Source: Betaproteobacteria bacterium
GTDB lineage: Bacteria; Pseudomonadota; Gammaproteobacteria; Burkholderiales; SG8-39
Length of the DNA stretch: 64,000 nucleotides
Assembly (NCBI GenBank): GCA_016713125.1
Contig: JADJPT010000007.1
Coordinates: forward strand, 29,198-93,197
Direction: 5' to 3'
Part shown: piece after piece, positions 1-64,000 of the stretch
How the letters are laid out: the number at the start of each line of letters is the position of its first letter
How positions within the stretch are numbered: position 1 is the stretch's first letter
Made by a program: the position numbers and the translations under genes
The notes under the pieces: generated by a model
Seen by the model: the letters and a program-made list of their open reading frames with translations, nothing else
Told to the model about the DNA's origin: nothing
Database searches by the model: none

Positions 1-243
1 ATGAAGCTGGAAGGCGAGATCATGAAGACCGTCGACCAGCAGCTGGGCGCCATCGGACGGCCCGGGCGCGTGTTCTTCGTCACCCTGCTGCCCAAGACGC
101 GCTCGGGCAAGGTGCTGCGCCGCTCGATCGCCGCGCTGGCCGAGGGCCGCGACCCGGGCGATCTCACCACCATCGAGGATCCGGCTTCGCTGGAGCAGAT
201 CCGCAATGCATTGTCATCCACGCAAACCAAAGGAAACCCATGA
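1..243 (+). CDS. C-terminal end of an AMP-forming acyl-CoA synthetase (acetate/propionate-CoA ligase type); the 5' part lies outside the window
   Basis: Open from position 1. ...FFVTLLPKTRSGKVLRRSI... is the C-terminal lysine motif of ANL adenylating enzymes. The stop overlaps the next start (ATGA, 240-243). Confidence 0.7.
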   Translation: MKLEGEIMKTVDQQLGAIGRPGRVFFVTLLPKTRSGKVLRRSIAALAEGRDPGDLTTIEDPASLEQIRNALSSTQTKGNP

Positions 244-647
244 AAACCCGCCCCATGCTGACCCTGGCCGACGTCAAGAAGATCGCCGCCGAAGCCGAAG
301 CCGAAGCCATCCGCAACAAGTGGGAGGTGGCCATCGCCATCCTCGACGACGGCGGCCACCTGATGGGCCTGATGCGCATGGACGGCGCCACGCCTGCCAA
401 CGCCACCATCGCCATCGAGAAGGCGCGCACCTCGGCCCTGTCGCGGCGCACCAGCGGCTTCTGGGAGGAGCGCATCAAGTCCGGGCGCGTGTCCATGCTC
501 AAGATGCCCGGCGTGTTGCCGGTGCAGGGCGGCGTGCCGATCATGGCCGAGGGCGTGTGCGTGGGCGCGGTGGGTGTTTCCGGCGTGCAGTCGCACGAGG
601 ACGAGCAGATTGCCAACGCCGGCATCAAGGCCGTGATCCCCGGCTAG
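240..647 (+). CDS. GlcG/HbpS-like (DUF336) small protein
   Basis: 135-aa ORF translationally coupled to the upstream ligase. The pattern ...AIAILDDGGHLMGLMRMDGA...AIEKARTSA...GGVPI... is typical of GlcG/DUF336. Codons are GC3-rich. Confidence 0.7.
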   Translation: MKTRPMLTLADVKKIAAEAEAEAIRNKWEVAIAILDDGGHLMGLMRMDGATPANATIAIEKARTSALSRRTSGFWEERIKSGRVSMLKMPGVLPVQGGVPIMAEGVCVGAVGVSGVQSHEDEQIANAGIKAVIPG

Positions 648-656
648 GCGCGCGCC

Positions 657-935
657 ATGACTGCCGCCGTCCCCACCCAGTTCATCGACAACGAGCGCAC
701 GCGCGTGACCGAATGGCGCTTCGCCCCCGGCGCCTCCACCGGCTTTCACCGCCACGGCTACGACTACGTGGTGGTGCCGCTGCTGGACGGCGCGCTGCGC
801 ATCGTCGAAGGCGGGCAGGAGAAGCGCGTCGAGCTGAAGAAAGGCGTGCCTTACTTCCGCCAGACCGGCGTCGAGCACGACGTGATCAACGCCAACGACT
901 ACGAGTACGCCTTCATCGAGATCGAGATGAAGTGA
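657..935 (+). CDS. cupin-domain protein
   Basis: 92-aa ORF with a cupin motif (GFHRHGYDYVVVPLLDG...VEHDVIN). It starts 10 nt after the previous stop. Confidence 0.65.
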   Translation: MTAAVPTQFIDNERTRVTEWRFAPGASTGFHRHGYDYVVVPLLDGALRIVEGGQEKRVELKKGVPYFRQTGVEHDVINANDYEYAFIEIEMK

Positions 936-951
936 GCCCGCCGGGGCACGA

Positions 952-1008
952 TTCTCGAACTTTCTAAACGGAAAGTCCGCTCCTGGAGCGGCTTTCCGGT
1001 CAGTTTTT
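952..1008. repeat. REP-like extragenic palindromic element, copy 1; also a likely terminator between convergent genes
   Basis: TTCTCGAACTTT (952-963), then the 28-nt palindrome GGAAAG-T-CCGCTCC-T-GGAGCGG-CTTTCC (970-997), then a T5 run (1004-1008). The 16-nt core TCCGCTCCTGGAGCGG is identical to 59719-59734. Confidence 0.6.
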
Positions 1009-1045
1009 GTATCGGTAAAGATACATTTCCGAGGCCGGCGCCACC

Positions 1046-2794
1046 TCAGGGCAGGATCACTTCCGGTCCGCCGGCGTGCAGTTTCTCGACCAGCGCGGCG
1101 CGCCGCGCGAGCACCGCACGCTGGTTGATGTAGCCCTTGTCGGTGATCTCGTTGGCGTCGATCGAGGGCGGCTCCTCCAGCACCAGCAGGCGCGCCGGCG
1201 CGGTCGAACTGCCGGTGGACTCGGCGTGCAGCTTCGCCAGCGCGGCCTGCAGGCGCGCGCGCACGCCGGCCGTGTCCAGCCCCAGCGCCTTGGCGGCGGC
1301 CGGGTTGACGAACAGCAGCGCGCCCCTCTCCTCGCGGTCGTGGCCGGTGATCACCGCGTCCTGCAGCAGCGGGTCGCAGGCGGCGATCAGCTTCACGCGC
1401 ACCGCGCCCACGTGCACCCAGGTGCCCGACATCAGCTTGAAGTCCTCGGCCACGCGGCCGTCGAAGACGATGCCGCGCGCCGGGTCGGCGGGGTCGGCCA
1501 GCTTCATGGCGTCGCCGATGCGGTAGTAGCCTTCCTCGTCGAAGGCCGCGGCGGTGAGCGCCGCGCTCCTCCAGTAGCCCGGCGTGACGTTCGGTCCGCG
1601 CACGCGCACCTCGAGTTTGCCGGCGGCCGGCACCAGCTTGAGTTCGGTGCCCGGGCCGGGCACGCCGACCACGCCGGCGCGTTCGATGGGGTAGTGCACG
1701 CAGGTGGCCATCGGCGAGGTCTCGGTCGAACCCCAGGCCGAGAGCATCGCCAGCTCGCCGCCGCGCTCGGCGAGCGCCAACGCCTCGAGCCGCTCCCAGA
1801 GGTTCTGCGGCAGGGCCGCACCGGCGTAGAACACCGCGTCCAGCCGGCGGAAGAAGCTCTTGCGCAACCCGGCGTCGGCTTCGAGGTAGGGCAGCAGCAG
1901 GTCGAAACCGCGCGGCACGTTGAAGTACAGCGTGGGCGAGACCTCGCGCAGGTTCCTCACCGTGGTCTCGACCAGGCCCGGCGCGGGCTTGCCGCCGTCG
2001 ACGTGCAGCGTGCCGCCATTCCGCAGCACCATGTTGAAGGTCGCGTTGCCGCCGAAGGTGTGGTTCCAGGGCAGCCACTCGCACAGGACCGGCGGGCGCT
2101 CGTCGAGGAAGGGCCACAGCTGCGCCCAGCTCTGCTGGTTGGAGCACAGCATGCGGTGCGTGTTGACCACGCCCTTGGGCGTGCCGGTCGAGCCCGAGGT
2201 GAACAGGATCTTGGCCACCGTGTCCGGGGTGATGGCGGCGAAAGCGGCGTCGATGCGCGCACCCGGTTCGGCCTGCAGCAGCTCTTCCAGCGGCGTGGCC
2301 GTGGCGCCGACCGCGGCCAGCGCCGGCGCGAACTTCTGCGCGTCGTCGACGTACACCAGGCCCGGGCGCAGCAGCTCGAAGATGCCCTTGAGCTTGGCGT
2401 GGTCCCTGGACATCAGCGAATAGGCCGGCGAGATCGGCGCCACCGGCACGCCGGCGTGCAGGGCACCCAGCGCGAGCAGGGCGTGGTCGACGGCGTTGTC
2501 CGAGAGGATGGCCACCGGCCGCTCGGCCGAAAGCCCGCGCGCGAGCAGTGCCTCGCCGATGCGCCGCGCCGCCTGCAGCGCCTCGGCGTAGCTCACCTGC
2601 CGCCAAGCTTCGCCGCGGCGCTCGGCGAGGAACACGCGCTGCGGGGCGCTGTGCGCCCAGTGCGCCAGCCACTCGCCCAGCGCGCGCGGGTAGGGGCCCA
2701 GCGGTTCCGGCGAGCGCAGCAGCAGCGCGCCGTCGGTGCGGGGTTCGAGGGCCGCGCGCGGCGGCGCGAACCTGAGCGTGGTGTGCAGCTTCAT
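1046..2794 (-). CDS. fcs: feruloyl-CoA synthase-like AMP-dependent CoA ligase
   Basis: ORF 1046..3166 trimmed to the ATG at 2792-2794 (MKLHTTLRFAPP...). Carries the adenylation motif [11 protein letters not shown]. The N-terminal LLLRSPEPLGPYPRALGEWLAHWA... pattern resembles Fcs-type hydroxycinnamate ligases. Confidence 0.7.
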   Translation of the reverse strand: MKLHTTLRFAPPRAALEPRTDGALLLRSPEPLGPYPRALGEWLAHWAHSAPQRVFLAERRGEAWRQVSYAEALQAARRIGEALLARGLSAERPVAILSDNAVDHALLALGALHAGVPVAPISPAYSLMSRDHAKLKGIFELLRPGLVYVDDAQKFAPALAAVGATATPLEELLQAEPGARIDAAFAAITPDTVAKILFTSGSTGTPKGVVNTHRMLCSNQQSWAQLWPFLDERPPVLCEWLPWNHTFGGNATFNMVLRNGGTLHVDGGKPAPGLVETTVRNLREVSPTLYFNVPRGFDLLLPYLEADAGLRKSFFRRLDAVFYAGAALPQNLWERLEALALAERGGELAMLSAWGSTETSPMATCVHYPIERAGVVGVPGPGTELKLVPAAGKLEVRVRGPNVTPGYWRSAALTAAAFDEEGYYRIGDAMKLADPADPARGIVFDGRVAEDFKLMSGTWVHVGAVRVKLIAACDPLLQDAVITGHDREERGALLFVNPAAAKALGLDTAGVRARLQAALAKLHAESTGSSTAPARLLVLEEPPSIDANEITDKGYINQRAVLARRAALVEKLHAGGPEVILP

Positions 2795-2866
2795 CCTGTC
2801 TCCATCCGTCTGTTCTTGTAGCCGCCATTGTGATGGGACAATGCGGGCCGGGGAAGGGCAAACCGG

Positions 2867-3331
2867 TTGAACATGGGGGGGAACTTCGACATGCAGGATC
2901 CTGCATCTGCAGCGGGCCGGGAGGAAGCCGCCGGCGGCGACTCGCCCGCGGCGCTCGCCGACCTGCTGACGCGCTTCGGCAAGGCCTACTTCAAGGCCGA
3001 CGCCGTGCAACTCGCGTTGTGCGTGACGGCGGATTTCGAATGGCGGCAGCACGAGGGGCCGGGCGTGCAGGGTGCGGTGATCCGCGGCGCGGAGGCGGTG
3101 TGCGCCGAGGTCCTGCGCCGCAAGGCGCAATGGCGCGAGGTGCGCTACTCGGATTTCGAGAATCACTTTGCGCCCGGGCTGATCGTCTCGACCTTCGAAG
3201 TCGCCGGCATCGACGAAAGCGGCGCGGAGTTTCGCGTGCGCGCCGTCGATCTCTACCCGGTGCGCGAGGGGCGCATCGCACGCAAGGACAGCTTCTGGAA
3301 GTACGATCGCGCCGCGCTGCGCGGCGCCTGA
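2867..3331 (+). CDS. SnoaL/NTF2-like fold protein
   Basis: 154-aa ORF, GC3-rich. The C-terminal ...VDLYPVREGRIARKDSFWKY is typical of SnoaL-like proteins. The start is uncertain (TTG 2867, ATG 2873 or ATG 2891). Confidence 0.5.
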   Translation: MNMGGNFDMQDPASAAGREEAAGGDSPAALADLLTRFGKAYFKADAVQLALCVTADFEWRQHEGPGVQGAVIRGAEAVCAEVLRRKAQWREVRYSDFENHFAPGLIVSTFEVAGIDESGAEFRVRAVDLYPVREGRIARKDSFWKYDRAALRGA

Positions 3332-3346
3332 GCGCGAAGCGCCGGA

Positions 3347-3374
3347 GTCAGCAGTCAGCAGTCAGCCGTCAGCC
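3347..3374. repeat. heptanucleotide tandem repeat (GTCAGCM x4)
   Basis: GTCAGCA GTCAGCA GTCAGCC GTCAGCC between convergent genes. The last unit contains the deaminase stop codon. Confidence 0.8.
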
Positions 3375-3879
3375 CGCGCCGCGCGCGGCGAAGGTCTCGA
3401 AGGTCGCGCGCGCCTCGTCCTCGAGCAGCGGGCCGTGCACCTCGACCCCCTGCGGCGCCAGCGCCAGCATGTGGCGGCAGTTCACGGCGCCGGGCATCGC
3501 GCCGGCGGACTTGGGCATGTAGGTCATGGCCACTTCGGCGCTGATGCCGAACAGCACACGCTTCAGGCCCATGCGCATGATGGCGCCCGAGCACATCGGG
3601 CAGGGCTCGCCGCTCGCGTACATGGTGGCGCCGGCGAAGCGCAGCACCGGCACCGCTTTGGCCGCGACGCGAAACGCGTTGGTTTCGGCGTGCGCGGTCG
3701 GGTCGCGGTCGGTGACGATGGTGTTCTCGGTCGCGGCCAGCACCTCGCCGTCGGCGGCCACCAGCACCGCGCCATAGGGCATGTTGCCGTGCTTGCGCGC
3801 TTCGTCCGAGAGGCGGATCGCCTCGCGCAGGTGCTACAGGTCGGTGGCGGGGGGGGGCGGTGCTGGAGGTCGTGCTCAC
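3369..3879 (-). pseudogene. CDA-fold nucleoside/guanine deaminase, 5' end disrupted (homopolymer frameshift plus in-frame TAG)
   Basis: ORF 3369..3782 (MPYGAVLV...; zinc motifs HAE and PCPMC) lacks the usual N-terminal helix. That helix (HLREAIRLSDEARKHGN) is encoded in frame directly after a TAG (3835-3837). The GTG at 3877-3879 is in frame only if the G9 run at 3849-3857 is one base shorter. Confidence 0.6.
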
Positions 3880-4142
3880 GTGGGTGTTCCTCGGTGGCCT
3901 GGGTTCGGTTCGCAAAGCTATTGTCGGGATGCGGAAAGCTGCCTGTGCGCGAGAGTATAGAACGTGAGGAAGTTGCATGGCGTTGGTCGATTTCGGGGGC
4001 GGAACCGCGTGTTCGATGCCCTTCGCGAGCAGCAAAGCTGCACGCGTTTGCGCGAAAGCTATGCTGCCCGGCGTCGGATTTATGTTGTGTCCGGCGCCGG
4101 GCATTGAATAAGATTGAAGCTACATAGCTTTCCGGAGTCCCC

Positions 4143-4829
4143 GTGATCGACCTGTACAGCTGGCCCACGCCCAACGGCCAGAAGATCCAGATCATGCTGG
4201 AGGAGGCCGGCCTCGAATACCGGGCGCACGCGGTCGACATCCAGGCGGGCGAGCAGTTCCTACCGGCGTTCCTCGCCATCAGCCCCAACAACAAGATTCC
4301 CGCCATCGTCGACCACGGCGAGCCCGGCGAGGAGCCGCTGCCGGTGTTCGAGAGCGGCGCCATCCTGCTGCACCTGGCGGAGAAGAGCGGCCGGTTCCTG
4401 CCCGCCGGCCGCACGCCACGCAAGGAAACCATCGAATGGCTGGTGTTCCAGGTGAGCAGCCTGGGACCCATGCTGGGCCAGGCCACGCATTTCCGCCGCT
4501 ACGCCAAGGCCGAAGTCGAGTACGCCATCGAGCGCTACACGCGCGAGGCGCAGCGCCTGTACGGGGTCCTGGAGCGCAGGCTGGACGGGCGCGACTGGCT
4601 GGCGGCCGGGGAGTACACCATCGCCGACATCGCCACCTTTCCGTGGGTCTGCCGCCACCGGCGCCAGGGCGTGGACATCGCGGAGTTTCCGAACGTGGCG
4701 CGCTGGCTGGCGCGCATCGGCACGCGGCCGGCGGTGCTGCGCGGCATGGACCTGCTCAAGGACGCGGTGAAAGGCAGCCCGATGGACGAGAAGGCTCACG
4801 CCACCCTGTTCGGCAAGGCCGCCACATGA
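4143..4829 (+). CDS. glutathione S-transferase (Nu-class, YfcG/YghU-like)
   Basis: 228 aa. MIDLYSWPTPNGQKIQIMLEEAGL...ISPNNKIPAIVDH... matches the YfcG-type GST N-terminal domain. Confidence 0.75.
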   Translation: MIDLYSWPTPNGQKIQIMLEEAGLEYRAHAVDIQAGEQFLPAFLAISPNNKIPAIVDHGEPGEEPLPVFESGAILLHLAEKSGRFLPAGRTPRKETIEWLVFQVSSLGPMLGQATHFRRYAKAEVEYAIERYTREAQRLYGVLERRLDGRDWLAAGEYTIADIATFPWVCRHRRQGVDIAEFPNVARWLARIGTRPAVLRGMDLLKDAVKGSPMDEKAHATLFGKAAT

Positions 4830-6584
4830 GCGACACCATCGCAGCGGCGATCGCCCGCGCCAACGCCGCCTGCGGCCAGGCCACGGCCTTCCTGCTCGAG
4901 GGCGCGCCGCCCATCACCCATGCCGACTTCAATGTCGCGGTGGCGGCGGCCGCGCGTGCGCTGGCCGCCGCCGGTGCGCGGCCGGCGCACCGCATCGCCT
5001 TCCTCGCGCCGCGCTCGCCGCTGGGGCTGAGCGGCTTCGTGGCGATTTCTTCGGTGGCCGTGTGCGCGCCGCTGAACCCGCGCATGAACGAAGCCGAATT
5101 CGCCGCCGCCTTCGCTTCGCTGGGCATATCGGCGCTGGTGTCCGGCGTCGGCCGGACGCCGGCCCTGGACATCGCTGCGCGCGTCGGGCTGCCGGTGTTC
5201 CTGCTCTCGGAGGCGGGCCTCGCACCGGCCGGCGCGCCGTGCGATTTCCCCGCGATGCCGGACACCGGGCGGGCCGACGTTCCGGCCGGCGAGCGGCCCG
5301 CGCTGCTCATGCAGACCTCGGGCACCACCTCGAATCCAAGCTGGTCCTGCTCTCGACGGCAACGTGCTGGCCGCGGCCGGCGCCATCGGCTCGGCATTCT
5401 CGCTCGGGCGCGACGACCTGTGCCTGAACCCCATGCCGCTGCATCACGTGCACGGCCTGATCGGTGCCGGCATCTCTTCGCTGCTGGCCGCCTCGGCCTG
5501 CTTCTGCACGCCGTCGTTCTCTGCCGATGCGTTCGACAAGTGGTATCGCGCGTTCAGCCCGAGCTGGTTCACGGCTTCGCCCGCCATGCATCTCGCGTTG
5601 CGCGAAGTACCGGCCGGCGCCGCGCCGGCAAACCCGCGGCTGCGCTTCCTGCGTTCGTCTTCGGCACCGCTGCCGGCGGCGATCATCGCCGAGCTCGAAA
5701 CCCTGTTCGGCGCGCCGCTGATCGAAACCTACGGCCTGACCGAAACTGCCTCGATGATCTGCACCAACCCGCTGCCCCCGGCGCGCCGCAAGACCGGCTC
5801 GGTGGGCGTGGCGTGGGGCGCGGAGATGTGCATCATCGACGAGCAGGGCAAGGCGCTGCCGGCCGGCGAGGACGGCGAGATCGCGGTGCGCGGGCCCAGC
5901 GTCATCGCGGCATATGGCGAGGGCGCCGCGGAGGGGTATTTCGTCGGCGACTGGCTGCGCACCGGCGACCTCGGCCATGCCGACGCCGAGGGCTACTACT
6001 TCATCACCGGGCGCAAGAAGGAACTGATCAAGCGCGGCGGCCTGTCGGTGTATCCGGCCGAAGTCGACAACGCGCTCACCGGCGATGCGCGGGTGGCCGA
6101 AGCCGTGGCCTTCGCCGTGCCGCACCCCAGCCTGGGCGAGGAACTGGTGGCTGCGGTGGTGCCGGCCGGCGGCGTGGCGCTCGATGGCGGCGCGCTCAGG
6201 CTGGCGCTGATGGAGAAGCTCTCCTCCTACAAGGTGCCGGCGGAGATCTTCGTGGTCGAGTCGATCCCGAAGAACGAGGCCGGCAAGTTCTTCCGGCGCG
6301 AAATGGCACAGAAGTTCGCCGCGCTGCTGGCGCCTCGCGGTCAGGCACCCGGCTCGGCGCTCGAGTCGCAGTTGCTCGAAGCCTGGCGTGAGGTCCTGCA
6401 GCGCCAGGACATGGGCGTGACCGACAACGTCTGCCTGATGGGCGCCGATCCGCTGCGCGCCGAGAACCTGGTCGAGGCGCTCGCGCGCCGCGGCGTGCCG
6501 GGCCTGCGCGCCAAAGACGTGTACGCTGCGATGACGGTGCGCGAGCAGGCCGCACTGCTGGAAGCGCGGGGGAGGCAAGCGTGA
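4826..6584 (+). pseudogene. AMP-dependent synthetase/ligase with a C-terminal carrier-protein-like domain; frame broken twice as sequenced
   Basis: The ATG at 4826 overlaps the GST stop (ATGA). The protein reads ...LLMQTSGTTS in one frame, KLVLLST in a second, and NVLAAAGAIGSAF... to the stop at 6584 in a third. Single-base losses lie at ~5336 and ~5359. The last ~75 aa look like a PCP/ACP helix bundle but read GADPL where GGDSL is expected. Confidence 0.7.
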
Positions 6585-7364
6585 TCGACAGGGAATTCTG
6601 CGCGCTGGACCGTCAGGGTGCGGTGCTGGTGGTGTACCTGAAGCGGCCCGAGCGCCTGAACGCCCTGCATTCGCCAGCGCATTTCGAGCTCTCGGCGGTG
6701 TTCGATGAAGTCGAAGCCGATCCGGCGCTGCGCTGCGCCGTGATCACCGGTTGGGGCGACAAGGCGTTCTGCGCCGGCAATGACCTCAAGTTCCAGGCCG
6801 CGGGCGGCAGCATGGAACGCCCGGCGACAGGATTCGCCGGCCTGACCAAACGCTACGACCGCCGCAAGCCGGTGATCGCCGCGGTGAACGGCGTGGCTTT
6901 CGGCGGCGGTTTCGAGATCACGCTGGCCGCCGACATCTGCGTCGCCGCCGAGAACGCGGCCTTCGCGCTGACCGAAGCGAAGGTGGGCCTCGCGCCGCTG
7001 GCCGGCATGCACCTGCTGCCGCGCCGCGTCGGGCTGAAAGTGGCGATGGGCACCATGCTGACCGGGCGCATGATCGGCCCCGAGCGCGCGCGCACGCTGG
7101 GCTTGGTGAACGACGTGACCAAGCCGGGCGAGTCGCTGGCCAGGGCCCTGGAATGGGCGCGCTCGATCGAGGAATGCTCGCCCGCCGCGGTGGCCACCAT
7201 TCTCGATGTGGTGCGCTCCGGCCTGCGCTTCGCCGACGAACGGCAGGCCCTGGAGCACGCCTACCCGAGCCTCGAGGAATTGCGCAGCCATCCCGATTTC
7301 GCCGAAGGGCCGCGCGCCTTCGCGGAGAAACCACCCGCAATGGCAAAAGCAGTCCCGCGATTAG
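6581..7364 (+). CDS. enoyl-CoA hydratase/isomerase (crotonase) family protein; 3' end needs a frame correction
   Basis: The GTG at 6581 overlaps the upstream stop (GTGA). Crotonase motifs FCAGNDL and VNGVAFGGGFEI are present. As sequenced, the ORF runs on to 7618 across the next gene. A shift near 7325-7336 gives ...QWQKQSRD and a TAG at 7362-7364. Confidence 0.6.
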
Positions 7365-7433
7365 GCCGCCAGGCCGCGCCCCGCCTGGTCGGGCAGCCTG
7401 CGCCAGATCGCGCAGGGCTATCGCGCCGATGCA

Positions 7434-8186
7434 GTGCCGGGCGCGCCGCGCCATGTGCAGTTCCACCACGGCATCGCCAGGCTGATCGAACTGGGCAGGC
7501 TCAGGCTCGGCTCCCAGCTGCCGCCCGAGCAGGTGCTGGCGGCTGCCGTGCGCCTGAGCCTGGGTACCGTGCAGAAGGCGCTGGCCAACCTTGCCAGCGA
7601 AGGCTGGATCTCGCGTGAACATGGCCGCGGCACCTTCGTGCAGGGCCCGCGCAAGCCGCTCGCCGACCTGTGGCATTTCCGTTTCCACCGCCAGCCCGGC
7701 GGCGAGCCGCTGCCGGTGTACTCGACGCTGTTGTCGCGGCGGGCGCTGCGGCTGGAAGCGGGGCCGGTGGTCGAGGCGCTCGGCGCCGACGCGGCCGGCT
7801 ACATCGAACTCACGCGCCTGATCAGCGGCGACGATCGCGCTTACTGCTGGAGCCAGATCTTTCTGCGCGCCTCGAAATTCCGCCGCCTGCTCGACATGCC
7901 GCAGAGCGCGCTGGAGAGCATCAACCTCAAGGAGGTGTTCGCGCGCGAATTCGCCTGCCCGACGCTTTCCGTGGTGCAGTACGGCAGGATCACGACGCTC
8001 AGCCCCGAGGCCTGCCGCGCGCTCAAGCGCCGGCGCGCGGTCACCGGGTTCCGCCTGCGCATCGTCGCCAGTTCGCATGGCAACACGCCTTTTTCGCTTC
8101 AGTACATCGAATTCCCCGAGAATTCTGTTGAAATCGATTTATCCACCGGCTCGGCTGCGCCGGGCTCAATCACTTCAAGGCAATAA
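7434..8186 (+). CDS. GntR-family transcriptional regulator with a UTRA-type effector domain
   Basis: Winged-helix pattern HHGIARLIELGRLRLGSQLPPEQVLAAAVRLSLGTVQKALANLASEGWISREHGRGTFV. GTG start at 7434 (alternative 7452). Confidence 0.7.
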   Translation: MPGAPRHVQFHHGIARLIELGRLRLGSQLPPEQVLAAAVRLSLGTVQKALANLASEGWISREHGRGTFVQGPRKPLADLWHFRFHRQPGGEPLPVYSTLLSRRALRLEAGPVVEALGADAAGYIELTRLISGDDRAYCWSQIFLRASKFRRLLDMPQSALESINLKEVFAREFACPTLSVVQYGRITTLSPEACRALKRRRAVTGFRLRIVASSHGNTPFSLQYIEFPENSVEIDLSTGSAAPGSITSRQ

Positions 8187-8188
8187 AA

Positions 8189-9565
8189 ATGGCCAAGAAA
8201 CCCAACCTGATCGTGATCCTGATCGACGACCTGCGCTTCGACGAAACCAGCGCCACCGGTCACCCGTACATGCAGACTCCGCACATCGACCGGATCGCCA
8301 GGGAAGGCGCGATGTTCACCAACGCCTTCCACACCACGCCGCTGTGCTCGCCCAACCGCGCCTCCATCCTCACCGGCCAGTACGCCTCGCGCCACGGCAT
8401 CATCGACAACGTCGGCCGCGACATCGCCAGCCACCGCCTGGACAACTTCAACCTCGAGCTGAAGAAGCTGGGCTACGAAACGGCGCACGTCGGCAAGTGG
8501 CACATGGGCAACGATTCCTCGCCGCGCCCCGGCTACGACCATTGGGTCAGCTTCAAGGGCCAGGGCCAGCTCGAGAACCCTATCCTCTGGGAGAACGGCG
8601 GCGAGCACCAGGTGCAGGGCTACATGACCGACATCCTCAACCAGCGCGCCGTGGATTTCGTGAAGAAGAAGAGGAAGGCGCCGTTCTCGATGTTCTTCGC
8701 GCACAAGGCCGTGCACCCGGACCTGATCCAGAATTCCAGCGGCGGCATCGACGCCGACTCGATCGGCGGCTACACGCTGCCCGAGCGCCACAAGACGCTC
8801 TACGAAGGCAAGACCTATCCCAAGCGCCCCAACATGCTGCCGCTCGAGGAGGTCGCCCGGGACAAGCCGGCGCTGAAGATGCTGTTCGAGGCGCGCAAGG
8901 AACCGGTGTCGCGCGACATCCTGGCCGCCATGGACGGCGGCACGCAGGAAGAGATCAGGAAGCGCGCCGCGATGATGGCCTCGGTCGACGAGGGCGTGGG
9001 CATGCTGCTCAAGGCGCTCGAGGAAACCAGGCAGCTCGACAACACCTGCATCATCTTCCTCGGCGACAACGGCTTTTTCTTCGGCGAGCACGGCCTCACC
9101 GTCGAACGGCGCTTCGCCTACGAGGAGGGCATACGCACCGCCTTCTTCGTGCGCTACCCCAAGCGCATTGCCGCGGGCGCGAAGTTCGAGCAGATGATCC
9201 TCGCCATCGACATCGCGCCCACGCTGATCGAACTGGCCGGCGGCAAGCCCGGTGACACCGTGCAGGGTCGCTCGCTGCTGCCGATCATGAAGGGCAAGGC
9301 GAAGAAATGGCGCCAGTCCTTCCTGTGCGAGTACTGGAGCGAAGGCGCCTGGCCGTGGATCGTCGGCATGGGCTACAAGGCGGTGCGCACCGAGCGCTGG
9401 AAGTACATCCACTGGACGCACCACCAGGGCATGGCCGAACTCTACGACCTGCAGAACGACCCGTACGAGATGAAGAACCTCGCCCAGGACCCCGCTTACG
9501 CGAAGGACAAGGAGGCGGTGAAGAAGGAACTGCGCAAGCTCACCGCCGAGGCGCTCGGCATCTAG
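8189..9565 (+). CDS. sulfatase (formylglycine-dependent arylsulfatase family)
   Basis: 458 aa. N-terminal PNLIVILIDDLRFD and the C-x-P-x-R signature CSPNRASILTGQY. No recognisable signal peptide. Confidence 0.8.
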   Translation: MAKKPNLIVILIDDLRFDETSATGHPYMQTPHIDRIAREGAMFTNAFHTTPLCSPNRASILTGQYASRHGIIDNVGRDIASHRLDNFNLELKKLGYETAHVGKWHMGNDSSPRPGYDHWVSFKGQGQLENPILWENGGEHQVQGYMTDILNQRAVDFVKKKRKAPFSMFFAHKAVHPDLIQNSSGGIDADSIGGYTLPERHKTLYEGKTYPKRPNMLPLEEVARDKPALKMLFEARKEPVSRDILAAMDGGTQEEIRKRAAMMASVDEGVGMLLKALEETRQLDNTCIIFLGDNGFFFGEHGLTVERRFAYEEGIRTAFFVRYPKRIAAGAKFEQMILAIDIAPTLIELAGGKPGDTVQGRSLLPIMKGKAKKWRQSFLCEYWSEGAWPWIVGMGYKAVRTERWKYIHWTHHQGMAELYDLQNDPYEMKNLAQDPAYAKDKEAVKKELRKLTAEALGI

Positions 9566-10677
9566 GCCGCGGCCACCAGCGCGCGCACACCGCCGGCGGC
9601 CGTGCCGGTCGTGCCAACGCTGCGGTTGCGCGCCAGGCGCGCATCCACCAGCGCGACGATCTCGTCGAGCACCGCGGAGCCCATGCCGCGCTGCGCGGCG
9701 ATGCGCCGCACCAGGCCGTCGACGCGCTCGATGTTGGCCGCGCCGCCGAACAGGGCGCGCGCCGCCGACGAGGGCTTGCCCAGGCCGGCGGCCGCCGCCG
9801 CGTACTTCTCGAACGGCACCAGGTCTTCCGGCGCGGCGCCCAGCCGCAGGCACAGCGCCGACACCCAGGCGTACACCGCGGCCGAGGTGGCGAGGTCGCC
9901 GTGCACCGCCTCGCGGATCGCCAGCATGTGGTCCGGGCGGATGCAGCGGTAGTTGCCGGCCAGCAGCATCGGCCACTTGGCCAGCGGCACGAAGGCCGAG
10001 TCGTGCACCTTGAGCTTGACCGGGATCTCCAGCGCGCCGTCTTCGCTCGCGTAGCGCGCGGCCTCGATGCCGGCTTCCAGTTCGCGCAGCAGCGCGGTGT
10101 GCGCCTCGCCGGCGAAACGCGCGGCCTTGAAGTTGGTCGGCAGGCCGACCTCGAGCACGTTCTTGGGCGCATCGGCCGGCCGGAAGGCCTGCGGGTCCGG
10201 GCTGGCCAGGGTCATGTTGGCCGGGTCGAAGCCGTCCCACACCGAAGCGTCGGCGTAGCAGGCGCGCAGCGCGCCGGTGTCGAGTTCGGGGATGCGCGCC
10301 AGGTAGGGCAGGGGCGGCATGTTCATGATCGCCAGGCAGGGCGTGCCGGCGCGCGCGATGCGCGCCATCAGCTCGCGCACCCCGGGCGCGCCGTACTGCG
10401 CCTCCTGCATGCCCAGCACCACGAGGTCGAAGCCGGCCGGGTCCAGGGCCGGGTCTTCGGGGGTGGCGGCGCGCAGCGTGCCGGGCAGGTCGCGCGAGGC
10501 GATCTCCACCAGGCCGCCCTTGCCGCGCAGCGGAAACCGGGTGCGGCTGCCCTCGCGATTGATCAGCTGGGCCGTCGGGCCGGTGCAGACCAGGGTCACG
10601 GCCTGGCCGGCCATGAGCAGCTTGGTGGCCAGCAAGGAACCGTAAGAAGCTCCGAGAATCAGGATGTTGCGCTGCAT
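9562..10677 (-). CDS. NAD(P)-binding ketopantoate-reductase (ApbA/PanE)-like oxidoreductase
   Basis: 371 aa. N-terminal dinucleotide-binding strand NILILGASYGSLLATKLL. Its tail overlaps the sulfatase by 4 nt (convergent). Confidence 0.45.
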   Translation of the reverse strand: MQRNILILGASYGSLLATKLLMAGQAVTLVCTGPTAQLINREGSRTRFPLRGKGGLVEIASRDLPGTLRAATPEDPALDPAGFDLVVLGMQEAQYGAPGVRELMARIARAGTPCLAIMNMPPLPYLARIPELDTGALRACYADASVWDGFDPANMTLASPDPQAFRPADAPKNVLEVGLPTNFKAARFAGEAHTALLRELEAGIEAARYASEDGALEIPVKLKVHDSAFVPLAKWPMLLAGNYRCIRPDHMLAIREAVHGDLATSAAVYAWVSALCLRLGAAPEDLVPFEKYAAAAAGLGKPSSAARALFGGAANIERVDGLVRRIAAQRGMGSAVLDEIVALVDARLARNRSVGTTGTAAGGVRALVAAA

Positions 10678-10747
10678 GGCTGTCTCCCCAGTCTGGTCGG
10701 CGGCGCCCGGTGCGGGTCGCGATGCAGTGCATCATAAGCTGCTGAGA

Positions 10748-10789
10748 ATGTGAATTTGACTGTGAAAATTTCACACTGTAAATTTCACT
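10748..10789. promoter_or_regulatory. operator array: three TGTGAAA(N)TTTCACA-type sites in the divergent promoter region
   Basis: A perfect 7-1-7 palindrome TGTGAAAATTTCACA (10761-10775) is flanked by TGTGAATTT (10749-10757) and TGTAAATTTCAC (10777-10788). It sits in an AT-rich island between divergent genes. Confidence 0.6.
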
Positions 10790-10818
10790 TAACACCTTGT
10801 GCACTGACGGAGCGCCCC

Positions 10819-12444
10819 ATGAACCAGCCCCTGCGCAACAGCCACTTCCTCGGCAGCAAGCTGCGCACGCTGCGCAAGCGCCACCGCCTGACGCTCGAAG
10901 AACTTTCGGCGCGCTGCACCCAGCTCGATCCGCGCAGCGCGCCTTCGGTCTCGTACCTGAGCATGATCGAGAGCGGCAAGCGCACGCCCTCCGAGGCCGT
11001 GCTCGCGCTGCTGTGTTCGCTGTTCCAGCGCACGCCCGAGTGGTTCCTCGACGGCAACACCGAGACCGAGCCGGCGACCGAGGCACGCCGCGCCGGCGCC
11101 GCGCCCGGCGTGCCGCTCGAACCGGCCTTCCTGTTTTCCAAGGACGTGCTGCAGGCGGCCATCCCCGAACTGCTGGCGCAGACCGGCACCACCGGCCGCC
11201 AGTTCGCGCAGCTGCTGATCCGTTCGCATCAGGAGATGTCGCAGAACGATTTCCCGGAACTCGAACGCGCGGCCGAGAACGTCGGCGGGCGGCGTTTTCC
11301 GCTCGACGTCGAAGACCTCATGGAACTCTCGCGCCGGCATGGCCTGGAAGTGCGCTGGTTCGACCGCGAGCCGGTGCTGCTGCAGGACAACGAGCGCGAG
11401 CTGCAGAGCATGCTGCGCTCGTTCTTCGAGGCGCCGCGCACCGTGTACCTGAACCGCGCACTGCAGCAGGACCCGGCGCGGCTGCGCTTCGACCTCGCCT
11501 CGTACATCGGCCACAAGGTACTGCACGACGGCGACGGCCTGCGCTCGGTGCACGCCTCCGGCGGCGAACTGGGCAGCAGCCCGGAAGCCGGCCCGCACGA
11601 TGCCGCGGGACTCAGCGCCCACGACGTGCTGCACGCCTGGCGCGACTTCGAGTGCAGCTTCTTCGCCGGCGCGCTGCTGGCGCCCAAGGTGCCGCTGCGC
11701 CGCTTCCTGGCGCGCGAGTCGTACCGCGTGGAGGCGGGCGAGCGCATCGGCCTCTCCGCGGCCGTGACCATGCGGCGCATGACCAAGGTCTCGCCGTATC
11801 CGTACTGGCACTTCTTCGATGCCTATCCGCCGGGCTACCTGCGCGCGGTCTACCGCGGCAACGGCATCCCGCTGCCCTGGGGCAACATGGCGCGCCTGCC
11901 CGACCCCTGCCCGCACTGGGCGGTGTTCCGCATGCTGCAGGAGGGCACCGGCGAGAACGCCGGCACGGACCGCGGTTCGCAGATCTCGGTACTGCGCCAC
12001 GGCGGGCAGTCGCTGCTGTACTGCTGCCATTCGCGCCGCACCGCGGTCATGGCCGGCAACCCGCACGTGATGTCGGTGGGCATCGACCTGCTGCCCGCGC
12101 TGCGCTCGCACGGCGTGGACGCCGAGGCCGTGGTCGAGGGCGTGACGCAGGCCTGCCTGGCCAACGGCGGCGAGGGCGTGATTCCCGCCGCCGAAGCCGC
12201 CGCGATCCGCGCCGCGGCCCGGGTGTTGAACATCGCCTGGGTGGAAGACGCGCTGGAGAAACCCGCCCGCATCATCTGCCCGAGAAGCTCGGCCTGCCCG
12301 CGCAGCGGACGCTGCGAGGGGGCGAAGGCCTCGCGGGCGATCGAGATCGAGGATGTCAGGGCTTCGATCCTCGGGCAGGTGGGGCGGGGCGGCGGCGGGC
12401 CTGCGCCCGTTGCGGCGAGGGCACCCCGCGCGCGTAACCTATGA
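10819..12444 (+). CDS. ScfR/PrpR-type short-chain acyl-CoA responsive regulator (XRE HTH + ImmA/IrrE-like + Cys-rich DUF2083-type domain)
   Basis: ATG at 10819 (MNQPLRNSHFLGSKLRTLRKRHRLTLEELS...). C-terminal cysteines CPHW, CCHS and CPRSSACPRSGRC. Confidence 0.65.
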   Translation: MNQPLRNSHFLGSKLRTLRKRHRLTLEELSARCTQLDPRSAPSVSYLSMIESGKRTPSEAVLALLCSLFQRTPEWFLDGNTETEPATEARRAGAAPGVPLEPAFLFSKDVLQAAIPELLAQTGTTGRQFAQLLIRSHQEMSQNDFPELERAAENVGGRRFPLDVEDLMELSRRHGLEVRWFDREPVLLQDNERELQSMLRSFFEAPRTVYLNRALQQDPARLRFDLASYIGHKVLHDGDGLRSVHASGGELGSSPEAGPHDAAGLSAHDVLHAWRDFECSFFAGALLAPKVPLRRFLARESYRVEAGERIGLSAAVTMRRMTKVSPYPYWHFFDAYPPGYLRAVYRGNGIPLPWGNMARLPDPCPHWAVFRMLQEGTGENAGTDRGSQISVLRHGGQSLLYCCHSRRTAVMAGNPHVMSVGIDLLPALRSHGVDAEAVVEGVTQACLANGGEGVIPAAEAAAIRAAARVLNIAWVEDALEKPARIICPRSSACPRSGRCEGAKASRAIEIEDVRASILGQVGRGGGGPAPVAARAPRARNL

Positions 12445-12514
12445 TGTCGCGCTGTGCCGGACGGCGAGGGCTTCTCCTTCGCCCCCGGGCACACGGCAAT
12501 CCTTCGGAGGAACC

Positions 12515-13681
12515 GTGCTGACGTCCGGAATCAAACGCTTCTTCGCCAGCGAGTCGGCCGGCGGCATCGTGCTGGCCATCGCGGCGCTGGCCGCGCTGAT
12601 CGTCAGCAACTCGCCGTGGAGCGAGGCCTACCGGGCGTTCGGCCGCATTCCCGGCGAGGTGCGCGTCGGCGAGGACTGGCTGGTCCTCGCCAAGCCGCTG
12701 GTGGTGTGGGTCAATGACCTGTGGATGGCGGTGTTCTTCTTCCTCGTCGGCCTGGAGATCAAGCGCGAGTTCGTGCACGGCGAACTCGCGCAGCGCTCGC
12801 AGGCGGTCCTGCCCGCCGTCGCCGCGGCGGGCGGCATGCTGGTGCCGGCCCTGATCTACGTGGCGGTGACCTGGGGCGACGCGGTGGCGCTGCGCGGCTG
12901 GGCCATCCCGGCCGCCACCGACATCGCCTTCGCCATCGGCATCGTGATGCTGCTGGGCTCGCGGGTGCCGGCCTCGCTGAAGGTCTTCCTCACCGCGGTG
13001 GCGATCCTCGACGATGTGGGCGCCATCGCGGTGATCGCGCTGTTCTATACGCACCAGGTTTCGCCGCTCATGCTGCTGGGCGCCGGCGCCTGCCTGGTGG
13101 CGCTGGCGGCGCTGAACCGCGCCCGCGTGATGCGGGCGGACGTCTACGTGCTGGTGGGCCTGGTGATGTGGACCTGCGTGCTGAAGTCCGGCGTGCACGC
13201 CACGCTGGCCGGCGTGCTCACGGCGCTGTTCATTCCCTCGGACGACGGCAAGGGCCATTCGCCCGCAGAGAGCCTGGAGCATGGCCTGCACCCCTGGGTG
13301 GCCTTTCTGGTGCTGCCCATGTTCGCCTTCACCAACGCCGGCGTGGCGCTGCGCGGGCTGGATCCGGCGGAACTGCTGAACCCGATCTCGCTGGGCATCG
13401 CGCTGGGCCTGCTGCTGGGCAAGGCGGTGGGCGTGTTCGGCAGCGCGTGGCTGATGATCCGCCTGGGCCTGGCCGCGATGCCCGGCGGCGCCAGCTGGAG
13501 CCAGCTGTTCGGCGTGTGCGCGCTGTGCGGCATCGGCTTCACCATGAGCCTGTTCATCGGCGGCCTGGCCTTCGCCGGGCTGGGCGAGGACTTCGAGACC
13601 CGCGTGAAGCTCGGGGTGATCGGCGGCTCGCTGCTGTCGGGAATCCTCGGGACGCTGATCCTGGCGCGGGCGAAGGATTGA
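12515..13681 (+). CDS. nhaA: Na+/H+ antiporter NhaA
   Basis: GTG at 12515, preceded by GGAGG. FFASESAGGIVL...LKPLVVWVNDLWMAVFFFLVGLEIKRE...AIPAATDIAFA are hallmark NhaA motifs. Confidence 0.9.
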   Translation: MLTSGIKRFFASESAGGIVLAIAALAALIVSNSPWSEAYRAFGRIPGEVRVGEDWLVLAKPLVVWVNDLWMAVFFFLVGLEIKREFVHGELAQRSQAVLPAVAAAGGMLVPALIYVAVTWGDAVALRGWAIPAATDIAFAIGIVMLLGSRVPASLKVFLTAVAILDDVGAIAVIALFYTHQVSPLMLLGAGACLVALAALNRARVMRADVYVLVGLVMWTCVLKSGVHATLAGVLTALFIPSDDGKGHSPAESLEHGLHPWVAFLVLPMFAFTNAGVALRGLDPAELLNPISLGIALGLLLGKAVGVFGSAWLMIRLGLAAMPGGASWSQLFGVCALCGIGFTMSLFIGGLAFAGLGEDFETRVKLGVIGGSLLSGILGTLILARAKD

Positions 13682-13688
13682 GGGCGTC

Positions 13689-13708
13689 CGGCGCCGATTC
13701 CGGCGCCG
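13689..13708. terminator. GC hairpin between convergent nhaA and the LysR gene
   Basis: CGGCGCCG-ATTC-CGGCGCCG (8-bp stem). No U-tract. Confidence 0.3.
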
Positions 13709-13720
13709 CAGCCTGCGGCT

Positions 13721-14650
13721 TCACCCCGCCGCCTGCCCCCGCAACCACTCCACGAATGCCTTGACCGGCCCGCGCGCCAGGGCTTCCTCCGAGGCCACCA
13801 TGTAGTAGGCATACGGCAGGGGCACGCGCAGGTCGAAAGGGGCGACCAGGCGCCTGGCCTCCAGCTGCGGGCGGGCCAGTTCTGGCGGGGCGGCGACGAC
13901 GCCCACGCCTTCGGCGGCGGCTTCCAGGGCCAGCACGGTGTGCGAGAGCTGCGCGCCGTGCTTGAGCTTCAGTTTGGCCGCGCCGGCGGCCTTCAGCCAC
14001 AGGTCCCAGAAGTCCATGCCGTCGTACAGGCGGCCCATGTCGTCGTGGATCAGCGTGTAGTTGCGCAGGTCCGCGGGCGCCAGGCGCCCGCGGCCGACCA
14101 GCTTCGGGCTGGCCAGCGGGGTCACCGTGAGCGGCACCAGCTTCTCCACATGGAAGCCCGGAAACTCGCCGTCCGAGAGCAGCACCGCCACGTCGGCGTC
14201 GGCCAGCCAGGCCTCGGCCTCGCGCCGCGATTGCGCGCCCACCGAGGTCGATTGCCGCGTGCGCGCGGTCACGCGCACGTCGATGTCGGGCTGTGCGGTG
14301 AGGAAGCGGTGCAGGCGCGGCATCAGCCAGCAGGTGGCGAACGACGGCGCCACGCTCACGGTCAGCGTCGAGCCGGCGCGGCTGTCGCGCAGTTCGCGCA
14401 TGGCCAGGCCGAGCTGCTCGAAGCCCGCGGCCAGGTGCGGCAGTGCGGCGCGCGCGGCATCGGTCAGTTCGATGCCGCGCGGCTTGCGGATCAGCAGCGC
14501 GCGGCCCGTGAGCTCCTCGAGCAGCTTGATCTGGTGGCTGACCGCAGCCGGGGTCACGTGCAGCTCGGCGGCGGCCTTCTTCACGCTCAGCAGGCGGGCC
14601 ACGGTCTCGAAGGCGCGCAGGGCATTCAAGGGGGGCAGGCGGTCGCTCAT
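13721..14650 (-). CDS. LysR-family transcriptional regulator (GcvA/AmpR-like)
   Basis: 309 aa. N-terminal LPPLNALRAFETVARLLSVKKAAAELHVTPAAVSHQIKLLEE. Confidence 0.85.
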   Translation of the reverse strand: MSDRLPPLNALRAFETVARLLSVKKAAAELHVTPAAVSHQIKLLEELTGRALLIRKPRGIELTDAARAALPHLAAGFEQLGLAMRELRDSRAGSTLTVSVAPSFATCWLMPRLHRFLTAQPDIDVRVTARTRQSTSVGAQSRREAEAWLADADVAVLLSDGEFPGFHVEKLVPLTVTPLASPKLVGRGRLAPADLRNYTLIHDDMGRLYDGMDFWDLWLKAAGAAKLKLKHGAQLSHTVLALEAAAEGVGVVAAPPELARPQLEARRLVAPFDLRVPLPYAYYMVASEEALARGPVKAFVEWLRGQAAG

Positions 14651-14671
14651 CGGGCACCCGGGAGGATTGAG

Positions 14672-14686
14672 ATTAGAAATTCTAAT
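14672..14686. promoter_or_regulatory. LysR-type T-N11-A box
   Basis: Perfect palindrome ATTAGAA-A-TTCTAAT, 22 nt upstream of the LysR start. A second inverted repeat, TTGTTGC-TGT-GCAACAA, lies at 14709-14725. Confidence 0.6.
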
Positions 14687-14801
14687 GCATTATGGGATAA
14701 ATAATCAGTTGTTGCTGTGCAACAAAGAGCGGAACATGCAGTCCAACAGCTTGAATCCGGTCAAACCCGGTTAAACAGATTAACCCTTAGGAGTCCTGAC
14801 C

Positions 14802-14975
14802 ATGAACAAGATCATCGCCGGCCGCATCGCCAACCTGCCCATCACCGAGGGCGAACGCGCCCAGGCGCTGGGCTATCTCGCCACGGGCGAGGCCTTCGCC
14901 AACGCCATCTACGCGATCCTCTCCTTCTTCAAGTCTTCTTCGTCCGCGACCCCGACGCTGAAGCACTCGCACTGA
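14802..14975 (+). CDS. 57-aa hypothetical protein (below the ORF-track cutoff)
   Basis: ATG 14802, preceded by AGGAG (14789-14793). Translation: MNKIIAGRIANLPITEGERAQALGYLATGEAFANAIYAILSFFKSSSSATPTLKHSH. Codons are GC3-rich. It is divergent from the LysR gene and followed by a strong terminator. Confidence 0.5.
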   Translation: MNKIIAGRIANLPITEGERAQALGYLATGEAFANAIYAILSFFKSSSSATPTLKHSH

Positions 14976-15028
14976 GCAGTTCGCGGCGCGCGATTTCAAC
15001 CGCTCGCCGCAGCTGACGATCTCCTCCC

Positions 15029-15082
15029 CGGGGCCGCAAAGGCCCCGTTTCTGAAGGGGCCTTCGGGCTCCTTTTTCTTTTT
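15029..15082 (+). terminator. tandem intrinsic terminator hairpins
   Basis: CGGGGCC-GCAAA-GGCCCCG (15029-15047), then GGGGCC-TTCG-GGCTCC followed by TTTTTCTTTTT (15056-15082). Confidence 0.65.
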
Positions 15083-15222
15083 GCGTTGCCGAAAGTGCGG
15101 GGCGGGAGGGCGCTGTCGAGTATGGCGCCACGTTCCGCTTCCCGCTGGGGTTGCCCGGAGCTCCGCACTAAGGAATTCCCCGAGTTGCGCGACGAGCGCA
15201 AACCGGTACCATCGCGCCTTCA

Positions 15223-15558
15223 ATGCGCCGCGAAAGCAAACCCGTGACCCTGCCGCAGGACTCCCTGTACGAAACCCTGGAGGTCAGCCCAAACGCCAGT
15301 CCGGCGGTGATCCGTGCGGCCTATCGCTGCCTGGTACAGCTCTGCCACCCGGACAAGAACCCCGGTGATGCCTCGGCGGCGGAGCGCCTGAGCCGCATCA
15401 ACCAGGCTTACGCGGTGCTCTCCGATGCGCAGGCGCGCACGCGCTACGACCAGCAGGCCCGCGACCGCCGCGGCAAGGGCCGCACCGCCCCCGTCGCCCA
15501 GCCCAAGCCCGACGCCGAACCCAAGCTGCGCCCGTTCGTCTTCCGCAACCTGGGCTAA
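15223..15558 (+). CDS. stand-alone J-domain (DnaJ-like) protein
   Basis: 111 aa. LYETLEVSPNASPAVIRAAYRCLVQLCHPDKNPGD...INQAYAVLSD contains the HPD motif. Confidence 0.8.
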   Translation: MRRESKPVTLPQDSLYETLEVSPNASPAVIRAAYRCLVQLCHPDKNPGDASAAERLSRINQAYAVLSDAQARTRYDQQARDRRGKGRTAPVAQPKPDAEPKLRPFVFRNLG

Positions 15559-15599
15559 CCGCAGCAAAAGCCCCCTCAGCCTGGCTTTCCAGTATTGAA

Positions 15600-15630
15600 G
15601 TTGCAATCAGGCCGCAGGCCTTATTGCAAC
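15600..15630. terminator. 14-bp-stem hairpin between the convergent J-domain gene and boxB
   Basis: GTTGCAATCAGGCC-GCA-GGCCTTATTGCAAC (one mismatch). It overlaps the boxB stop codon. No clear U-tract. Confidence 0.4.
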
Positions 15631-18600
15631 TTCACATACTCGTAGTCGACCGGCTGGTTGTTGATCCCGCGCTCCGGCGGGGCGATCCAGGCGGCCATCT
15701 TGCCGGGCTCGGCGACCTTCTGCATCAGGCTGCGCACGTGGGCGCGGTCGGCTTCCGAGGGCACCCATTCGTCCTTGCGCCGCGCGTATTCCTCCTGCGG
15801 GATCTGTTTGCCTTCGGGCGTGACCGGCAGCCCGGACCACACGCCGATGCTGCGGCGGAAATGGATCGAGGGCAGGGACAGCCGGAAATCGTGACCGGCC
15901 TTCTCGATGGCGCGGTTCCAGCGCTTCATGCCGATCGCGCAGTCCTGCAGGTACGACTCGCGCATCACCTCGTTGAGTGCGTTGAGCATCGGCACGTCCT
16001 GCACGCCTTCGGGCGTCTCCAGCTTCATCTGCTGTTCGCGCAGCACATGGTCGGCGTAGGTGGCCTCGTCGGGCCGGCCCTTGAGTCCGTTGGCGAAGTT
16101 GGCGGCCGAGTTCGAGGAGATCTCGGCGCCGAACAGGTCGAGCGACGAGGAACACCAGAAGTTGATGTACTTCTGCAGCAGGGGCAGGTCCACGCCGCCG
16201 GCGCGGCGGATGGCCGCCGTGTCGTCGGTGCCCAGCTCCTTCATGAGTTCCAGCGTGCGCTTGATCACGCGGCCGACGCCCGTCTCGCCGACGAACATGT
16301 GGTGGGCTTCCTCGGTCAGCATGAAGCGGCAGGTGCGCGACAGCGGATCGAACGAGGATTCGGCCAGGCTCTTCAGCTGGTACTTGCCGTCGCGGTCGGT
16401 GAAATAGGTGAAGCAGTACAGCGAAAGCCAGTCGGTGATCGGCTCGTTGAAGGTCGACAGGATGCGCGGCTTGTCGGTGTCGCCCGAATGGCGCGCCAGC
16501 AGCTCCTCGGCCTCCTCGCGCCCGTCGCGGCCGAAGTAGGCGTGCAGCAGGTAGACCATGGCCCACAGGTGGCGGCCTTCCTCGACGTTGATCTGGAACA
16601 GGTTGCGCAGGTCGTAGAGCGAGGGGCAGGTGTGGCCGAGCAGGCGCTGCTGCTCCACCGAGGCCGGCTCGGTGTCGCCCTGCGTGACGATCAGGCGGCG
16701 CAGGGTCGAGCGGTGCTCGCCCGGCACCTGCTGCCAGACCGGCTGGCCCATGACGTCGCCGAAGCCGATGCGGCGGTCCGGCTCGGGGTCGGCGAGGAAG
16801 ATGCCCCAGCGGTAGTCCGGCATCTTGACCGCGCCGTACTGCGCCCAGCCGTCGGCATCCACCGAGACCGCGGTGCGCAGGTAGACGTCGGCGCCCTGGA
16901 AGTCGGTGGGCCCCATGCCCTTCCACCAGTCGAGGAAGTGCGGCTGCCAGTGCTCGAGCGCGCGCTGCAGCGTGCGGTCGTTGGCCAGGTTGACGTTGTT
17001 GGGGATTTTTTCCGAGTAGTTGATCGACATGCCGCTCCGAGCGCGGTCGGGCCAATTGCCCCTGCTCGCCGCCGGGGGGCGCGTCCGCGCGCTCCCATTC
17101 GCCTTGCTTCCGGTTCCGTAGACTTTCAGCGCGCCCTGTTCGCCCACGGCGTTGGGGCGGTTGAACACCCAGTTCTGCCAGGCAGTGAGCCGGCCGAAGA
17201 TGCGCGTCTCCATGGTCTCGCGGCCGGCGAAGCGCAACGAGGCCTCCATGGCGGTCAGCGCGTCCGGCGAGAGGCTGGCGCGCTCCTCGATGGCGAGGCG
17301 GATCTCGTCGTTCCAGTCCAGGTCGTCAGGCGCGAAGGTCACCAGGCCGAGCTTCGCGGCGGCCTCGGCGTGCATTTCCTCGTCGAGGGTGGCGCGCGCC
17401 AGCTGCACGGGCTCGTCCTCGCCGCAGAAGCGCGTCTCCAGGCGCGTGCGCCCGTTGGCCATGGCGTAGGCGCCGAAGTTCAGCGTCGAGAGCGCGACCT
17501 TCGGCGCCTCGTCGACGTCGGGCAGGGCCAGCATGTAGCTGCGGTCGGCGGCCAGCGCCAGCTCGAACAGCGTGCCGGCGAAGCAGGAGCCCTCGTCGAT
17601 CAGCGCGATCATCGAGCGCGAGGCCACATCCATGCGCGAGAAGGTGCGGCGCAGGAAGCCCACGGTCTCGCGCACGAACCAGTGTTCGAGGTTCTGCTCG
17701 ATCGCGCGGTCCACCGCCAGCACGTCGCCGGGCACGCCGCGCGTCTGCAGCACCCAGGTGCCTATCTCGGCCTCGTTGGTGCGCAACAGCAGGATGGCGT
17801 CGTCCAGTTCGCGCGCCATGGCCAGCGGCCACCAGTGCGCGCCCTGCGCGAGCATGGCCGTGGCATCGGTGGGCTGCACGCCGTGCGGGCCGCTCACCGT
17901 GATGGTGGCGGTGCGGCCGTCGCGGTCCAGCGCCACCTGCACGTGCGGGTAGCTGTAGCCGTTCTCGTTGACGGTGCGCGTGAGCGGGGTGAGCGCCACG
18001 CCGGGGCCGCCCGGGCGGTCGGAGAGCCCGGCCAGTTCCAGCGCGCGCGCCTGCACCGATTCGGCGAAGGCCTGCGGTTTGGCGATGTGGTCGACCAGCT
18101 TCCATTCCCTGGCGCGGTCGGCGCGCACGCCCTCCGAGGTGGTGCAGAACACATCGGCCAGGTCGCGGCGCACGCGGCGCTTGTCGGTCAGGCGCGTGAG
18201 GCCGCCGGTGCCCGGCAGCACGCCCAGCAGCGGAACCTCCGGGAGGCTCACGGTGGTCGAGCGGTCGTCGACCATGGCGATCTCGTCGCAGGCCAGCGCC
18301 ATTTCGTAGCCGCCGCCGGCGGTCGCGCCGTTCAGCGCGGCGAGGAACTTGAGCCCGGAGTTGCGGCTGGAATCCTCGATGCCGTTGCGCGTCTCGTTGG
18401 TGAACTTGCAGAAGTTGACCTTCCAGGCGTGCGTGCTCTGGCCCAGCATGTAGATGTTGGCGCCCGAACAGAACATGCGCGACTTGCCCGAGGTCAGCAC
18501 CACGCTCTTCACTTCCGGATGCTCGAAGCGGATGCGGTTCAGCGCATCGTTGAGCTCGATGTCCACGCCCAGGTCGTACGAGTTGAGCTTGAGCTTGTAG

Positions 18601-18713
18601 GTGGGGAACAGGCCCTTGTCCTCCTGGATGTCCAGGGTCAGCGTGGCCACCGGGCCGTCGCAGGAGAGCTTCCAGTGGTTGTAATGCGCGGGCTGGGTGT
18701 CGAAGGTGATCAT
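15621..18713 (-). CDS. boxC-boxB: single continuous ORF: BoxC (2,3-epoxybenzoyl-CoA dihydrolase / benzoyl-CoA-dihydrodiol lyase, ~18713-17100) joined in frame to BoxB (benzoyl-CoA 2,3-epoxidase oxygenase subunit, 17030-15621)
   Basis: ATG at 18711-18713 (MITFDTQPAHYNHWKL...). BoxC-type sequence runs to ...ALKVYGTGSKA, followed by a 23-codon linker and then MSINYSEKIPNNVNL... (BoxB-type di-iron protein, 469 aa, with its own GGAG upstream). No stop codon separates them. The ORF track shows one ORF, 15621..18944. Confidence 0.75.
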   Translation of the reverse strand: MITFDTQPAHYNHWKLSCDGPVATLTLDIQEDKGLFPTYKLKLNSYDLGVDIELNDALNRIRFEHPEVKSVVLTSGKSRMFCSGANIYMLGQSTHAWKVNFCKFTNETRNGIEDSSRNSGLKFLAALNGATAGGGYEMALACDEIAMVDDRSTTVSLPEVPLLGVLPGTGGLTRLTDKRRVRRDLADVFCTTSEGVRADRAREWKLVDHIAKPQAFAESVQARALELAGLSDRPGGPGVALTPLTRTVNENGYSYPHVQVALDRDGRTATITVSGPHGVQPTDATAMLAQGAHWWPLAMARELDDAILLLRTNEAEIGTWVLQTRGVPGDVLAVDRAIEQNLEHWFVRETVGFLRRTFSRMDVASRSMIALIDEGSCFAGTLFELALAADRSYMLALPDVDEAPKVALSTLNFGAYAMANGRTRLETRFCGEDEPVQLARATLDEEMHAEAAAKLGLVTFAPDDLDWNDEIRLAIEERASLSPDALTAMEASLRFAGRETMETRIFGRLTAWQNWVFNRPNAVGEQGALKVYGTGSKANGSARTRPPAASRGNWPDRARSGMSINYSEKIPNNVNLANDRTLQRALEHWQPHFLDWWKGMGPTDFQGADVYLRTAVSVDADGWAQYGAVKMPDYRWGIFLADPEPDRRIGFGDVMGQPVWQQVPGEHRSTLRRLIVTQGDTEPASVEQQRLLGHTCPSLYDLRNLFQINVEEGRHLWAMVYLLHAYFGRDGREEAEELLARHSGDTDKPRILSTFNEPITDWLSLYCFTYFTDRDGKYQLKSLAESSFDPLSRTCRFMLTEEAHHMFVGETGVGRVIKRTLELMKELGTDDTAAIRRAGGVDLPLLQKYINFWCSSSLDLFGAEISSNSAANFANGLKGRPDEATYADHVLREQQMKLETPEGVQDVPMLNALNEVMRESYLQDCAIGMKRWNRAIEKAGHDFRLSLPSIHFRRSIGVWSGLPVTPEGKQIPQEEYARRKDEWVPSEADRAHVRSLMQKVAEPGKMAAWIAPPERGINNQPVDYEYVKLQ

Positions 18714-19603
18714 GCGGTTTCCCTGTTGCGCGCCGGCTGCACGCAGGCGCGCAGTTCGGCGAGGCTGTGGCGGATGCTGCGGCCCGCGGTGTCGACGCTG
18801 GCGTCGGCGCGGGCGTACAGCGGGGTGCGTTCGACCAGCAACTGGCGCAGGTCGTCCATGGCGGCGGCGTGGCCCTGGATGGGGCGCATGTCGCCCTGCG
18901 CCACCACGCGTGCCATGTGTTCTTCGGGCGCGGCGCGCAGCCACACTGTGTGGCAGGAGGAGAGCAGCCGCTCGTAGGTCTCGGGCGCCGACACCAGGCT
19001 GCCGCCGGTGGCGATCACCGCGGCGGGTTGCTCGGCCAGCACGCGTTCGAGCGCGCGGCGTTCGTAGCGGCGAAAGCCGTCCTGGCCGTACAGGCCGAAC
19101 AGTTCGGCCAGCGTGGCGCCGGCTTCGCGCTCGACCTCGCGGTCCAGTTCGATGAAGGGCACGGCAAGTTCCGCGGCGAGCAGGGCGCCCAGCGTGGACT
19201 TGCCCGCGCCGCGCAGGCCGACCAGCGCGATGTGCGCATGGCGGGCGCGGAAATGCTCGAGCAGCACGCGCTGCGCGCCCTCCAGCTGGGCGGGCGAGAG
19301 CCCGGTCAGCAGGCGCTGCACGGCGGCGGCCTCGGCCGGCGCACCCGAGGCTTCGCTGACCAGGGCTTCGAGCGGCATGCGCATGGCCTGCGCGAGCTGG
19401 CGCAGCAGCAGGATGGACATGTTGCCCTGGCCGGCTTCGAGCTGGGCCAGGTAACGTTCCGAAACACCGGAGGTCTGCGCCAGCACCTTGCGCGTCACGT
19501 GCTGGCGTTCGCGCCAGCTGCGCACGCGCTCGCCCAGGCGCAGCAGGAAGGCCTCGTCTTCGAGGTCGCTGTCCGAGGCGGCGTAGGCGGTGCTGGGATT
19601 CAT
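18710..19603 (-). CDS. boxR: BoxR/BzdR-type regulator (XRE HTH fused to a shikimate-kinase-like domain)
   Basis: ATG at 19603 (MNPSTAYAAS...). HTH RKVLAQTSGVSERYLAQLEAGQGN and P-loop GLRGAGKST. The stop overlaps the boxC start (ATGA). Confidence 0.8.
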   Translation of the reverse strand: MNPSTAYAASDSDLEDEAFLLRLGERVRSWRERQHVTRKVLAQTSGVSERYLAQLEAGQGNMSILLLRQLAQAMRMPLEALVSEASGAPAEAAAVQRLLTGLSPAQLEGAQRVLLEHFRARHAHIALVGLRGAGKSTLGALLAAELAVPFIELDREVEREAGATLAELFGLYGQDGFRRYERRALERVLAEQPAAVIATGGSLVSAPETYERLLSSCHTVWLRAAPEEHMARVVAQGDMRPIQGHAAAMDDLRQLLVERTPLYARADASVDTAGRSIRHSLAELRACVQPARNRETA

Positions 19604-19627
19604 CGGCTTGGTGCTCGTGAATGTCGT

Positions 19628-19670
19628 ATGCAATATAATGCTTGCATCGATGATCTGTTGCAATATAATG
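19628..19670. promoter_or_regulatory. box divergent promoter/operator: TGCA-containing repeats and two TATAAT boxes
   Basis: Inverted repeat ATGCAA-N8-TTGCAT (19628-19647). The 12-nt direct repeat TGCAATATAATG occurs at 19629-19640 and 19659-19670. TTGCAT-16 nt-TATAAT forms a sigma70-like promoter facing the flavodoxin/bclA operon. Confidence 0.6.
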
Positions 19671-19728
19671 TAAGTCAAGAATTGCCCCACATCAACGACG
19701 CCGCCAACTTCCGACGCAGCCACGCCCG

Positions 19729-20217
19729 ATGAGCGACAAACTCAAACTCACCATCCTGGTCGGCACCATGACCGGCACCGCGCAACTCGTGGCCCAGGAA
19801 CTGGAGCTGGCCTGGGACGGCGAGGAGGCCGAGGTGCAGACCCTGCTGATGGACGGCCTCGACGCGAGCGTGTTCCGTCGCCCCGGCCTGTTCCTGCTGT
19901 GCACCTCGACCTACGGGCAGGGCGACGTCCCGGACAACGCACGCAAGCTCTACGAGGATCTGGCCGCGGCGCGGCCCGACCTCTCCGGGGTGCGCTACGG
20001 CGTGTTCGGCCTGGGCGACCGCACCTATGCCGAGACCTTCAATTTCGGCGGCAGGAAGTTCGACGAGCTGCTGCTCGCGCTGGGCGCGCGGCGCATCGGC
20101 GAGCGTGTGCAGCACGACGCCTCATCGGGCGTGCTGCCCGAGGAACGGGCAGAGGAGTGGGCGCCGGGCTGGCTGACCGAGGCGCGCGCCGCGGCGCAGG
20201 CGCCGGCCGCGGCCTAG
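19729..20217 (+). CDS. flavodoxin-domain protein (MioC-like)
   Basis: 162 aa. FMN-loop LVGTMTGTAQ and TSTYGQGDVPDN...GLGDRTY. Confidence 0.75.
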   Translation: MSDKLKLTILVGTMTGTAQLVAQELELAWDGEEAEVQTLLMDGLDASVFRRPGLFLLCTSTYGQGDVPDNARKLYEDLAAARPDLSGVRYGVFGLGDRTYAETFNFGGRKFDELLLALGARRIGERVQHDASSGVLPEERAEEWAPGWLTEARAAAQAPAAA

Positions 20218-20266
20218 CCGCAGCCTGCCGCAGGCCAGATAATAATAAGCAGAAGGAGGAGAGGGC

Positions 20267-21835
20267 ATGGCTCATACGCAAGCCGATCATTCGGTATCCC
20301 CGCCGCGCGTGCCGATCCCGCGCGATTACAACGCCGCGGTCGACCTGATCGAACGCAACCTGGCGGCCGGGCGCGGCGACAAGCCCGCCTTCATCGACGA
20401 CGCGGGCACGCTCACCTATGCCGAACTCGCGCAGCGCGTCGACCGCTGCGGCAGCGCGCTGCGCGGCCTCGGTCTGGCGCAGGAAGACCGCGTCATGCTG
20501 GCCATGCTCGACACCTGCGACTGGCCGGTGGCCTTTCTCGGGGCGATCAAGGCCGGCATCGTGCCGATCGCCGCCAACACCCTGCTGACCACGCGCGACT
20601 ACGCGTTCATGCTGGCCGACAGCCGCGCCAAGGCGCTGATCGTCTCCGAGGCCCTGCTGCCGGCCTTCGCCCCGCTGCTCGACACGCTGCCGTTCCTCAG
20701 GCACGTGATCGTGGCCGGCAAGGACACGCAGGGGCACCTGGGGTTCGCCGCACTGCTCGCGCAGGGCAGGCCGGCACTGGAGGCCGCGCCCACCACCGCT
20801 GACGACGCCTGCTTCTGGCTGTATTCCTCGGGTTCCACCGGCACGCCCAAGGGCACCGTGCACGTGCACTCCAGCCTGATCCTCACCGCCGAACTCTATG
20901 CGCGGCCCATCCTCGGCATCCGCGAGGACGACGTGGTGTACTCGGCGGCCAAGCTGTTCTTCGCCTACGGGCTGGGCAACGGCCTGACCTTCCCGATGGC
21001 GGTGGGCGCCACCGCCGTGCTGATGGCCGAGCGGCCCACGCCGGCTGCGGTGTTCAAGCGCCTGCTCGAACGCCGTCCGAGCATCTTCTACGGCGTGCCC
21101 ACGCTGTACGCGGCGCTGCTCGCCAGTCCCGAGTTCCCGGCGCGCGGCCGGCTCGCGCTGCGCGTCTGCGCCTCGGCCGGCGAAGCGCTGCCGGCCGACC
21201 TGGGCCGGCGCTGGACCGAGCGCACCGGCACCGAGATCCTCGACGGCATCGGCTCGACCGAGATGCTGCACATCTTCCTGTCGAACTCGCCCGGCCAGGT
21301 GCGCTACGGCTCGACCGGGCGCGCGGTGCCCGGCTATCGCCTCAAGGTGCTCGACGAGCAGGGCGTGCCGGTGAAGCCCGGCGAGGTCGGCGACCTGTAC
21401 ATCGCCGGGCCCACGGCGGCCAACGGCTACTGGAACCAGCGCGAGAAATCGCGCCTCACCTTCCAGGGCGAATGGACCAAGAGCGGCGACAAGTACGTGT
21501 TCGACGAGCAGGGCGTGTACACCTACGCCGGGCGCTCCGACGACATGCTCAAGGTCTCGGGCATCTACGTTTCGCCCTTCGAGGTCGAGGGCGCGCTGCA
21601 GACCCACCCGGCGGTGCTCGAGTGCGCGGTGGTCGGCCACCCCGACGCCGACGAACTGGTCAAGCCCAAGGCCTTCGTGGTGCTCAAGCCCGGCGCCGCA
21701 GTGGGCGAGGACGAGCTCAAGGCGCACGTCAAGTCGGTGCTGGCGCCCTACAAGTACCCGCGCTGGCTGGAGTTCGTGACCGAGTTGCCGAAAACCGCCA
21801 CCGGCAAGATCCAGCGCTTCAAGCTGCGCGGCTGA
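20267..21835 (+). CDS. bclA: benzoate-CoA ligase
   Basis: 522 aa. [26 protein letters not shown]... N-terminus, [11 protein letters not shown], and C-terminal [14 protein letters not shown]. It lies in the box cluster. Confidence 0.8.
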
Positions 21836-21851
21836 GCGCGGGGGCGCGGCG

Positions 21852-22595
21852 GTGACCGTCGACAGCGTGCGCGGCTGGGTCGCCGCGGCCCGCCGCGTGG
21901 TGGTGCTCACCGGGGCCGGCATCTCGACCGAATCGGGGATTCCGGATTTCCGCGGGCCCGACGGCGTGTGGACGCGCGACCCCGAGGCCGAGAAGCTCTC
22001 CGACATCCGCCATTACCTGGGCGACCCGGCGGTGCGCCGCCGCGCCTGGCAGAAGCGACTCACCGCCCCGGCCTGGCAGGCGCGGCCGAATGCCGGGCAT
22101 GCGGCCCTGGTTGAACTGGAGCGGCGCGGCGCGCTGCATGCGCTGATCACGCAGAACATCGACGGCCTGCACCAGAAGGCCGGCAGTTCGCCCGACAAGG
22201 TGATCGAGGTGCACGGCACCATGCACGAGGTGGTGTGCCGCGGCTGCGCGCGGCGCGGCCCCATGCTGCCGGTGCTCGAGCGCGTGCGCGCCGGCGAGGA
22301 GGACCCGGCCTGCGCGCACTGCGGCGGCATCCTGAAGAGCGCCACCATCCTGTTCGGCGAAGGCCTGGAGCCCGGCGTGATGGAGCGCGCGCTGCGGGCG
22401 GCCGAGGCGGCCGACCTGCTGCTCGCGGTCGGCAGCAGCCTGCAGGTGTATCCGGTGGCCGGCGCGGTGCCTGCGGCCAAGCGGGCCGGCGCGCGCCTGG
22501 TGATCGTCAACGCCGAACCGACGCCCTTCGACGACCTCGCCAACGCCGTGCTGCGCGGTTCCATCGGCGAGATCCTGCCGCGGCTGGTGGCCTGA
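21852..22595 (+). CDS. NAD-dependent protein deacylase, Sir2 family
   Basis: 247 aa. [22 protein letters not shown], and zinc cysteines CRGC...CAHCGG. Confidence 0.85.
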
Positions 22596-22678
22596 GTCCG
22601 GGCCTGGCGCGCGCGGGGCATACCCCGGGCGCACAGGGTAAAATCGGCGCTTCGAACGATGCGCACAGGAAAATCACC

Positions 22679-23068
22679 GTGAGCAGTCTGGCAAGAGCCC
22701 GCCCGGACGAACCGGGCATCGATCCCTCCGAACTCTATCGCGAGGACGTCTACACCGATCGCAAGGTCGGCACCATCCGCAGGCTGACTCCGGTCCAGGC
22801 CGACGCCAGCGACGACACCACGCGCGAAATCGTCTACGTGGGCGAGACCCAGGTGATGACCAACATGGGCGCGCTGCCCATCGTGTTCGAGATCCCCGCC
22901 AAGGACCTCAAGGAGGCCGCCGAGCAGTTCGGCCCGCTCGCCAAGCAGACCATCGAGCGCACCATGCGCGAGCTGCAGGAACTGCGCCGCGAGCAGGCCT
23001 CGTCGCTGGTGATCCCCAAGGGCGGCATGCCGCCCCTGCCGGGCGGCGGCAAGATCCAGATGCCCTGA
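22679..23068 (+). CDS. conserved hypothetical cytoplasmic protein
   Basis: GTG at 22679 after AGGAAA. 129 aa (…YREDVYTDRKVGTIRRLTPV…GALPIVFEIPAKDL…). Good GC3 bias. Only the 3' part of ORF 22235..23068 looks coding. Confidence 0.5.
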   Translation: MSSLARARPDEPGIDPSELYREDVYTDRKVGTIRRLTPVQADASDDTTREIVYVGETQVMTNMGALPIVFEIPAKDLKEAAEQFGPLAKQTIERTMRELQELRREQASSLVIPKGGMPPLPGGGKIQMP

Positions 23069-23091
23069 ACGCCCGGCGCACGGGTGTCGCG

Positions 23092-23407
23092 ATGCTGGGC
23101 GGCTTGTTCAAATCCGGACGTATCGACGCCTTCGCGCATGCGCTGGCCGATGAACTCGCGCCGCGCCTGTCGGCCGCGGCCGGCGGCGCGCGCGCCTCGC
23201 GCGACGGGGTGAAGCAGATGGAACGTTTGTTCGCCGAGGCCGAGTCGCGCGCCATCGCCTTCTCGCGCGAGCTGCGCCTGGGCGTTTACGGCAAGGCGCG
23301 GCTGTGCACTCGCTGCGCTGGCGGCTCACCGAACAGGCGCCGACGCGACCCTGCTGGCCACCGCGATGGAGCGCATCGTCGCCGCCGTGTCGCGGGACCG
23401 GGGCTGA
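23092..23407 (+). pseudogene. ~105-aa hypothetical protein, frame broken twice as sequenced
   Basis: MLGGLFKSGRIDAFAHALADEL...GKARLC (frame 1), SLRWRLTEQ (frame 2), GADATLLATAMERIVAAVSRDRG-TGA (frame 3). The breaks are at ~23308 and ~23337. Confidence 0.45.
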
Positions 23408-23409
23408 GC

Positions 23410-25095
23410 ATGACGCTCAGACGCTGGCTGGGCAGGCTGCAGGGTCGGCTCGAGGCGCGCGCGCGCGTGCTCGCGACCGGCGAGGCGCCGCCGGCCGCCG
23501 CGGCCGAAGCCGAGGCCGGATCGGTTTCCGAAACCATCGTCGCCGCACGGCGCGCGCTGGCCGCCGCTCCGAACGACCCGGGACTGGCGCTCGCGCTGGT
23601 GCAGGCCCTGGCCGGGGCCGGACGCCCCGCGGAGGCGGCGCTGGCCGCGCGCGAGGGCGCCGAGGTGGCGCGGCGCATGGGCGCACATGAAATCGAACTC
23701 GAGTGCTGTGCCCTGTGGCTGGCGCAGGACCCGCAGTCGGCCGACGCGCGCATCGCGCGCGCGCATGCGCTGGCGGCGGCCGGGCGCGCGGCCGAAGCCG
23801 CCGCCGAATACGAGGCGGTGCTGTCCGCGCACGGCCCGCAACTCGCCGTGCTGCTGCGCCTGGGCGCGGTCTACCACGACATGGTGCGGCCGCAGGACGC
23901 GCACCGCACCTACCTGCAGGCGGTGCAACTCGAACCGGACAACGTCGACGCGCTGTGCGTGGCCGGCATGAGCGCCCGCGACCTGGGCGAGACCGTGCAG
24001 GCTGAAGTGTTCCTCGCCCGCGCGCAGGCCGCCGCGCCGGACTCGGCGCACGCCACCTTCAACCTCGGCCTGGTGCGCCTGGACCAGGGGCGCATCGCCG
24101 AGGCCTCCGAGGCGTTTCGCGGCGCGCGCGCGCTGAACCGCGGCGCACCCTGGCGCGAGGCGGAACTCGCCGCGCACCTGGCCGCGGGCACCTGCGACCC
24201 CAACGACCGCGACTGGGGCGCCTCGCGCTTCAAGCTTGCGCACGACATCCAGCAGCTCGAATACCTGCGCGCGGCGGGCAGGCTCGGCCCGGCCTTCGAT
24301 CCGGTCCTGGTCGAGTACCGCTACGCGCTGACCGATCGCCGGCTGCCCGAAGATCCGTACACCATGGTCGGGCTGGACCCGCGCCGCTATCCGCTGCTGG
24401 CGGCCACCTACAAGCGGCCGCTGTACGCGCCGGACCCCGAGCCGCCGCAGGGCCCGTTGGTGAATCCGGACCTGCCCTGGGCCGAGCTCGAGCAGCTCTA
24501 CCTCGACGCGAAACCGAACATGGTGTGGATCGACGGGCTGCTGACCCCGGCGGCGCTGGCGGCGGTGCGCGCCTACTGCATGGAAAGCACGATCTGGAAC
24601 GACCTCAAGGGCGGCTACCTGGGCGCCTACATGCACGACGGCTTCGCCGGCCGCCTGCTGCTGGGCATATCGGCCGAGCTGCGCGCGCGCATGCCGCGCG
24701 TGATCCGCGAGCGGCCGCTGCAGACCATGTGGGGCTACAAGTACGATTCGCGCTACTCGGGCACCGGTGTGCATGCCGACGTGGCCGCGGTGAACGTGAA
24801 CTTCTGGGTCACGCCGGACGAGGCCAACCTCGACCCGGACAGCGGCGGGCTGATCGTGCACGCGCACGAGGCGCCGCGCGACTGGGGCTTCCAGCGCTTC
24901 AACATGGAGCACGAGGAGATCTACAAGTACCTGGATTCGGTCGGCAGCCGCGCGGTGAAGATCCCCTACCGCGCCAACCGCGCGGTGATCTTCGATTCCG
25001 ACCTGTTCCACGAGACCGATGCGTTCCGCTTCCGCGACGGCTACGCGGACCGGCGCATCAACGTCACCATGCTGTACGGCACGCGCGAGGGCTGA
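23410..25095 (+). CDS. TPR-repeat protein with a C-terminal 2OG-Fe(II)-oxygenase-like domain
   Basis: ATG at 23410 (MTLRRWLGRLQG...). Ala-rich TPR region. The C-terminus has an HxD (GVHADV) and a distal His (LFHETD) in a double-stranded beta-helix context. Confidence 0.6.
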   Translation: MTLRRWLGRLQGRLEARARVLATGEAPPAAAAEAEAGSVSETIVAARRALAAAPNDPGLALALVQALAGAGRPAEAALAAREGAEVARRMGAHEIELECCALWLAQDPQSADARIARAHALAAAGRAAEAAAEYEAVLSAHGPQLAVLLRLGAVYHDMVRPQDAHRTYLQAVQLEPDNVDALCVAGMSARDLGETVQAEVFLARAQAAAPDSAHATFNLGLVRLDQGRIAEASEAFRGARALNRGAPWREAELAAHLAAGTCDPNDRDWGASRFKLAHDIQQLEYLRAAGRLGPAFDPVLVEYRYALTDRRLPEDPYTMVGLDPRRYPLLAATYKRPLYAPDPEPPQGPLVNPDLPWAELEQLYLDAKPNMVWIDGLLTPAALAAVRAYCMESTIWNDLKGGYLGAYMHDGFAGRLLLGISAELRARMPRVIRERPLQTMWGYKYDSRYSGTGVHADVAAVNVNFWVTPDEANLDPDSGGLIVHAHEAPRDWGFQRFNMEHEEIYKYLDSVGSRAVKIPYRANRAVIFDSDLFHETDAFRFRDGYADRRINVTMLYGTREG

Positions 25096-25128
25096 GGCCG
25101 CGGGCCGGCCCGATTCGGGCAGCCTGGG

Positions 25129-25932
25129 TCAGGCGGCCTGGCGGGGGTGCTCGTACATGTAGAACCAGACCAGCGCGCCCAGCACCAGCTTGTCGTTGGG
25201 CGCCAGATCGACGAACTCGACGCCGTGCCGGTGGCGCGGCGCCTCGCCGTTTTCCTCCTCGGTCTTGACCGCGCGCACCACCGCCTGCAGCTTGAGCCGC
25301 GTCTGCACGCCGTGCAGGTCGACTTCGAAGGCGAGCTTGAGCTTGTCGCCCGGCGCGCCCAGGGGCTCGAGGGCGGTCACCAGGGCCCCGGTGCTGCTGA
25401 TGTTGTCCATGCGCGCCTGCACCGCCGGCTTGCCGCCGTCTGCGCCGACCTCCACCGGCAGGTCGACCCGGTAGCGCGGCGAACTGCGCACTTCGATGCC
25501 GGTGACGTTGTCGGGAAACGACAGGTGCAGCAGGTGGAAGGGCGGGGTCAGCGAATGCAGCACCGAGCTGCGGAAGGCGAAGGCGTTGCGCCCGGTGAAG
25601 GCGCGCAGCATGACGATCTCGCCGCTGCGCAGTGCGAGGCGGCCGCGCGCAGTCATCGGCGCACTGAGGATCAGGCTCTCGCCATCGACCCAGCCGACCA
25701 CGTTGATGGTGACGCGACCGGCCGACATCTGCGGCGGGGGCTCGAGTTGCACGCGGTCGCCGACCTTGAGACGCATGTCGCGGAAGGCATAGGCGACCGG
25801 CGTCCCGGCGGGTGCGGCGGCGGCGGGCGCAGGTGCGGCAGCAGGCGCGGCGGCAGCCGGTGCAGCGGCCGGGGCCGCCGCTGCGGCCGGGGCTTCCGTG
25901 GTGGTGGGCTCGGCATCCATGACGCTATGCAT
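25129..25932 (-). CDS. YcgR-like PilZ-domain (c-di-GMP-binding) protein with an Ala/Pro-rich N-terminus
   Basis: PilZ motifs RSSPRYR and DNISSTGALV. A preceding YcgR-N-like barrel. N-terminal APAAAAAPAAAPAAAAPAAAPAPAAAAPA. Confidence 0.7.
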   Translation of the reverse strand: MHSVMDAEPTTTEAPAAAAAPAAAPAAAAPAAAPAPAAAAPAGTPVAYAFRDMRLKVGDRVQLEPPPQMSAGRVTINVVGWVDGESLILSAPMTARGRLALRSGEIVMLRAFTGRNAFAFRSSVLHSLTPPFHLLHLSFPDNVTGIEVRSSPRYRVDLPVEVGADGGKPAVQARMDNISSTGALVTALEPLGAPGDKLKLAFEVDLHGVQTRLKLQAVVRAVKTEEENGEAPRHRHGVEFVDLAPNDKLVLGALVWFYMYEHPRQAA

Positions 25933-25954
25933 AACGGCCGCCGGACGGCGGACT

Positions 25955-26683
25955 TTAGCTCCGCGTGCCGCAGCCTCCGACGGGGCGCTGCAGGCGTCGC
26001 ACCCGGCGTTCGATGCCGCGCCACGCCCCCGAACCGTCGAGCAGCGCGTTCAGCCAGCCGCTGGCGGTGCAGTAGTGCGTGGCGAAGGGCGGCACATGGT
26101 GCAGCCTGTGCATGTCCGGCGGCAGGATCAGGCCCAGGCGCTGCGCGCTCCGCACCCAGGCGGGCAGGGTGGCCGGTTCGCAGTGCGCCCATTTGTGGCA
26201 CTGGTTGGTGAGCAGCGCGGCCAGCGCGAACATCAGCAGCGCGGGCAGGGCCAGCCGCGCCGCCGGCGTGTCCGGACCCAGCACGGCGGCCAGCGCCAGC
26301 GCCGGCAGCGCGGCCAGGCAACTGGCGCCGTTGGTCTCGATGAAATCGTGACGCGTGATGGCCTGCGGGTCGGCATGGTGCTCGCGGAACGGGCGGATCA
26401 GGGCGGGGCCGAGAAAGCGCGTGTGCACGCTGCCCCAGGTGTCGAAGCTCCAGTGCGCCAGCCCGCTGCCCAGGTCCGCGGCCAGCCAGGCCAGCGGCAG
26501 GCACAGCAGGCACCAGGCGAGCATCCAGCCCTGGCCGGGCGCGGCGATGGCCGCGGCCAGGCGCAGCGCGCAGTACACGAACAGCAGGGTCCAGGCGACG
26601 ATGGCGGCGAGTTCGATCAGGCGCTGCGGTGCGCCATAGCGCGACAGGGCCTGCGCCTCGGGTCGGGTCGGCGGGCCACTCAT
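25955..26683 (-). CDS. CarF/TMEM189 (PEDS1)-family membrane lipid desaturase-like protein
   Basis: ATG at 26683, overlapping the upstream stop (ATGA). 242 aa. Histidine boxes HWSFDTWG, FREHHADP, NQCHKWAH and MHRLHH in a polytopic membrane protein. Confidence 0.65.
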   Translation of the reverse strand: MSGPPTRPEAQALSRYGAPQRLIELAAIVAWTLLFVYCALRLAAAIAAPGQGWMLAWCLLCLPLAWLAADLGSGLAHWSFDTWGSVHTRFLGPALIRPFREHHADPQAITRHDFIETNGASCLAALPALALAAVLGPDTPAARLALPALLMFALAALLTNQCHKWAHCEPATLPAWVRSAQRLGLILPPDMHRLHHVPPFATHYCTASGWLNALLDGSGAWRGIERRVRRLQRPVGGCGTRS

Positions 26684-27813
26684 CCGTACGGCGTGCGCTT
26701 GCCGCGCCTGCGGAACGGATACAGCAGCTGGCCCACCCAGGTCTCGGGCGGCTGGAACTCGACGGTGCCGTAGTTCTTCGGCCAGTGGTCGGGCAGGTGC
26801 GCGGTGCCGAAGACGCGGTCCCACAGCGGCAGGAAACTGGCGAAGTTCTTGTCCAGGCCTTCCTCGTCCGAGGTGTGGTGCCAGTGGTGGAATTCCGGCG
26901 TGGCGATCACCCAGCGCAGCAGCGGCCAGCGCCAGCGCACGTTGGCGTGGATGTACACCGCGTGGAAGGACACGAACACCAGGTAGGCGTACAGCGCGGC
27001 CGGCGCGAAGCCGAGCACGAACACCGGCAGGAAGGCCGCGGCGCGCGTCACCAGCACGTCGACGATGTGCATGCGCGAGCCGGCCAGCCAGTCCATCTGC
27101 CGGCTCGAGTGGTGCACGGCGTGGAAGCTCCACAGCCAGGGCACCGAGTGGAAGGACCGGTGCACCCAGTAGGTCATGAAGTCCACGGCCAGCAGGATCT
27201 CGATGAACTGCAGCCACAGCGGCTGCGCGGCCACCGCCTTCTGGAAATCGAGCTGCAGGGTCCAGGCGAACAGGGCCTGGGCGGGGATCATGCTGGCGAA
27301 GGACAGCAACTGCACGCCGGCATGGCTGACGAAGAAATGCTTGAGGTCGGTCTGCCAGCCGGCGCGAAAGATGTTCTGCCTGCGCAGCGCATAGAGGCGT
27401 TCCAGCGGCACGAACAGCAGCGCCAGCACCAGCAGCTCGAGCACGAAGTAGTCCAGGCCGGCGGCGAACGCCCGGCCACCCGCTGCGCCGAGCTCCACGG
27501 GCTCGGCCTGGGCGCCGCCCATCAGCAGCGCGACCGCACCCAGGCCGATGCCGATCAGGCCGTAGGTCTTGGAGCGCAGCAGCAGGATGCTGGCCGCGCC
27601 CAGCGCGAAGGCGGCGAGGATGCAGGCCTGCAGGATGGTGCGCAGCAGGCCCAGGTGGGCGACGTAGAACGGCAGGGCATCGCGCGTGACCAGCAGGTCG
27701 GGCAGCAGGAAGCACAGCACGGCCAGCACGCACAGCGCGCCGAGCACGCCCGAAGCCACGCCGGTGCGCTTGCCGACCTCCGCGCGCGCACGCGCCGACA
27801 GCAGGCGCTTCAC
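26680..27813 (-). CDS. fatty-acid hydroxylase / sterol-desaturase superfamily membrane protein with an extra N-terminal TM domain
   Basis: 377 aa. Eight-His motif HRSFH...HAVHH...HAVYIH...FHHWHH. Confidence 0.7.
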   Translation of the reverse strand: MKRLLSARARAEVGKRTGVASGVLGALCVLAVLCFLLPDLLVTRDALPFYVAHLGLLRTILQACILAAFALGAASILLLRSKTYGLIGIGLGAVALLMGGAQAEPVELGAAGGRAFAAGLDYFVLELLVLALLFVPLERLYALRRQNIFRAGWQTDLKHFFVSHAGVQLLSFASMIPAQALFAWTLQLDFQKAVAAQPLWLQFIEILLAVDFMTYWVHRSFHSVPWLWSFHAVHHSSRQMDWLAGSRMHIVDVLVTRAAAFLPVFVLGFAPAALYAYLVFVSFHAVYIHANVRWRWPLLRWVIATPEFHHWHHTSDEEGLDKNFASFLPLWDRVFGTAHLPDHWPKNYGTVEFQPPETWVGQLLYPFRRRGKRTPYG

Positions 27814-28073
27814 GCTGCGGGCGCGCCCAGCTTCTGCGCCAGCGCCTCGAGCTCGGCGGCGATCACCGCCTCGCCGCCGCGTCCGGCCGGAAACGGCCGG
27901 GCGGCGCGGCCGTACCAGTAGCGCGCGTTCGACAGGTCGTCCTCGATCAGGTGGACGATGCCGTGCGCCCAGCAGGCGAGCGGCCCGTCCTCGGCCTGCA
28001 CGATGACGTGCGCCGCCTGCCAGTCGCGGGCGAGCAGCAGGGCGTAGGCCTTGCGCAGGGGTTGTCGCGTCAT
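27810..28073 (-). CDS. 87-aa hypothetical protein, first gene of the lipid-desaturase operon
   Basis: MTRQPLRKAYALLLARDWQAAHVIVQ...LSNARYWYGRAARP... Its stop overlaps the next start by 4 nt. Confidence 0.5.
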   Translation of the reverse strand: MTRQPLRKAYALLLARDWQAAHVIVQAEDGPLACWAHGIVHLIEDDLSNARYWYGRAARPFPAGRGGEAVIAAELEALAQKLGAPAA

Positions 28074-28093
28074 GTGCGCCGCGCCTCGTTCCG

Positions 28094-28711
28094 CTACTCG
28101 CGCAGCTTGCGCGCCTCTTTGGCGGCGGGGCGCTCGATGCTGGCCTGCAGCCAGGCGTTAAGCTTCGGGAACTTCGACAGGTCGTATTTCATCGCGGTCA
28201 GCGTGTACAGCACGCTGGCCACCATGAAGTCGGCCATGTTCCACGACGCGCCGCCGAAGTACGGCGTCTTGTTCAGCTGCTCCTCGAAGGTCTTCAGGCG
28301 CGCCAGCAGCTGCGCCTCGGCCGCCTCGGCGATCGCCGGGTTGCGTTTCTCGGGCGGAAACAGCGCGCGATGCTGGTACAGCGTGATCATCGGCGGCTCG
28401 ACGTCGTTCGAGGTGAAGAAGGCCCACTGCAGCATCTGCGCCCGGCCGGCCGGGGTGGCCGGATACAGCGGGCTCTTGTGCTGCTCGGCCAGGTACAGGT
28501 TGATGGCCGAGGTCTCCCAGACCACCACGCCGTCGTCGTCCACGGTGGGCACGCGCGCGTTGGGGTTGAGGGCCACGTACCAGGGCTCCTTGCATTCGGG
28601 CTTGTCGGCCGTGATGCTGACCGGGATGTGCTCGTAGGGGATGTTGCTTTCCTTGGCGAGCCAGATGACGCGGAACGCGCGGGAACGGGCCTGGCCGTAA
28701 ATCTTCAGCAT
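28094..28711 (-). CDS. glutathione S-transferase
   Basis: ORF trimmed to the ATG at 28711 (MLKIYGQARSRAFRVIWLAKE...VPTVDDDGVVVWETSAINLYL). 205 aa. Confidence 0.75.
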   Translation of the reverse strand: MLKIYGQARSRAFRVIWLAKESNIPYEHIPVSITADKPECKEPWYVALNPNARVPTVDDDGVVVWETSAINLYLAEQHKSPLYPATPAGRAQMLQWAFFTSNDVEPPMITLYQHRALFPPEKRNPAIAEAAEAQLLARLKTFEEQLNKTPYFGGASWNMADFMVASVLYTLTAMKYDLSKFPKLNAWLQASIERPAAKEARKLRE

Positions 28712-28868
28712 GATGACTCCGGGATGACGTGGGGAGGGTGCGGGGTGCGCGTCTTCGAAACGGTATGCGCCGTGCCCGACCGCGACGATAGAATGCCTGT
28801 GGCGGTCCGGCAAGCGCAGTTCGCTGCGCGGCCCGGGCAAGCCCAACCATAATACGAGGAGAGATACG

Positions 28869-29851
28869 ATGCGCGTCGTTCTGAAACTAGCCGCACTGCC
28901 GCTGGCCCTGCTGGCGCTCGCGTCCTCGGGCGCCGCGCAGGCCCAGGCCGCCTACCCGAACAAGCCGATCCGCTTCATGGTCGGTTTCCGCCCGGCGGCA
29001 GCGCCGACGTGGCCAGCCGCACCATTTCGCAGCGCCTCTCGGAGCGCCTGGGTCAGCCGCTGATCATGGACAACCGCGCCGGCGCCGGCGGCATGGTCGG
29101 CCTGGAGGCCATCGCCAAGTCGACGCCCGACGGCTACACCATCGGCATCGGCACCTCGGGTGCGCTGACCGTGAACCCGACGCTGCGCAGCAAGCTGCCC
29201 TACGACCCGCTCAAGGACTTCGCGTACATCTCCACCATGGTGGTGAACCCGATCGCGCTGACCATCAGCCCCTCGCTGCCGCCGCAGAACATGAAGGAGT
29301 TCCTGACCTGGGCCAAGGGCCAGTCCTCGGCCAAGCTGTCGTTCGGCACCGCCGGCACCGGCACCGCCATGCACCTGGCCGGCGAAGTGCTGAACCAGAT
29401 GGCCGGCATCACCATCGTGCACGTGCCGTACAAGGGCAGCGCCCCGGCGGCCGTGGACCTGATGGGCGGCCAGATCCCGCTGGCCGTGCTCGACCTCGCG
29501 GCCGGCCTCACGCACATCCGCGCGGGCAAGATCCGCGCGCTGGGCATGACCTCGCTGAACCGCTCGCCGGTGGCGCCCGAGATCCCCACCATCGCCGAAA
29601 CCGGCGTGCCGGGCTATGACGTGCGCAGCTGGTTCGGCATCGTCGCGCCGGCCGGCACGCCCCCGGAGATCATCGCCCGGCTGAACGCCGAGATCGTCGC
29701 CGTGCTCGGCAGCCAGGAAGGCAAGGACCGCATGGTCGCCTCCGGCCTGGAAGCTTCGCCCTCGACCCCGCAGGCGTTCCTCGACACGGTACGCAGCGAG
29801 ATCCCGCGCTGGGCCGGCGTGATCAAGGCGGCGGGCATCAAACTGGAGTGA
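28869..29851 (+). pseudogene. Bug-family (tripartite tricarboxylate transporter) periplasmic binding protein, one frameshift as sequenced
   Basis: Signal peptide + YPNKPIRFMVGF in frame 1. (PPGGS)ADVASRTISQRLSERLGQPLIMDNRAGAGG... to 29851 in frame 2. The break is at ~28989. Confidence 0.75.
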
Positions 29852-29855
29852 GCGT

Positions 29856-31513
29856 TTGAAAGCATCGAGTCTGGGACTGGCCGGCTACTGGCCCAAGCGT
29901 TTCCGGCGCAGCCTGACCGCGCCGCGCACCACCCTGGCGGCCAACCTGGCGGTGGCGGCGCTGCGCTACGGCGATGCGCCGGCCATCCACAGCCTCGGGC
30001 GCACGCTGGCTGGCGCGAATTCGCCGCCCAGGCCGATGCCTTCGCCGGCTGGCTGCAGCACGCCGGTGTGCGGCGCGGCGACCGCGTGCTGATCTACATG
30101 CAGAACTCGGCGCAGTGGCTGATCGCCTATTTCGGCGCGCTGCGCGCCGACGCCGTGGTGGTGCCGGTCAACCCGATGAACCGCACCGACGAGCTGCACC
30201 ACTACCTGCAGGACTCCGGGGCGAAAGTGGCGGTGTGCGCGCAGGACCTGGCGCCCGCGCTGCTCGCCGCCGCGCCGGGCACCGCGCTGGAGCAGGTGGT
30301 GGCCGCCACCTACTCGGATTACGTGCCGGCCGACACGCCGTTCAACGTTCCCGACTGGCTGCGTGCGCCGCGCATCGAGGTGGCCGGCTGCACCGCCTGG
30401 CAGGCGGCACTGGACGCGGGCCATGTGCCGGGTGCGCCGCAGGCCACGCCGGAAGACCTCGCCCTGCTGCCGTATACCTCGGGTTCCACCGGCCTGCCCA
30501 AGGGCTGCATGCACACCAGCGCCAGCTTCATGCACAACGTGGCGGGGCTGGCGCTGTGGCACGGCATCGCGGCCGGCGACCCCTGCCTGGGCGTGGCGCC
30601 GATGTACCACGTGTCCGGCCTGACCCACAGCATCAACGTGCCGGTGTATGCCGGGGCCTGCATCGTGGTGGTGCCGCGCTGGGAGCGGCGCCTGGCCGCG
30701 CAGCTGATCGAGCACTATCGCGTGGTGCACGCCAGCATGGCGCCCACCGCGGTGATCGACCTGCTGGCCGACCCGCAGCTCGAGCGCCATGACCTCACCA
30801 GCCTGCGGCGCATCGGTTCGGGCGGCTCGGCCATGCCCGACGAGGTGTGGAAGCGCCTGAACGAGCGCATGGGCATTCCCTACATCGAGGCCTACGGCAT
30901 GACCGAGGCCGCCGCCACCACGCACAACAATCCGGTCGACCGGCCCAAGCGCGCCTGCCTGGGCATCAACTGGTTCGACAGCGAGTCCTGCGTGATCGAC
31001 CCGGACACCCTGCAGCCGCGCGCGGTGGGCGAGCCCGGCGAGATCGTCATGCGCGGGCCGCAGATGTTCAAGGGCTACTGGAACCGCCCGGAGGACACCG
31101 CCGCGGCCTGGGTGGAGATCGACGGCCGCCAGTGGTACCGCTCGGGCGACATCGGCTACGTCGACGAGGAAGGCTACTTCTTCATGACCGACCGGCTGAA
31201 GCGCATGATCAACGCCTCGGGCTTCAAGGTCTGGCCGGCCGAGGTGGAGAGCGTGCTGTACGCGCATCCCGACGTGCTCGAGGCCTGCGTGGTCGGCGTG
31301 GCCGACGCCTACCGCGGAGAGAACGTGAAGGCGCTGCTGGTGCTGCGCGAAGGCGCCGCGCTCGACAATGAGGCGTTCAGCGCCTGGGCGCGCGAACGCA
31401 TGGCCGCCTACAAGGTGCCGCGCGTCGTCGAGTGCGTGCCTTCGCTGCCCAAGTCGCCGGTGGGCAAGATCCTCTGGCGCGAGGTGCAGGACCGCGAGAA
31501 CGCGGCGCGCTGA
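29856..31513 (+). pseudogene. AMP-dependent acyl-CoA ligase, one frameshift as sequenced
   Basis: TTG start at 29856. ...AIHSLGRTL then WREFAAQADAFAGWLQHAGVRRGDRVLIYMQN... in the -1 frame (break ~30008). Motifs YTSGSTGLPKG and PKSPVGKILWRE. Confidence 0.75.
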
Positions 31514-31635
31514 GCGGGGTGCTCCCCAAGAGAGTGGCAGCAATCCCCCTGGAACACGGCTGCCAGCGCGGGGTTCGGAAAAAATGTGGCAGTAATGCTG
31601 GAGCGCGGCGTCCGGCCGCGCTGCGCCGCCGTCCG

Positions 31636-32588
31636 CTACTTCTTCGCCGGCTTGCGCCGCGCGGCGGCTTTGGCCACGGGCTTCGATGCGGGCTTCTGGG
31701 CTTCGCCGAGGACTTGGCCGCGGGTTTCGCGGCCTTGCCGCCCGGGCGCGCGACCGCGGCCAGGCCGGGCTTGAAGCTCTTGTTGTCGAGGAACTCGCGC
31801 ATGCCGCGCTCGCGCGTGCGCTCGGGGTCCTTGGCTTCCAGCGCGGTGATCTTGGCGATCAGGTAGTCGTAGGCCTGCTCCATGTCCATGGTGCGCACCT
31901 GGCGGATCGCCTGCTTGGTGTAGGCCAGCACCATCGGGCTCTTGCTCATCAGCTCGCGCGCCAGGGCCACGGTCTCGGCGCGCAGCTTCTTCGCCGGCAC
32001 CGAGAAGTTCACCAGCCCCATCTCGGCGGCCTTCCTGCCCTTGAACGGCCGGCCGGTGGTGGCGTAGTACATGGCGTCGCGGATGCGCAGCGTGTCGACC
32101 AGCACCTTGCTGACCACGCCGCCGGGCACGATGCCCCAGTTGATCTCGGACAGGCCGAACACCGCGTCGTCCGAGGCGATGGCGAAATCGCAGTTGCACA
32201 GCGGGATGAAGGCACCGCCGAAGCAGTAGCCGTTGACCATGGCGATGACCGGCTTGCGCCCGCGCACCAGGGCGTCCCAGGACCAGCGCCGGTTGTCGGT
32301 GTAGGAGCGGAACTGCGCCTGCGCGTCGCCGTCGGTGTCGCGGAAGTATTCCTTGAGGTCCATGCCCGCGCTCCACGAGTTGCCGGCGCCGGTCAGCACG
32401 ATGACCTTGGTGTCCGGGTGCGTCTCGTGCTCGTCCATGATCTGCGCCATCTCGGCGTGCAGGGTCGGGTTCATGGCATTGCGCTTCTCCGGGCGGTTGA
32501 AGGTCACCCAGGTGATGCCTTCGCGGTCGGTCTCGACCTTGACGCATTCGTAATCGCTGCGCGGCTGCTTCGGGTACTTGACGGGCAT
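31636..32588 (-). CDS. ech: hydroxycinnamoyl-CoA hydratase-lyase (HCHL/Ech-type crotonase) with a Lys/Ala/Pro-rich C-terminal tail; the tail needs one frame correction
   Basis: ATG at 32588. FNRPEKRNAMNPTLHAEM...GAGNSWSAGMDLKEYF...GLSEINWGIVPGG...FLDNKSFKPGL closely parallels Pseudomonas HCHL. After ~31698 the frame shifts to give ...KPASKPVAKAAARRKPAKK-TAG (31636). Confidence 0.75.
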
Positions 32589-32620
32589 TGCGTGGCCTTT
32601 CTTTGCTGGATGAAGGTGAT

Positions 32621-33769
32621 CTAGAGCGTGGCTTCGGTGCCCAGGAGCACCGTGACCTGCGAGGAGAGGGTGCCGCCGTTGCCGTTGCACAGCGCGACTT
32701 CGGCGCCGGCGACCTGGCGCTCGCCGGCCGTGCCGCGCAGCTGGGTGGCGGCTTCGGCCAGCAGGAAGATGCCGTACATGCCCGGATGCACGCACGACAG
32801 CCCGCCGCCGTTGGTGTTCACCGGCAGCCGGCCGCCCGGGGCGATCGCGCCGCCGGCGACGAAGCTGCCGCCTTCACCCTTGGCGCAGAAGCCGAGGTCT
32901 TCGAGCGCGAGCAGCGTGTTGATGCTGAAAGCGTCGTAGATCTCGGCCACGTCCACGTCGGCCGCACCCAGGCCGGCCATCGCGAACGCGCGCGGGCCGG
33001 ATTCGCTGGAGGCGGTGACGGTGAGGTCGGGCATCGAGGAGATCTGACGGTGCCAGACCGCGGTGGCGCCGCCGAGGAAGTACACCGGCTTGTTCGGCAG
33101 GTCTTTGGCGCGCTCGGCGCGCACCATGACGACGGCGCCGGCGCCGTCGGTCACCAGGCAGCAGTCGCGCACGGTGAGCGGGTCGCACAGCGTGCGCGAG
33201 GCGCGCACCTGTTCGATGGACAGCGGATCGCGCATGAAGGCGTCGGGGTTGAGGCGCGCCCAGGCGCGCGCGGCCACCGGGATCTCGGCCAGCTGCTCGA
33301 CCGTGGTGCCGTACTGGTGCATGTGGCGCGCGGCGGCCAGCGCGAACGGGCCGACCATGTAGCTGGGCTTGTAGTCGACTTCGAAGGGCGGCGCGTCGGA
33401 GAAGTTCACCGGGCGCTTCGCGGTGCGCTGGTTGGAGCCGTAGCAGATCAGCGCCACGTCGCACAGCCCGGCCTGCAGCGCCAGCGTGGCCTTGAGCGCG
33501 AAATCGACGAACGACGAGCCGCCGATGTTGCTGGCGTCGACGAAGCGCGGCCGGATGCCGAGGAAATCCGCGGTCGACAGCCCGGGCAGGAAGTTCACCG
33601 AGTTGGCGGTGAACAGGCCGTCGACGTCGGTGAGTTTGAGCCCGGCATCGGCCAGCGCCGCGTGCGCGGCCTGGCTCAGCAGTTCCAGGTGGGTGTGGCC
33701 GGGCGCCTCGCCCAGCCCGGCCAGGCCGACGCCGACGATGGCGGCCGCGCCGCGCAGCGCATGCGCCAT
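32621..33769 (-). CDS. thiolase-fold protein (SCP-x / lipid-transfer-type thiolase family)
   Basis: 382 aa. AAIVGVGLAGLGE...CYGSNQRT...NTNGGGLS pattern. It lies 33 nt upstream of ech. Confidence 0.6.
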   Translation of the reverse strand: MAHALRGAAAIVGVGLAGLGEAPGHTHLELLSQAAHAALADAGLKLTDVDGLFTANSVNFLPGLSTADFLGIRPRFVDASNIGGSSFVDFALKATLALQAGLCDVALICYGSNQRTAKRPVNFSDAPPFEVDYKPSYMVGPFALAAARHMHQYGTTVEQLAEIPVAARAWARLNPDAFMRDPLSIEQVRASRTLCDPLTVRDCCLVTDGAGAVVMVRAERAKDLPNKPVYFLGGATAVWHRQISSMPDLTVTASSESGPRAFAMAGLGAADVDVAEIYDAFSINTLLALEDLGFCAKGEGGSFVAGGAIAPGGRLPVNTNGGGLSCVHPGMYGIFLLAEAATQLRGTAGERQVAGAEVALCNGNGGTLSSQVTVLLGTEATL

Positions 33770-33771
33770 GC

Positions 33772-34752
33772 TCAGTTGGCCTTGATGCCGGCGGCGCGCA
33801 CCACCTCGCCCCAGCGGCCGAGCTCGCGGCGCAGGAAGCCCTCGAGGTCCTCGTTGGGCGTGGCGGGCAGGTCGGCGCCGAAGGCGCGATAGCGCTCGCG
33901 CAGGTCGGGTTCGCGCAGCGCGGCCTGCGCGCTGGTGCGGATCTTCGCGGCGATGTCGGCCGGCAGGTTGGCCGGGCCGATCAGCAGGAACCAGGTCACG
34001 GCTTCGAAGCCGCCGATGCCCTGTTCCGCGAAGGTCGGCACGTCGGGGATGGAGCTGTTGCGCTCCTTCGCCGGCAGACCGATGGCGCGCAGCTTGCCCG
34101 AGCGGATGTGCGGCAGCACCGTCGACACCGTGGCGAAGGCCATGGTGATCTGCCCGCCGAGCAGGTCGTTGATCGCCGGGGCCATGCCCTTGTAGGGCAC
34201 GTGCGTCATCTTGACGTTGTAGTGCAGGTTCAGGAACTCGCCGGCCAGGTGGGCCTGCGAACCGTTGGCCGGCGAACCGAAGGTCAGCGTGTTGGGGTAG
34301 GCGCGGGCGAAGCCGGCCAGGTCGTTCATGGTCTTGACCGGCACCGCGGCGTTCACCACCAGCACGTTGTCGATGTTGGCCACGCGCGCGATCAGCGTGA
34401 AGTCCTTGAGCGGGTCATAGGGCAGCTTGGGGAACAGGTGCGGGTTCACGCCCAGGGTGTTGGTCGGCGCGATCAGCAGCAGTGCGCCGTCGGGCGGGGC
34501 GTTCTTGACCAGCTCCATGCCGAGGATGCCCGAGGCGCCGGGGCGCGCCTCGACGATCACCGGCTGCTTCCAGGCGGCCTGCAGTTTCTCGCCCAGCACG
34601 CGCGCCATCAGGTCGGTCGGTCCGCCGGCGGGGAAACCGGTGATCAGACGCACCGTCTTGGTGGGGTAGGTCTGCGCCTGCGCGCCGCTCAGCGGCAGGC
34701 CGGCAAACAGGACGAGCAAGGCGGCGGCGATTCGGGATGCGGGCTTGTTCAT
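33772..34752 (-). CDS. Bug-family TTT periplasmic binding protein
   Basis: ATG at 34752. Signal peptide then YPTKTVRLITGFPAGGPTDLMARV. Confidence 0.8.
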   Translation of the reverse strand: MNKPASRIAAALLVLFAGLPLSGAQAQTYPTKTVRLITGFPAGGPTDLMARVLGEKLQAAWKQPVIVEARPGASGILGMELVKNAPPDGALLLIAPTNTLGVNPHLFPKLPYDPLKDFTLIARVANIDNVLVVNAAVPVKTMNDLAGFARAYPNTLTFGSPANGSQAHLAGEFLNLHYNVKMTHVPYKGMAPAINDLLGGQITMAFATVSTVLPHIRSGKLRAIGLPAKERNSSIPDVPTFAEQGIGGFEAVTWFLLIGPANLPADIAAKIRTSAQAALREPDLRERYRAFGADLPATPNEDLEGFLRRELGRWGEVVRAAGIKAN

Positions 34753-34860
34753 GGCGCGGCTCCTGGTGGCGTGTGGATAGGGTGGTGCGCGGAAAACCGG
34801 TTGCGGCATGGGGGTGGCCGGAACGGTGGATGCGAAATCGTGCCTGCGCACGTCATGCGT

Positions 34861-35304
34861 TCAGTGCATTTCACCGATGTCCTCGTTCCACAGCCCGGGG
34901 CGAGCGGCGATGAAGCCGCGCATCAGCGCGATGCAGGTCTCGTCCTGCACCACTTCGACCTCGACGCCGCGATCGCGCAGCAGCGCCTCCTCGCCCATGA
35001 AGCTGCGGTTCTCGCCGATCACCACCTTCGGGATGCCGTACAGCAGGATCGCACCGCTGCACATCGCGCAGGGCGACAGCGTGGTGTAGAGCACGCATTC
35101 CCGGTACACCTGCGCCGGCTGGCGTCCGGCGTTCTCGAAGGCGTCCATCTCGCCGTGCAGGATGGCGCTGCCCTTCTGCACCCGCCGGTTGCGGCCGCGG
35201 CCGATGATGCGGCCGGCGTGCACGATCACCGAGCCGATCGGGATGCCGCCCTCGGCCAGGCCGGCCTGCGCTTCGGCAATGGCGGCCTGCAGGAAAGCGG
35301 GCAT
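34861..35304 (-). CDS. FCY1-type (yeast-like) cytosine/nucleoside deaminase
   Basis: 147 aa. GGIPIGSVIV...RVQKGSAILHGEMDAFENAG...YTTLSPCAMCSGAILLYGIPKVVIGEN...WNEDIGE is near-collinear with yeast Fcy1. Confidence 0.7.
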   Translation of the reverse strand: MPAFLQAAIAEAQAGLAEGGIPIGSVIVHAGRIIGRGRNRRVQKGSAILHGEMDAFENAGRQPAQVYRECVLYTTLSPCAMCSGAILLYGIPKVVIGENRSFMGEEALLRDRGVEVEVVQDETCIALMRGFIAARPGLWNEDIGEMH

Positions 35305-35328
35305 GCGCGGGTTTCCGTCCGGCCGGCT

Positions 35329-36738
35329 TCAGTCCAGCCAGCCGATGCCGCTCTTGCCCGCGCCGAACGCGTCCAGCGTCACGTCGACGGTGCGGAACGG
35401 GGCGCGTGCGAAGCGCTCCTTCTCCTCGATGGGCACGGTGGCGTCGATGCCGACCTTGGCGCGGATGCCGTTGTCGCTGGCGCGCACGTACTCGTGGGTG
35501 CGCGCGCCGGGGATGATGAACAGGTCGCGAGAGGCCTCCATGCGCATGGCCAGCGCGTATTCGACGTCGTTGGGGTCCTGGATGTCGATGTCCTCGTCGA
35601 CGGCGATCACCAGGTCGAGGTCCTTCAGCGTGGCGAAGGCGGCGAGGATGGCGTTCCTCTGGAAGCCCTCCTGCATGGCGTTGGTCTTCTTCACCTTGAT
35701 CACGGCGTGGAAGCGGTGCAGGCCGCCGGCGGTCATCTCGACGTCCTGCACGATCGGCACGGCCGCCGACAGCGCCTTCATCAGGCTGGCTTCCATCACG
35801 TACTTGCGCAGCATGATGGTCTCGCGGCCCACGCCGTTGATGGCGTGGTAGATCGGCTGGTTGCGGTGGCACAGGGCGGTGACCTCGAAAATCGGCGCGT
35901 CGCCCTCGGGCGAGAGGTAGCCGACGAATTCGCCGAACGGGCCCTCGCGCACCACTTCGTTGGGCAGCAGCATGCCTTCGAGCACGATCTCGGTCTCGGC
36001 CGGGTAGTGGATCGGCTGGGTCTGCGCCTTGACCACCGGGATGGGTTCGCCGCGCAGGCCGCCGGCCACGGCCAGCTCGTCGGCCGATTCGGGCATCTGC
36101 GAGCCCATGGTCGCCGCCGTGTAGTGCACGGCCAGGTCGGTGCCGATGCACACGGCGATCGGCAGCGGCTTGCCCAGCTTCTGCGCGCGCTCGTAGGCGG
36201 CGCGCAGGTGGCGGCCGAAGTCGAGCTTGATCGCGGTGCGGTTGGGGCCAAGCAGCTGCAGGCGGTGGTAGGAGGCGTTGTAAACGCCGGTCTCCGGGTC
36301 CTGCACGACGATGATGCCGGCGGTGATGAAGCGGCCGTTGTCGCCGTCGGTGTGGCGCATGATGGGCAGGTCACGGCCGAGGTCAAACTCGCCCGGCTTC
36401 TTGACGTTCTCGTGCACCGGCGCCTTGGCCACCAGCACCGGCGGGATCGGGTTGCCGAAGGCGCGCGCGACGAAATCGCGGATGCCGCGGTAGTCGGTGC
36501 CGAACGCCGCCTCGCAGTTTTCCTTGCAGGAGATCAGGTTGCCGAGGATCGGCAGCGCGTGGCCCTTGACCTTGGGAAACAGCAGCGCCGGGCCGCCGTC
36601 GAGCTTCTTCATCATGCCGGCGACTTCGAATTCCGGGTTGGCGACGCCCGGGTAGGTGCGGATGCGGCCGGCGGCGTGCATGCGCTTGAGCGCGGCGCGG
36701 AAGCCGGTGTCGATGGCGATCTGGGTGCTGGCGTTCAT
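35329..36738 (-). CDS. UbiD-family (prFMN-dependent) decarboxylase
   Basis: 469 aa. ...RFITAGIIVVQDPETGVYNASYHRLQ...EGPFGEFVGYL... typical of UbiD-like (de)carboxylases. Confidence 0.8.
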   Translation of the reverse strand: MNASTQIAIDTGFRAALKRMHAAGRIRTYPGVANPEFEVAGMMKKLDGGPALLFPKVKGHALPILGNLISCKENCEAAFGTDYRGIRDFVARAFGNPIPPVLVAKAPVHENVKKPGEFDLGRDLPIMRHTDGDNGRFITAGIIVVQDPETGVYNASYHRLQLLGPNRTAIKLDFGRHLRAAYERAQKLGKPLPIAVCIGTDLAVHYTAATMGSQMPESADELAVAGGLRGEPIPVVKAQTQPIHYPAETEIVLEGMLLPNEVVREGPFGEFVGYLSPEGDAPIFEVTALCHRNQPIYHAINGVGRETIMLRKYVMEASLMKALSAAVPIVQDVEMTAGGLHRFHAVIKVKKTNAMQEGFQRNAILAAFATLKDLDLVIAVDEDIDIQDPNDVEYALAMRMEASRDLFIIPGARTHEYVRASDNGIRAKVGIDATVPIEEKERFARAPFRTVDVTLDAFGAGKSGIGWLD

Positions 36739-36776
36739 GGGGGTCTCCGAGGGCTCGCGGTTCTGGCTTGCTGTGC

Positions 36777-37739
36777 TTACTGTTCGATCTTGATGCCGGT
36801 CTGTTTCACGAAGTTACCCCACTTCTGGTTCTCCGCCTGCACGAATGCGCGAAACTGTTCCGGGGTGTCGCCGCCGGGCGCCGCGCCGATGTCGTCCATG
36901 CGCTTCTTCACCGCCGGGTCCTTGAAGCCCTCGCGCACCGCAGCCGCCACGCGGGCGAGGATCTCGGGCGGTGTGCCGGCCGGGGCGAACAGGCCGTTCC
37001 AGGAATCGACCGCGTAGCCGGGGATGCCGGACTCGCCCACGGTGGGCACCTCGGGGGACTGCGGGAAGCGCTTGGCGCTGGTCAGCGCCAGGGGGCGCAG
37101 CCGGCCCGAGCGCATGTGGCCCAGGGCGTCGGAGTAGTTGGCGAAGGTGATCTGCGCGTCGCCGGCGACGGCCGCGGCGGTGGCCGGGGCGCCGCCCTTG
37201 TAGGGCACGTAGACGATGTCGATGCCGGCCATGTGCTTGAAGATCTCGCCGCTGAACTGCGTCAGGCCGCCGACGCCGGCGAAGTTCAGCTTGCCGGGCT
37301 GCGCCTTGGCCAGCGCGATCAGTTCCCTGACGTTCTTGGCGGCCACCGCGGGATGCACCATCACCACCAGCGGGTTGGTGTTGATCAGGGTCACCGGCGC
37401 GAAGTCCTTCACGCCGTCGTAGCCGGTCTTCTGGATGAACTGCAGCAGCGTCTGCGGCGCGGCCGAACCCATCAGCAGGGTGTAGCCGTCCGGCGCGCTC
37501 TTGGCCACGAAATCGGTGGCGATGGCGCCGCCGGCGCCGGGCTTGTTCTCGACCAGCACGGGCTGGCCGAGAGCTTCCTGGATCTTGGGCGCGTTGATGC
37601 GCGTCACGCTGTCGGTGATGCCGCCGGGCGCGTACGGCACGATGATGCGCAGCGGCTTGGCCGGCCAGGCCTGGGCCGCGGCGGTGCCGGCGAAGGCCAG
37701 CGCGAGGAGGGCGGCGGGAAGGCGGTGAAGCAGTTTCAT
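36777..37739 (-). CDS. Bug-family TTT periplasmic binding protein
   Basis: ATG at 37739 (MKLLHRLPAALLALAFAGTAAAQAWPAKPLRIIVPYAPGGITD...). Confidence 0.8.
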   Translation of the reverse strand: MKLLHRLPAALLALAFAGTAAAQAWPAKPLRIIVPYAPGGITDSVTRINAPKIQEALGQPVLVENKPGAGGAIATDFVAKSAPDGYTLLMGSAAPQTLLQFIQKTGYDGVKDFAPVTLINTNPLVVMVHPAVAAKNVRELIALAKAQPGKLNFAGVGGLTQFSGEIFKHMAGIDIVYVPYKGGAPATAAAVAGDAQITFANYSDALGHMRSGRLRPLALTSAKRFPQSPEVPTVGESGIPGYAVDSWNGLFAPAGTPPEILARVAAAVREGFKDPAVKKRMDDIGAAPGGDTPEQFRAFVQAENQKWGNFVKQTGIKIEQ

Positions 37740-37817
37740 GTGCGGGCTCGCAGGGAAAAAAATTAGCTTGTTGACAAAGGTATTTGGCAAAGTCAAAGTA
37801 GCACCAATGGAGGATGC

Positions 37818-38485
37818 ATGACAAGGCCTTTGCCCAGGGTTTCGAAAACCCGCCGCGCCGCGCCCGCAGCACGCACCACGGCGGCGCGCCCCGGCATCGC
37901 GCGCACCATCGGGCGCACTGCGGCGGCGCGCGGCGCCGCGCGCGCGCCGCGCACCGTGTCGCGCGAGGCGCTGCTGGTCAACGGCTCGGACGCCGAGTTC
38001 CGCAACCTGGTGCACGACCTGCTGGCCTTCTCCCACATCCTGGGCGTGTGTCGCGACCGCTTCGGCGCGGTGATCGGCCTGACCGGCATCCAGTACGAGA
38101 TCGTGATGGCCGTGCGCCGCTTCCAGAAGGAGGGCGGCAAGGCCGGCGGCATGAGCGTCGGGCAGGCTGCGGCGCGGCTGCGGCGCTCCGGCGCCTTCAT
38201 CACCATCGAGGCCAACAAGCTGGCCGCCAAGGGCATCCTGGAGAAGTTCGAGGACCCGGCCGACGGCCGCCGGGTGCTGCTGAGGGTGTCGGCCAAGGGC
38301 GTCGAGCTGGTGCGCCAGCTGGCCGTCGTGCAGCAGCAGGTCAACGACGAACTGTTCGCCTGCCTGGATCACAAACGCTTCGAACTTCTGCGCACGCTGG
38401 CTGCCGAACTGGTGGCCTGCGGCGACCGCGCCAGCGCGCGCTGGTCGAGTACCTTTCCCGCGACGCGGAATCGCGCGCCGCCTGA
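37818..38485 (+). pseudogene. MarR-family transcriptional regulator, 3' frameshift as sequenced
   Basis: Winged helix (LTGIQYEIVMAVRRFQ...ITIEANKLAAKGILEKFEDPADGRRVLLRVSAKG). At ~38438 the frame shifts to ...LVEYLSRDAESRAA-TGA (38483-38485). Otherwise the ORF runs on for 861 aa into hpaB. Confidence 0.65.
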
Positions 38486-38527
38486 TCAACGCAGTTTCGG
38501 TTTCGGTTCCTTTTCTGGAGATATCAC

Positions 38528-38920
38528 ATGGCCATGCCCCCAAGCAGCACCTCGAGTTCATCGGCGTAGACATGAAGGAAGGCTGGGCGGTGCCGCCCGG
38601 CTATCCGCCCGGCTTCACGCAGAAGATCCTCGCCCAGGACATCGACGAGGTGAACAAGCGCGGCAGCCGCACCCGCCTGCTCAAGCTCGAGCCGGGCGCG
38701 TTCTCGACCGTGCCCTTCGTGCACGACCACTGGGAGGAGGTGTTCCTGGTGCAGGGCGACCTGATCTTCGGCAACGACGACGAAGGGCAGGGGCGGCCAG
38801 TCCTCGAACGCCTTCACCTACGCCTGCCGCCCGCCCGGCGTGTACCACGGCCCGTTCGCCTCCAAGGGCGGCTGCCTGCTGTACGAAATCCACTACTACG
38901 AAACCTCGGGCAAGAAGTAA
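38528..38920 (+). pseudogene. small cupin protein, two homopolymer frameshifts as sequenced
   Basis: ATG 38528 after GGAGAT. The C5 run at 38537-38541 appears one base short and the G4 run at 38790-38793 one base long. Corrected product: MAMPPKQHLEFIGVDMKEGW...HDHWEEVFLVQGDL...YHGPFASKGGCLLYEIHYYETSGKK. Confidence 0.6.
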
Positions 38921-38930
38921 GGAGAACGCC

Positions 38931-40403
38931 ATGCTGAAAACCGGCAAGGAGCACCTGGAGTCCCTGCGCGACGGGCGCGTGATCTACATCGGCCAGGAGA
39001 AGGTCACCGATGTCACCACGCACCCGGCGTTCCGCAACGCCGCGCAGACCATCGCCGACATGTACGACCTCAAGGCAGCTCCGGAGAACCGCGACGCCTA
39101 CAGCTTCGAGGAGAACGGCGAGCGGTTCATCAGCTACTTCCTGCGCGCGAAGACGCGCGAGGACCTGGTCAAGCGCACCAACCTGCACCGCGCCATCGCC
39201 GGCATGAAGCACGGACTGTGGGGCCGCTCGCCGGACCACGTCTCGGCCTTCGTCACCGGCATGTCGACCAACCCCTCGGTGTTCGGCCAGTACGCGGACA
39301 ACCTGCTCGCCTATTACGAGCACATGAGGAAGAACGACATCTACGCGACCTACGCGGTGATCCCGCCGCAGGCCGCGCGCAACCCGGAGTTCTACACCAA
39401 GGCCAACCTGCCGATCCCCACGCTGCGCGTGGTGCGCGAGGACGACGACGGCCTGGTGATCTCGGGCATGAAGATGCTGGCCACCGGCGCGGTGTTCGCC
39501 AACGAGATCTGGATCGGCAACCTGATCCCGCTGGCGCCCACCCAGCTGGCCGAGTCGATCACCTGCGCCGTGCCGGTGAACGCCAAGGGCCTCACGCTGT
39601 GGTCGAGGAAGCCCTTCGAGCGCGACGCGCAGGTCGAATTCGAGAACCCGCTGGCGCACCGCTTCGACGAGACCGACAGCATGGTCATGTGCCAGGAGGT
39701 CAAGGTGCCCTGGGAGAAGGTGTTCGTGCACAACGACGCCGTGCTGGCGCGCGAGATCTACATCAAGACCCCGGCGCACTGCTACGGCAACCACCAGTCG
39801 AACGTGCGCTTCCACACCAAGATGCAGCTGCTGGTGGGGCTGGCGTCGCGCATCACGCAGGCCTCGGGCGCCGACCAGATCCCGGCGGTCAAGGAGACCA
39901 TCGGCAGGCTGGCCGCGCTGGAGGCCACGCTGGGCGGCATGATCGCCGGGCAGATCCAGGACGCGGAGAACTGGCCGGAGGGCTACTGCACCTACAACCG
40001 GCGCTACATGTACGCGGCGCTCAACTGGTGCACCGAGGGCCACTCGGGAATCATCGACGTGATCCGCGAACTGTGCGGCGGCGGCGTGTTCCAGATGCCG
40101 GCCGACATCTCGGTGATGAACAACCCGGAGATGCGCCAGGAGTTCGAGACCTACTGGCAGACCCCGCAGTTGCAGGCGGTCGAGCGCATGAAGCTGTTCA
40201 AGCTCGCCTGGGACCTGATCGGCTCGGAGTTCGCCGGGCGCCACGCGCAGTACGAGAAGTTCTACGCCGGCGCCTCGTTCATCGTGCGCAACCACAACTA
40301 TCGCGAAGCGCCCTGGGAGCACTATCACCAGATCGTCGACGACCTGATGGCCAGCTACGGCTATCCGGGCCAGGTGGCGGTGCCGAAGAAGGCCGCCGCC
40401 TGA
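38931..40403 (+). CDS. 4-hydroxyphenylacetate 3-monooxygenase-family flavin-dependent oxygenase component (HpaB-like)
   Basis: AAGGAGA RBS. 490 aa. MLKTGKEHLESLRDGRVIYIGQEKVTDVTTHPAFRNAA... and the overall length are typical of HpaB/TC-FDM oxygenases. Confidence 0.75.
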   Translation: MLKTGKEHLESLRDGRVIYIGQEKVTDVTTHPAFRNAAQTIADMYDLKAAPENRDAYSFEENGERFISYFLRAKTREDLVKRTNLHRAIAGMKHGLWGRSPDHVSAFVTGMSTNPSVFGQYADNLLAYYEHMRKNDIYATYAVIPPQAARNPEFYTKANLPIPTLRVVREDDDGLVISGMKMLATGAVFANEIWIGNLIPLAPTQLAESITCAVPVNAKGLTLWSRKPFERDAQVEFENPLAHRFDETDSMVMCQEVKVPWEKVFVHNDAVLAREIYIKTPAHCYGNHQSNVRFHTKMQLLVGLASRITQASGADQIPAVKETIGRLAALEATLGGMIAGQIQDAENWPEGYCTYNRRYMYAALNWCTEGHSGIIDVIRELCGGGVFQMPADISVMNNPEMRQEFETYWQTPQLQAVERMKLFKLAWDLIGSEFAGRHAQYEKFYAGASFIVRNHNYREAPWEHYHQIVDDLMASYGYPGQVAVPKKAAA

Positions 40404-40465
40404 GCGTGGCCGGGCGTGTGCATTCTGCGCGCCCGCGCTTCCCGGCTTTCGCGTAGGATGCGCGC

Positions 40466-40750
40466 ATGAGCGGAGCCCACCCACCACCCTCCGGACCGCC
40501 CCCCGCAGCCCCCGGGGCGACCACCGGCAATGCCTCGATGGCGACGCGCGACGTCGCCGCACGCATCTACATCGAACTGGCCGCCAAGATGCCCTCGCCC
40601 GACAAGGCCGAGAGCCTCGCGCGGCTGGCCTTCAAGCTGGCCGATGTGTTCGCCGCCACCGAGAAGAAGATCAACGTCGAGAACGCCCCCAAGGTGGCTT
40701 CGTTCGACGACAACTTCTTCGACGAACTGGTCGACGGCAAGAAGTCCTAG
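40466..40750 (+). CDS. small hypothetical protein
   Basis: GC3 bias is convincing only from the internal ATG at 40538 (MATRDVAARIYIELAAKMPSPDKAESLARLAFKLADVF...), so the true start may be 40538. Confidence 0.45.
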   Translation: MSGAHPPPSGPPPAAPGATTGNASMATRDVAARIYIELAAKMPSPDKAESLARLAFKLADVFAATEKKINVENAPKVASFDDNFFDELVDGKKS

Positions 40751-40792
40751 CGGCGCGCCGCGCCGCGGCTCACCGCCGACTTCTCAGACTTC

Positions 40793-42034
40793 TCAGAAGC
40801 GTCCGGCGCGGAACGGCGCCAGGTCCACCTGCGGGCTGCGGCCGGCCACCAGGTGGGCGATCTCGCGCCCGGTGCTGGCGCCGCCGCACATGCCCACGTG
40901 TCCGTGGCCGAAAGCCAGCCAGGCGTTGTCGCTGCCCGGCGCGCGGCCGATCACCGGCAGGCTGTCGGGCAGGCAGGGGCGGTGGCCCATCCATTCGGTG
41001 GTGCGGCTGGCGTCCAGGTGCGGGAACAGTTCGCGGCCCTTGGCCAGCAGCACCCCGGCGCGCGCGTAGTTCGGCGCGGCCCTGAGGCCGGCGAATTCCA
41101 CCGAGCCGGCCAGGCGCAGGCCCATGGCCATCGGATTGATCATCAGGTTGTGTTCCAGCGCCATCACGGTGTGGCGCAGTTGCAGGTTGGTGCTCTGCAC
41201 GGTGACGTGGTAGCCGCGCTGGGTCTCCAGCGGGATCGACACGCCCAGTTGCGCGCACAGTTTTGCCGACCAGGCGCCGCCGGCCACCACCACGCCGTCG
41301 CATTCGAGTGTTTCTCCGCTGTCGAGTTCCAGCGCCGCGACGCGCGCGCCCCTGCGCACGAAGCCGGTGACGCCAGCCTTCACCTGCACCGCGCCGTCGC
41401 GCAGGGCCTGGGCGTGGAGGGCCTTGACCAGCCGCGAGGGATCCAGCGTCGAGCCATTGTCCGGGGCCAGCAGCCCGAAGCGGAACCTGCCGCGCAGGTC
41501 GGGTTCGAGTTCGACCAGTTCGTCCTCCTCGACATCGCGCAGATTCACGCCCAGGCTGCGGCGCAGGTCCATGCCCCATTGCCACTGGCGTGCAGACTCG
41601 CGCGAGCCGTACACGTACAGGCAGCCGGTGCGGCGCACCAGGTCCTGAGCCCCGGCGCGCTCGAGCAGCGGGCCGTAGGCCTCGAAGATCGGCGCCAGCA
41701 GGTTGCGCAGGGCGGTGGCGATGCGCACCACCTCGGCGCGTTGCGAATGGCCGACGAAGCGCGCCAGCCAGGGCGCCACCACCGGCAGGTACCACCAGCG
41801 GATGGTCAGCGGGCCGAGCGGATCTAGCAGCCAGGCCGGCGCCTTCTTCCACATGCCGGGCATGCCCACCGGCAGGCAGGCCGAGGGCGAGAGCGAGCCG
41901 GCGTTGCCGAACGAGCAGGCTTCGCCGGGCTCGCGCGGATCGACGAAGCTGATGCGGTGCCCGTCGCGCTGCAGCCAGGCCGCGCTGCACGTTCCGACGA
42001 TGCCGGTGCCGATGACCGCGATGTGCACGCTCAA
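40793..42034 (-). CDS. FAD-dependent oxidoreductase of the D-amino-acid dehydrogenase/oxidase (DadA/PuuB/PauB-like) family
   Basis: TTG at 42034 (or GTG at 42028), overlapping the ferredoxin stop. IAVIGTGIVGTCSAAWL dinucleotide fold. C-terminal AFGHGHVGMCGGASTGREIAHLVAG. Confidence 0.75.
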   Translation of the reverse strand: MSVHIAVIGTGIVGTCSAAWLQRDGHRISFVDPREPGEACSFGNAGSLSPSACLPVGMPGMWKKAPAWLLDPLGPLTIRWWYLPVVAPWLARFVGHSQRAEVVRIATALRNLLAPIFEAYGPLLERAGAQDLVRRTGCLYVYGSRESARQWQWGMDLRRSLGVNLRDVEEDELVELEPDLRGRFRFGLLAPDNGSTLDPSRLVKALHAQALRDGAVQVKAGVTGFVRRGARVAALELDSGETLECDGVVVAGGAWSAKLCAQLGVSIPLETQRGYHVTVQSTNLQLRHTVMALEHNLMINPMAMGLRLAGSVEFAGLRAAPNYARAGVLLAKGRELFPHLDASRTTEWMGHRPCLPDSLPVIGRAPGSDNAWLAFGHGHVGMCGGASTGREIAHLVAGRSPQVDLAPFRAGRF

Positions 42035-42357
42035 CCCACCTGCCGCTCGGGCACCTGCACGACCAGGCCGTCGAGTTCCGCGCCGACCACGATCTGGCAG
42101 GCGAGCCGGCTGTTGGGGCGTTGCTCGGCGGCGACGAAGCCCAGCATGTCGATTTCGTCGTCGTGGGCCGGCGGCATCTTCACGAACCAGGCCGGCTCGA
42201 TGTAGACATGGCAGGTGGCGCAGGACAGGCAGCCGCCGCATTCGGCGTCGATGCCTTTCACGTCGTTGGCGATGGCCGCCTGCATCACGCTGGAACCCGC
42301 CGGGGCGTCGACGGTCCGGCGCTGCCGGTCGGGAAGTACGAATGTCACCTGGGGCAT
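42031..42357 (-). CDS. [2Fe-2S] ferredoxin, adrenodoxin/putidaredoxin type
   Basis: 108 aa. ECGGCLSCATCHVYI...RLACQI cysteine pattern. Confidence 0.85.
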   Translation of the reverse strand: MPQVTFVLPDRQRRTVDAPAGSSVMQAAIANDVKGIDAECGGCLSCATCHVYIEPAWFVKMPPAHDDEIDMLGFVAAEQRPNSRLACQIVVGAELDGLVVQVPERQVG

Positions 42358-42393
42358 CGATGGATCCTGGGAAATGTGAACACTTTGAACCTT

Positions 42394-45300
42394 TCAGGAC
42401 TTGAGCTGGTAACCCTTGTCGCGGAACAGGCGCAGGGGGGCGGTGCGAGGCCATCGACTCGACCACGTCGGCGATCGCCGTGATGCGCGCCTCGAGCAGG
42501 ATCTCCTCGCCTTTCAGCCCGCGCGGGTAGCCGCTGCCGTCCATGCGTTCGTGGTGCTGCAGGGCGATCTGCGCCACCGGCCAGGGGAACTCGACGTCCT
42601 TGAGCACCGCGTAGCCGGCCGCGGCGTGGGATTTGATCAGTTCGTATTCTAGCGGCGTGAGCTTTCCCGGCTTGGCCAGGATCTCGGTCGGGATGGCGGT
42701 CTTGCCCACGTCGTGCAGGTAGCCGCCGACCTTGAGGCCCTCGAGCTTGTGCGCGTCCAGACCCATCTCGGTGCCGATCGCGACGGCGATCTCCGCGACG
42801 CGCTGTTCATGGCCGGCGGTGTACGGGTCACGCATCTCGCTGAGCGTGGTGGCCAGCGCGACCGTCTGCATGAAGGCATTCTCGAGCTGCCTGGTGTAGC
42901 GGCGGATCTGTTCCTCGGCGACTTTCTTGTCGGAGATGTCCTGCAACAGGCCGATGATGCAGGGGGACTGGCGATAGGTGGCGCGCGAGACGTGTATGCC
43001 GACTTCGGTGGTCGAGCCGTCCTTGCGCAGCGCCGTGAACATGAATTCTGCGCGCTGCTGCTTGCCTGCGTTCAGCGATCGCAATGCTTCCTCTGCGCGC
43101 GCGCGGTCCTTTTCGGCGATGAACTGGAACGTCTCGAGGCCGAGCAACTCCTCTCGTCCTCGTAGCCGAGGATCTGCGCCAGGCGCGGGTTGGCATAGGC
43201 GAAACGGCGGTCCTGCGAGATGAAGGCGCCGGCGATCGATTGCCCGATCAGGGCCAGGAAGCGCTGTTCGGACTCCTGCAGCGAGACGAGCGAGGCAGCT
43301 TCGGCGGCTTCGGCGTCGAACTTGTCCAGGGCGTAGCCGATCGCGGTGGTGCGCGGCCACCGGCAGGATCCTGCGGCTGGCGGCGTCCACCAGCCCGATC
43401 CAGGCCAGGTCCATGCCGCCCAGTTCCACCACCACTTCGCAGATGCGCTTGAACAGCGACTGCTCGTCGGCACAGTGCAATACCGCCGCCTGGGCTTCGC
43501 TCAGTGCCGAATACAGCCGGGACACGCGGCGCAGGCGCAGCTCCGCGCGCTTGCGTTCGGTGATCTCGATCGCCACGCCGCGCAGCCGCGTGATGCCGCC
43601 GTCCTCGTCGCGCAGCGCCTCGCCGCGCGTCAGCATCCAGTGCATGCTGCCGTCCGTTCCCCGGAACTCGAGCTCCTCTGCGTAGGGTTCGCCGCTCTCG
43701 CGCGTGCGGGCAATGGCCGCCTCCAGGCGCGCCCAGCTTTCCGCGCCGAACAGGTCTGTCAGTGCCGCGAAGTGCGGGGCGGGCTGCGCCGGATCGAAGC
43801 CGGTCATGCGATACAGCTGCGCCGACCACCGCACCTTGCCGCTGGCCAGGTCCAGGTCCCAGTTGCCGACCTTGGCCAGGCGCTGCGCCTCCTCCAGTTC
43901 GTCGCGGCCGCGCTGCAGATCCTGCTCCAACAGGTTCTCGGCTGGGTGACGTCCGAGTGGGTGCCGATCATGCGCAGGGGTCTGCCTTCAGGGGTCGCGC
44001 TCGACCACCATGCCGCGGTCGCGGATCCACTTGTAGCTGCCGTCCTTGCAGCGCACGCGATGCACGTTGTTGTAGGTGGCGACCTTGCCGTCCAGGTAGT
44101 CCTGCACCTCGGCCAGCGTGGCCGGCAGATCCTCCGGATGCACCAGCCTCTCCCATTCGTCCAGGCTGTTGCCGATCTCGCCTTCGGTGTGGCCGAGCAT
44201 CTGCTTCCAGATGCGCGAGAAAAGCACGGTACTGCGTTCGATATCCCAGTCCCATACGCCCAGGTCCGAGCCTTCGAGCGCGAACTTCCAGCGCAGTTCG
44301 CTTTCCTTCAGCTGCGCCTCGCGGCTGCGGATGTCGGCGGTGAGTCCGGCGGCGATGCGCACGGCGAGTTCGCGCGTGCCGATCAGCGACAGCGCCAGCC
44401 AGCACATCAGCACGCTGATGGCGAAGCCGCCGGCCAGCGTGCGCCAGACCGAGGCATAACTCTGGCTGTCGCCGAGCGAATGGGCGCGGAACTCCAGCCG
44501 CCAGCGTCGGCCGTTGAAATCCAGCCTGCGCATCTCGGTCACTTCGTGCGGATGCGGTGCGGCGCGGGACGCCGCGTCACTGGCGTAGAGCAAAGCCTGC
44601 GGCGAGGCTTGCTCGCCGTCGAAGATATGCAGGTCGAGATCGACGCCCAGCGCGCCCTGCCAGTCGCCGAGAATGCCGCGCATCAGGTCGTTCATGCGGT
44701 AGGGGCTGTAGGTCCAGCCGAGCAGGGCGGCGCGGCGCTGCTCGACAGTCTGCAGCGGCATCTCCTGGCGGTACACCGGCACGTACATCAGCACCCCGGC
44801 CTGCGCCTCGCTGTCGGTTTCCTGCACCAGCCGCACCTTGCCGGAGAGCTGCGCTTGGCCGCTGTCGCGGGCACGCGCCATGGCGTCGCGCCGCACCGGT
44901 TCCGAGTACATGTCGTAGCCGAAGGCGCGCAGGTTGCGATCCTTGAACGGCTCCAGGAAGACGATGGCGGTGTAGGTGTCGCGGGCGCCTGGCGGCCGCA
45001 CCGCGTAGTCCGGGTAGCCTTCGGCGCGCACCTGCGCGATGTGCGCCTGCAGTTCCCCGGGGGCGATCAGCTGCGCGTAGCCGATGCCCTGCACACTGGC
45101 GATCCTGGGCTCCTGCAGCAGGAGGCTGACGTACTGGCGCCAGTCGTCGCGCGTGACTTTCTGCGAACCGGCGAACAGCGCGCGGGCACCGATCAGGCCA
45201 GTTCGTAGCTCTCCAGGCGCTCGCGGACTTGCAGCGCGATGTGGTCGCTGGCATGGGCGTAGCGATCCCGCGTCCTGGTCCAGGCCCTGCTTCACCCACA

Positions 45301-45418
45301 GGGTGAGCATGACGGTCACCGCCAGCCCGGCGCACAGCAGGGCCCAGGCCGGCCAGCGCCGGACCGCCCGGACGGCAGGGCCGTCGGTCGCTGCGCCGTC
45401 GGGGGCGGGATTGCTCAT
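42394..45418 (-). pseudogene. CHASE-TM-PAS-PAS-(short GAF-like)-PAS-HD-GYP signalling protein (~1000 aa), frame broken about seven times as sequenced
   Basis: Pieces appear in ORFs 43988..45418, 40793..43930 and 43072..43473. They join into one protein after single-base corrections near 45265, 45195, 43990, 43945, 43355, 43160 and 42450. HD-GYP motifs HDVGKTAIP and HHERMDGSGYPRGL are present. Confidence 0.65.
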
Positions 45419-45433
45419 GGGCTCAGGGCGTGC

Positions 45434-46882
45434 TCAGAACATCTCGAAGTACTCGCGCTGCTCCCACTCGCTGACCTCGAGGTTGAAGCGTGAGATCTCG
45501 GCGTCCTTGATGCGGCAGAAGTAGTCGACGAAGCCCGGACCCAGGGCCGCGTTCAGGCAGTCGTCGGCGCGCAGCGCCGCCAGCGCCTCGACCAGCGTGG
45601 CGGGCAGGGCCTCGGCCCGGGTCTCGTACGGCGCGTCGGCCGAGGGGCCGGGGTCGAGCTTGCGCGCCACGCCGTCCAGGCCGGCATGGATCTGCGAAGC
45701 GAAGTACAGGTAGGGGTTGGCCGCCGGTTCGCCGGCGCGGTTCTCGATGCGCGTGCCCGGATCGCCGGCGCCGCCCAGCACGCGCAGCATGGCACCGCGG
45801 TTGTCGCGCCCCCACACCGCGCGGTCCGGCGCCAGCGAGTTCGGCCGGTAGCGCTTGTAGCCGTTGATGGTCGGCGTGGACAGGGCGGCGGCGCCGCGCG
45901 CGTGCGCGAGCAGGCCGGCCAGCCAGTGCATGCCCAGCGGCGAGAGCTGCGCGGCGCCCGGCTCTGGGATGAAGGCGTTGCCGCCGTCGGCCAGCCGGCG
46001 CAGCGACTGGTGCAGGTGCCAGCCCGAGGACATCACGTTGGGCAGCTTCGGCCGGCACATGAAGGTGCCGTGGTAGCCGTGGCGGCGCAGGATCTGCTTG
46101 GCCGCGCTCCTGAACAGCACCATGGCGTCGGCCGCCGCGCAGGCGGCGAGCGGGCCGAAGGTGAACTCGAACTGGCTGGGCCCGTACTCGACCTCCAGCG
46201 TGCGCAACGGCAGTTCGAGTTGCTGGATGTGCTTCCTCAGCAGTTCGGCCACCGGCTCGATCAGGTCGTAGCGCAGCTCGGTCAGGTACTGGTAGCCGTG
46301 CGAAAGCAGCTGCACCTCGGGCGGCTCGCCCGGCTGTCCGGCGTCCTGCGGACGCATGTGCGGATCCACCACCTTGAAGACGTGGAACTCGACCTCCAGC
46401 CCGGCCAGGAACTCGTGGCCGGTGTCGGCGAGCTTCGCCGCGGCCGCGCGCAGCAGCGCGCGCGTGGCGAAAGGCACCGGCTTGCCGCTGGAGAAGTACG
46501 CATCGCACAGCACCCAGCCGGTGTTCTGCAGCCAGGGCAGCACGCGGAAGGTGGTGGGGTCGGCGACCATCAGGAAATCGGCCGCGCCCTGCATCTCGTC
46601 CATGTCGAAGCCGCCGCCGCGCGAGAAAACCGGGAAGGCGGTCTTGTGCGAAGTGTCCTTGGCCAGCAGCGTGGTGGTCAGCGTCACCCCCTCGTAGAGG
46701 GCCCTGGCCGCTTCGGCCACGGTAAGCGTCTTGCCGCGCAGGATGCCGTGCTGGTCGGGAAACGAGAAGCGCACCACCTCGATGTCGCGCGTCTGCAGTT
46801 CCTTGACCAGTTGCGCGGCGGCCGCATGCTGGGCGCCGCTCCACAGGCCGTGGCGCTCGACGAAGCGCTGCGCGGCGCTCAT
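45434..46882 (-). CDS. glutamine-synthetase-family gamma-glutamyl-amine ligase-like protein (PuuA/PauA/TdnQ-like)
   Basis: ATG at 46882, overlapping the Rieske gene stop (ATGA). 482 aa. GS catalytic-domain pattern ...LEVEYGPSQFEFTF...MSSGWHLHQSL...NRGAMLRV...RIENRAGEPAANPYL. Confidence 0.75.
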   Translation of the reverse strand: MSAAQRFVERHGLWSGAQHAAAAQLVKELQTRDIEVVRFSFPDQHGILRGKTLTVAEAARALYEGVTLTTTLLAKDTSHKTAFPVFSRGGGFDMDEMQGAADFLMVADPTTFRVLPWLQNTGWVLCDAYFSSGKPVPFATRALLRAAAAKLADTGHEFLAGLEVEFHVFKVVDPHMRPQDAGQPGEPPEVQLLSHGYQYLTELRYDLIEPVAELLRKHIQQLELPLRTLEVEYGPSQFEFTFGPLAACAAADAMVLFRSAAKQILRRHGYHGTFMCRPKLPNVMSSGWHLHQSLRRLADGGNAFIPEPGAAQLSPLGMHWLAGLLAHARGAAALSTPTINGYKRYRPNSLAPDRAVWGRDNRGAMLRVLGGAGDPGTRIENRAGEPAANPYLYFASQIHAGLDGVARKLDPGPSADAPYETRAEALPATLVEALAALRADDCLNAALGPGFVDYFCRIKDAEISRFNLEVSEWEQREYFEMF

Positions 46883-48210
46883 GCCTGCTCCGCGGCCAGG
46901 CGCGCCGCCGCCCAGGGCGACTGCCGCCTGCGCTTGAGGTCGGATTCCTGCCAGTAGTCGTTCCAGCGCCCGGTCGGGCCGATGCCGTCGATCGAGGGCG
47001 GGCCGCTCAGCGCGTCGGCGGCGGCCGCGTCGAGCACCATCAGCGGCCGCGCGCCGGACTGGTTCTTCTCGATGGCCTCGTTCAGCAGGCGGCGGTAGGC
47101 GATGATGCCCTTGTCGGTCGTGCCGAGGTGCTCGCGCGTGCGGTCCTGGATCGCGCCCTGCGACTCGATCGCCCACTGGTCGTGGACGTTGATGTCGTCG
47201 CCCATGCCGGTGTAGGTCTGCGCGCGCTGCTGCAGCGGGTCGTAGCCGTAGCCGTTGGCGCGGTTCATACGCGGCAGGTAGTCGGGCAGCGTATAGAGCT
47301 CCAGGCGCTGCTCGCGCATCTGCGCCTTGTCCACCGGGGCGCCGAAGCTGGTGAAGATCGCGTACCAGTAGCAGCGCGTGTCGTCGACCGGCACGTGCCA
47401 CTGCGAAATGGTCATCTCGGCGCTCATCGGGATGACGAAGGCCTGCGGGAACATCAGATTGGTCACGCGAACGTGCGTGTCGGCCTCGGAGAGCCTGCGC
47501 AGCGCGATCAGGCGCATGCCGTAGTCGGTCTTCTCGACGCTGATCTCCGGACGGTCGAACTCGCGCAGCACGCGCGTGATCGGCATGTCGGAGTCGGCCG
47601 AGGCGCCGCGGAACTGCTTGCCGTAGCTGCCCGAGGTGTCCTCGTCCTCGAAGAAGCGGTGCAGGTAGGAGGCGTGCGCCGGGTCGATGCCGACCTCGAG
47701 CGCCTGCAGCCAGTTGCAATCGAGGAAGCCCTTGAACGCGAAGGTGTAGGCATCGGGGGCCACGAAGCAGTCGAAGGCCGGGAAGGCCGGCGGCTCGCCT
47801 TCGCCGATGTACGCGAACAGCATGCCGCTCTTCTGCACCACCGGATAGGACTTCTGCCTGATGCGCGTGCACAGCTTGCTGCCCTCGGGCTCGGCCGGGG
47901 TCTGCAGGCAATGGCCCTGCGCGTCGAACAGCCAGCCGTGGAAGGGGCAGCGCAGTCCGCCGTCCTCCAGGCGACCGTAGGCGAGGTCTGCGCCGCGGTG
48001 CGGGCAGTCGCGGTCCAGCATGCCGTAGCGGCCGGCCTCGTCGCGGAACAGCACGAAGTCCTGGCCCATCAGGCGCACCGCGCGCACCGGGCGCGGCCCC
48101 TCGAGTTCGTCGAGCAGGGCCACCGGCTGCCAGTAGCGGCGCAGCAGACGGCCGGCGGGCGCGGCCGGGCCGACGCGCGTGATGAGCTCGTTCTGTGCGG
48201 CGGAAATCAT
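46879..48210 (-). CDS. Rieske [2Fe-2S] non-haem-iron oxygenase, alpha-only (phthalate/KshA/LigXa-like) type
   Basis: 443 aa. Rieske CPHRGADL...CPFHGW. Mononuclear iron NWLQALEVGIDPAHASYLH. No adjacent beta subunit. Confidence 0.8.
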   Translation of the reverse strand: MISAAQNELITRVGPAAPAGRLLRRYWQPVALLDELEGPRPVRAVRLMGQDFVLFRDEAGRYGMLDRDCPHRGADLAYGRLEDGGLRCPFHGWLFDAQGHCLQTPAEPEGSKLCTRIRQKSYPVVQKSGMLFAYIGEGEPPAFPAFDCFVAPDAYTFAFKGFLDCNWLQALEVGIDPAHASYLHRFFEDEDTSGSYGKQFRGASADSDMPITRVLREFDRPEISVEKTDYGMRLIALRRLSEADTHVRVTNLMFPQAFVIPMSAEMTISQWHVPVDDTRCYWYAIFTSFGAPVDKAQMREQRLELYTLPDYLPRMNRANGYGYDPLQQRAQTYTGMGDDINVHDQWAIESQGAIQDRTREHLGTTDKGIIAYRRLLNEAIEKNQSGARPLMVLDAAAADALSGPPSIDGIGPTGRWNDYWQESDLKRRRQSPWAAARLAAEQA

Positions 48211-48263
48211 GGAGTGATTCTCCTTCTGCAGACTGTGCGCGAACTGCGATCTTATCGAAGTCG

Positions 48264-48275
48264 ATTGTATACAAT
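48264..48275. promoter_or_regulatory. perfect 12-bp palindrome ATTGTATACAAT in the Rieske/pcaH divergent promoter region
   Basis: Only 94 nt separate the two divergent starts. The GT-N-AC core fits GntR/FadR-type operator architecture. AGGAGG RBS at 48291-48296. Confidence 0.5.
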
Positions 48276-48304
48276 GGCACTCGTAAACTCAGGAGGAAAT
48301 CAAC

Positions 48305-49000
48305 ATGACATCCGCATTGCGCAAGCCCGCTCCCGGCACGCACCCGAACCTGCTGCATCCGGCCTACGCCAGCACCGTGGCGCGCGCGCCCACGCAGTCG
48401 CTGCTCGCCCTGCCGCAGGGTCCGGGAGAGCTGTCCGGGCCGAGGTTCGATGCCAGCGTGCTCTACAAGAGCCACGACGATCTCACCCGGCAATGCGCCG
48501 GCGAACCGCTGGGCGAGCGCATCATCCTTTCGGGCCGCGTGCTCGACGACAACGGCGACCCGATGCCGAACACGCTGCTGGAGGTGTGGCAGTGCAATTC
48601 GGCCGGCCGCTACCACCACCACCGCGACCAGCACGACGCGCCGCTCGACCCGAACTTCACCGGCAACGGCCGCGTGCTGACCGACGCGGAGGGCCGCTAC
48701 ACCATCACCACCATCAAGCCCGGCGCCTACCCGTGGCGCAACCACCCGAACGCCTGGCGACCCGCGCACATCCACTTCTCGCTGTTCGGCACCAGCATGC
48801 TGCAGCGTCTGATCACGCAGATGTATTTCCCCGGCGACCCGCTGCTGGGTTACGACCCGATCTTCAACAGCGTGCCCTCCGAGAAGGCCCGCGAGCGTTC
48901 GATCGCCAGGTTCGACTGGAACCTGACCAAGCCCGAGTGGGCGCTGGGTTACGAGTTCAACTTCGTGCTGCGCGGCTCCGAAGCCACGCCGGCCAACTGA
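48305..49000 (+). CDS. pcaH: protocatechuate 3,4-dioxygenase beta subunit
   Basis: 231 aa. ...LLEVWQCNSAGRYHHHRDQHDAPLDPNFTGNGRVLTD...PGAYPWRNHPNAWRPAHIHFSLFG... Confidence 0.9.
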   Translation: MTSALRKPAPGTHPNLLHPAYASTVARAPTQSLLALPQGPGELSGPRFDASVLYKSHDDLTRQCAGEPLGERIILSGRVLDDNGDPMPNTLLEVWQCNSAGRYHHHRDQHDAPLDPNFTGNGRVLTDAEGRYTITTIKPGAYPWRNHPNAWRPAHIHFSLFGTSMLQRLITQMYFPGDPLLGYDPIFNSVPSEKARERSIARFDWNLTKPEWALGYEFNFVLRGSEATPAN

Positions 49001-49010
49001 GGAGCGCGCG

Positions 49011-49490
49011 ATGAGCGAGATCAACACCCCGTCGCAGACGGTCGGACCGTTCTTCCACTACGGACTCAAGTGGGAACCCGGCGAACACCTGTTTCCGGAC
49101 GCCAAGACCCCGGGTCGTCGCATCGTGCTGACCGGCACCATCACCGACGGCCAGGGCGCACCGGTGCCCGATGCCTTCCTGGAACTCTGGCAGCCCGACG
49201 GCAGCGGCAGGTTCGGCGCGCCGGTGCCCGGCTCCTGCGCCGGCTGGGGGCGCGTGTTCACCGACAACGACGGACGCTACACGGCCAACACCGTGCTGCC
49301 CGGCGCGCTGGGCAAGCAGGCGCCGCACATCCTGGTCGTGCTGTTCGCGCGCGGCCTGCTCAGGCAGCTGATCACGCGCGTGTACTTCGACGGCGAGGCG
49401 GCCAACGCGGGCGACGCGGTGCTGGCCTCGACCGGCGCGCGCGCCGCCACGCTGCTGGCCCGGCCGGAGGGCGCCGAGCGTTACGTCTAA
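49011..49490 (+). CDS. pcaG: protocatechuate 3,4-dioxygenase alpha subunit, ended by a premature in-frame TAA
   Basis: TPSQTVGPFFHYGL...FLELWQPDGSGRF... The conserved C-terminus NIVLQGKNETAFFDC-TGA continues in the same frame after the TAA at 49488-49490, to 49538. Confidence 0.8.
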   Translation: MSEINTPSQTVGPFFHYGLKWEPGEHLFPDAKTPGRRIVLTGTITDGQGAPVPDAFLELWQPDGSGRFGAPVPGSCAGWGRVFTDNDGRYTANTVLPGALGKQAPHILVVLFARGLLRQLITRVYFDGEAANAGDAVLASTGARAATLLARPEGAERYV

Positions 49491-49557
49491 AACATCGTCC
49501 TGCAGGGCAAGAACGAAACCGCATTCTTCGACTGCTGAACGCGGGCGCGATCGCGTC

Positions 49558-50904
49558 GTGAGCGGCCTGCACGCCACCTGGTGGGACGCCGAATGCGCGG
49601 CCGCGCTGTCGGATGCCGCGCTGCTCGCGGCCATGCAGCGCTACGAGGGCGCGCTGGCGCTGGCATCCGAACGCGTGGGCCTGATTCCCGCCGGCATGGG
49701 CGCGCAGATCGCGCAGGCCTGTGCCGCCGTGCAGCTCGATGTCGACGACCTGGCGCTGGCGGCGCGCGACAGCGCGGTGCTGACCGTGCCCTTCGTCAAG
49801 CAGCTCACCATGCGCGTGGCGGCGGTTTCGCCCGAGGCCGCGCGCTGGCTGCACTACGGTTCCACCAGCCAGGACGTGATCGACTCGGCGCTGTCGCTGT
49901 GCCTGCGCGAGGCCGGCGGGCGCGTGCTGGCGCTGCTCGAACGCCTGGGCGAGGCGGCGGCCGGGCTGGCTGAAACGCATGCCGGCACGCCGATGGCCGG
50001 ACGTACCCTGCTGCAGGCCGCGGTGCCGATCCCGTTCGGTTTCAAGGCCGCGGTGTGGCTGGGAATGTGCACGCGGTCACGCGCGCAGTTCGCCGGCGTC
50101 CTGCGCGCGGCCTGCGTGCTGCAGGCCGGCGGGCCGGTGGGCACGCTCTCGGCCTACGGTGGGCGCGGTGCGGACCTGGCGCGCGAACTGGGGCGCGAGC
50201 TGGAACTGCCGGTGCCGGCCACCAGCTGGCACGCTGCGCGCGACAGCTATGCGCGGCTGGGCGCGGAGGCGGCCATCCTGGCCGGCGCTGCCGGCAAGAT
50301 CGCGCGCGACGTCGCGCTGATGATGCAGCCGGAAATCGGCGAGGCTTTCGAGCCCGCGGCGGCCGGGCGCGGCGGCTCCTCGGCCATGCCGCACAAGCGC
50401 AATCCGGTGGGCTGTACGCTGGCGCTGGAAGCTGCGCAGCGCGCGCCGGGCCTGGCCGCCAGTCTGCTGGGCGGCATGGATTCGGAGCACGAACGCGGCC
50501 TGGGCCAGTGGCAGGGGCAGATGTTCGTGCTTCGCGACCTACTCGCCTCCTGCGCCAACGGCGTGGCGGCGATGGCCGAGGTGCTCGAGGGCCTGCGCGT
50601 GGAGCCGCAGGCCATGCGCGCGAACATCGACCGGCTGGGCGGCCTGGCGTTCTCCGAGGCGGTGGCCGTGGCGCTGGCGGCGAAGCTGGGCAAGGCCGAG
50701 GCGCACGCGCTGACCGAGGCGCTGTGCGCGCGCGCGGTGCGCGAGGGCATCACTTTGGAGCAGGCACTGCGCGGCGAAGCGCGCGCGCTCGACGCGCTGG
50801 GCGCCGACGCCGTGGCCGGCCTGTTCGATCCGGCCGGCTGCTTCGGCGCCGCGGCGACGATGATCGCCGCGGCCGTGCGCGACTGGCGCGCCGCGGCCGG
50901 CTGA
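49558..50904 (+). CDS. pcaB: 3-carboxy-cis,cis-muconate cycloisomerase
   Basis: 448 aa. Fumarate-lyase superfamily (YGSTSQDVIDSA, GSSAMPHKRNP). It follows pcaHG. Confidence 0.8.
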   Translation: MSGLHATWWDAECAAALSDAALLAAMQRYEGALALASERVGLIPAGMGAQIAQACAAVQLDVDDLALAARDSAVLTVPFVKQLTMRVAAVSPEAARWLHYGSTSQDVIDSALSLCLREAGGRVLALLERLGEAAAGLAETHAGTPMAGRTLLQAAVPIPFGFKAAVWLGMCTRSRAQFAGVLRAACVLQAGGPVGTLSAYGGRGADLARELGRELELPVPATSWHAARDSYARLGAEAAILAGAAGKIARDVALMMQPEIGEAFEPAAAGRGGSSAMPHKRNPVGCTLALEAAQRAPGLAASLLGGMDSEHERGLGQWQGQMFVLRDLLASCANGVAAMAEVLEGLRVEPQAMRANIDRLGGLAFSEAVAVALAAKLGKAEAHALTEALCARAVREGITLEQALRGEARALDALGADAVAGLFDPAGCFGAAATMIAAAVRDWRAAAG

Positions 50905-51030
50905 GTTCCGCGCCGGCGGTGCCGCTCGCGTTCCCGGACTTCCAGAGTTGACGCAGGGCGGGGGCTTGGGCATCCTTCGGCGGCACCCTGCGGCACCTGC
51001 GCAGGAACCGAATCCACCGAGGAGAGGAAG

Positions 51031-52237
51031 ATGAACGACGAATCCAAATTTGACCGCCGCCTGTTTCTGAAAGCCGGCGCCGCCGCAGCCGGCGTCGCGG
51101 GCTTTCCGTATATCGCGCGTGCGCAGGGCGCCAAGATCAAGGTCGGCGTGATGTTGCTCCACACGGACCTTCGCGCCGCTGGGCGTGGCGATCGAGAACG
51201 GCTTCCGCCTCGCGCTGCAGGAGGCCGGCGGCAAGTTCGCCGGCCGCGACATCGAGTTCATCAAGGTGGACGACGAATCCGACCCGCCCAAGGCCGTCGA
51301 CAACATCAACAAGCTGGTGACCCGCGACAAGGTCGACATGGTGCTGGGCACGGTGCACTCGGGCGTGGCCGCCGGCATGGTGCGCGTGACGCGCGAGTCG
51401 GGCACGCTGCACATCATTCCGAACGCGGGCTTCGCACCGGGCGCCGGCGCCCTGTGCGCGCCGAACATCTTCCGCACCTCGTTCTCCAACTGGCAGTCGG
51501 GCTATGCGATGGGCGAAGTGATGGCCAAGCGTCCGAAGGTGAACAAGGTGGTGACCCTGGCCTGGCGTTACGCCGCCGGCGAGGAATCGGTCAAGGGCTT
51601 CAAGGACGCTTTCCTCAAGGCCCAGGGCAAGAGCATCGTCAAGGAACTGTGGATCCCGTTCCCGAACATCGAGTTCCAGGCGCTGCTCACCGAGATCGCC
51701 TCGATCAAGCCGGATGCGGTGTACTCGTTCTTCGCCGGCGCCGGTGCGGCCAAGTACATCAAGGACTACGCGGCCACCGGCCTGATGAAGACCACCCCGC
51801 TGATGGGTTCGGGCTTCCTCACCGACGGCCTGCTCGAGGCGCTGGGCGGCGTGGGCGAGGGCATCGAAACCGCGCTGCACTACGGCGACGGCATCGAGAC
51901 GCCCAAGAACAAGGCGTTCCGCCTGGCCTATGCCAAGGCGTTCAAGCTGCAGCCGGACGGTTACGCGGTGGCCGGCTACGATTCCGGCAACCTGTTCCGT
52001 GCCGGCCTCGAGGCGGTCAAGGGCGACATCAGCAAGAAGAAGGAAATGATCAAGGCGATGGAAGCGGCCAAGCTGGACAGCCCGCGCGGCCCGCTGCGCC
52101 TGAATCGTGCGCACAACCCGATCCATGACCATTACCTGCGTCGCGTGACCGGCAACGAGAACAAGGTGGTCGGCGTGGCCGTCAAGGGGCTGGACGACGA
52201 CCCCATGGCGACCGCAGCCTGCAAGATGCCCGGCTGA
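51031..52237 (+). pseudogene. Liv-type ABC transporter periplasmic substrate-binding protein (Tat-like signal), one frameshift as sequenced
   Basis: MNDESKFDRRLFLKAGAAAAGVAGFPYIARAQGAKIKVGVML in frame 1. ...FAPLGVAIENGFRLALQEAGGKFAGRDIEFIKVDDE... to 52237 in frame 2. The break is within 51155-51175. Confidence 0.75.
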
Positions 52238-52288
52238 GCGGGGAGGCGCTGGCGGGGCCGTTCGCGGGCCCGCTTATTGCATCATGGT

Positions 52289-52320
52289 CTCCGGCGGCCG
52301 CGTGCCGCCGGAGTTGTTTC
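52289..52320 (+). terminator. intra-operon hairpin/attenuator after the binding-protein gene
   Basis: CTCCGGCGG-CCGCGTG-CCGCCGGAG followed by TTGTTTC. Confidence 0.45.
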
Positions 52321-52338
52321 TGAAACCCGAACCCGCGC

Positions 52339-53235
52339 ATGGATTTCCACTTCTTCCTGATTCAGTTGATGAACGGCGTGCAGTACGGACTGCTGCTGTT
52401 CCTGCTGTCGGCCGGCCTCACGCTGGTGTTCGGCATCATGGGCATCATCAACATCGCCCACGGCAGCTTCTACATGATCGGCGCCTACCTGGCCTGGTCG
52501 CTGACCGGCAAGCTGGGCAGTTTCTGGCTCGCGCTGCCCGCGGGCATCGTGCTGACCGTGGCCCTGGGCATGCTGCTCGAGTGGCTGGTGATCAAACGCC
52601 TGTACCACCGCGACCTGCTCTACCAGGTGCTGGCCACCTACGGACTGATCCTGGTGTGCGAGGAGCTGCGCAGCGTGCTGTGGGGCGACGACGTGCGCGG
52701 CTTCAACATCCCGGAGGCGCTGAACCAGTCGATCCAGCTCTCCGAGACCCTTTCCTATCCGGTGTACCGGCTGTGGATTTCCGGTGTGTGCCTGGCCGTG
52801 GCCGTGCTGCTGTACTGGGTGATCCAGCACACCCGCCTGGGCATGAAGATCCGCGCCGGCGCCTCCAACCGCGAGATGGTGCAGTCGCTGGGCATCGACA
52901 TCCAGATCGTCTATCGCATCGTGTTCGCCGCCGGCGTCACGCTTGCCGCGCTGGCGGGCATGATCGCCGCGCCGGTGTCCTCGGTGTTCCCCGGCATGGG
53001 CAACCATGTGCTGATCATCTGTTTCGTGGTGGTGGTGATCGGCGGCCTGGGCTCGGTCAAGGGCGCACTGGTGGCCTCGGTGATGATCGGCCTGGTGGAT
53101 ACCTTCGGCAAGGTGCTGGAGTTCAGCGTCGGCGGGGTGCGCCTGCTGCCCGAGCTCTCGAGCATGACGGTGTACGTGCTGATGGCGGTGATCCTGCTGT
53201 GGAGGCCCGAGGGCCTGTTCGGGAAGAAGCTGTGA
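52339..53235 (+). CDS. branched-chain-amino-acid-type ABC transporter permease (LivH-like)
   Basis: 298 aa, polytopic. ...NIAHGSFYMIGAY... motif. Confidence 0.85.
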   Translation: MDFHFFLIQLMNGVQYGLLLFLLSAGLTLVFGIMGIINIAHGSFYMIGAYLAWSLTGKLGSFWLALPAGIVLTVALGMLLEWLVIKRLYHRDLLYQVLATYGLILVCEELRSVLWGDDVRGFNIPEALNQSIQLSETLSYPVYRLWISGVCLAVAVLLYWVIQHTRLGMKIRAGASNREMVQSLGIDIQIVYRIVFAAGVTLAALAGMIAAPVSSVFPGMGNHVLIICFVVVVIGGLGSVKGALVASVMIGLVDTFGKVLEFSVGGVRLLPELSSMTVYVLMAVILLWRPEGLFGKKL

Positions 53236-54236
53236 GCCGCGCGCGCCGCATCGAGTTCTTCGTGCTGCTGGCCGCGGTCGCCGCGCTGGTGGCGCTGCCG
53301 TTCTTCGCCGAGAAGTTCTACGTGCAGTTCTTTGCCAAGATCCTGATCATGGCCATCCTCGCCATGAGCCTGGACCTGCTGCTGGGCTACACCGGGCTGG
53401 TGTCGTTCGGCCACGCCGCCTTCTACGGGGTGGCGGCCTACGCGCTGGCCATGGTCACCCCGCAGTACCAGGCGGCCAATTTCTGGACCTCGTTCCCGCT
53501 TGCGCTTGCGGTCGCGGGACTGGCCGCGCTGGTGATCGGCTTCTTCGTGGTTAGGACGCACGGCATCTTTTTTATTATGGTCACGCTGGCCTTCGCGCAG
53601 ATGCTGTTCTTCGTGTTCCACGACACCAAGCTCGCCGGCGGCAACGACGGCATCTACATCGACGTGCGCCCGGTCGCGAAGATCGGCGACTGGCAGCCTT
53701 TCGACCTGGACAAGTTCACGCACGTCTACTATCTGGTGCTGGTCGCGTTCGTCATCGTCTACCTGTTCCTGCGCGTGCTGCTGGCCTCGCCGTTCGGCAA
53801 GGTGCTGGTGGGCATCAAGGCGAACGAGCACCGCATGAAATCGCTGGGTTACGCCACGTTCCGCTACAAGCTGGTGTGCTTCGTGATCGCCGGGGTGCTG
53901 GGCGGCCTGGCCGGCTACCTCTCGGCGATCCAGTTCGGGGTGGTGAATCCCGAGATGATGGGCTGGCACCTGTCGGGGGCGGTGATGATGATGGTGATCC
54001 TCGGCGGCATGGGCACCCTGGTGGGGCCGATTCTGGGCGCTGCGGTGTGGATGCTGATCGAGCTGTTCTTCCAGGGACTGCCGACGGTGGGCGAGATCAA
54101 CCTCGGCAAGCACTGGCATCTCTGGATGGGGCTTTTCATCGTGCTGGCCTCGCTGTTCCTGCCCAAGGGGCTGATCGGGCTGGGTGCGGCGCTGCTGCGG
54201 CGCGGGCAACGCAACAAGGCGGAAGGCGATGTCTGA
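53232..54236 (+). CDS. branched-chain-amino-acid-type ABC transporter permease (LivM-like)
   Basis: GTG at 53232 overlaps the upstream stop (GTGA). ...LDLLLGYTGLVSFGHAAFYGVAAY... Confidence 0.8.
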   Translation: MSRARRIEFFVLLAAVAALVALPFFAEKFYVQFFAKILIMAILAMSLDLLLGYTGLVSFGHAAFYGVAAYALAMVTPQYQAANFWTSFPLALAVAGLAALVIGFFVVRTHGIFFIMVTLAFAQMLFFVFHDTKLAGGNDGIYIDVRPVAKIGDWQPFDLDKFTHVYYLVLVAFVIVYLFLRVLLASPFGKVLVGIKANEHRMKSLGYATFRYKLVCFVIAGVLGGLAGYLSAIQFGVVNPEMMGWHLSGAVMMMVILGGMGTLVGPILGAAVWMLIELFFQGLPTVGEINLGKHWHLWMGLFIVLASLFLPKGLIGLGAALLRRGQRNKAEGDV

Positions 54237-54982
54237 GATCGTCCTGTCCACCTCGCAGCTGACCCGCCATTTCGGCGGCCTGGCGGCGGTCAACGGAGTG
54301 AACCTGGAAGCGCGCATGCACGAAGTGCACGCGGTGATCGGCACCAACGGCGCGGGCAAGTCGACGCTGATCAACCTGCTCTCCGGGCGAGCTGCCGCCC
54401 AGCAGCGGCACGGTGATGCTGGCCGGGCGCGACATCACCGGCCTGCAGGCGCACCAGATCTCGCGCCTGGGCGTGGGCCGCAGCTACCAGAAGACCAACG
54501 TGTTCCTCGGCTTCACGGCCTTCGAGAACTGCCGTCTCGCCGCGCAGGCGCGCATGGGCAGCTCGATGCGCTTCTTCCGGCCGGCCACGCGGCTCACCGA
54601 GGTGAACCGCACCGCCGAGGAGGCGCTGGTCGCGGCCGGGCTGGAAGGCCGCAGCGGGCGCATCGCCAGCGAGCTCTCGCACGGCGAGCAGCGCCAGCTG
54701 GAGATCGCCATGACCCTGGCCACGCGACCGCGCCTGCTGCTGCTCGACGAGCCGCTCGCCGGCATGGGCGCCGAGGAGTCCGCGGCGATGGTCGAACTGC
54801 TCAAGCGCCTGGTGAAATCGCACGCCATCCTGCTGGTCGAACACGACATGGATGCGGTGTTCGCGCTGGCCGACCAGCTGACCGTGATGGTCAACGGCCA
54901 GGTGCTCGACTCCGGTACGCCGGCGGAGATCCGCGCCAACGCACAGGTCCAGGAAGCCTACCTGGGGGAATCGCATGCATAG
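54229..54982 (+). pseudogene. ABC transporter ATP-binding protein (LivG-like), one frameshift as sequenced
   Basis: Walker A GTNGAGKSTLINLLSG, then a shift at the GGG run 54385-54387 into ELPPSSGTVMLAGRDITGL...LSHGEQRQLEIAM...LLLDEP. Confidence 0.75.
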
Positions 54983-55703
54983 CGAATCGAGCGCCGACCT
55001 GCTGATCGATGCGCGCGGCCTGCACACCTACTACGGCGCCAGCCACATCCTGCACGGCGTCGATTTCAGCATCCGGCGCGGCGAGGCGGTGGGCCTGATG
55101 GGCCGCAACGGCATGGGCAAGAGCACGCTGCTGAAGACCATGCTCGGCCTGGTGCGCGCGCGCTCCGGCAGCGTGCACGTGAAGGGCGAGGACGCGACCC
55201 GTGCCGCGCCGCACCGCATCGCCCGCGCCGGCATCGCCTACGTGCCCGAGGGGCGCGGCATCTTCCCGAACCTGTCGGTGCGCGAGAACCTGGTGATGGC
55301 CGCGCGCGCCGGCGTCGACGGCCGTCGCGAGTGGACCTACGAGCGCGTGCTGCAGACATTCCCGCGCCTGGGCGAGCGCATCGGCCACGGCGGCGGCCAG
55401 CTGTCCGGCGGCGAGCAGCAGATGCTGACCATCGGCCGCGCGCTGATGACCAATCCGGACCTGCTGATCCTCGACGAGGCGACCGAAGGCCTGGCGCCGC
55501 TGATCGCACGCGAGATCATGCGCATCGTTTCGCTGGTCAAGGAATCGGGCATTGCCACGGTCATCGTCGACAAGAACTTCGGTGCCGTGAATGCGATCAC
55601 CGACCGCAACGTGATCCTGGTCAAGGGCGAGGTCGTCCACGAAGGCGCCGCCGAGGACTTGCGCGGCCGACCCGAAGTGCACCTGCGCCACCTGGGTGTC
55701 TGA
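54975..55703 (+). CDS. ABC transporter ATP-binding protein (LivF-like)
   Basis: 242 aa. GRNGMGKSTLLK, LSGGEQQML, LLILDEATEGLAP. Confidence 0.85.
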   Translation: MHSESSADLLIDARGLHTYYGASHILHGVDFSIRRGEAVGLMGRNGMGKSTLLKTMLGLVRARSGSVHVKGEDATRAAPHRIARAGIAYVPEGRGIFPNLSVRENLVMAARAGVDGRREWTYERVLQTFPRLGERIGHGGGQLSGGEQQMLTIGRALMTNPDLLILDEATEGLAPLIAREIMRIVSLVKESGIATVIVDKNFGAVNAITDRNVILVKGEVVHEGAAEDLRGRPEVHLRHLGV

Positions 55704-55731
55704 GGGCGCGGTGTCCGGCGCATCCGCCGCG

Positions 55732-56390
55732 ATGCTGGAGGTGCGCGGCCTGGCCAAGTCCTTTGGCGCGCGCCGCCTGTTTGCCAACGTCGATCTGCGG
55801 CTCTCGGCCGGCGACTACCTGGCGGTGGTCGGCGATTCCGGCGTGGGCAAGTCGACCTTCCTGAACGCCATCGCCGGGCTGGAGCCCGTCGATGGCGGCG
55901 CATCGTCTTCGACGGCGCGCAGGTCACCGCGCTGGACGACGACGCGCTCACCCTGCTGAGGCGCGAGAAGTTCGGCTTCGTCTTTCAGGCTTTCCATGTT
56001 CTGCCGCACCTCTCGGTGCTGCAGAACGTCGGCCTGCCGCTGCTGCTGCGCGGCGTCGCGCAGGCCGAGGTCGAACAGCGTGCCGCGGCACGCCTGGCCG
56101 GCGTGGGGCTGGCCGGGCGCGAACACAGCCTGCCGCGCGAGCTCTCCGGCGGCGAGCTGCAGCGCGTGGCCATCGCGCGCGCCCTGGTCGGCGAGCCGCA
56201 ACTGGTGCTGGCCGATGAACCGACGGGCAACCTCGACCCGGACAATGCACGCCAGGTGCTGGCGCTGCTGCGTGCGCAGGTCAAGGAGCGCGGCGCCGCG
56301 GCCATCCTGGTCACGCACTCGGAAGCGGCGGCCGCCACCGCCGACCGCTGCCTGCGGCTCACCCAGGCCGGGCTGGTGCCTGCGGATTGA
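55732..56390 (+). pseudogene. orphan ABC ATPase (LolD/FtsE-like) without a cognate permease, one frameshift as sequenced
   Basis: MLEVRGLAKSF...[12 protein letters not shown] in frame 1. [15 protein letters not shown]...[15 protein letters not shown]...[10 protein letters not shown] in the -1 frame (break ~55897). Confidence 0.65.
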
Positions 56391-57901
56391 GCGTGGCGGC
56401 ATCCGCGTCCGGTGAGCTTCCGCACGGTGAGCGCGAACCGCGCCGGATCCTCGACAGCGTGCCTGCGCCGATCGCGCTGCTCGATCGGCAAGAGCGCTTT
56501 TGCTTCGTCAATCAGGCTTACGCCGACTCGTTGAGCCTGTCGCGCGCGGATTTCCTCGGCAGGGCGGTTTCCGAACTGGCCAGCGCCGAGCGCTACGCTC
56601 TGATCAAGCCGCACATCGAGCGCGTGCTGGCCGGCGAGGAGGTCGCCTTCACCGCGGAGATCGTCGGCCGGCCGGGGCTGCCCGCGCGCGTGTTCGAAAC
56701 CCGCTACCTGCCGGATCGCGATGAACGCGGTGCGGTGGTCGGCTGGTTCGCCGTGCATCGCGACGTCACCGAGCAGACCTCGCTCGAGCGCAGCCTGCGC
56801 CGACGCAGCCTGGAGCTGGCCACCGTGCTCGACAGCGTTCCGGCCATGGTGATGCGCGCCGACGGCGACGAACGCTTCACCTTCGCCAACCGCATGTTCG
56901 CGCGGGAGATCCTCGGCGTCTCCGCCGCGGACCTCATCGGTAGGCGGATCGCGGAAGTGGTGCCGCCCGAGATCCATGCCGCGATCCGGCCCTATATCGA
57001 ACGCGTGCTGCGCGGCGAGGAGACGGGTTTCGAGCGGCTGGAGCATCGACCCGGTCTGCCGGTCCGCCGCTTCGCCATCCGATACGTGCCGGACCGCGAC
57101 GCCTCCGGCGAGGTGGTCGGCTGGTTCGCCTTCGCCACCGACATCACGCAGGAGCGCCTGATGCAGGAGGCGCTGGAGCAGCGCGTGCGCGCGCGCACCG
57201 CGGAGCTCGAGGCCGCGTACCGCGAGCTGGAGACGTTTTCCTACTCCGTGTCGCACGACCTGAAGACCCCGCTGCGCGCCATCGAAGGCTTCGCCAGCCT
57301 GGTGGGCATGGACGAAGGCAGCACGCTGAGCCAGACCAGCCGGGCGCGCATCGAGCGCATCACCGCCAACGCGCGGCACATGGGGCGGCTGATCGAGGGC
57401 CTGCTCGAGTTCTCGCGCCTTTCGCGCCGCGAGATGCAGCGCAGGCGCATCGACATGCGCGAACTGGCCGAGCGGGTGATCGCCGACTTGCGCGGTGTCA
57501 GCGCTACCGCCTTCGAGTCCGAGATCGGCGAGTTGCCGGCTTGCGAGGGCGACGCCGTGCTGCTGCGCCAGGTGCTGCAGAACCTGGTGTCGAACGCGAT
57601 CAAGTACTCCTCCGAGCGGGCCGCGCCGCGCATCGAGATCGGCGCACGGCGCGGCGAGTCCGGCGTGGTCTGGTTCGTGCGCGACAACGGCGTGGGCTTC
57701 GACATGCGTTACGCCGACAAGCTGTTCGGCGTGTTCGAGCGCCTGCACACGCCGGGCCGCTTCGAAGGCACCGGCATCGGCCTGGCGCTGGCGCGGCGCA
57801 TCGTCGAGCGCCACGGCGGCCGCATCTGGGCCGAAAGCGCGCCGGAGGCGGGTGCGACGTTCTACTTTTCGCTGGGCGCAGGGAGCGCGGACGCGCGATA
57901 G
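56387..57901 (+). CDS. PAS-PAS sensor histidine kinase (cytoplasmic, no adjacent response regulator)
   Basis: TTG start overlapping the upstream stop (TTGA). Two PAS modules. His[18 protein letters not shown]. HATPase [24 protein letters not shown]. Confidence 0.8.
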
Positions 57902-57913
57902 TCCGGCGCTGGC

Positions 57914-57987
57914 GGCGGTCGGGCGGCAGTCGGGCTGCGGTCCGGCTGCAGTCCGGCAATCCGGCAATTGTCTGGCAGAATTGCCGG
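57914..57987. repeat. 11-bp-periodic heptad array (GTCSGGC x4-5) followed by a 9-bp-stem hairpin, upstream of the RLP gene
   Basis: ggcgGTCGGGC ggcaGTCGGGC tgcgGTCCGGC tgcaGTCCGGC aaTCCGGC (57914-57965). Then CCGGCAATT-GTCTGGCAG-AATTGCCGG (57961-57987). Confidence 0.7.
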
Positions 57988-58066
57988 CCTGCGAGCCGGT
58001 GCGACCCCGCTCGACCTCTATCGCCAGACGATCCCCGATCCCCATCACTCGAGCCTGCCTCCCTCC

Positions 58067-59221
58067 ATGACCGAACCCCTGCGCAGCGGCCTGACCGGTC
58101 GGCGTTTCCCCGTCCGCTACCGCGTGCGTGCGGCGACGCCGGAACAGGCGCGCGAAGCCGCCGCCGCGCTGGCGCTGGAGCAGAGCGTGGAAGTGCCGCT
58201 GGACGCGGTGTTCGACGCGGCGGTGCGCGAGCACATCGTCGGACAGGTGCTCGACGTGCAGCCGGACGGCGAGGGCGCGTTCGAGGTGCGCATCGCGCTG
58301 GCCGTCGACACTCTCGGCGACGACGTCGCGCAAACCCTGAACATGCTGTTCGGCAACAGCTCGCTGCTCGATGCGGTCGAGCTGCTCGGCGCCGAGTTGC
58401 CGGATTCCGTGCTGCGCGCCTGCGGCGGGCCGCGCTTCGGCATCGAGGGCCTGCGCAGGCTGTGCGGCGTGCAGGGACGGCCGCTGACCTGCGCGGCGCT
58501 CAAGCCGCAGGGGCTGCCGCCCGAAGACCTGGCGCGCCTGTGCCATGTGTTCGCCGCCGGCGGTGTCGACATCATCAAGGACGACCATGGCATCGCCGAC
58601 CAGTCGTACTCGCCTTTCCTGGCGCGCGTGCGGGCCTGCCAGCGCGCCATCCGGCAGGCCGCGGCGGAAACCGGGCGTGCGGCGCTGTACGCGCCCAGCC
58701 TGGTGGGATCACCCAGGGCGCTCCGTGAACAGGCGCGCATCCTGCAGGACGAAGGCGTGGGTGCGGCGCTGGTGGCACCGGCGCTGGTCGGCATGCCGGT
58801 GTTCCACGAACTGGTGGCCGAGCACCTGCGCGTACCGGTGCTCGCGCATCCGGCCTATGCCGGCGCCGCGCGCGTCGCGCCGCCGTTCCTGCTCGGCAGG
58901 CTGTTCCGGCTGCTGGGCGCCGACGCGGTGATCTACCCGCATTTCGGCGGCCGCTTCGCGTACTCCGAGGCCGTCTGCAAGGCCATCGCCGCGCAGGCGC
59001 GCGAAACCTGGCCGGGAGTGCGCGGCAGCCTGCCGGTGCCGGCGGGCGGCATGCACGTGGGGCGCGTGCCCGAACTGGTCGGGTTCTACGGCATGGACGC
59101 CATGCTGCTGATCGGCGGCTCGCTGCTGCGCGCCGGCGCCGACCTGCCGCAGCGCACGCGCGAGTTCGTGCAGGCGGTGGCCGCCGCGGCCGAAACGCAG
59201 GCGAAGCGGGCGGCGGCATGA
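58067..59221 (+). CDS. RuBisCO-like protein (form IV RLP)
   Basis: 384 aa. RuBisCO large-subunit barrel motifs in RLP form: [39 protein letters not shown]. Confidence 0.8.
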
Positions 59222-59670
59222 AGACCAAGGCCGTGCGTCCCTTCTCGGGCGATTTCCGCTGGCAGGACGTCGAACTGCTCCGCTACAAGGACGCGGGCGC
59301 CGCACCGTTCAAGGACGTCACGCGCCAGGTGCTGTTCGAGGACCCGGCCATCGCCGCGCAGCTGCGTTACTTCGAAGTCAGTCCCGGCGGCTACTCGACG
59401 CTCGAGCGCCACCAGCACGCGCACGCGGTGCTGATCCTGCGCGGCCGCGGTCGCGTTCTGGTGGGCGAGGAGGTGCTGTCGGTGGAGACCAACGACCTGG
59501 TCAGCATCCCCGGCATGTGCTGGCACCAGTTCCGCCCCGCGGCGGGCGAGCCTCTGGGGTTCCTGTGCATGGTGAATGCCGAGCGCGACAAGCCGCAATT
59601 GCCGGGTGAGGCCGACCTGGCCGGGTTGCGGCGCGATCCGCGCATCGCGGCTTTTCTCGACGGCCAGTGA
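59218..59670 (+). CDS. cupin-domain protein translationally coupled to the RLP
   Basis: ATGA overlap with the RLP stop. 150 aa. Cupin motifs LERHQHAHAVLILRGRG and VSIPGMCWHQF. Confidence 0.75.
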   Translation: MKTKAVRPFSGDFRWQDVELLRYKDAGAAPFKDVTRQVLFEDPAIAAQLRYFEVSPGGYSTLERHQHAHAVLILRGRGRVLVGEEVLSVETNDLVSIPGMCWHQFRPAAGEPLGFLCMVNAERDKPQLPGEADLAGLRRDPRIAAFLDGQ

Positions 59671-59697
59671 TCGGGAGCCCGGGGCTTCGCCTGAAAG

Positions 59698-59770
59698 TCG
59701 AACTTTACTTTCTCGAACTCCGCTCCTGGAGCGGAGTTCAGGGAAGTTGGCTTGCCGGATCAGGCAAGCC
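59698..59770. repeat. REP-like extragenic palindromic element, copy 2, plus a second hairpin
   Basis: TCGAACTTT / TTTCTCGAACT direct repeats. A 25-nt perfect palindrome GAACTCCGCTCC-T-GGAGCGGAGTTC (59715-59739) shares a 16-nt core with 976-991. GGCTTGCC-GGATCA-GGCAAGCC (59749-59770) lies 18 nt past the downstream gene's stop. Confidence 0.6.
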
Positions 59771-59787
59771 ATACGGTGTGAAGCGCT

Positions 59788-60597
59788 TCAGCCCCCGCCC
59801 GGATACCAGGCCGCCGCGCGCTTCTCCCTGAACGAGGCCAGGCCCTCGGCGGCCTCTGCGGACTGACGCTTCTGCGCATGCTGCAGCACCAGGCGCTCGA
59901 AGGCGGCCTCGCCCGCTTCGCCGGCGAAACCGCCCCAGGCGAACTCGAGTGCGAGCTGCTTGGTCTGCGCGTTGGCCTCGGGCGCGTTCTGCAGCAGCGC
60001 CCCGACCACGCGCGCACCGGCGTCTTCGAGCTCCGCGGCAGGCACCACTTCATGCACCAGGCCGATGCGTCGCGCCTCGGCGGCGTCGAAGCGCTCGCCG
60101 GTCTGCGCATAGCGGCGCACCTGGCGCGCACCGATGGCGTCGGCCAGCTGCGGCAGGATGATGCCGGCCATCAGGCCCCAGCGGGTCTCGGCGATCGAGA
60201 ACTGGGCGTCTTCGGCGGCGATCACCACGTCGCAGGCCGCGGCGATGCCGGTGCCGCCGCCGAAGCAGCCGCCCTGCACCAGGGCCACGGTGGGCAGGGG
60301 CAGGGTGTTCAGCCTGCGCACCGCGAGCGCGGTGATGCGCGAGGCGTGCAGGTTCTCTTCGGCGGTGCCGCCGGCCACCGCGTTCAGCCAGCGCAGGTCG
60401 GCGCCGGCCTGGAAGTGGCGGCCGCGGCCGCGCAGCACCACCACGCGCAGGCCGGGCTCGCCGCCCAGCGCGTCCATCGCGGCGAGCAGGCCTTCGATGG
60501 TTTCGGCGTTGTAGGCGTTGTTCACTTCGGGGCGGTTCAGCGTGACATCGGCCACGCCGCGCGCATCCATGCTCCACAGCACGGCGGGTTCGCTCAT
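59788..60597 (-). CDS. enoyl-CoA hydratase (methylglutaconyl-CoA hydratase-like crotonase)
   Basis: ATG at 60597 (MSEPAVLWSMDARGVADVTLNRPEVNNAY...FQAGADL...VQGGCFGGGTGIAAACD). 269 aa. Confidence 0.75.
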   Translation of the reverse strand: MSEPAVLWSMDARGVADVTLNRPEVNNAYNAETIEGLLAAMDALGGEPGLRVVVLRGRGRHFQAGADLRWLNAVAGGTAEENLHASRITALAVRRLNTLPLPTVALVQGGCFGGGTGIAAACDVVIAAEDAQFSIAETRWGLMAGIILPQLADAIGARQVRRYAQTGERFDAAEARRIGLVHEVVPAAELEDAGARVVGALLQNAPEANAQTKQLALEFAWGGFAGEAGEAAFERLVLQHAQKRQSAEAAEGLASFREKRAAAWYPGGG

Positions 60598-60626
60598 CCG
60601 GTTCTCCTGATTGTCCTGTGCACGAT

Positions 60627-61922
60627 TCAGCGCTTGAAAAGCCTGCGCGCCGGGAAGGGCTGGGCCTGCGAACCCAGCGCCTCCTCGATGCGCAGGCCCT
60701 CGTTCCATTTCGCCATGCGTTCGGAGCGCGAGAAGCTGCCGACCTTGAGCTCCGGCACGCCCCAGCCAACCGCCAGGTGCACGATGCTGACGTCCTCGGA
60801 TTCGCCCGAGCGCGCCGAGACGATGGCGCCGTAGCCGGCCTGGCGCGCGGCCTCGACCGCGGCCCGGGTTTCGCTCACCGTGCCGATCTGGTTGGGCTTG
60901 ATCAGCACCGTGTTGCAGGCGCCGGCCGCGGCGGCCCGCGCGATGCGCTTCGCGTCGGTGCAGAAGTAGTCGTCGCCCACCACCTGGATGCGCGCACGCA
61001 CGCGCTGCGTGAAGGCGCGCCTGGCTTCGTGGTCGTCCTCGGCGAACGGGTCCTCGATCGAGACGATGGGATAGGCGTCCACCCAGCGCTCGAGCATGGC
61101 GCCGAACTGCCCGGCCGTGAGCGTGCGGTTCTCCAGCGCCAGCGCGTAGCGGTCCGAGCCGGGCTGGCGCAGTTGCGTGGCGGCGATGTCCAGCGCGATG
61201 GCCACGTCGGCGCCCGGCGCGAAACCCGCGTCCTCGATCGAGTGCACCAGTTCGGCCAGGCCTTCCTCGTTGGACTTGAACGAGGGCCAGTAGCCGCCTT
61301 CGTCGGCCACGCCCTGCAGCTGGCCCTTCTTCGCCAGGCGCGCGCCGGCGGCGTAGTACACCTCGGCGGTCCATTCCAGCGCTTCGGCGAAGCTGCCTGC
61401 ACCGGGGCACACGACCAGGTAGTCCTGCAGGTCGACGCGACCTCGCGCGTGTGCGCCGCCGCCATAGATCTGGATTTCGGGTACCGGCAGCGCGACGCGG
61501 CGCTCGCCGGCCAGGTGCTTCCACAACGGCACGCCGGCCGAGGCGGCGGCGGCGTGCAGGCAGGCCAGCGACACGGCGACGATGGCGTTGCCGCCCAGGC
61601 GCGACTTGTCCGGCGTGCCGTCGAGTTCCACCAGCGCCGCGTCCAGCGTCGACTGCGCCGCGCCATCCATGCCGCGCAGGCGCGCGGCGATGGCACCGTT
61701 CACGGCCTCGACCGCGCGCCCGACGTCCATGCCGCGCAGCGGCGTGCCGCCGTCGCGCAGATCGCGCGCCTCTCCGGCGCAGGTGGAGGCGCCGGCAGGC
61801 GCGATGGCGCTGCCCATCGCGCCATCCTCCCGCACCACTTCGGCCTCGACGGTGGGGCGGCCGCGCGAATCCCAGACGCGGCGGCCGCGCAGCGTGCGTA
61901 TTGCCGAGCCGGTTGCGTTCAT
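60627..61922 (-). CDS. divergent enolase-family paralogue
   Basis: ATG at 61922, overlapping the upstream stop (ATGA). 431 aa. Enolase metal/catalytic pattern retained (ADEGGYWP, ALDIAAT, SIEDPF, VGDDY, IKPNQIGT, ELKVGSFSRSERMAKWNE). Signature deviations: AGASTC for SGASTG and SARSGESED for SHRSGETED. Confidence 0.7.
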   Translation of the reverse strand: MNATGSAIRTLRGRRVWDSRGRPTVEAEVVREDGAMGSAIAPAGASTCAGEARDLRDGGTPLRGMDVGRAVEAVNGAIAARLRGMDGAAQSTLDAALVELDGTPDKSRLGGNAIVAVSLACLHAAAASAGVPLWKHLAGERRVALPVPEIQIYGGGAHARGRVDLQDYLVVCPGAGSFAEALEWTAEVYYAAGARLAKKGQLQGVADEGGYWPSFKSNEEGLAELVHSIEDAGFAPGADVAIALDIAATQLRQPGSDRYALALENRTLTAGQFGAMLERWVDAYPIVSIEDPFAEDDHEARRAFTQRVRARIQVVGDDYFCTDAKRIARAAAAGACNTVLIKPNQIGTVSETRAAVEAARQAGYGAIVSARSGESEDVSIVHLAVGWGVPELKVGSFSRSERMAKWNEGLRIEEALGSQAQPFPARRLFKR

Positions 61923-63014
61923 GTCCGCAGTTCCCTGTTCCAGGTGGTGCGCACCTCGGCCAGCGTGGCGGCCGGCGAGCGCAGCAGCGCGATCGCCGCG
62001 CGACGCCGTGTTGCGCGCCGCCTCGGTGGTGAGGTATTCGACCGGCGACTTGCCGTCGACGCGCGCCAGCAGCAGGCCGGGCAGCAGGGCGGCGGCGCGC
62101 GACTCCAGCGCCGCGCGCGGCTCCCAGTCCACGCCGGCCAGGTAGCGTTGCGTCAGCGCCTCGTAGGCGGCCAGGAAGCCCGGCGTCGCGGCCGGCGTCC
62201 ACAGGCACTTGAGCAACAGGTGGTTCAGGCAGAAGGCGAGATCGAAAGCCGGATCGCCGTACCAGGCACATTCGGCGTCGAGGAACACCGGCGCGTCGCC
62301 TTCGGGTGAGCGGCGGATCAGGATGTTTTTCGGGCTTACGTCGCCGTGCACCAGGGTGCGGCGGTTCGCGGCGGTGGTGTCGGTCAGCGCCTGCAGGCGG
62401 GCGGCCAGTTCCGGATGCGCGCGGCCGGTGGCCAGCAGATAGGGCTCCAGGCGGATGGCGTGGAAGCCGGCGTCGGTGGCGAAGCGCGCGGCGATCGCCG
62501 CGTCGCCCGCGGTGCGCGCGTGGATCCTCGCCAGCGCCTCGCCCACCGCGGCGGCGAAGGCCGCGTCGGCGCGCCCGGCGGCGAGTTCGGCTTTCCACAG
62601 CGGGTAGGCCGAGGGGTCCAGGTACTCCATGGCGAAGACGCCGGCCTCGTCCGCGGCCAGCACGCGCGGCACGCCACCGGGCAGCAGCACGGCCACGGTC
62701 TCCAGCCAGTCGCGCTCGTAGCGGTTGCGCTCCACCGGCGCTTCCCACAGCTGGGCCACGCGCAGGCGCGGCAGCGCGCGCTTCACGCACAGGCTGCCGG
62801 AGGCGAGGTCGACCTTCCAGATGTCCGAGGACACGCCGCCGGCCAGCGGCGCGGCGTGCGGCTGCTCCTGCGCGCCGACCAGACCGGCCGCGCGCAGGAA
62901 GGCGAGGATGGGGGCGAAGTCAGGCGCGGCAGGCGCGGCAGGCGCGGCGGCAGGCGCCGCGGGCGCAACAGGTGCGGCAGGCGCAGGCTGCGCCGGCCCC
63001 GGGGCGATGCTCAC
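61919..63014 (-). pseudogene. APH-fold small-molecule kinase (MtnK/choline-kinase-like) with an Ala/Pro-rich N-terminus, one frameshift as sequenced
   Basis: GTG at 63014 overlaps the pdxH stop (GTGA). GGVSSDIWKV, HGDVSPKNIL, DAECAWYGDPAFDLAF. The break at ~62005 restores ...AAIALLRSPAATLAEVRTTWNRELRT-TGA. Confidence 0.65.
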
Positions 63015-63659
63015 GGCGACAGGCGTTCGATCGTCCAGCCCTGCGTACCGCGCACGTAGCGCAGGCGGTCGTGCAGGCGGTTGGGCCGGCCCTGCCAGAA
63101 CTCCAGCGCCGTGGGGTGCAGACGGTAGCCGCCCCAGTGCGCAGGGCGCGGCGGGTTGTCGCCGTGGCGCTGTTTCGCCGACTCGAGCGCATCCTCGAGC
63201 ACCTTGCGTCCGGCCACCGGGCGGCTCTGCGCCGATGCCCAGGCCGAATGCCGGCTGCCCAGCGGGCGCACGGCGAAGTACCTCGTCGGACTCGCTGGCC
63301 GCGACTTTCTCCACGCGGCCCTCGACGCGCACCTGGCGCTCGAGTTCTACCCAGAAGAACACCAGGCAGGCCTGCGGATTGGCCGCCAGCTGCACACCCT
63401 TGGCGCTCTGGTAGTTGGTGTAGAACACGAAGCCCTCCGCGTCGAGCTCCTTGAGCAGGACGATGCGCGCGTCCGGCCGGCCGTCCGCGGTCACGGTCGC
63501 CAGGGTCATGGCGTTCGACATCGGCAACTGGTGCGCGAGCGAATCGGCCATCCAGCGCTCGAACAGCAGCAGCGGGTCTGCGGGGGCGTCGGCTTCGGCG
63601 AGTCCGGCGCGCATGTATTCCTGGCGCACCGCGGCCAGGTCGAGTTTGGCTGTGCTCAT
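63011..63659 (-). pseudogene. pdxH: pyridoxamine 5'-phosphate oxidase, one frameshift as sequenced
   Basis: MSTAKLDLAAVRQEY...MTLATVTADGRPDARIVLLKELDAEGFVFYTNYQSAKG... then (break ~63281) [19 protein letters not shown]...[27 protein letters not shown]... Confidence 0.8.
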
Positions 63660-63722
63660 AGGGGGATTCTATACCCGTGGATGTTCTACACTCGCGCCGT
63701 GCAGGAGACCAACGGACCGGAC

Positions 63723-64000
63723 ATGGGCGCAAGCGAGGGTGTGATCGACTACGGCAACGGCATCAGCGCGGTGGACGCGCGCTTCGAGCGTCCCCTGCAC
63801 AACGCGGTGCACCTCGTCGTGGAAGGCGGGCGTGCCGCGGTGATCGACACCGGCACCAGCCATTCTGTGCCCTTCGTGCTCGCCGCCTTGCGCGAGCGCG
63901 GCGTGGCACCCGAGCAGGTAGCTTACGTAATCCTTACGCACGTGCACCTGGACCATGCCGGCGGTGCGGGACAACTGATGGCGTATTGCCCGAACGCGCT
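63723..64000 (+). CDS. MBL-fold metallo-hydrolase, 5' part only (runs off the window)
   Basis: ATG at 63723, open to the window end. ...AVIDTGTSHS...ILTHVHLDHAGGAG contains the HxHxDH motif. Absent from the ORF track because no stop lies inside the window. Confidence 0.65.
   Translation, partial: MGASEGVIDYGNGISAVDARFERPLHNAVHLVVEGGRAAVIDTGTSHSVPFVLAALRERGVAPEQVAYVILTHVHLDHAGGAGQLMAYCPNA

Follow-up and report, generated by a model that had tools for sequence, protein, structure and literature searches.

CarF of Myxococcus xanthus and its animal counterpart PEDS1 (TMEM189) are, to our knowledge, the only known enzymes that form the vinyl-ether bond aerobically, and we know of no bacterial group other than the myxobacteria in which their biology is understood. 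All homologues share eight histidines that activity requires, and Asp D100 and Phe F118 are also essential in mouse PEDS1 (mouse numbering, PMC8960569). A ninth histidine is present in functional PEDS1s. It is absent from FAD4, the plant plastid delta-3-trans desaturase acting on PG sn-2 16:0 (where the position is usually Arg), and from alphaproteobacterial CarF homologues, which do not complement carF (PMC9131029). The characterised PF10520 enzymes all act on glycerolipid chains (PMC9131029, PMC13012113). A survey of GTDB genomes found the complete aerobic pathway (PEDS1, AGPS, GNPAT and FAR) in 73 bacterial genomes, 61 of Myxococcota and 12 of other phyla, alongside an all-bacterial PEDS1-like clade of 229 sequences (PMC13012113).

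Two enzymes of the FA_hydroxylase superfamily (PF04116) are also relevant for comparison. Animal AGMO (TMEM195) requires nine histidines and, outside this set, Q162, D233, N235, Y236, W243 and D244 (PMC7911779). OlsE of Rhizobium and Agrobacterium is a C4 hydroxylase of the ornithine head group of ornithine lipids, and homologues of OlsB have been reported in Burkholderiales (PMC12971839).

Organization of the locus

We analyzed a 64,000-nucleotide stretch of a betaproteobacterial contig (hereafter the window), in which a CarF/PEDS1-like gene overlaps a gene of the FA_hydroxylase superfamily. The features of the locus are as follows:

25129..25932, minus strand: YcgR-like PilZ gene, downstream of the 242-aa gene (PF12945 and PF07238)
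25955..26683, minus strand: predicted CarF/PEDS1-like membrane di-iron desaturase of 242 aa (ATG start; PF10520; GenBank MBK8064138.1)
26680..26683, minus strand: ATGA stop/start overlap of the 377-aa and 242-aa genes, putative translational coupling (read from the sequence)
26680..27813, minus strand: predicted FA_hydroxylase-superfamily membrane di-iron oxygenase of 377 aa with an N-terminal multi-TM extension (GTG start; PF04116; MBK8064139.1)
27810..27813, minus strand: GTGA stop/start overlap of the 87-aa and 377-aa genes (read from the sequence)
27810..28073, minus strand: putative TPR-like soluble protein of 87 aa with five predicted helices (AF2 model; MBK8064140.1)
28094..28714, minus strand: glutathione S-transferase (GST) gene, 20 nt upstream of the 87-aa gene (GST_N and GST_C domains)

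The initial annotation had described three genes with 4-nt overlaps, encoding one soluble and two membrane proteins. The open reading frames and the overlap sequences GTGA and ATGA bear out this layout, and hydropathy profiles agree with a soluble 87-aa protein and membrane-type 377-aa and 242-aa proteins. The PilZ gene lies 22 nt downstream, as annotated, if translation begins at 25932, the start assigned in the near-identical contig L089; its Pfam domains begin only at residue 56, and translation could alternatively begin at an internal ATG at 25776. A promoter and terminator scan of positions 24900-29100 detected no sigma-70-like site and no minus-strand terminator-like site, and Rfam gave no match within the window. 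The GST gene is probably the first gene of the transcription unit. In GenBank, the 242-aa protein is already annotated as CarF and the 377-aa protein as a sterol desaturase. The surroundings in the window are catabolic, with genes for UbiD, a thiolase, an enoyl-CoA hydratase and CoA ligases.

Neither Pfam nor NCBIfam gave a match for the 87-aa protein, and a search of PDB sequences returned nothing useful (E>1.5). Its AF2 model (pLDDT 92.8) consists of five helices, for which a fold search against the PDB gave as best matches only generic TPR proteins, with E-values of 0.46 or higher. A few of its homologues carry precomputed PF13432 matches, marked weak where rated. Residues H22, H37, H41, E44 and D46 and the motif NARYWY are invariant. 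In four of four sampled contigs the 87-aa gene was found away from the desaturase and hydroxylase genes. It mostly follows a GST gene, and the order GST then 87-aa gene recurs in L017, L023, L081, L083, L084 and L086. The 87-aa gene is promiscuous, probably a co-transcribed passenger here and a partner of the GST gene, not of the lipid enzymes. The PilZ gene is likewise a local neighbour outside the conserved module: it is present only in contigs L089 and L090 of the same species, and tblastn detected it in none of L001-L088. A 278-aa secreted protein, encoded between the 87-aa gene and the hydroxylase gene in L086, and an SDR found near four loci only were also considered as partners, and both were rejected, the former as not conserved.

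The 242-aa protein retains the PEDS1 active-site residues

The 242-aa protein matches PF10520 with an E-value of 5e-52 (176.9 bits, with 26.4 as the gathering score, and covering positions 1-167 of the 175 in the model), which confirms the family assignment. The histidine boxes HWSFD, EHHADP, HKWAH and HRLHH listed in the initial annotation are all present. The histidine set of the CarF/PEDS1 type is present, so the proposed relationship stands on this point. Nine histidines are found, at positions 77, 102, 103, 112, 163, 167, 192, 195 and 196. Eight of them (H77, H102, H103, H163, H167, H192, H195 and H196) align with CarF H78, 103, 104, 164, 168, 191, 194 and 195 and with mouse PEDS1 H96, 121, 122, 187, 191, 215, 218 and 219. 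The ninth, H112 in the motif AITRHDF, corresponds to CarF H113 and mouse H131. It is invariant in all 27 tabulated loci of the CarF-like clade and in a 21-sequence alignment. D81 (in HWSFD) and F99 (in PFREHH) correspond to the essential D100 and F118 of mouse PEDS1. In these alignments, the CarF-like clade keeps every catalytic residue.

Overall similarity is also high. The protein shares 42.6% identity with M. xanthus CarF and 39.5% with human PEDS1, compared with 44.7% between these two interchangeable enzymes (the human PEDS1 and AGMO reference sequences were confirmed as exact by look-up). Four hydrophobic segments are placed as in M. xanthus CarF according to hydropathy. Across the CarF-like clade, myxobacteria and human, 33 positions are invariant, and only two conserved positions discriminate the clade from validated PEDS1s, namely S121 (Asn in the latter) and H203 (Tyr in the latter). 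Cys162 is invariant among the aligned homologues. On the CarF equivalog model NF045946, which has a cut-off of 500 bits, the 242-aa protein scores 175 and M. xanthus CarF 571; this shortfall is weak evidence because human PEDS1, a proven equivalent, scores only 234. In a midpoint-rooted neighbour-joining tree, built without bootstrap or a verified FAD4 outgroup, the 242-aa protein groups with proteobacterial, mainly Burkholderiales sequences in a clade of their own, whose sister group contains myxobacteria, human and Fluviispira.

The 242-aa protein differs from CarF/PEDS1 in its separate clade in this tree, in the two substituted positions and in its genomic context: a gene of the FA_hydroxylase family is almost always linked in its clade and is not linked to CarF/PEDS1, and no AGPS/FAR/GNPAT route to the precursor is known from the hosts of the clade. 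With FAD4 and the alphaproteobacterial homologues it shares the Pfam family and the eight-histidine motif. Those proteins occur in plasmalogen-free organisms, as we take the 242-aa protein to do, but they lack the ninth histidine that the 242-aa protein possesses.

The 377-aa protein is more similar to OlsE than to AGMO

The 377-aa protein likewise matches PF04116 above threshold (6.4e-33, 114.4 bits against a threshold of 31, residues 206-337). The annotated motifs HRSFH, HAVHH and FHHWHH were all recovered, and the protein has the superfamily's histidine boxes HX3-4H, HX2-3HH and HX2-3HH as well as the ninth histidine. Hydropathy also supports the extra N-terminal multi-TM part, with several hydrophobic segments before the first histidine box at residue 218.

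A relationship with AGMO, which had been suggested on the basis of the shared superfamily, was retained at that level and no closer: the 377-aa protein and human AGMO share 33% identity over the 132-aa histidine-box core only, with no similarity outside it and with differently arranged flanking transmembrane regions. Within the core, H218, H222, H231, H234, H235, H289, H309, H312 and H313 correspond to AGMO H132, 136, 145, 148, 149, 201, 221, 224 and 225, and D321, N323, W331 and D332 keep AGMO D233, N235, W243 and D244. Three AGMO residues are changed, E137 to S223, Q162 to M248 and Y236 to F324. Glu137 is the residue that we take to govern tetrahydrobiopterin affinity.

OlsE fits better. Its model NF052566 is the sole NCBIfam match of the 377-aa protein (114 bits, residues 123-374, model positions 35-290 of 293), on which AGMO itself reaches 57 bits. 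The cut-off of this model is 475 bits, and the nearest relatives of 250-390 aa, in a library of 1.8 billion proteins, likewise score only 99-138 bits. By profile comparison, the nearest curated family is that of OlsE, not AGMO. The 377-aa protein is longer than OlsE by an N-terminal part of about 120 residues, which adds roughly three hydrophobic segments, and no ornithine-lipid synthesis genes were found near its gene. The PDB sequence search gave no match, and Foldseek comparison of the AF2 model (pLDDT 72.3) with the PDB gave only transporter noise (E>1.9).

Homologues 70-82% identical to the 377-aa protein form more than 100 clusters. A plasmid collection contained no CarF-like homologue and, from Ralstonia and Sphingobium, only distant relatives of the 377-aa protein (43-47%); inspection of two of their contexts gave no further information.

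The two genes form a conserved pair

In 24 of 28 examined loci of the CarF-like clade, including the window, a homologue of the 377-aa gene overlaps the CarF-like gene or lies within about 60 nt of it. Both gene orders were found, in otherwise unrelated neighbourhoods. Since the pairing recurs in this way in unrelated genomic contexts, the adjacency is beyond chance. The divergence of the two proteins is also correlated (pairwise identities, r=0.64), and none of 2,000 Mantel permutations reached the observed value. On average, pairs of 377-aa homologues are 69% identical and pairs of 242-aa homologues 54%. The desaturase and the second di-iron enzyme do make up a functional unit, and many genomes conserve it. 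The initial annotation regarded it as uncharacterised, and our literature searches found no description of the pairing. Its proposal of a three-gene operon was correct as to the overlapping genes at this locus and the conserved pair; the 87-aa gene is not a conserved member, as it had no CarF or hydroxylase neighbour in any of the four contigs sampled.

The dependence between the two genes is one-way: the 377-aa enzyme can stand alone, while the CarF-like gene mostly does not. Among seven sampled homologues of the 377-aa protein, four (75-79% identity; L086, L087, L088 and L091) have no CarF-like gene within 5 kb, and three (L081, L092 and the P0226 contig) have one as neighbour. The dependence of the CarF-like gene is not absolute, since it occurs alone in L002, L008 and L015 and with a PF00487 desaturase, again without the 377-aa gene, in L016. 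The 377-aa gene is also absent from myxobacterial carF loci.

In ten related loci, a PF00487 desaturase gene is located directly upstream. Six of these ten (L005, L007, L009, L014, L021 and L035) carry a lipid kinase gene of the YegS/DAGK type as well, in the order kinase, PF00487 desaturase, CarF-like gene, 377-aa gene. All four genes are also found on the P0226 contig, where the kinase gene follows that of the hydroxylase and lies on the opposite strand. The window contains neither the PF00487 desaturase nor the YegS-type kinase.

Distribution of the family and of ether-lipid genes

The initial annotation considered the CarF family sparse outside myxobacteria, which was not borne out. The family comprises 462 protein clusters at E<=1e-5, and 251 loci in GTDB species-representative genomes encode a relative. 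The family is abundant in Burkholderiales MAGs, and about a third of the best 80 belong to Burkholderiales or other non-myxobacteria. Many bacteria of soil and water show the pairing with the 377-aa gene.

Among the window genes checked (a subset), no ether-lipid precursor gene of the AGPS, FAR, acyltransferase (GNPAT) or ElbD type was recognised, and the called genes of L081-L092 included no recognisable ether-lipid synthesis gene. This absence from the flanks is weak evidence, because carF of M. xanthus does not adjoin ether-lipid genes either.

Possible functions of the gene pair

We tentatively favour a model, to which we give somewhat less than even weight, in which the pair is an O2-dependent lipid-tailoring module acting on one membrane lipid, more likely ester- or amide-linked than a plasmanyl ether. 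Its functional core would be the 377-aa oxygenase and the nine-histidine desaturase of the CarF/PEDS1 type, translationally coupled and co-inherited, both using O2 to tailor the same lipid near its head-group end. The hydroxylase would be the autonomous partner, because it is more conserved and often found alone, and the CarF-like desaturase the dependent one. In the order of action that we infer, hydroxylation by the 377-aa enzyme comes first. The PEDS1-like enzyme would next take away two hydrogens adjacent to an oxygen-bearing carbon, just as PEDS1 acts adjacent to the ether oxygen, yielding an alkenyl or enol (keto) lipid. As substrate, a resident lipid of the ornithine-lipid or PE type would be likelier than a plasmanyl ether. 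The PF00487 desaturase and the YegS-type kinase extend the module in other lineages, and the 87-aa, GST and PilZ genes would be co-transcribed passengers. These desaturase and kinase neighbours, and OlsE as nearest curated family, count in favour of lipid tailoring; the lack of an ether-lipid gene among the window genes checked and the full pathway in only 73 bacterial genomes (PMC13012113) count against an ether substrate. The resemblance behind the ornithine-lipid idea is remote, since the OlsE score is 114 against 475 and the tested relatives of 250-300 aa fail too. Against the favoured model stands the 242-aa protein itself, which is as close to validated PEDS1s as these are to each other, a similarity that at face value points to their own ether-lipid reaction.

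Plasmalogen synthesis by this locus is possible, a live minority reading that we consider unlikely. Here the 242-aa protein would be a true plasmanylethanolamine desaturase forming the sn-1 vinyl ether, the 377-aa protein would act on the same ether lipids, and precursors would come from genes elsewhere or by another route. The pair is also found in MAGs labelled Acidobacteriota and Thermoanaerobaculia (L020 and L012), and Acidobacteriota make ether lipids. The nine histidines including the PEDS1-specific H112, with D81 and F99 (PMC9131029, PMC8960569), the identity level, the 33 invariant and only two discriminating positions, the four-segment topology and the equally unlinked carF of M. xanthus all agree with this reading. 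It is opposed by the rarity of the four pathway genes together (12 genomes outside Myxococcota) alongside a 229-sequence bacterial PEDS1-like clade (PMC13012113), by the lack of recognised precursor genes in the window genes checked and in related-locus flanks, and by the tie to a hydroxylase not required in myxobacteria, animals or Leptospira. The low equivalog score counts weakly against it. A tested alphaproteobacterial homologue, although one lacking the ninth histidine, also failed to complement carF (PMC9131029). An ether substrate could instead be scavenged and broken down or remodelled, with an AGMO-like 377-aa enzyme hydroxylating C1' to release an aldehyde and glycerol and the PEDS1-like enzyme making labile vinyl ethers. 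We find this improbable. The 377-aa protein does share with the core of human AGMO the nine histidines and four of its six further essential positions (PMC7911779), but these may be superfamily-wide, Glu137 and Gln162 are replaced by Ser and Met, and OlsE is the better and longer match. The 377-aa gene is often solitary, as that of a catabolic enzyme could be, L087 and L091 have an AMP-binding (CoA-ligase type) gene upstream that shares 4 nt with it, and the window surroundings are catabolic; however, no gene of the aldehyde dehydrogenase or plasmalogenase type is conserved beside the pair.

The extended four-gene clusters recall sphingolipid metabolism, as eukaryotic sphingolipid enzymes belong to the PF00487 desaturase, PF04116 hydroxylase and DAGK-type kinase families. 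The PF00487 protein would then resemble a delta-4 desaturase, the PF04116 protein a C4-hydroxylase and the kinase a ceramide kinase, with the CarF-like protein as an extra desaturase tailoring a ceramide-like or other amide lipid. Such a role seems quite remote: the PF00487 desaturase and the kinase are missing from the window, none of the loci showed a serine palmitoyltransferase or ceramide-synthase gene nearby, and the YegS linkage, found mainly in closely related loci of the Oxalobacteraceae type, could reflect shared ancestry. The PF04116 superfamily also includes sterol and carotenoid enzymes, and genes for GST, UbiD, HpaB, CoA ligases and TctC neighbour the pair or the 377-aa gene in the window, L081, L086 and L088, which would suit oxidation of a hopanoid, a carotenoid or a hydrophobic xenobiotic. 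These neighbours vary between loci and only the pair is conserved, the partners added in other loci are enzymes of the acyl-lipid type, and characterised PF10520 enzymes all act on glycerolipid chains (PMC9131029, PMC13012113), so that we give a non-lipid or polycyclic substrate a low probability. Merely adjacent genes acting independently would explain why each can occur without the other, but this is very improbable given that the two adjoin each other in 24 of 28 loci, whichever comes first, with frames that overlap or nearly abut and with differing flanks, and given the correlated divergence of the two proteins.

Implications for PEDS1-like enzymes in bacteria

The published bacterial PEDS1-like clade is now one with intact catalytic residues and a near-constant, highly conserved FA_hydroxylase partner that can stand alone, and the pair provides a concrete two-gene handle on it. 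It is conceivable, if somewhat doubtful, that many aerobic Burkholderiales and some other soil and freshwater bacteria use the module to make a lipid class undescribed in them, either plasmalogens from non-canonical precursors or a new alkenyl, enol or keto lipid. In the latter case, an active site of the PEDS1 type would work beside an oxygen freshly installed by the partner hydroxylase. If true, PEDS1-type chemistry would be far wider in bacteria, and less bound to ethers, than the myxobacteria-centred picture suggests. The alternatives at stake are that aerobic plasmalogen synthesis reaches much further than now recognised, or that PEDS1-type enzymes act on a second lipid substrate.

Gene organization and domain assignment

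The three genes of the locus lie on the minus strand, and ORF translation recovered them with the 4-nt overlaps and the histidine motifs described in the initial annotation; the Pfam families it proposed for the two larger proteins were also obtained:

27810-28073, minus strand: 87-aa ORF
26680-27813, minus strand: 377-aa ORF with a GTG start (PF04116, 6.4e-33)
25955-26683, minus strand: 242-aa ORF with an ATG start (PF10520, 5e-52)

The stop/start overlaps read GTGA between the 87-aa and 377-aa genes and ATGA between the 377-aa and 242-aa genes. GenBank already holds identical proteins, with the 242-aa one entered as "carotenoid synthesis regulator CarF", the 377-aa one as "sterol desaturase family protein" and the 87-aa one as "hypothetical protein". 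Profile searches of Pfam and NCBIfam gave no match for the 87-aa protein. A glutathione S-transferase (GST) gene ends 20 nt upstream of the 87-aa gene, and a YcgR/PilZ gene is the downstream neighbor of the 242-aa gene. Since a scan of the minus strand from the GST gene through the PilZ gene found no terminator-like site, these five genes may form a single transcript.

The 242-aa protein is a CarF/PEDS1-like member of PF10520

The 242-aa protein was aligned with Myxococcus xanthus CarF, whose twelve histidines agree in position with the literature, and with human PEDS1 (reference sequence verified as exact). It has every one of the nine histidines known to be essential, and also the Asp and the Phe required for activity (PMC8960569). 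The ninth histidine is found in functional PEDS1 enzymes and is absent from plant FAD4 and non-complementing alphaproteobacterial homologues (PMC9131029), from which the 242-aa protein differs in keeping it. Its identity is 42.6% with CarF and 39.5% with human PEDS1; these two reference enzymes, which can replace each other in vivo, are themselves 44.7% identical. Its score on the NCBIfam CarF equivalog model (175 bits) is below the cut-off of 500 bits, but this says little because human PEDS1 (234 bits) is also below it. In a midpoint-rooted neighbor-joining tree, the protein falls in a distinct, mainly Burkholderiales clade, beside a group of myxobacteria, human and Fluviispira. With the full essential residue set, about 40-43% identity to validated enzymes and only two conserved positions separating the clades (S121 versus Asn, H203 versus Tyr), the family assignment made initially holds. 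In the same tree, the CarF of a record labelled "Comamonas sp. KCTC 72670" (BNCN01000001.1) lies inside Myxococcus, beside Myxococcus sp. Y35; from this placement, the record is probably mislabelled or not a Comamonas.

The 377-aa protein represents a putative hydroxylase subfamily of its own

Members of the highly conserved 377-aa family share 70-82% identity across more than 100 clusters, all with lengths of about 370 aa. The only NCBIfam match was OlsE, the ornithine-lipid C4 hydroxylase (PMC12971839), which aligned over nearly the whole model with 114 bits, far short of the cut-off of 475; human AGMO scored 57 bits on this model. A search through all 1.8 billion representatives returned relatives of two length classes, one of about 370 aa and a shorter one of 250-300 aa, and none of those scored reached the OlsE cut-off. 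The connection to AGMO drawn initially stands at the level of the superfamily: compared with the verified human sequence, the 377-aa protein keeps the nine essential histidines and the D/N/W/D residues (PMC7911779). A closer kinship is not borne out, as Glu137 is replaced by Ser and Gln162 by Met, and the 33% identity is confined to a 132-residue catalytic core. The distance from the OlsE cut-off and these substitutions point to a subfamily of its own, without a characterised member.

The two enzyme genes are linked, and the 87-aa gene is no dedicated part of the module

The linkage of the 242-aa and 377-aa genes is under selection. We compared the best 80 of 251 loci from a scan of GTDB species representatives, together with loci fetched through protein look-ups. 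A 377-aa homologue lies at most about 60 nt from the CarF-like gene in 24 of the 28 loci of the mainly Burkholderiales clade, in both gene orders and among otherwise unrelated genes, and in none of the myxobacterial carF loci of the set. The two proteins diverge in a correlated way (r=0.64; 0 of 2000 permutations reach this value). Of the two partners, the hydroxylase is the better conserved and the one that can stand alone. Among seven close homologues sampled on long contigs, three have a CarF-like gene and four lack it, and in two of these four the gene instead overlaps a CoA-ligase-type gene upstream.

These two loci, L087 (3394-6104) and L091 (3394-6113), show the hydroxylase in another repeated association: an upstream 536-aa AMP-binding gene (CoA-ligase type) overlaps the 377-aa homologue (78-79% identity) by 4 nt, and a CarF-like neighbor is absent.

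The three-gene operon of the initial annotation is not supported as a conserved unit, because the 87-aa gene does not belong specifically to the lipid-enzyme module: its homologues have no lipid-enzyme neighbor in any of four sampled contigs, and it commonly follows a GST gene, with which it forms a recurrent pair. The family comprises 307 clusters (E<=0.001). Five helices are confidently predicted, in a fold that may be TPR-like, and some His, Glu and Asp residues do not vary. H22, H37, H41, E44, D46 and a NARYWY motif, invariant in the window protein and its homologues in L017, L023, L081-L086 and L088, could possibly form a metal or ligand site. The PilZ gene does follow downstream, as first noted, but among the loci compared it was seen solely in contigs of the same species.

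Extended clusters in other lineages

In ten loci, a PF00487 desaturase (boxes HDAGH, HRAHH and QIEHH) lies directly upstream of the CarF-like gene, and six of these, plus one further contig, carry a YegS-type lipid kinase. Neither gene was found in the window.

About 4000-7750 in L005, L007, L009, L014, L021 (isolate Oxalobacteraceae IMCC9480) and L035 (isolate Actimicrobium antarcticum JCM 16673): YegS-type kinase, PF00487 desaturase, CarF-like gene, 377-aa hydroxylase
Further loci with the PF00487 desaturase: L003, L010, L016, L022

The hydroxylase is absent from L016, a Polaromonas MAG with the PF00487 desaturase and the CarF-like gene. In L007, a "Bradyrhizobium sp." MAG contig (JBLHMB010000055.1), the kinase and PF00487 desaturase are 88-91% identical to those of L005 and L009, Oxalobacteraceae and Burkholderiales MAG loci with which its CarF-like protein also groups in the tree; judging by these similarities, the contig is probably mis-binned.

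Genomic surroundings

The surroundings are aromatic- and acyl-CoA-catabolic, and no lipid-synthesis genes were seen at 15621-22595 and 30068-36738. One side carries an enoyl-CoA-hydratase-type gene within a 1030-aa ORF, an HTH plus shikimate-kinase-like regulator, a flavodoxin, a CoA ligase and Sir2; the other carries a CoA ligase, an enoyl-CoA hydratase, a thiolase-like gene, TctC, a deaminase and UbiD. This block is syntenic with L081 and in part with L087. Two nearby genes differ from their counterparts in same-species contigs:

23092-25095, plus strand: single 667-aa TPR ORF
28869-29851, plus strand: Bug/TctC-family solute-binding gene, split over two frames (28869..29063 and 29009..29851)

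The Bug/TctC gene is one intact 327-aa gene in L089 (98.7% identical; 3 gap columns in 1201 nt); its split in the window reflects an indel in the assembly or else a pseudogene of very recent origin. In the same-species contigs L089 and L090, gene calling divides the TPR DNA into two genes, of 105 aa and 561 aa, which may be another indel difference between assemblies of one organism.

Possible function of the pair

The pair consists of two di-iron membrane oxygenases whose catalytic residues are intact. We tentatively favor general lipid tailoring on a non-ether substrate. True plasmalogen synthesis by the 242-aa enzyme, for which its near-complete PEDS1 signature speaks, appears unlikely: in a published survey of GTDB, 73 bacterial genomes had the complete pathway, with Myxococcota accounting for 61, and alongside these there was a 229-sequence, all-bacterial PEDS1-like clade (PMC13012113); the mainly Burkholderiales clade also depends on a partner enzyme that is missing from validated PEDS1 systems. 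Precursor genes were recognised neither among the window genes checked nor in the flanks of related loci, which is weak evidence, because M. xanthus carF is also unlinked to ether-lipid genes. Ether-lipid catabolism, ceramide-like tailoring, non-lipid substrates and a lack of functional coupling between the two genes share the remaining probability. Under general tailoring, the two enzymes would act on one and the same membrane lipid, with hydroxylation as the first step and PEDS1-type desaturation then taking place beside an oxygen-bearing carbon.

Both enzymes are already annotated and come from known families, and a paper of 2026 shows that bacteria have a large PEDS1-like clade. Our literature searches gave no account of the pairing with a second di-iron enzyme, as the initial annotation had supposed: they returned no description of the tight, asymmetric association of a CarF-like protein with this hydroxylase family, of the further desaturase and the lipid kinase that some loci add to it, or of PEDS1-type residues in organisms for which no ether-lipid pathway is known. 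The pair makes a good lead that would be cheap to test; an unusual lipid product is so far a possibility.

Follow-up and report, generated by a model that had tools for sequence, protein, structure and literature searches.

We found that the region probably encodes a deaminating arylamine dioxygenase system of the sad type, next to genes for cleaving the ring of its product. Genomic context points to 4-aminobenzoate as the most likely substrate and to protocatechuate as the product. The initial annotation had proposed a new route of this kind, leading from an amino-aromatic acid to protocatechuate through γ-glutamylation and a Rieske oxygenase. That route is the best-supported reading, with the ligase grouping with NpaA1 and AtdA1 (424 bits) and the Rieske and ligase genes adjacent in 77 of 80 genomes, but its novelty does not stand. 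As a member of a system that is already described and very widespread in bacteria, the cluster bears out the core idea without being new.

Composition of the Gene Cluster

The five minus-strand open reading frames listed in the initial annotation were recovered with the same coordinates and domains in the window, by which we mean the whole 64-kb stretch of DNA analyzed (Table 1). The gene for the glutamine synthetase (GS)-like ligase shares a 4-nt ATGA overlap with the Rieske oxygenase gene, and a 15-nt gap separates it from the sensor gene, which starts at 45418. The gene for the DAO-family flavoprotein has a TTG start that overlaps the ferredoxin stop, with a GTG two codons downstream as an alternative start.

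Table 1. Genes of the cluster and of the adjoining plus-strand region
Gene	Position	Strand	Domains and scores
Rieske oxygenase	46879-48210	-	Pfam Rieske and LigXa_C
GS-like ligase	45434-46882	-	Gln-synt_C, 266 bits
Sensor	42394-45418	-	CHASE, PAS, (GAF), PAS, HD-GYP, in that order
Ferredoxin	42031-42357	-	Fer2
DadA-like FAD oxidoreductase	40793-42034	-	Pfam DAO, 184 bits
pcaH	48305-49000	+	TIGR02422, 321 bits vs. cut-off 296
pcaG	49011-49490	+	TIGR02423, 145 vs. cut-off 126
pcaB	49558-50904	+	329, slightly under the equivalog cut-off of 356
Leu/Ile/Val-type ABC transporter genes	51031-56390	+	Peripla_BP_6, BPD_transp_2, ABC_tran (Pfam)

An α-only Rieske oxygenase gene adjoining a GS-like gene, both sharing their operon with a [2Fe-2S] ferredoxin gene and the reductase lying outside the cluster, is also the arrangement of the sad system. 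This system is said, in work attributed to Gan in 2012, to consist of an α-only Rieske oxygenase, a GS-like protein, and a ferredoxin with an unlinked reductase gene, and deletion of sadB reportedly abolished activity in Hydrogenophaga. The set had been taken for a new hybrid, a claim left unsupported because the sad system of Hydrogenophaga PBC has the same composition. In the sad operon of Hydrogenophaga intermedia PBC, sadA encodes the oxygenase and sadB the GS-like protein, accompanied by a ferredoxin gene; the system removes the amino group from a para-substituted anionic aniline and dihydroxylates the ring, turning 4-aminobenzenesulfonate into 4-sulfocatechol (4-aminobenzenesulfonate 3,4-dioxygenase), which a protocatechuate-type 3,4-dioxygenase then cleaves (PMC5632844). 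In the cluster described here, by contrast, the neighbors are standard pcaHGB and not a 4-sulfocatechol set, an inserted sensor gene separates the ligase and ferredoxin genes, and a DadA-like gene follows the ferredoxin gene. We base a putative orthology to SadA and SadB of Hydrogenophaga PBC (WP_009515254.1 and WP_009515256.1) on gene order, composition, and an ortholog on plasmid pSA3; no Hydrogenophaga entry was among the top 120 matches listed. The authors of the sad study suspected a natural analog as the true substrate, and H. intermedia is a 4-aminobenzoate auxotroph that has nevertheless kept the operon (PMC5632844). Such auxotrophy fits awkwardly with 4-aminobenzoate as a universal natural substrate.

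Ligase and Oxygenase Families

The GS-like protein is proposed to be a SadB/AtdA1-type ligase, predicted to catalyze the ATP-dependent γ-glutamylation of an aromatic amine. It shared 43% identity with NpaA1 (8WWU), scoring 424 bits by BLASTP and 440 bits by phmmer, vs. 102 bits with Escherichia coli GlnA and 94 bits with PuuA (26-27% identity to both) and at most 179 bits with other solved GS or GmaS proteins. NpaA1 is itself 90% identical to the γ-glutamylanilide synthase AtdA1 (PMC11335346). On these scores, the ligase is closer to the characterized arylamine ligases (AtdA1/TdnQ/NpaA1, “GoaS”) than to GlnA, PuuA, or GmaS. Its Gln-synt_C domain is complete (model positions 4-344 of 344), and the amine-binding E-x-E motif is kept, with LEVEY aligned to IEDEW of NpaA1; the aligned glutamates would be E232 and E234 of NpaA1, a numbering whose offset to the paper we infer. 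The protein fell under the cut-off of every NCBIfam GS/PuuA equivalog, and a PuuA-type (γ-glutamylputrescine synthetase) identity was rejected on a partial NF045547 score of 225 bits, the cut-off being 650.

In the aniline and 1-naphthylamine systems, a GS-like enzyme γ-glutamylates the arylamine, which a Rieske dioxygenase then converts to the catechol (PMC4539516, PMC11335346). These systems (AtdA1-A5, TdnQTA1A2B, and NpaA1-A5) resemble the cluster in their ligase, but their oxygenases have large and small subunits and belong to another Rieske family, whereas the enzyme here is α-only and of the phthalate family. Their operons also hold a GAT-like hydrolase and a reductase; the GAT-like gene is absent from the window but present in Polaromonas JS666 and other orthologous operons. 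No class I amidotransferase or Pyr_redox reductase was found in the 64-kb window by tblastn, nor any oxygenase small-subunit domain among the open reading frames annotated in or around the cluster, and an aniline dioxygenase (Atd/Tdn) operon was rejected on the lack of all three. The initial annotation had singled out the same missing components; this holds locally, but both a ferredoxin reductase and a class I amidotransferase are encoded in orthologous operons of other genomes.

The Rieske protein appears to be a SadA-type, α-only member of the phthalate-dioxygenase family. It was matched in Pfam by VanA_C as well as LigXa_C, and its closest solved structures were those of phthalate dioxygenase (PDO; 7FJL and 7FHR, 218 bits). 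With PDO_KF1 (7FJL), it shares ∼35% identity over 390 residues, the same metal ligands, the bridging Asp, and the equivalents of Arg231 and Arg244, which are the carboxylate-binding residues of PDO (PMC8649396). The Rieske ligands, D176, and H179/H184 were invariant across 210 orthologs, as were R238 and R248, the equivalents of PDO R231 and R244, while the position of PDO Arg207 varied among K, R, and Q. At the positions of the phthalate-specific Ser179, Ser182, and Phe280 of PDO, the protein has Pro, Ala, and Ala, and it has Trp in place of Phe278. Because these substrate residues are replaced, the protein is not a phthalate dioxygenase and shares only the fold family; a phthalate 4,5-dioxygenase identity was rejected on these replacements and the variable Arg207, the ligands, Arg231, and Arg244 being kept. 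It differs from PDO_KF1 also in having no PDR-type FMN/[2Fe-2S] reductase here and in always being coupled to a GS-like ligase. Membership in the phthalate family and the invariant carboxylate-binding arginines indicate that the aromatic substrate of the oxygenase is anionic.

Conservation of the Gene Pair

Rieske orthologs with 69-77% identity occur in at least 597 genomes, and their carriers (at least 597 species) are mostly soil and rhizosphere bacteria. Among 80 genomes sampled from these, the Rieske-GS pair was adjacent in 77, in Alpha- and Betaproteobacteria, and Rieske-GS-Fdx-DAO was contiguous in the nearest relatives. Conservation of both arrangements is far beyond chance expectation; the entire five-gene string, which the initial annotation had treated as a unit, is not conserved as such. 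The canonical Burkholderiales operon has a GntR gene next to the order Rieske-GS-Fdx-FdR-ABC-GATase, and 27 alphaproteobacterial loci have divergent IclR-family regulator genes. In Bradyrhizobium, the genes on the flanks of the pair recall the box benzoyl-CoA cluster, with products that include an HTH-shikimate-kinase regulator, an AMP-binding ligase, and an enoyl-CoA-hydratase-family protein. We count the IclR-family and box-like neighbors in favor of a protocatechuate context. Paraburkholderia and Caballeronia also carry orthologs (L013, L027, and H3-H9), and plasmid pSA3 of the sulfanilate degrader Novosphingobium resinovorum SA1 holds an ortholog pair (68% identity for the Rieske protein, 60% for the ligase) accompanied by Fdx-FdR and a glutaminase gene. 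None of the three outcomes named at the outset as speaking against the proposed route was observed: a gene string without conservation elsewhere, a ligase that clusters with polyamine PauA enzymes and is induced only by polyamines, or a Rieske protein shown to be an O-demethylase independent of the GS-like gene.

Ferredoxin and Sensor Genes

The ferredoxin is a putidaredoxin-type [2Fe-2S] protein (108-114 bits vs. putidaredoxin and 4LTU) and, by analogy, the putative electron carrier to the Rieske oxygenase. In ∼25 Burkholderiales loci and in L083, a ferredoxin gene comes immediately after the GS-like gene; here, the inserted sensor gene has displaced it from the ligase gene. This sensor had been read as one large intact open reading frame and as a member of the gene string, and neither view holds. 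Between 45330 and 42394, its frame changes or internal sequence is lost at least four times (at ∼45300, 44000, 43400-43130, and 42450), and in L165, which is 97% identical, its N terminus reads in frame. No sensor occupies this position in L083 or in any of the 80 genome loci examined, and in contig P0125, different genes are inserted there. The sensor is a lineage-specific passenger insertion between the ligase and ferredoxin genes, outside the pathway.

Operator Region and pcaHGB

The 94-nt region between pcaH and the Rieske gene contains a perfect 12-bp palindrome, ATTGTATACAAT, at 48264-48275, as had been noted initially. Of 28 loci with a GntR-family gene nearby, 27 had the motif TG[CT]AT[GA]CA upstream of the Rieske gene, compared with only 1 of 56 loci lacking such a neighbor, which is this window (background rate, 0.009 per 200 nt). 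The palindrome is one copy of the system’s conserved operator, accompanied elsewhere by a GntR-family regulator gene; the regulator is not encoded in the 64-kb window. The shared operator region couples the Rieske operon to pcaHGB here.

The products of pcaHG (protocatechuate 3,4-dioxygenase) and pcaB (3-carboxymuconate cycloisomerase) would consume the proposed product. The pcaHGB genes are divergent from the cluster in the window and in the closest relative, and pcaHG lies within 10 kb of the pair in L025, L033, and L071; across all loci, it is near the Rieske-GS pair in only ∼5 of 85. The ABC transporter genes (for a binding protein, two permeases, and three ATPases) encode a candidate uptake system for the aromatic amine. 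The set is 80-85% identical to one that, in L083, lies immediately next to the Rieske gene in divergent orientation; in the window, several of the transporter genes are frameshifted, with frame changes at ∼51165, 54387, and 55900. The few lineages with pcaHG close to the pair, the pcaB score slightly under its cut-off, the transporter frameshifts, and the absence of ferredoxin reductase, regulator, and amidotransferase genes from the 64-kb window are points against the favored assignment.

The DadA-Like Flavoprotein

The initial annotation had called the flavoprotein PuuB/PauB-like and seen a Puu/Pau logic in the set. We found it to be DadA-like only, with 25% identity to E. coli DadA (117 bits), no significant match to PuuB (E = 0.12), to which it is unrelated beyond the fold, and an NF001933 score (197 bits) too low for the DadA subfamily, whose cut-off is 383. 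It had no homology to the ferredoxin reductases of JS666 or SA1. Among the loci of 54 orthologs, a TctC gene was downstream in 41 of 41 that could be assessed, HyuAB was present in 23 of 33, and Rieske/GS lay in the same locus in 16 of the 54. The flavoprotein belongs to a separate module of DAO, ATP-dependent lactamase-like HyuAB, and TctC, headed by the DAO gene in other genomes, that often stands beside the Rieske-GS pair; we would guess that the module serves to process an amino acid or lactam formed as a by-product of the glutamyl cycle. The DadA-like partner recurs, yet the simple scheme does not explain it.

Alternative Explanations

The same system might act on another physiological amine (4-aminobenzenesulfonate, aniline, aminophenol, aminophenylacetate, or an indole breakdown product of the anthranilate or isatinate type), with the proximity of pcaHGB a local accident. 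We consider this possible but doubtful: 4-aminobenzenesulfonate is the one substrate of the family described from experiments (PMC5632844), pcaHG is rarely near the pair, and the Arg207 equivalent varies, but the two carboxylate-binding arginines are invariant, and the shared operator region ties the operon to pcaHGB in this window. The genes annotated around the cluster included none for 4-sulfocatechol (type II pcaH2G2, sulfomuconolactone hydrolase, or maleylacetate reductase), and occurrence in at least 597 mostly soil and rhizosphere species speaks for a natural substrate. It is very improbable that the cluster forms a Puu/Pau-like pathway for aliphatic amines or polyamines, with the ligase glutamylating the amine and the DAO protein oxidizing the adduct. 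The resemblance is at the level of domains (GS-like and DAO) and of the partial NF045547 score, which is far under its cut-off; the ligase scores 94 bits with PuuA vs. 424 with NpaA1, its obligate partner is the Rieske oxygenase, and the flavoprotein does not significantly match PuuB. Moreover, the class I amidotransferase query revealed no PuuD-type hydrolase in the window, and no PuuC-type aldehyde dehydrogenase was among the annotated genes around the cluster. The 77/80 adjacency across Alpha- and Betaproteobacteria, the 4-nt gene overlap in the window, and the loss of activity said to follow sadB deletion also make it highly implausible that the two genes are neighbors without a shared function, the Rieske protein being an O-demethylase or phthalate-type dioxygenase independent of the ligase, although its LigXa_C and VanA_C matches would fit such an enzyme.

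The remaining alternatives concern the flavoprotein, whose gene occupies the exact slot filled by a Pyr_redox ferredoxin reductase in other operons, its start overlapping the ferredoxin stop. Fdx and DAO have stayed together through two independent operon-splitting insertions, one of them in this window, and a Pyr_redox reductase gene was present in 0 of 16 DAO loci with Rieske/GS vs. 19 of 76 DAO-less loci. These observations would suit a protein that replaces the ferredoxin reductase, oxidizing an amino acid (e.g., released glutamine) and passing electrons through ferredoxin to the Rieske oxygenase independently of NAD(P)H. We regard this role as quite unlikely: the invariant partner is TctC and not ferredoxin, which is present in just 5 of the 16 DAO loci linked to Rieske/GS; many arrangements have no ferredoxin (Rieske-GS-DAO-HyuAB-TctC, or DAO divergent from Rieske); and L119 has both reductase and DAO. 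An NAD(P)H site is absent from the DAO family, no member of the DadA-like type is known to reduce ferredoxin, and the Hydrogenophaga reductase is reportedly likewise unlinked. Also unlikely is a wider proposal, in which the flavoprotein is an integral part of an undescribed pathway branch (elsewhere with a caprolactamase-like HyuAB and a dedicated TctC binding protein) that oxidizes glutamine or a γ-glutamyl by-product; in Fdx-DAO lineages, its electrons would pass through ferredoxin to the Rieske oxygenase, replacing an NADH-ferredoxin reductase.

Proposed Pathway

Gene content, family relationships, synteny, and the operator were established directly. For the preferred reading, a sad-type system that deaminates 4-aminobenzoate, the chemistry can be sketched from homologous systems, and the substrate and product from genomic context. 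Paraburkholderia terrae KU-15 reportedly converts 4-aminobenzoate to protocatechuate through γ-glutamyl-4-carboxyanilide with a GS-like ligase and a multicomponent oxygenase, the same chemistry as that proposed here. An anionic aromatic amine, most likely 4-aminobenzoate, would be imported, possibly by the Leu/Ile/Val-type ABC transporter encoded downstream of pcaHGB. The ligase would then use ATP to join the γ-carboxyl of L-glutamate to the aromatic amino group, giving γ-glutamyl-4-carboxyanilide. The Rieske oxygenase, reduced via ferredoxin, would add both atoms of O2 at the nitrogen-bearing carbon and its neighbor, and the resulting carbinolamide would collapse to protocatechuate and L-glutamine. 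PcaHG and PcaB would open the ring and process the product, with both divergent operons under the one 94-nt control region and its single operator copy.

Gene Content and State of the Cluster

Pfam and NCBIfam scans, together with direct reading of the sequence, confirmed the gene layout and the palindrome reported in the initial annotation (see the table). The window has a G+C content of ∼70%. No gene for a ferredoxin reductase, a glutaminase, or a class I amidotransferase turned up in a search of the full 64 kb, and a scan of 40600-48400 for sigma-70 promoters and terminators returned nothing exceeding shuffled expectation. The DAO gene is convergent with an operon encoding a MarR regulator, a cupin, an HpaB-like flavin monooxygenase, and a small ORF of 94 aa that belongs to no family. 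This gene set also borders the cluster in L083 (among relatives with a long contig, the nearest one) and in the P0125 contig (the closest relative); the comparison loci L085 and L087 likewise have an HpaB homolog. L083 has a TctC gene between the DAO gene and this operon; the window lacks this gene. A further minus-strand string carrying a UbiD-family decarboxylase, whose UbiD and TctC neighbors are kept in L083 as well, may be another aromatic-acid module.

Coordinates of features in the window
Feature	Position	Strand	Basis or remark
Rieske/LigXa_C oxygenase	46879-48210	-	Pfam and NCBIfam scans
GS-like ligase	45434-46882	-	Pfam and NCBIfam scans; 4-nt overlap with Rieske gene
CHASE/PAS/HD-GYP sensor	start 45418, frame end 42394	-	Pfam and NCBIfam scans
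[2Fe-2S] ferredoxin	42031-42357	-	Pfam and NCBIfam scans; putidaredoxin type
DAO-family flavoprotein	40793-42034	-	Pfam and NCBIfam scans
pcaH, pcaG	pcaH begins 94 nt from Rieske start	+	both exceed equivalog cut-offs
pcaB	after pcaH, pcaG	+	just under equivalog cut-off
Leu/Ile/Val-type ABC transporter	3′ of pcaHGB	+	domain annotation
Palindrome ATTGTATACAAT	48264-48275		pcaH/Rieske intergenic region
Genes with frame changes	38536-38917, 51031-52237, 54229-54982, 55732-56390, 42394-45418		
MarR, cupin, HpaB-like, small ORF	37956-40750	+	
TctC, CMP/dCMP-deaminase-like, UbiD-family, TctC	33772-37766	-	

The sensor had been taken as one intact gene of the string. GC3 profiling and three-frame translation revealed that it is not a single open frame: it shifts frame or has lost internal sequence at four points or more. 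It was absent from the ligase/ferredoxin junction in all 80 best-matching genomes and in L083. A 97%-identical strain carries it at the same position with the N terminus in frame. We dropped the frameshifts as evidence for a pseudogene: compared with 80-85% identical orthologs, the cupin gene, an ABC binding protein, and two ATPase genes also change frame, so that assembly indel errors in the MAG are at least as likely an explanation as pseudogenization. For an apparent 300-nt deletion in locus L164, a reading as gene decay was likewise dropped, since the 100-nt unaligned blocks there resemble scaffold gaps. The genes for the Rieske oxygenase, the ligase, the ferredoxin, and DAO are each intact in the window. 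At the same junction, the P0125 contig (11458-15874) carries four unrelated genes (TctC, ROK, epimerase, and TauD). The junction has been hit by insertion at least two times independently, and the sensor is a lineage-specific passenger outside the pathway core.

The Ligase and the Oxygenase Resemble Enzymes of Aromatic Substrates

By a wide margin, the best solved relative of the ligase is 8WWU (440 bits), with true glutamine synthetases and methylamine ligases all at or below 179 bits. This structure is of NpaA1, an enzyme that gamma-glutamylates 1-naphthylamine and anilines and is reported to be 90% identical to the gamma-glutamylanilide synthase AtdA1 (PMC11335346). In BLASTP comparisons, the ligase shared 43% identity with NpaA1 (424 bits), 27% with Escherichia coli GlnA (102 bits), and 26% with E. 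coli PuuA (94 bits). The aniline system begins with ATP-dependent gamma-glutamylation, a dioxygenase then turns the anilide into catechol, and surplus anilide is hydrolyzed by a GAT-like enzyme (PMC4539516).

The best solved relatives of the oxygenase are the phthalate dioxygenases 7FJL and 7FHR (∼35% identity). We mapped residue positions of the phthalate dioxygenase PDO_KF1 (PMC8649396) onto 210 Rieske orthologs. Invariant positions comprised the Cys/His ligands of the Rieske center, the bridging Asp, the two His residues that bind iron, and the equivalents of Arg231 and Arg244, which bind the carboxylate in PDO_KF1; the equivalent of Arg207 was K, R, or Q. Compared with PDO_KF1, window-type orthologs replace Ser179 with Pro, Ser182 with Ala, Phe280 with Ala, and Phe278 with Trp. 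As judged from these residues, the pattern would fit an anionic aromatic substrate and a larger pocket.

The Rieske–Ligase Pair Is Conserved and Matches the sad System

With the window Rieske protein as query and one genome per species, at least 597 genomes were found to encode a relative. The best 80 of these have 68-77% identity and are spread across Alpha- and Betaproteobacteria; in 77 of them, a GS-like ortholog (55-73% identical) directly adjoins the Rieske gene, and two of the three remaining cases are contig ends. The conserved unit is, therefore, the Rieske gene plus the GS-like gene (plus ferredoxin). A common Burkholderiales operon, carried for example by Polaromonas JS666, Azoarcus, Comamonas, Xylophilus, and Azohydromonas, has a divergent GntR gene followed by Rieske, GS-like, ferredoxin, Pyr_redox ferredoxin reductase, ABC transporter, and class I glutamine amidotransferase genes; the reductase gene is missing from many Variovorax loci. 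In Alphaproteobacteria, the divergent regulator is of the IclR family (27 loci), and in Bradyrhizobium and relatives (L038-L078) box benzoyl-CoA-like genes occur ∼2-9 kb upstream of the Rieske gene, including an HTH-shikimate-kinase regulator, an AMP-binding ligase, and an enoyl-CoA-hydratase-family protein (∼560 aa). A plasmid search with the Rieske protein gave clearly separated identity tiers, with 15 records at 66-76%, two at 50%, and the remainder at or below 38.5%, the last group being ordinary phthalate-family paralogs.

In Hydrogenophaga intermedia PBC, the sad operon, which converts 4-aminobenzenesulfonate to 4-sulfocatechol, consists of an oxygenase gene (sadA), a glutamine-synthetase-like gene (sadB), and a ferredoxin gene and is kept across Hydrogenophaga strains; the study's authors suggested a natural sulfanilate analog as the true substrate (PMC5632844). 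The window cluster matches this system in gene content; the best 120 matches of our protein searches, including one with the Polaromonas ortholog as query, contained no Hydrogenophaga-named entry. Gan et al. in 2012 reportedly found the sad reductase gene to be unlinked and sadB deletion to abolish activity. The features held to set the window cluster apart, among them its lack of a dedicated reductase and its mixture of Rieske and flavoenzyme logics, proved to be either properties of the sad system or an artifact of lumping neighboring modules and an inserted gene. The system probably belongs to the already described sad kind, and nothing here overturns current understanding.

Novosphingobium resinovorum SA1 is the other well-studied sulfanilate degrader. 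A Rieske/GS pair on its plasmid pSA3 is 68% and 60% identical to the window pair, with a ferredoxin-reductase pair and a glutaminase gene nearby. On this plasmid (L081, 16541-19501 and 726-1556), the glutaminase gene adjoins the ferredoxin-reductase pair, which would be consistent with reuse of the glutamine that the dioxygenase releases. There is also a second folP gene, encoding dihydropteroate synthase, a few kilobases away from the cluster; it might confer tolerance to sulfanilate, a 4-aminobenzoate analog.

Protocatechuate Is the Likely Product

In L083, the ABC transporter is directly divergent from the Rieske–GS–ferredoxin–DAO genes. In the window and its closest relative (ligase 89% identical), pcaHGB sits between transporter and Rieske gene, so that pcaHGB and the transporter share the 94-nt control region with the arylamine operon. 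pcaHG also lies within 10 kb of the pair in Afipia and two other loci.

The control region contains a single copy of the system's putative operator, the conserved palindrome ATTGYATRCAAT, which is situated 40-60 nt 5′ of the Rieske start, frequently in two copies (e.g., in comparison loci L082, L002, L004, L010, L013, L026, and L034). The window copy was read directly from the sequence and is absent from the list of the inverted-repeat tool. Of 28 loci with a GntR-family neighbor, 27 carry the motif TG[CT]AT[GA]CA, usually ATTGCATGCAAT, upstream of the Rieske gene, as does 1 of 56 loci without such a neighbor; the background rate is 0.009 per 200 nt. That single exception is the window, which has the motif but no GntR-family regulator gene within 64 kb. 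ATTGYATRCAAT is a well-defined candidate operator for the system's GntR-family regulator.

Together, the NpaA1-like ligase, the conserved Rieske–GS pair, and the coupling to pcaHGB make the route proposed in the initial annotation, from an amino-aromatic through gamma-glutamylation to protocatechuate, the best-supported explanation of the cluster. Protocatechuate is the likely product. 4-Aminobenzoate, a folate precursor and breakdown product, is the para-carboxy counterpart of sulfanilate; if it were dioxygenated at C3/C4 and the glutamyl amide lost, protocatechuate would result. A literature search for a 4-aminobenzoate/gamma-glutamyl route found no relevant account.

The DAO Flavoprotein Probably Belongs to an Accessory Module

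The flavoprotein had been likened to PuuB; it is unrelated to PuuB at the sequence level and 25% identical to E. coli DadA. In a metagenome scan centered on DAO (54 orthologs at 65% identity or higher), all 41 assessable loci had a specific TctC binding-protein gene downstream, 23 of 33 had a caprolactamase-like HyuA/HyuB pair between DAO and TctC, and 16 of 39 had a divergent LysR-family gene. A Rieske/GS ortholog shared the locus in 16 of 54, in at least four arrangements: Rieske-GS-ferredoxin-DAO-TctC, Rieske-GS-DAO-HyuA-HyuB-TctC, DAO divergent from Rieske (∼30 nt apart), and DAO downstream of a GntR-family gene. That the linkage has arisen independently more than once indicates a genuine functional connection between DAO and the Rieske–GS pair. 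Across L099-L137 (e.g., L100 10001-15816 and L130 7249-15214), LysR and DAO-HyuA-HyuB-TctC form a conserved module in which HyuA and HyuB score far under the cut-off; about one-third of the copies adjoin a Rieske–GS pair or are fused to one.

Two roles for DAO were weighed. It might feed electrons to the ferredoxin, and the 16 linked loci all lack a Pyr_redox reductase, although L119 carries both at a distance. DAO is no homolog of the reductases that follow the ferredoxin elsewhere, which are of the Pyr_redox type. We give electron transfer a low probability. Because its constant partner is TctC and not ferredoxin, we treat DAO as the first gene of an accessory module, whose likeliest role is to process a by-product, an amino acid or a lactam, that arises in the glutamyl cycle. 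This recurrent DAO-(HyuAB)-TctC partner module is worth testing.

To our knowledge, work on the sad-type pair has so far treated it solely as a xenobiotic (sulfanilate) system. It is among the more widespread aromatic-amine modules of soil Alpha- and Betaproteobacteria, and its divergent coupling with pcaHGB is among the clearest contextual arguments that conversion of 4-aminobenzoate to protocatechuate may be its natural job.

Follow-up and report, generated by a model that had tools for sequence, protein, structure and literature searches.

The gene pair described here has its closest counterparts in Rhodospirillum rubrum and Rhodopseudomonas palustris, in which a RuBisCO-like protein (RLP) and a cupin carry out the shunt from 5-methylthioadenosine (MTA) to isoprenoids (MTA-isoprenoid shunt), a form of methionine and sulfur salvage elucidated first in R. 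rubrum and then confirmed in R. palustris. Both functions have been demonstrated in these two organisms by knockouts, tracing of labelled MTA and in vitro assays (PMC4958253, PMC5893883). In R. rubrum, a phototrophic alphaproteobacterium, the RLP is Rru_A1998, a DeepYkr RLP acting as 5-methylthioribulose-1-phosphate (MTRu-1-P) 1,3-isomerase, and the cupin Rru_A2000 is the 1-methylthioxylulose-5-phosphate (MTXu-5-P) sulfurylase (PMC4958253); the two genes are linked on the same strand and, judging by the locus tags, a single gene (Rru_A1999) lies between them. The R. palustris RLP1 and cupin genes (RPA2169/RPA2170) are adjacent and overlap on the same strand, by 11 bp in CP076679.1. As the R. 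palustris pair has been validated both in vivo and in vitro (PMC5893883), the statement of an earlier note on this DNA that R. rubrum holds the only characterised pair was incorrect. In both organisms, mtnP and mtnA lie elsewhere in the genome (Rru_A0360/0361 versus Rru_A1998/A2000, and RPA4820/4821 versus RPA2169/2170; PMC5893883, PMC4958253). The two experimentally validated RLPs share 53% identity (PMC5893883), the pair has been noted 'in a similar gene organization' in other genera (PMC5893883, PMC4958253), and KOfam profiles are available for both shunt enzymes (PMC10663253).

The window, i.e., the whole 64-kb stretch of DNA that was analysed, comes from a betaproteobacterium. As in R. 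rubrum, an RLP gene and a cupin gene are linked on the same strand; however, they overlap by 4 bp instead of being separated by a gene, and the flanking genes differ from those of R. palustris. The features of the locus are the following:

56387..57901, + strand: PAS-PAS-HisKA-HATPase sensor histidine kinase gene, directly upstream of the pair (Pfam domains)
57902..58066, + strand: 165-bp leader running from the sensor-kinase stop to the RLP start (sequence reading)
57961-57987, + strand: perfect 9-bp inverted repeat CCGGCAATT-N9-AATTGCCGG in the leader (sequence reading)
58067..59221, + strand: RLP gene, 384 aa (ORF listing and direct sequence reading)
59218..59221, + strand: ATGA start/stop overlap of the RLP and cupin genes (read from the sequence)
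59218..59670, + strand: cupin gene, 150 aa (ORF listing and direct sequence reading)
59707..59770, no strand assigned: pair of stem-loops (59707-59747, 59749-59770) within the 117 bp that separate the cupin gene from the convergent enoyl-CoA hydratase (ECH) gene

The 384-aa RLP and the 150-aa cupin meeting at an ATGA overlap, as the earlier note had described them, were confirmed by the ORF listing, by the sequence itself and by the best PDB matches of the two proteins (E 9e-104 and 5.7e-61, respectively). The RLP gene starts with the ATG at 58067 and stops at 59219-59221; the frame extends upstream as far as a TTG at 57968, and the ATG is favoured by the N-termini of the homologues (consensus 'MxRxxVxYRVRA'). 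Compared with their homologues, both genes are uninterrupted in one frame. Pfam assigns the RLP to RuBisCO_large (E 5.7e-22) and the cupin to Cupin_2 (E 3.4e-11). A 4-bp overlap is the commonest RLP/cupin junction, found in 24 of 57 adjacent pairs (8 bp in 6 more) and in all four of the nearest relatives examined, and the ATGA overlap is predicted to be a site of translational coupling.

The choice between a known shunt and a new RLP function had been made to depend on the clade of the RLP. Among the solved structures, the window RLP matched 3QFW of R. palustris with 351 bits (E 9e-104, residues 9-375); the origin of 3QFW was verified by its 100% identity with a protein of that species. None of the other RLP or RuBisCO structures in the PDB scored above 150 bits: the MtnW-type structures 4NAS, 2OEK and 2ZVI gave at most 150 bits (123-141 bits for MtnW), the Photo RLP structures 1YKW and 2QYG 94-100 bits, and 3NWR 65 bits. 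In a neighbour-joining tree, which contained only four PDB references, the window RLP was nested in the 3QFW clade, with a long branch leading to MtnW and 4NAS. Both approaches thus place the protein with the DeepYkr-type RLP of R. palustris; R. palustris references were used in place of the R. rubrum RLP (Rru_A1998), a member of the same clade. A second R. palustris RLP (P0283), which is also adjacent to a cupin gene, is 51% identical to the window RLP; 3QFW and the P0283-type protein (5.46-Mb R. palustris chromosome CP076679.1) are 64% identical to each other, and either may correspond to RPA2169. The identity between the window RLP and the experimentally validated RLPs is only ~51-57%, the nearest relative among species-representative genomes is 75% identical, and one family member (P0312) has been annotated by JGI as 'S-methyl-5-thioribulose 1-phosphate isomerase'.

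Mapping of the active site yielded the signature of the 3QFW clade, distinct from those of MtnW and of apiose-type RLPs. The non-carboxylating motifs noticed earlier are indeed present, as ALKPQGL (K146-P-Q148-G-L) and DIIKDDHG (K171-D-D173-H174). Residues N97, K146, Q148, K171, D173, H174, H261, R296 and A326-G327-G328 are the same as in 3QFW, as are P147, P262 and F297, and the window RLP carries each element of the DeepYkr-clade signature (K-P-Q-G, K-D-D-H, H-P, G-G-R-F and P-A-G-G). The signature positions (K146, P147, Q148, K171, D173, H174, H261, P262, R296, F297 and A326-G328) are kept in 65-80 of 80 relatives. Seven signature positions differ from MtnW. At N97, Q148, H174, R296 and A326-G327, MtnW has K, I, E, S and S-A, respectively. 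In RuBisCO terms, and by motif, we take K175 to be kept, K177 to be replaced by Q, the carbamylated Lys and the Asp to be kept, Glu204 to be replaced by His, and His294 to be kept; the roles given to residues of the RLP and of the cupin derive from conservation and from the motifs of RuBisCO and cupins. Two positions depart from the family: RLP position 292 is a His, which 11 of 80 relatives also have, whereas 65 of the 80 and 3QFW have an Asn, and cupin position 107 is a Pro, whereas it is an Ala in 60 of 62 relatives; neither is a known catalytic residue. The RLP is a clear orthologue within the DeepYkr clade and is predicted to be a 5-methylthioribulose-1-phosphate 1,3-isomerase.

The cupin and the R. 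rubrum sulfurylase proved to be close orthologues. Residues 5-149 of its 150 aligned over 145 aa with PDB entry 3JZV (titled 'uncharacterized protein Rru_A2000') with 64.8% identity and E 5.7e-61; 3KGZ of R. palustris (E 8.5e-50, 57% identity) and 3IBM of Halorhodospira (E 4e-31) were also matched (source organisms of the three structures: PMC3293032), and unrelated cupins ranked next, at E 2.5e-05 or worse. The window cupin is closer to Rru_A2000 (64.8%) than is the validated cupin of R. palustris, for which we computed 53.6% and for which 56% has been reported (PMC5893883). Residues H65, H67, H69, H103, C117, R123 and D124 are invariant in the 62 orthologues compared, in 3JZV and in 3KGZ. 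H65, H67, H69 and H103, which we take to be the metal ligands, and the conserved Cys are shared with Rru_A2000; Warlick et al. reportedly ascribed, in 2012, a catalytic role to the cupin Cys. This clear orthologue is therefore a predicted 1-methylthioxylulose-5-phosphate methylsulfurylase.

[quoted passage not shown] The pairing with the R. rubrum shunt put forward in the earlier note is thus borne out by the cupin orthology, the RLP clade and the residues, and the question that it left between a known shunt and a new RLP function is settled in favour of the former by the clade, the active-site signature and the orthology to Rru_A2000. In the predicted pathway, MTA, a by-product of polyamine, acyl-homoserine-lactone and some radical-SAM reactions, would be converted to MTRu-1-P by enzymes encoded elsewhere in the genome, MtnP, or MtnN together with MtnK, followed by MtnA. 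The RLP would then use the carbamylated-lysine/Mg2+ site of the RuBisCO barrel (K171 and D173, with H174 in place of the RuBisCO glutamate) to convert MTRu-1-P by 1,3-isomerisation into 1-methylthioxylulose-5-phosphate, along with some 1-methylthioribulose-5-phosphate. The metal-dependent cupin (His65/67/69/103, with the invariant Cys117 nearby), its translation being coupled to that of the RLP through the ATGA overlap, would use glutathione or another thiol to take off the methylthio group, releasing 1-deoxyxylulose-5-phosphate (DXP) for isoprenoid synthesis by the MEP pathway; the methanethiol set free could be recycled to methionine by O-acetylhomoserine sulfhydrylase. The physiological weight of such a route can be small, since R. 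palustris grows on MTA without the shunt, which is dispensable (PMC5893883).

The pair is widespread. Relatives occur in at least 552 GTDB species, which belong to the Beta- and Alphaproteobacteria, Eremiobacterota, Acidobacteriota, Chloroflexota, Actinomycetota, Gemmatimonadota and Myxococcota and are represented mostly by soil and freshwater metagenome-assembled genomes. The module is therefore far commoner than the ~25 species cited in 2018, and its spread lends support to a published proposal, in which the shunt adds to environmental methanethiol production. In 59 of the 78 informative loci, the RLP gene is followed directly by the cupin gene in the same orientation, and in three more the cupin gene lies within 3.5 kb (62/78), whereas a subclade found mainly in Eremiobacterota/Vulcanimicrobiota (16 of 78 loci) has no cupin within 10 kb, which indicates that the RLP can exist without a sulfurylase nearby. 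When the ORFs within ~6 kb of the pair at 80 loci were clustered, none recurred but those of generic MacB-type ABC components, in at most 23 loci; no mtnA, mtnP or mtnK was linked to the pair in any of these 80 neighbourhoods. Within the window, a Pfam scan of the ~50 called genes detected neither IF-2B nor PNP_UDP_1, in agreement with the claimed absence of mtnA and mtnP, nor any Cys_Met_Meta_PP or DXP-reductoisomerase domain. The different genomic context that the earlier note had pointed out is real in that the flanks do differ; however, it carries no meaning, as the genes flanking the pair vary in essentially every genome compared and mtnP and mtnA are unlinked in the model organisms too. 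What is gained is a confident annotation, as predicted MTRu-1-P isomerase and MTXu-5-P methylsulfurylase, of two genes that NCBIfam does not name and that Pfam labels only 'RuBisCO_large' and 'Cupin_2'. The two proteins are ordinary copies of a known enzyme pair and leave the understanding of these enzymes unchanged; as the pair occurs in hundreds of bacterial species, annotating it here is routine and no discovery.

Two other readings concern the enzymes themselves. That the RLP belongs to another functional clade (MtnW/YkrW, Photo-type, or the decarboxylases/transcarboxylases of the apiose pathway), the cupin being an unrelated neighbour, might be thought from the NCBIfam search, in which the top E-values went to the MtnW models NF007095 (182.7 bits, cut-off 409) and TIGR03332 (133.6 bits, cut-off 513.6). 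These models head the list because the library holds no DeepYkr model; it has no equivalog model for either the RLP or the cupin, and hence no curated cut-off. The RLP scored far under the cut-offs not only of MtnW but also of forms II/III (113 bits versus 497 for form III) and of the 3-oxo-isoapionate-4-phosphate decarboxylase OiaX (NF042437, 88.6 bits versus 700). OiaX, too, is a RuBisCO-superfamily protein that lacks RuBP carboxylation, but no apiose-pathway genes neighbour the window RLP. MtnW/YkrW RLPs (2OEK, 2ZVI) also have the RuBisCO large-subunit fold, a carbamylatable KDD and a role in MTA salvage; however, they have E after the KDD where the window protein has H, K instead of N97 and S instead of R296, differ as well at Q148 and A326-G327, catalyse another reaction (2,3-diketo-5-methylthiopentyl-1-phosphate enolase) and have no partner cupin. 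With PDB scores to the MtnW and Photo RLPs well below half of the 351 bits obtained with 3QFW, and with a Rru_A2000-orthologous cupin linked to this very RLP clade in 62 of 78 loci, this reading has next to no probability left and is effectively already refuted. The second reading concerns a related substrate, the MTA assignment then being no more than approximate: the RLP and the cupin could act in this lineage on 5-deoxyribulose-1-phosphate (derived from 5'-deoxyadenosine), giving DXP directly by the same 1,3-isomerisation, or on some other thio-sugar phosphate. The absence of linked feeder genes (mtnA, mtnP, mtnK) from the 80 loci, the cupin-less subclade and the modest 51-57% identity to the validated RLPs would all fit. 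However, in the validated organisms, too, the pair lies apart from mtnA and mtnP (PMC5893883, PMC4958253), the window RLP does have a coupled cupin, whose only known role is methylthio removal, every clade-invariant residue of both proteins is kept, and a literature search gave no published evidence for an alternative substrate; we regard this reading as unlikely.

The remaining alternatives look to the neighbouring genes. The earlier note had pointed to an MtnK-like kinase 2.2 kb away, and an APH-family kinase domain, apparently joined to an enolase paralogue, is indeed found ~2.2 kb from the cupin, with weak similarity to MtnK (54.5 bits to TIGR01767, 20.6 bits to the MtnK structure 2OLC and 32.9 bits to 2PYW). 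Were this kinase to make MTR-1-P, the locus would be an extended MTA-salvage cluster of a new arrangement. Its score is, however, far under the MtnK cut-off of 275, the gene runs towards the pair from the other strand, with the stem-loops in between, and none of 80 loci has an APH or enolase homologue within 10 kb of the pair. APH::enolase fusions form a widespread family of their own, and a relative with neither RLP nor cupin has the PdxH-APH-enolase-ECH set conserved, its gene order unchanged. The APH-enolase gene is part of a separate, convergent gene set: its similarity and distance stand as described, but it gives the shunt no support, and the extended locus is highly improbable. The sensor kinase gene invites a different scenario, in which the pair arrived as a 3.3-kb block with this orphan cytoplasmic PAS-PAS histidine kinase and forms a sensor-controlled accessory route to DXP or methanethiol from a non-MTA substrate such as 5-deoxyribulose-1-phosphate; we consider this quite unlikely. 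No orthologous sensor kinase was found beside the pair in the 80 loci or in the nearest relatives; the kinase is no conserved partner of the pair and probably has no functional link with it.

In the 117-bp gap downstream of the cupin gene, the stem-loops at 59707-59770, which comprise an inverted repeat (I14) with 20-nt arms that are 85% complementary and 1 nt apart, are probably bidirectional terminators ending the unit. The palindrome of the leader may terminate the kinase gene or serve as an operator. No riboswitch, SAM or other, matched Rfam at the gathering threshold over the whole window or meaningfully at E<=1 in 57700-58200, and a consensus scan of 57700-59900 detected no sigma-70-like promoter. 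The 3.3-kb block containing the sensor kinase, RLP and cupin genes is missing between the ABC ATPase and ECH genes of a syntenic relative, which points to the pair as an accessory module gained or lost in this lineage. A search for mobile-element boundaries around the 56.39-59.67 kb block returned only short direct and inverted repeats at chance level, and the G+C content of the block (0.713) is similar to that of its flanks (0.689 and 0.721). Several neighbouring genes of the window carry apparent frameshifts.

The RLP and cupin genes form a unit on the forward strand, preceded by a 165-bp leader:

58067 (ATG) to 59221 (stop), + strand: RLP ORF, 384 aa
59218-59670, + strand: cupin ORF, 150 aa
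57961-57987: perfect inverted repeat (palindrome), CCGGCAATT-N9-AATTGCCGG, in the leader, 80 bp 5' of the RLP start

As stated in an earlier note made from the sequence alone, the two genes are joined by an ATGA: the ORF list and the raw sequence place the ATG of the cupin and the TGA of the RLP in the same overlap. The RLP frame stays open upstream as far as a TTG at 57968; the alignment of RLP homologues (n = 30), however, begins at 'MxRxxVxYRVRA', in agreement with the ATG at 58067. Pfam domains were RuBisCO_large in the RLP and Cupin_2 in the cupin. No T-run follows the inverted repeat, which may serve as an operator or as the terminator stem of the sensor-kinase gene. No known riboswitch was found in the 165-bp leader, and two stem-loops (59707-59770) close the unit downstream.

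The best PDB match of the RLP is 3QFW, the R. palustris DeepYkr-type structure (351 bits, E 9e-104, residues 9-375), followed by 4NAS (150 bits), the MtnW enolases 2OEK and 2ZVI (141 and 123 bits), form III 2CWX (111 bits), the Photo RLPs 1YKW and 2QYG (100 and 94 bits) and 3NWR (65 bits). A search with the 3QFW sequence returned a Rhodopseudomonas palustris protein 100% identical to it, and its family includes a member annotated by JGI as 'S-methyl-5-thioribulose 1-phosphate isomerase'. The second R. palustris RLP, P0283, is encoded on the 5.46-Mb chromosome CP076679.1, where a cupin gene overlaps its 3' end; it shares 51% identity with the window RLP. The validated RLPs of R. rubrum and R. 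palustris are 53% identical (PMC5893883), so that, judged from the sequences, the window RLP is as distant from P0283 as these two are from each other. NCBIfam holds no model for the DeepYkr-type clade. Its models for other RLP and RuBisCO families rejected the protein: MtnW (134-183 bits against cut-offs of 409-514), OiaX of the apiose pathway (89 against 700), form III (113 against 497) and form II (47 against 489).

The clade placement and active-site mapping that the earlier note had proposed as checks gave concordant results. In a neighbour-joining tree of the window RLP, 80 genomic relatives and four PDB references, the window RLP is nested within the 3QFW clade, with MtnW and 4NAS set off by a long branch; its sister is a Pseudomonadota MAG, inside a group of betaproteobacterial MAGs. 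Thirteen candidate active-site positions match 3QFW and are conserved in 65-80 of the 80 relatives, and seven of them differ from MtnW (window/MtnW: N97/K, P147/G, Q148/I, H174/E, R296/S, A326-G327/S-A). The RLP motifs quoted earlier are present, as K146-P-Q148-G-L and K171-D-D173-H174. By motif, we take K171 and D173 to be the RuBisCO carbamylated lysine and first metal-binding aspartate, and Q148 and H174 to replace RuBisCO Lys177 and Glu204.

The cupin matched best 3JZV (E 5.7e-61, residues 5-149), deposited as 'uncharacterized protein Rru_A2000'; in R. rubrum this protein acts as the cupin-type 1-methylthioxylulose-5-phosphate sulfurylase (PMC4958253). The likeness to this enzyme, also to be checked according to the earlier note, amounts to 64.8% identity; the window cupin is thus closer to Rru_A2000 than is the validated R. 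palustris cupin (53.6% in our alignment; 56% as reported, PMC5893883). The next matches, 3KGZ and 3IBM, are cupins of Rhodopseudomonas palustris and Halorhodospira halophila (PMC3293032), both named as carriers of the RLP and cupin module (PMC4958253, PMC5893883). The metal ligands H65, H67, H69 and H103, together with C117, R123 and D124, are invariant in 62 orthologues and both reference structures, and the window cupin has them all.

With one genome scanned per GTDB species, relatives were found in at least 552 species, and the 80 best were studied as loci. These come from Beta- and Alphaproteobacteria (including one complete betaproteobacterial genome, CP019169.1), Eremiobacterota/Vulcanimicrobiota, Acidobacteriota, Chloroflexota, Actinomycetota, Gemmatimonadota, Myxococcota and others. 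Among the 78 loci with downstream room, 59 have an orthologue of the window cupin directly 3' of the RLP, on the same strand, and 3 more have one within 3.5 kb. Among the junctions, a 4-bp overlap is the most frequent (24/57, then 8 bp, 6/57); it was also found in all four nearest relatives inspected (RLP 71-76% identical); translational coupling is therefore the family norm. A near-monophyletic DeepYkr-type RLP subclade of Eremiobacterota/Vulcanimicrobiota MAGs (loci L017, L020, L021, L024, L037, L042, L043, L045, L056, L063 and L065) showed no cupin orthologue within 10 kb or less on each side, several contigs being short. These RLPs keep all diagnostic residues; either the cupin lies elsewhere in the genome or the RLP there acts without it.

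In the characterised shunt, MtnP converts MTA to MTR-1-P, MtnA converts this to MTRu-1-P, the RLP yields MTXu-5-P and MTRu-5-P (3:1), the cupin passes the methylthio group on to glutathione, yielding DXP, and methanethiol is freed and used by O-acetylhomoserine sulfhydrylase to form methionine (PMC5893883, PMC4958253, PMC6302742). The shunt interpretation is supported by orthology, by conserved active sites and by the conserved linkage; on these grounds the window RLP would catalyse the isomerisation of MTRu-1-P to MTXu-5-P/MTRu-5-P and the cupin would transfer the methylthio group to glutathione with formation of DXP. We infer these two activities in the window and the other shunt steps in the genome. 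Published work already covers both enzymes, their pairing and their presence beyond R. rubrum, and KO-based automatic annotation already recognises both enzymes (PMC10663253). The novelty is another host lineage only, and public betaproteobacterial genomes that carry the pair already exist.

The 'different genomic context' put forward earlier did not hold as an argument. Of the genes that neighbour the pair in the window, none recurs with it in the 80 loci, be it the sensor kinase, the enoyl-CoA hydratase (ECH), the APH kinase, the enolase or PdxH, and clustering of all flanking ORFs revealed no other conserved partner; generic MacB-type ABC components recur in at most 23 loci. The flanks of the nearest relatives are wholly unlike (type I restriction system, alpha/beta-hydrolase, MAPEG protein, acyl-CoA dehydrogenase). 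The locus tags of R. rubrum and R. palustris likewise place mtnP and mtnA far from the pair (PMC4958253, PMC5893883). Since flanks vary and mtnP/mtnA are unlinked in the model organisms, context has no diagnostic value. In some nearest relatives, a MAPEG-family (membrane glutathione-transferase-like) or alpha/beta-hydrolase gene follows the pair on the same strand (loci L081-L083, 11803-12198 in L081; L085, 9616-10521; L086, 4042-4932), the hydrolase gene abutting the cupin stop. A neighbour linked to glutathione would suit the cupin reaction, which depends on glutathione; the association is, however, confined to particular lineages.

Pfam analysis of about 50 genes of the window found no mtnA, mtnP/mtnN, sulfhydrylase or dxr; the lack of mtnA and mtnP had been remarked on earlier. 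Most of the content belongs to aromatic-acid catabolism (PcaHG, PcaB, Rieske oxygenase, HpaB, UbiD); acyl-CoA ligases, a Liv-type ABC transporter and three TctC/'Bug' receptors are also encoded. On the - strand, an ORF of 1030 aa (15621-18713) shows a strong coding signal; its crotonase (ECH_1) domain covers only residues 43-227, and the other ~800 residues gave no Pfam match.

A metagenomic contig with an 88% identical enolase shares the window's gene order (Rieske-PcaHG-PcaB-Liv ABC-ABC ATPase, then ECH-enolase-APH-PdxH). The PAS-PAS sensor kinase, RLP and cupin form a 3.3-kb block (~56390-59670) between two convergent gene sets that is missing from this otherwise colinear contig. As the gap from ABC ATPase to ECH is only 110 bp there, the block is either an insertion in the window or a deletion in the relative; neither flanking repeats nor an integrase were found for it, and its G+C does not deviate.

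Four further genes near the pair need separate mention:

~54390: LivG-like ABC ATPase, frame split
55696-56390: LolD/MacB-like ABC ATPase, frame split at ~55900-55914
60627-62921, - strand: APH-family kinase domain and divergent enolase paralogue, one uninterrupted frame, ~735-765 aa
63011-63659, - strand: PdxH, frame split at ~63270-63290

The APH domain was the 'MtnK-like kinase' cited earlier as support, and lends none to the MTA interpretation: it scores 54.5 bits against an MtnK equivalog cut-off of 275 and 20.6 bits to the MtnK structure 2OLC, and it is encoded convergently to the RLP and cupin genes and is conserved in the syntenic relative, which has neither of them. The enolase passes the TIGR01060 cut-off (453 bits against 300), with the motif 'SARSGESED' instead of the usual 'SHRSGETED'. 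True APH::enolase fusions (~765-800 aa, 55-60% identical) occur widely in metagenomes and in MAGs of Burkholderiaceae. For the enolase part, however, the closest relatives (78-98% identical) stand alone as proteins of 427-438 aa, and in the syntenic contig kinase (349 aa) and enolase (427 aa) are separate genes with a 4-bp overlap; the window fusion may therefore be an indel artefact.

The three split genes, all less than 10 kb from the pair, have single proteins as homologues (tblastn, ORFs), and the syntenic relative has an intact ABC ATPase (219 aa) and PdxH (216 aa), which suggests assembly indel errors or recent pseudogenisation. The RLP and cupin frames are unaffected by these frameshifts.
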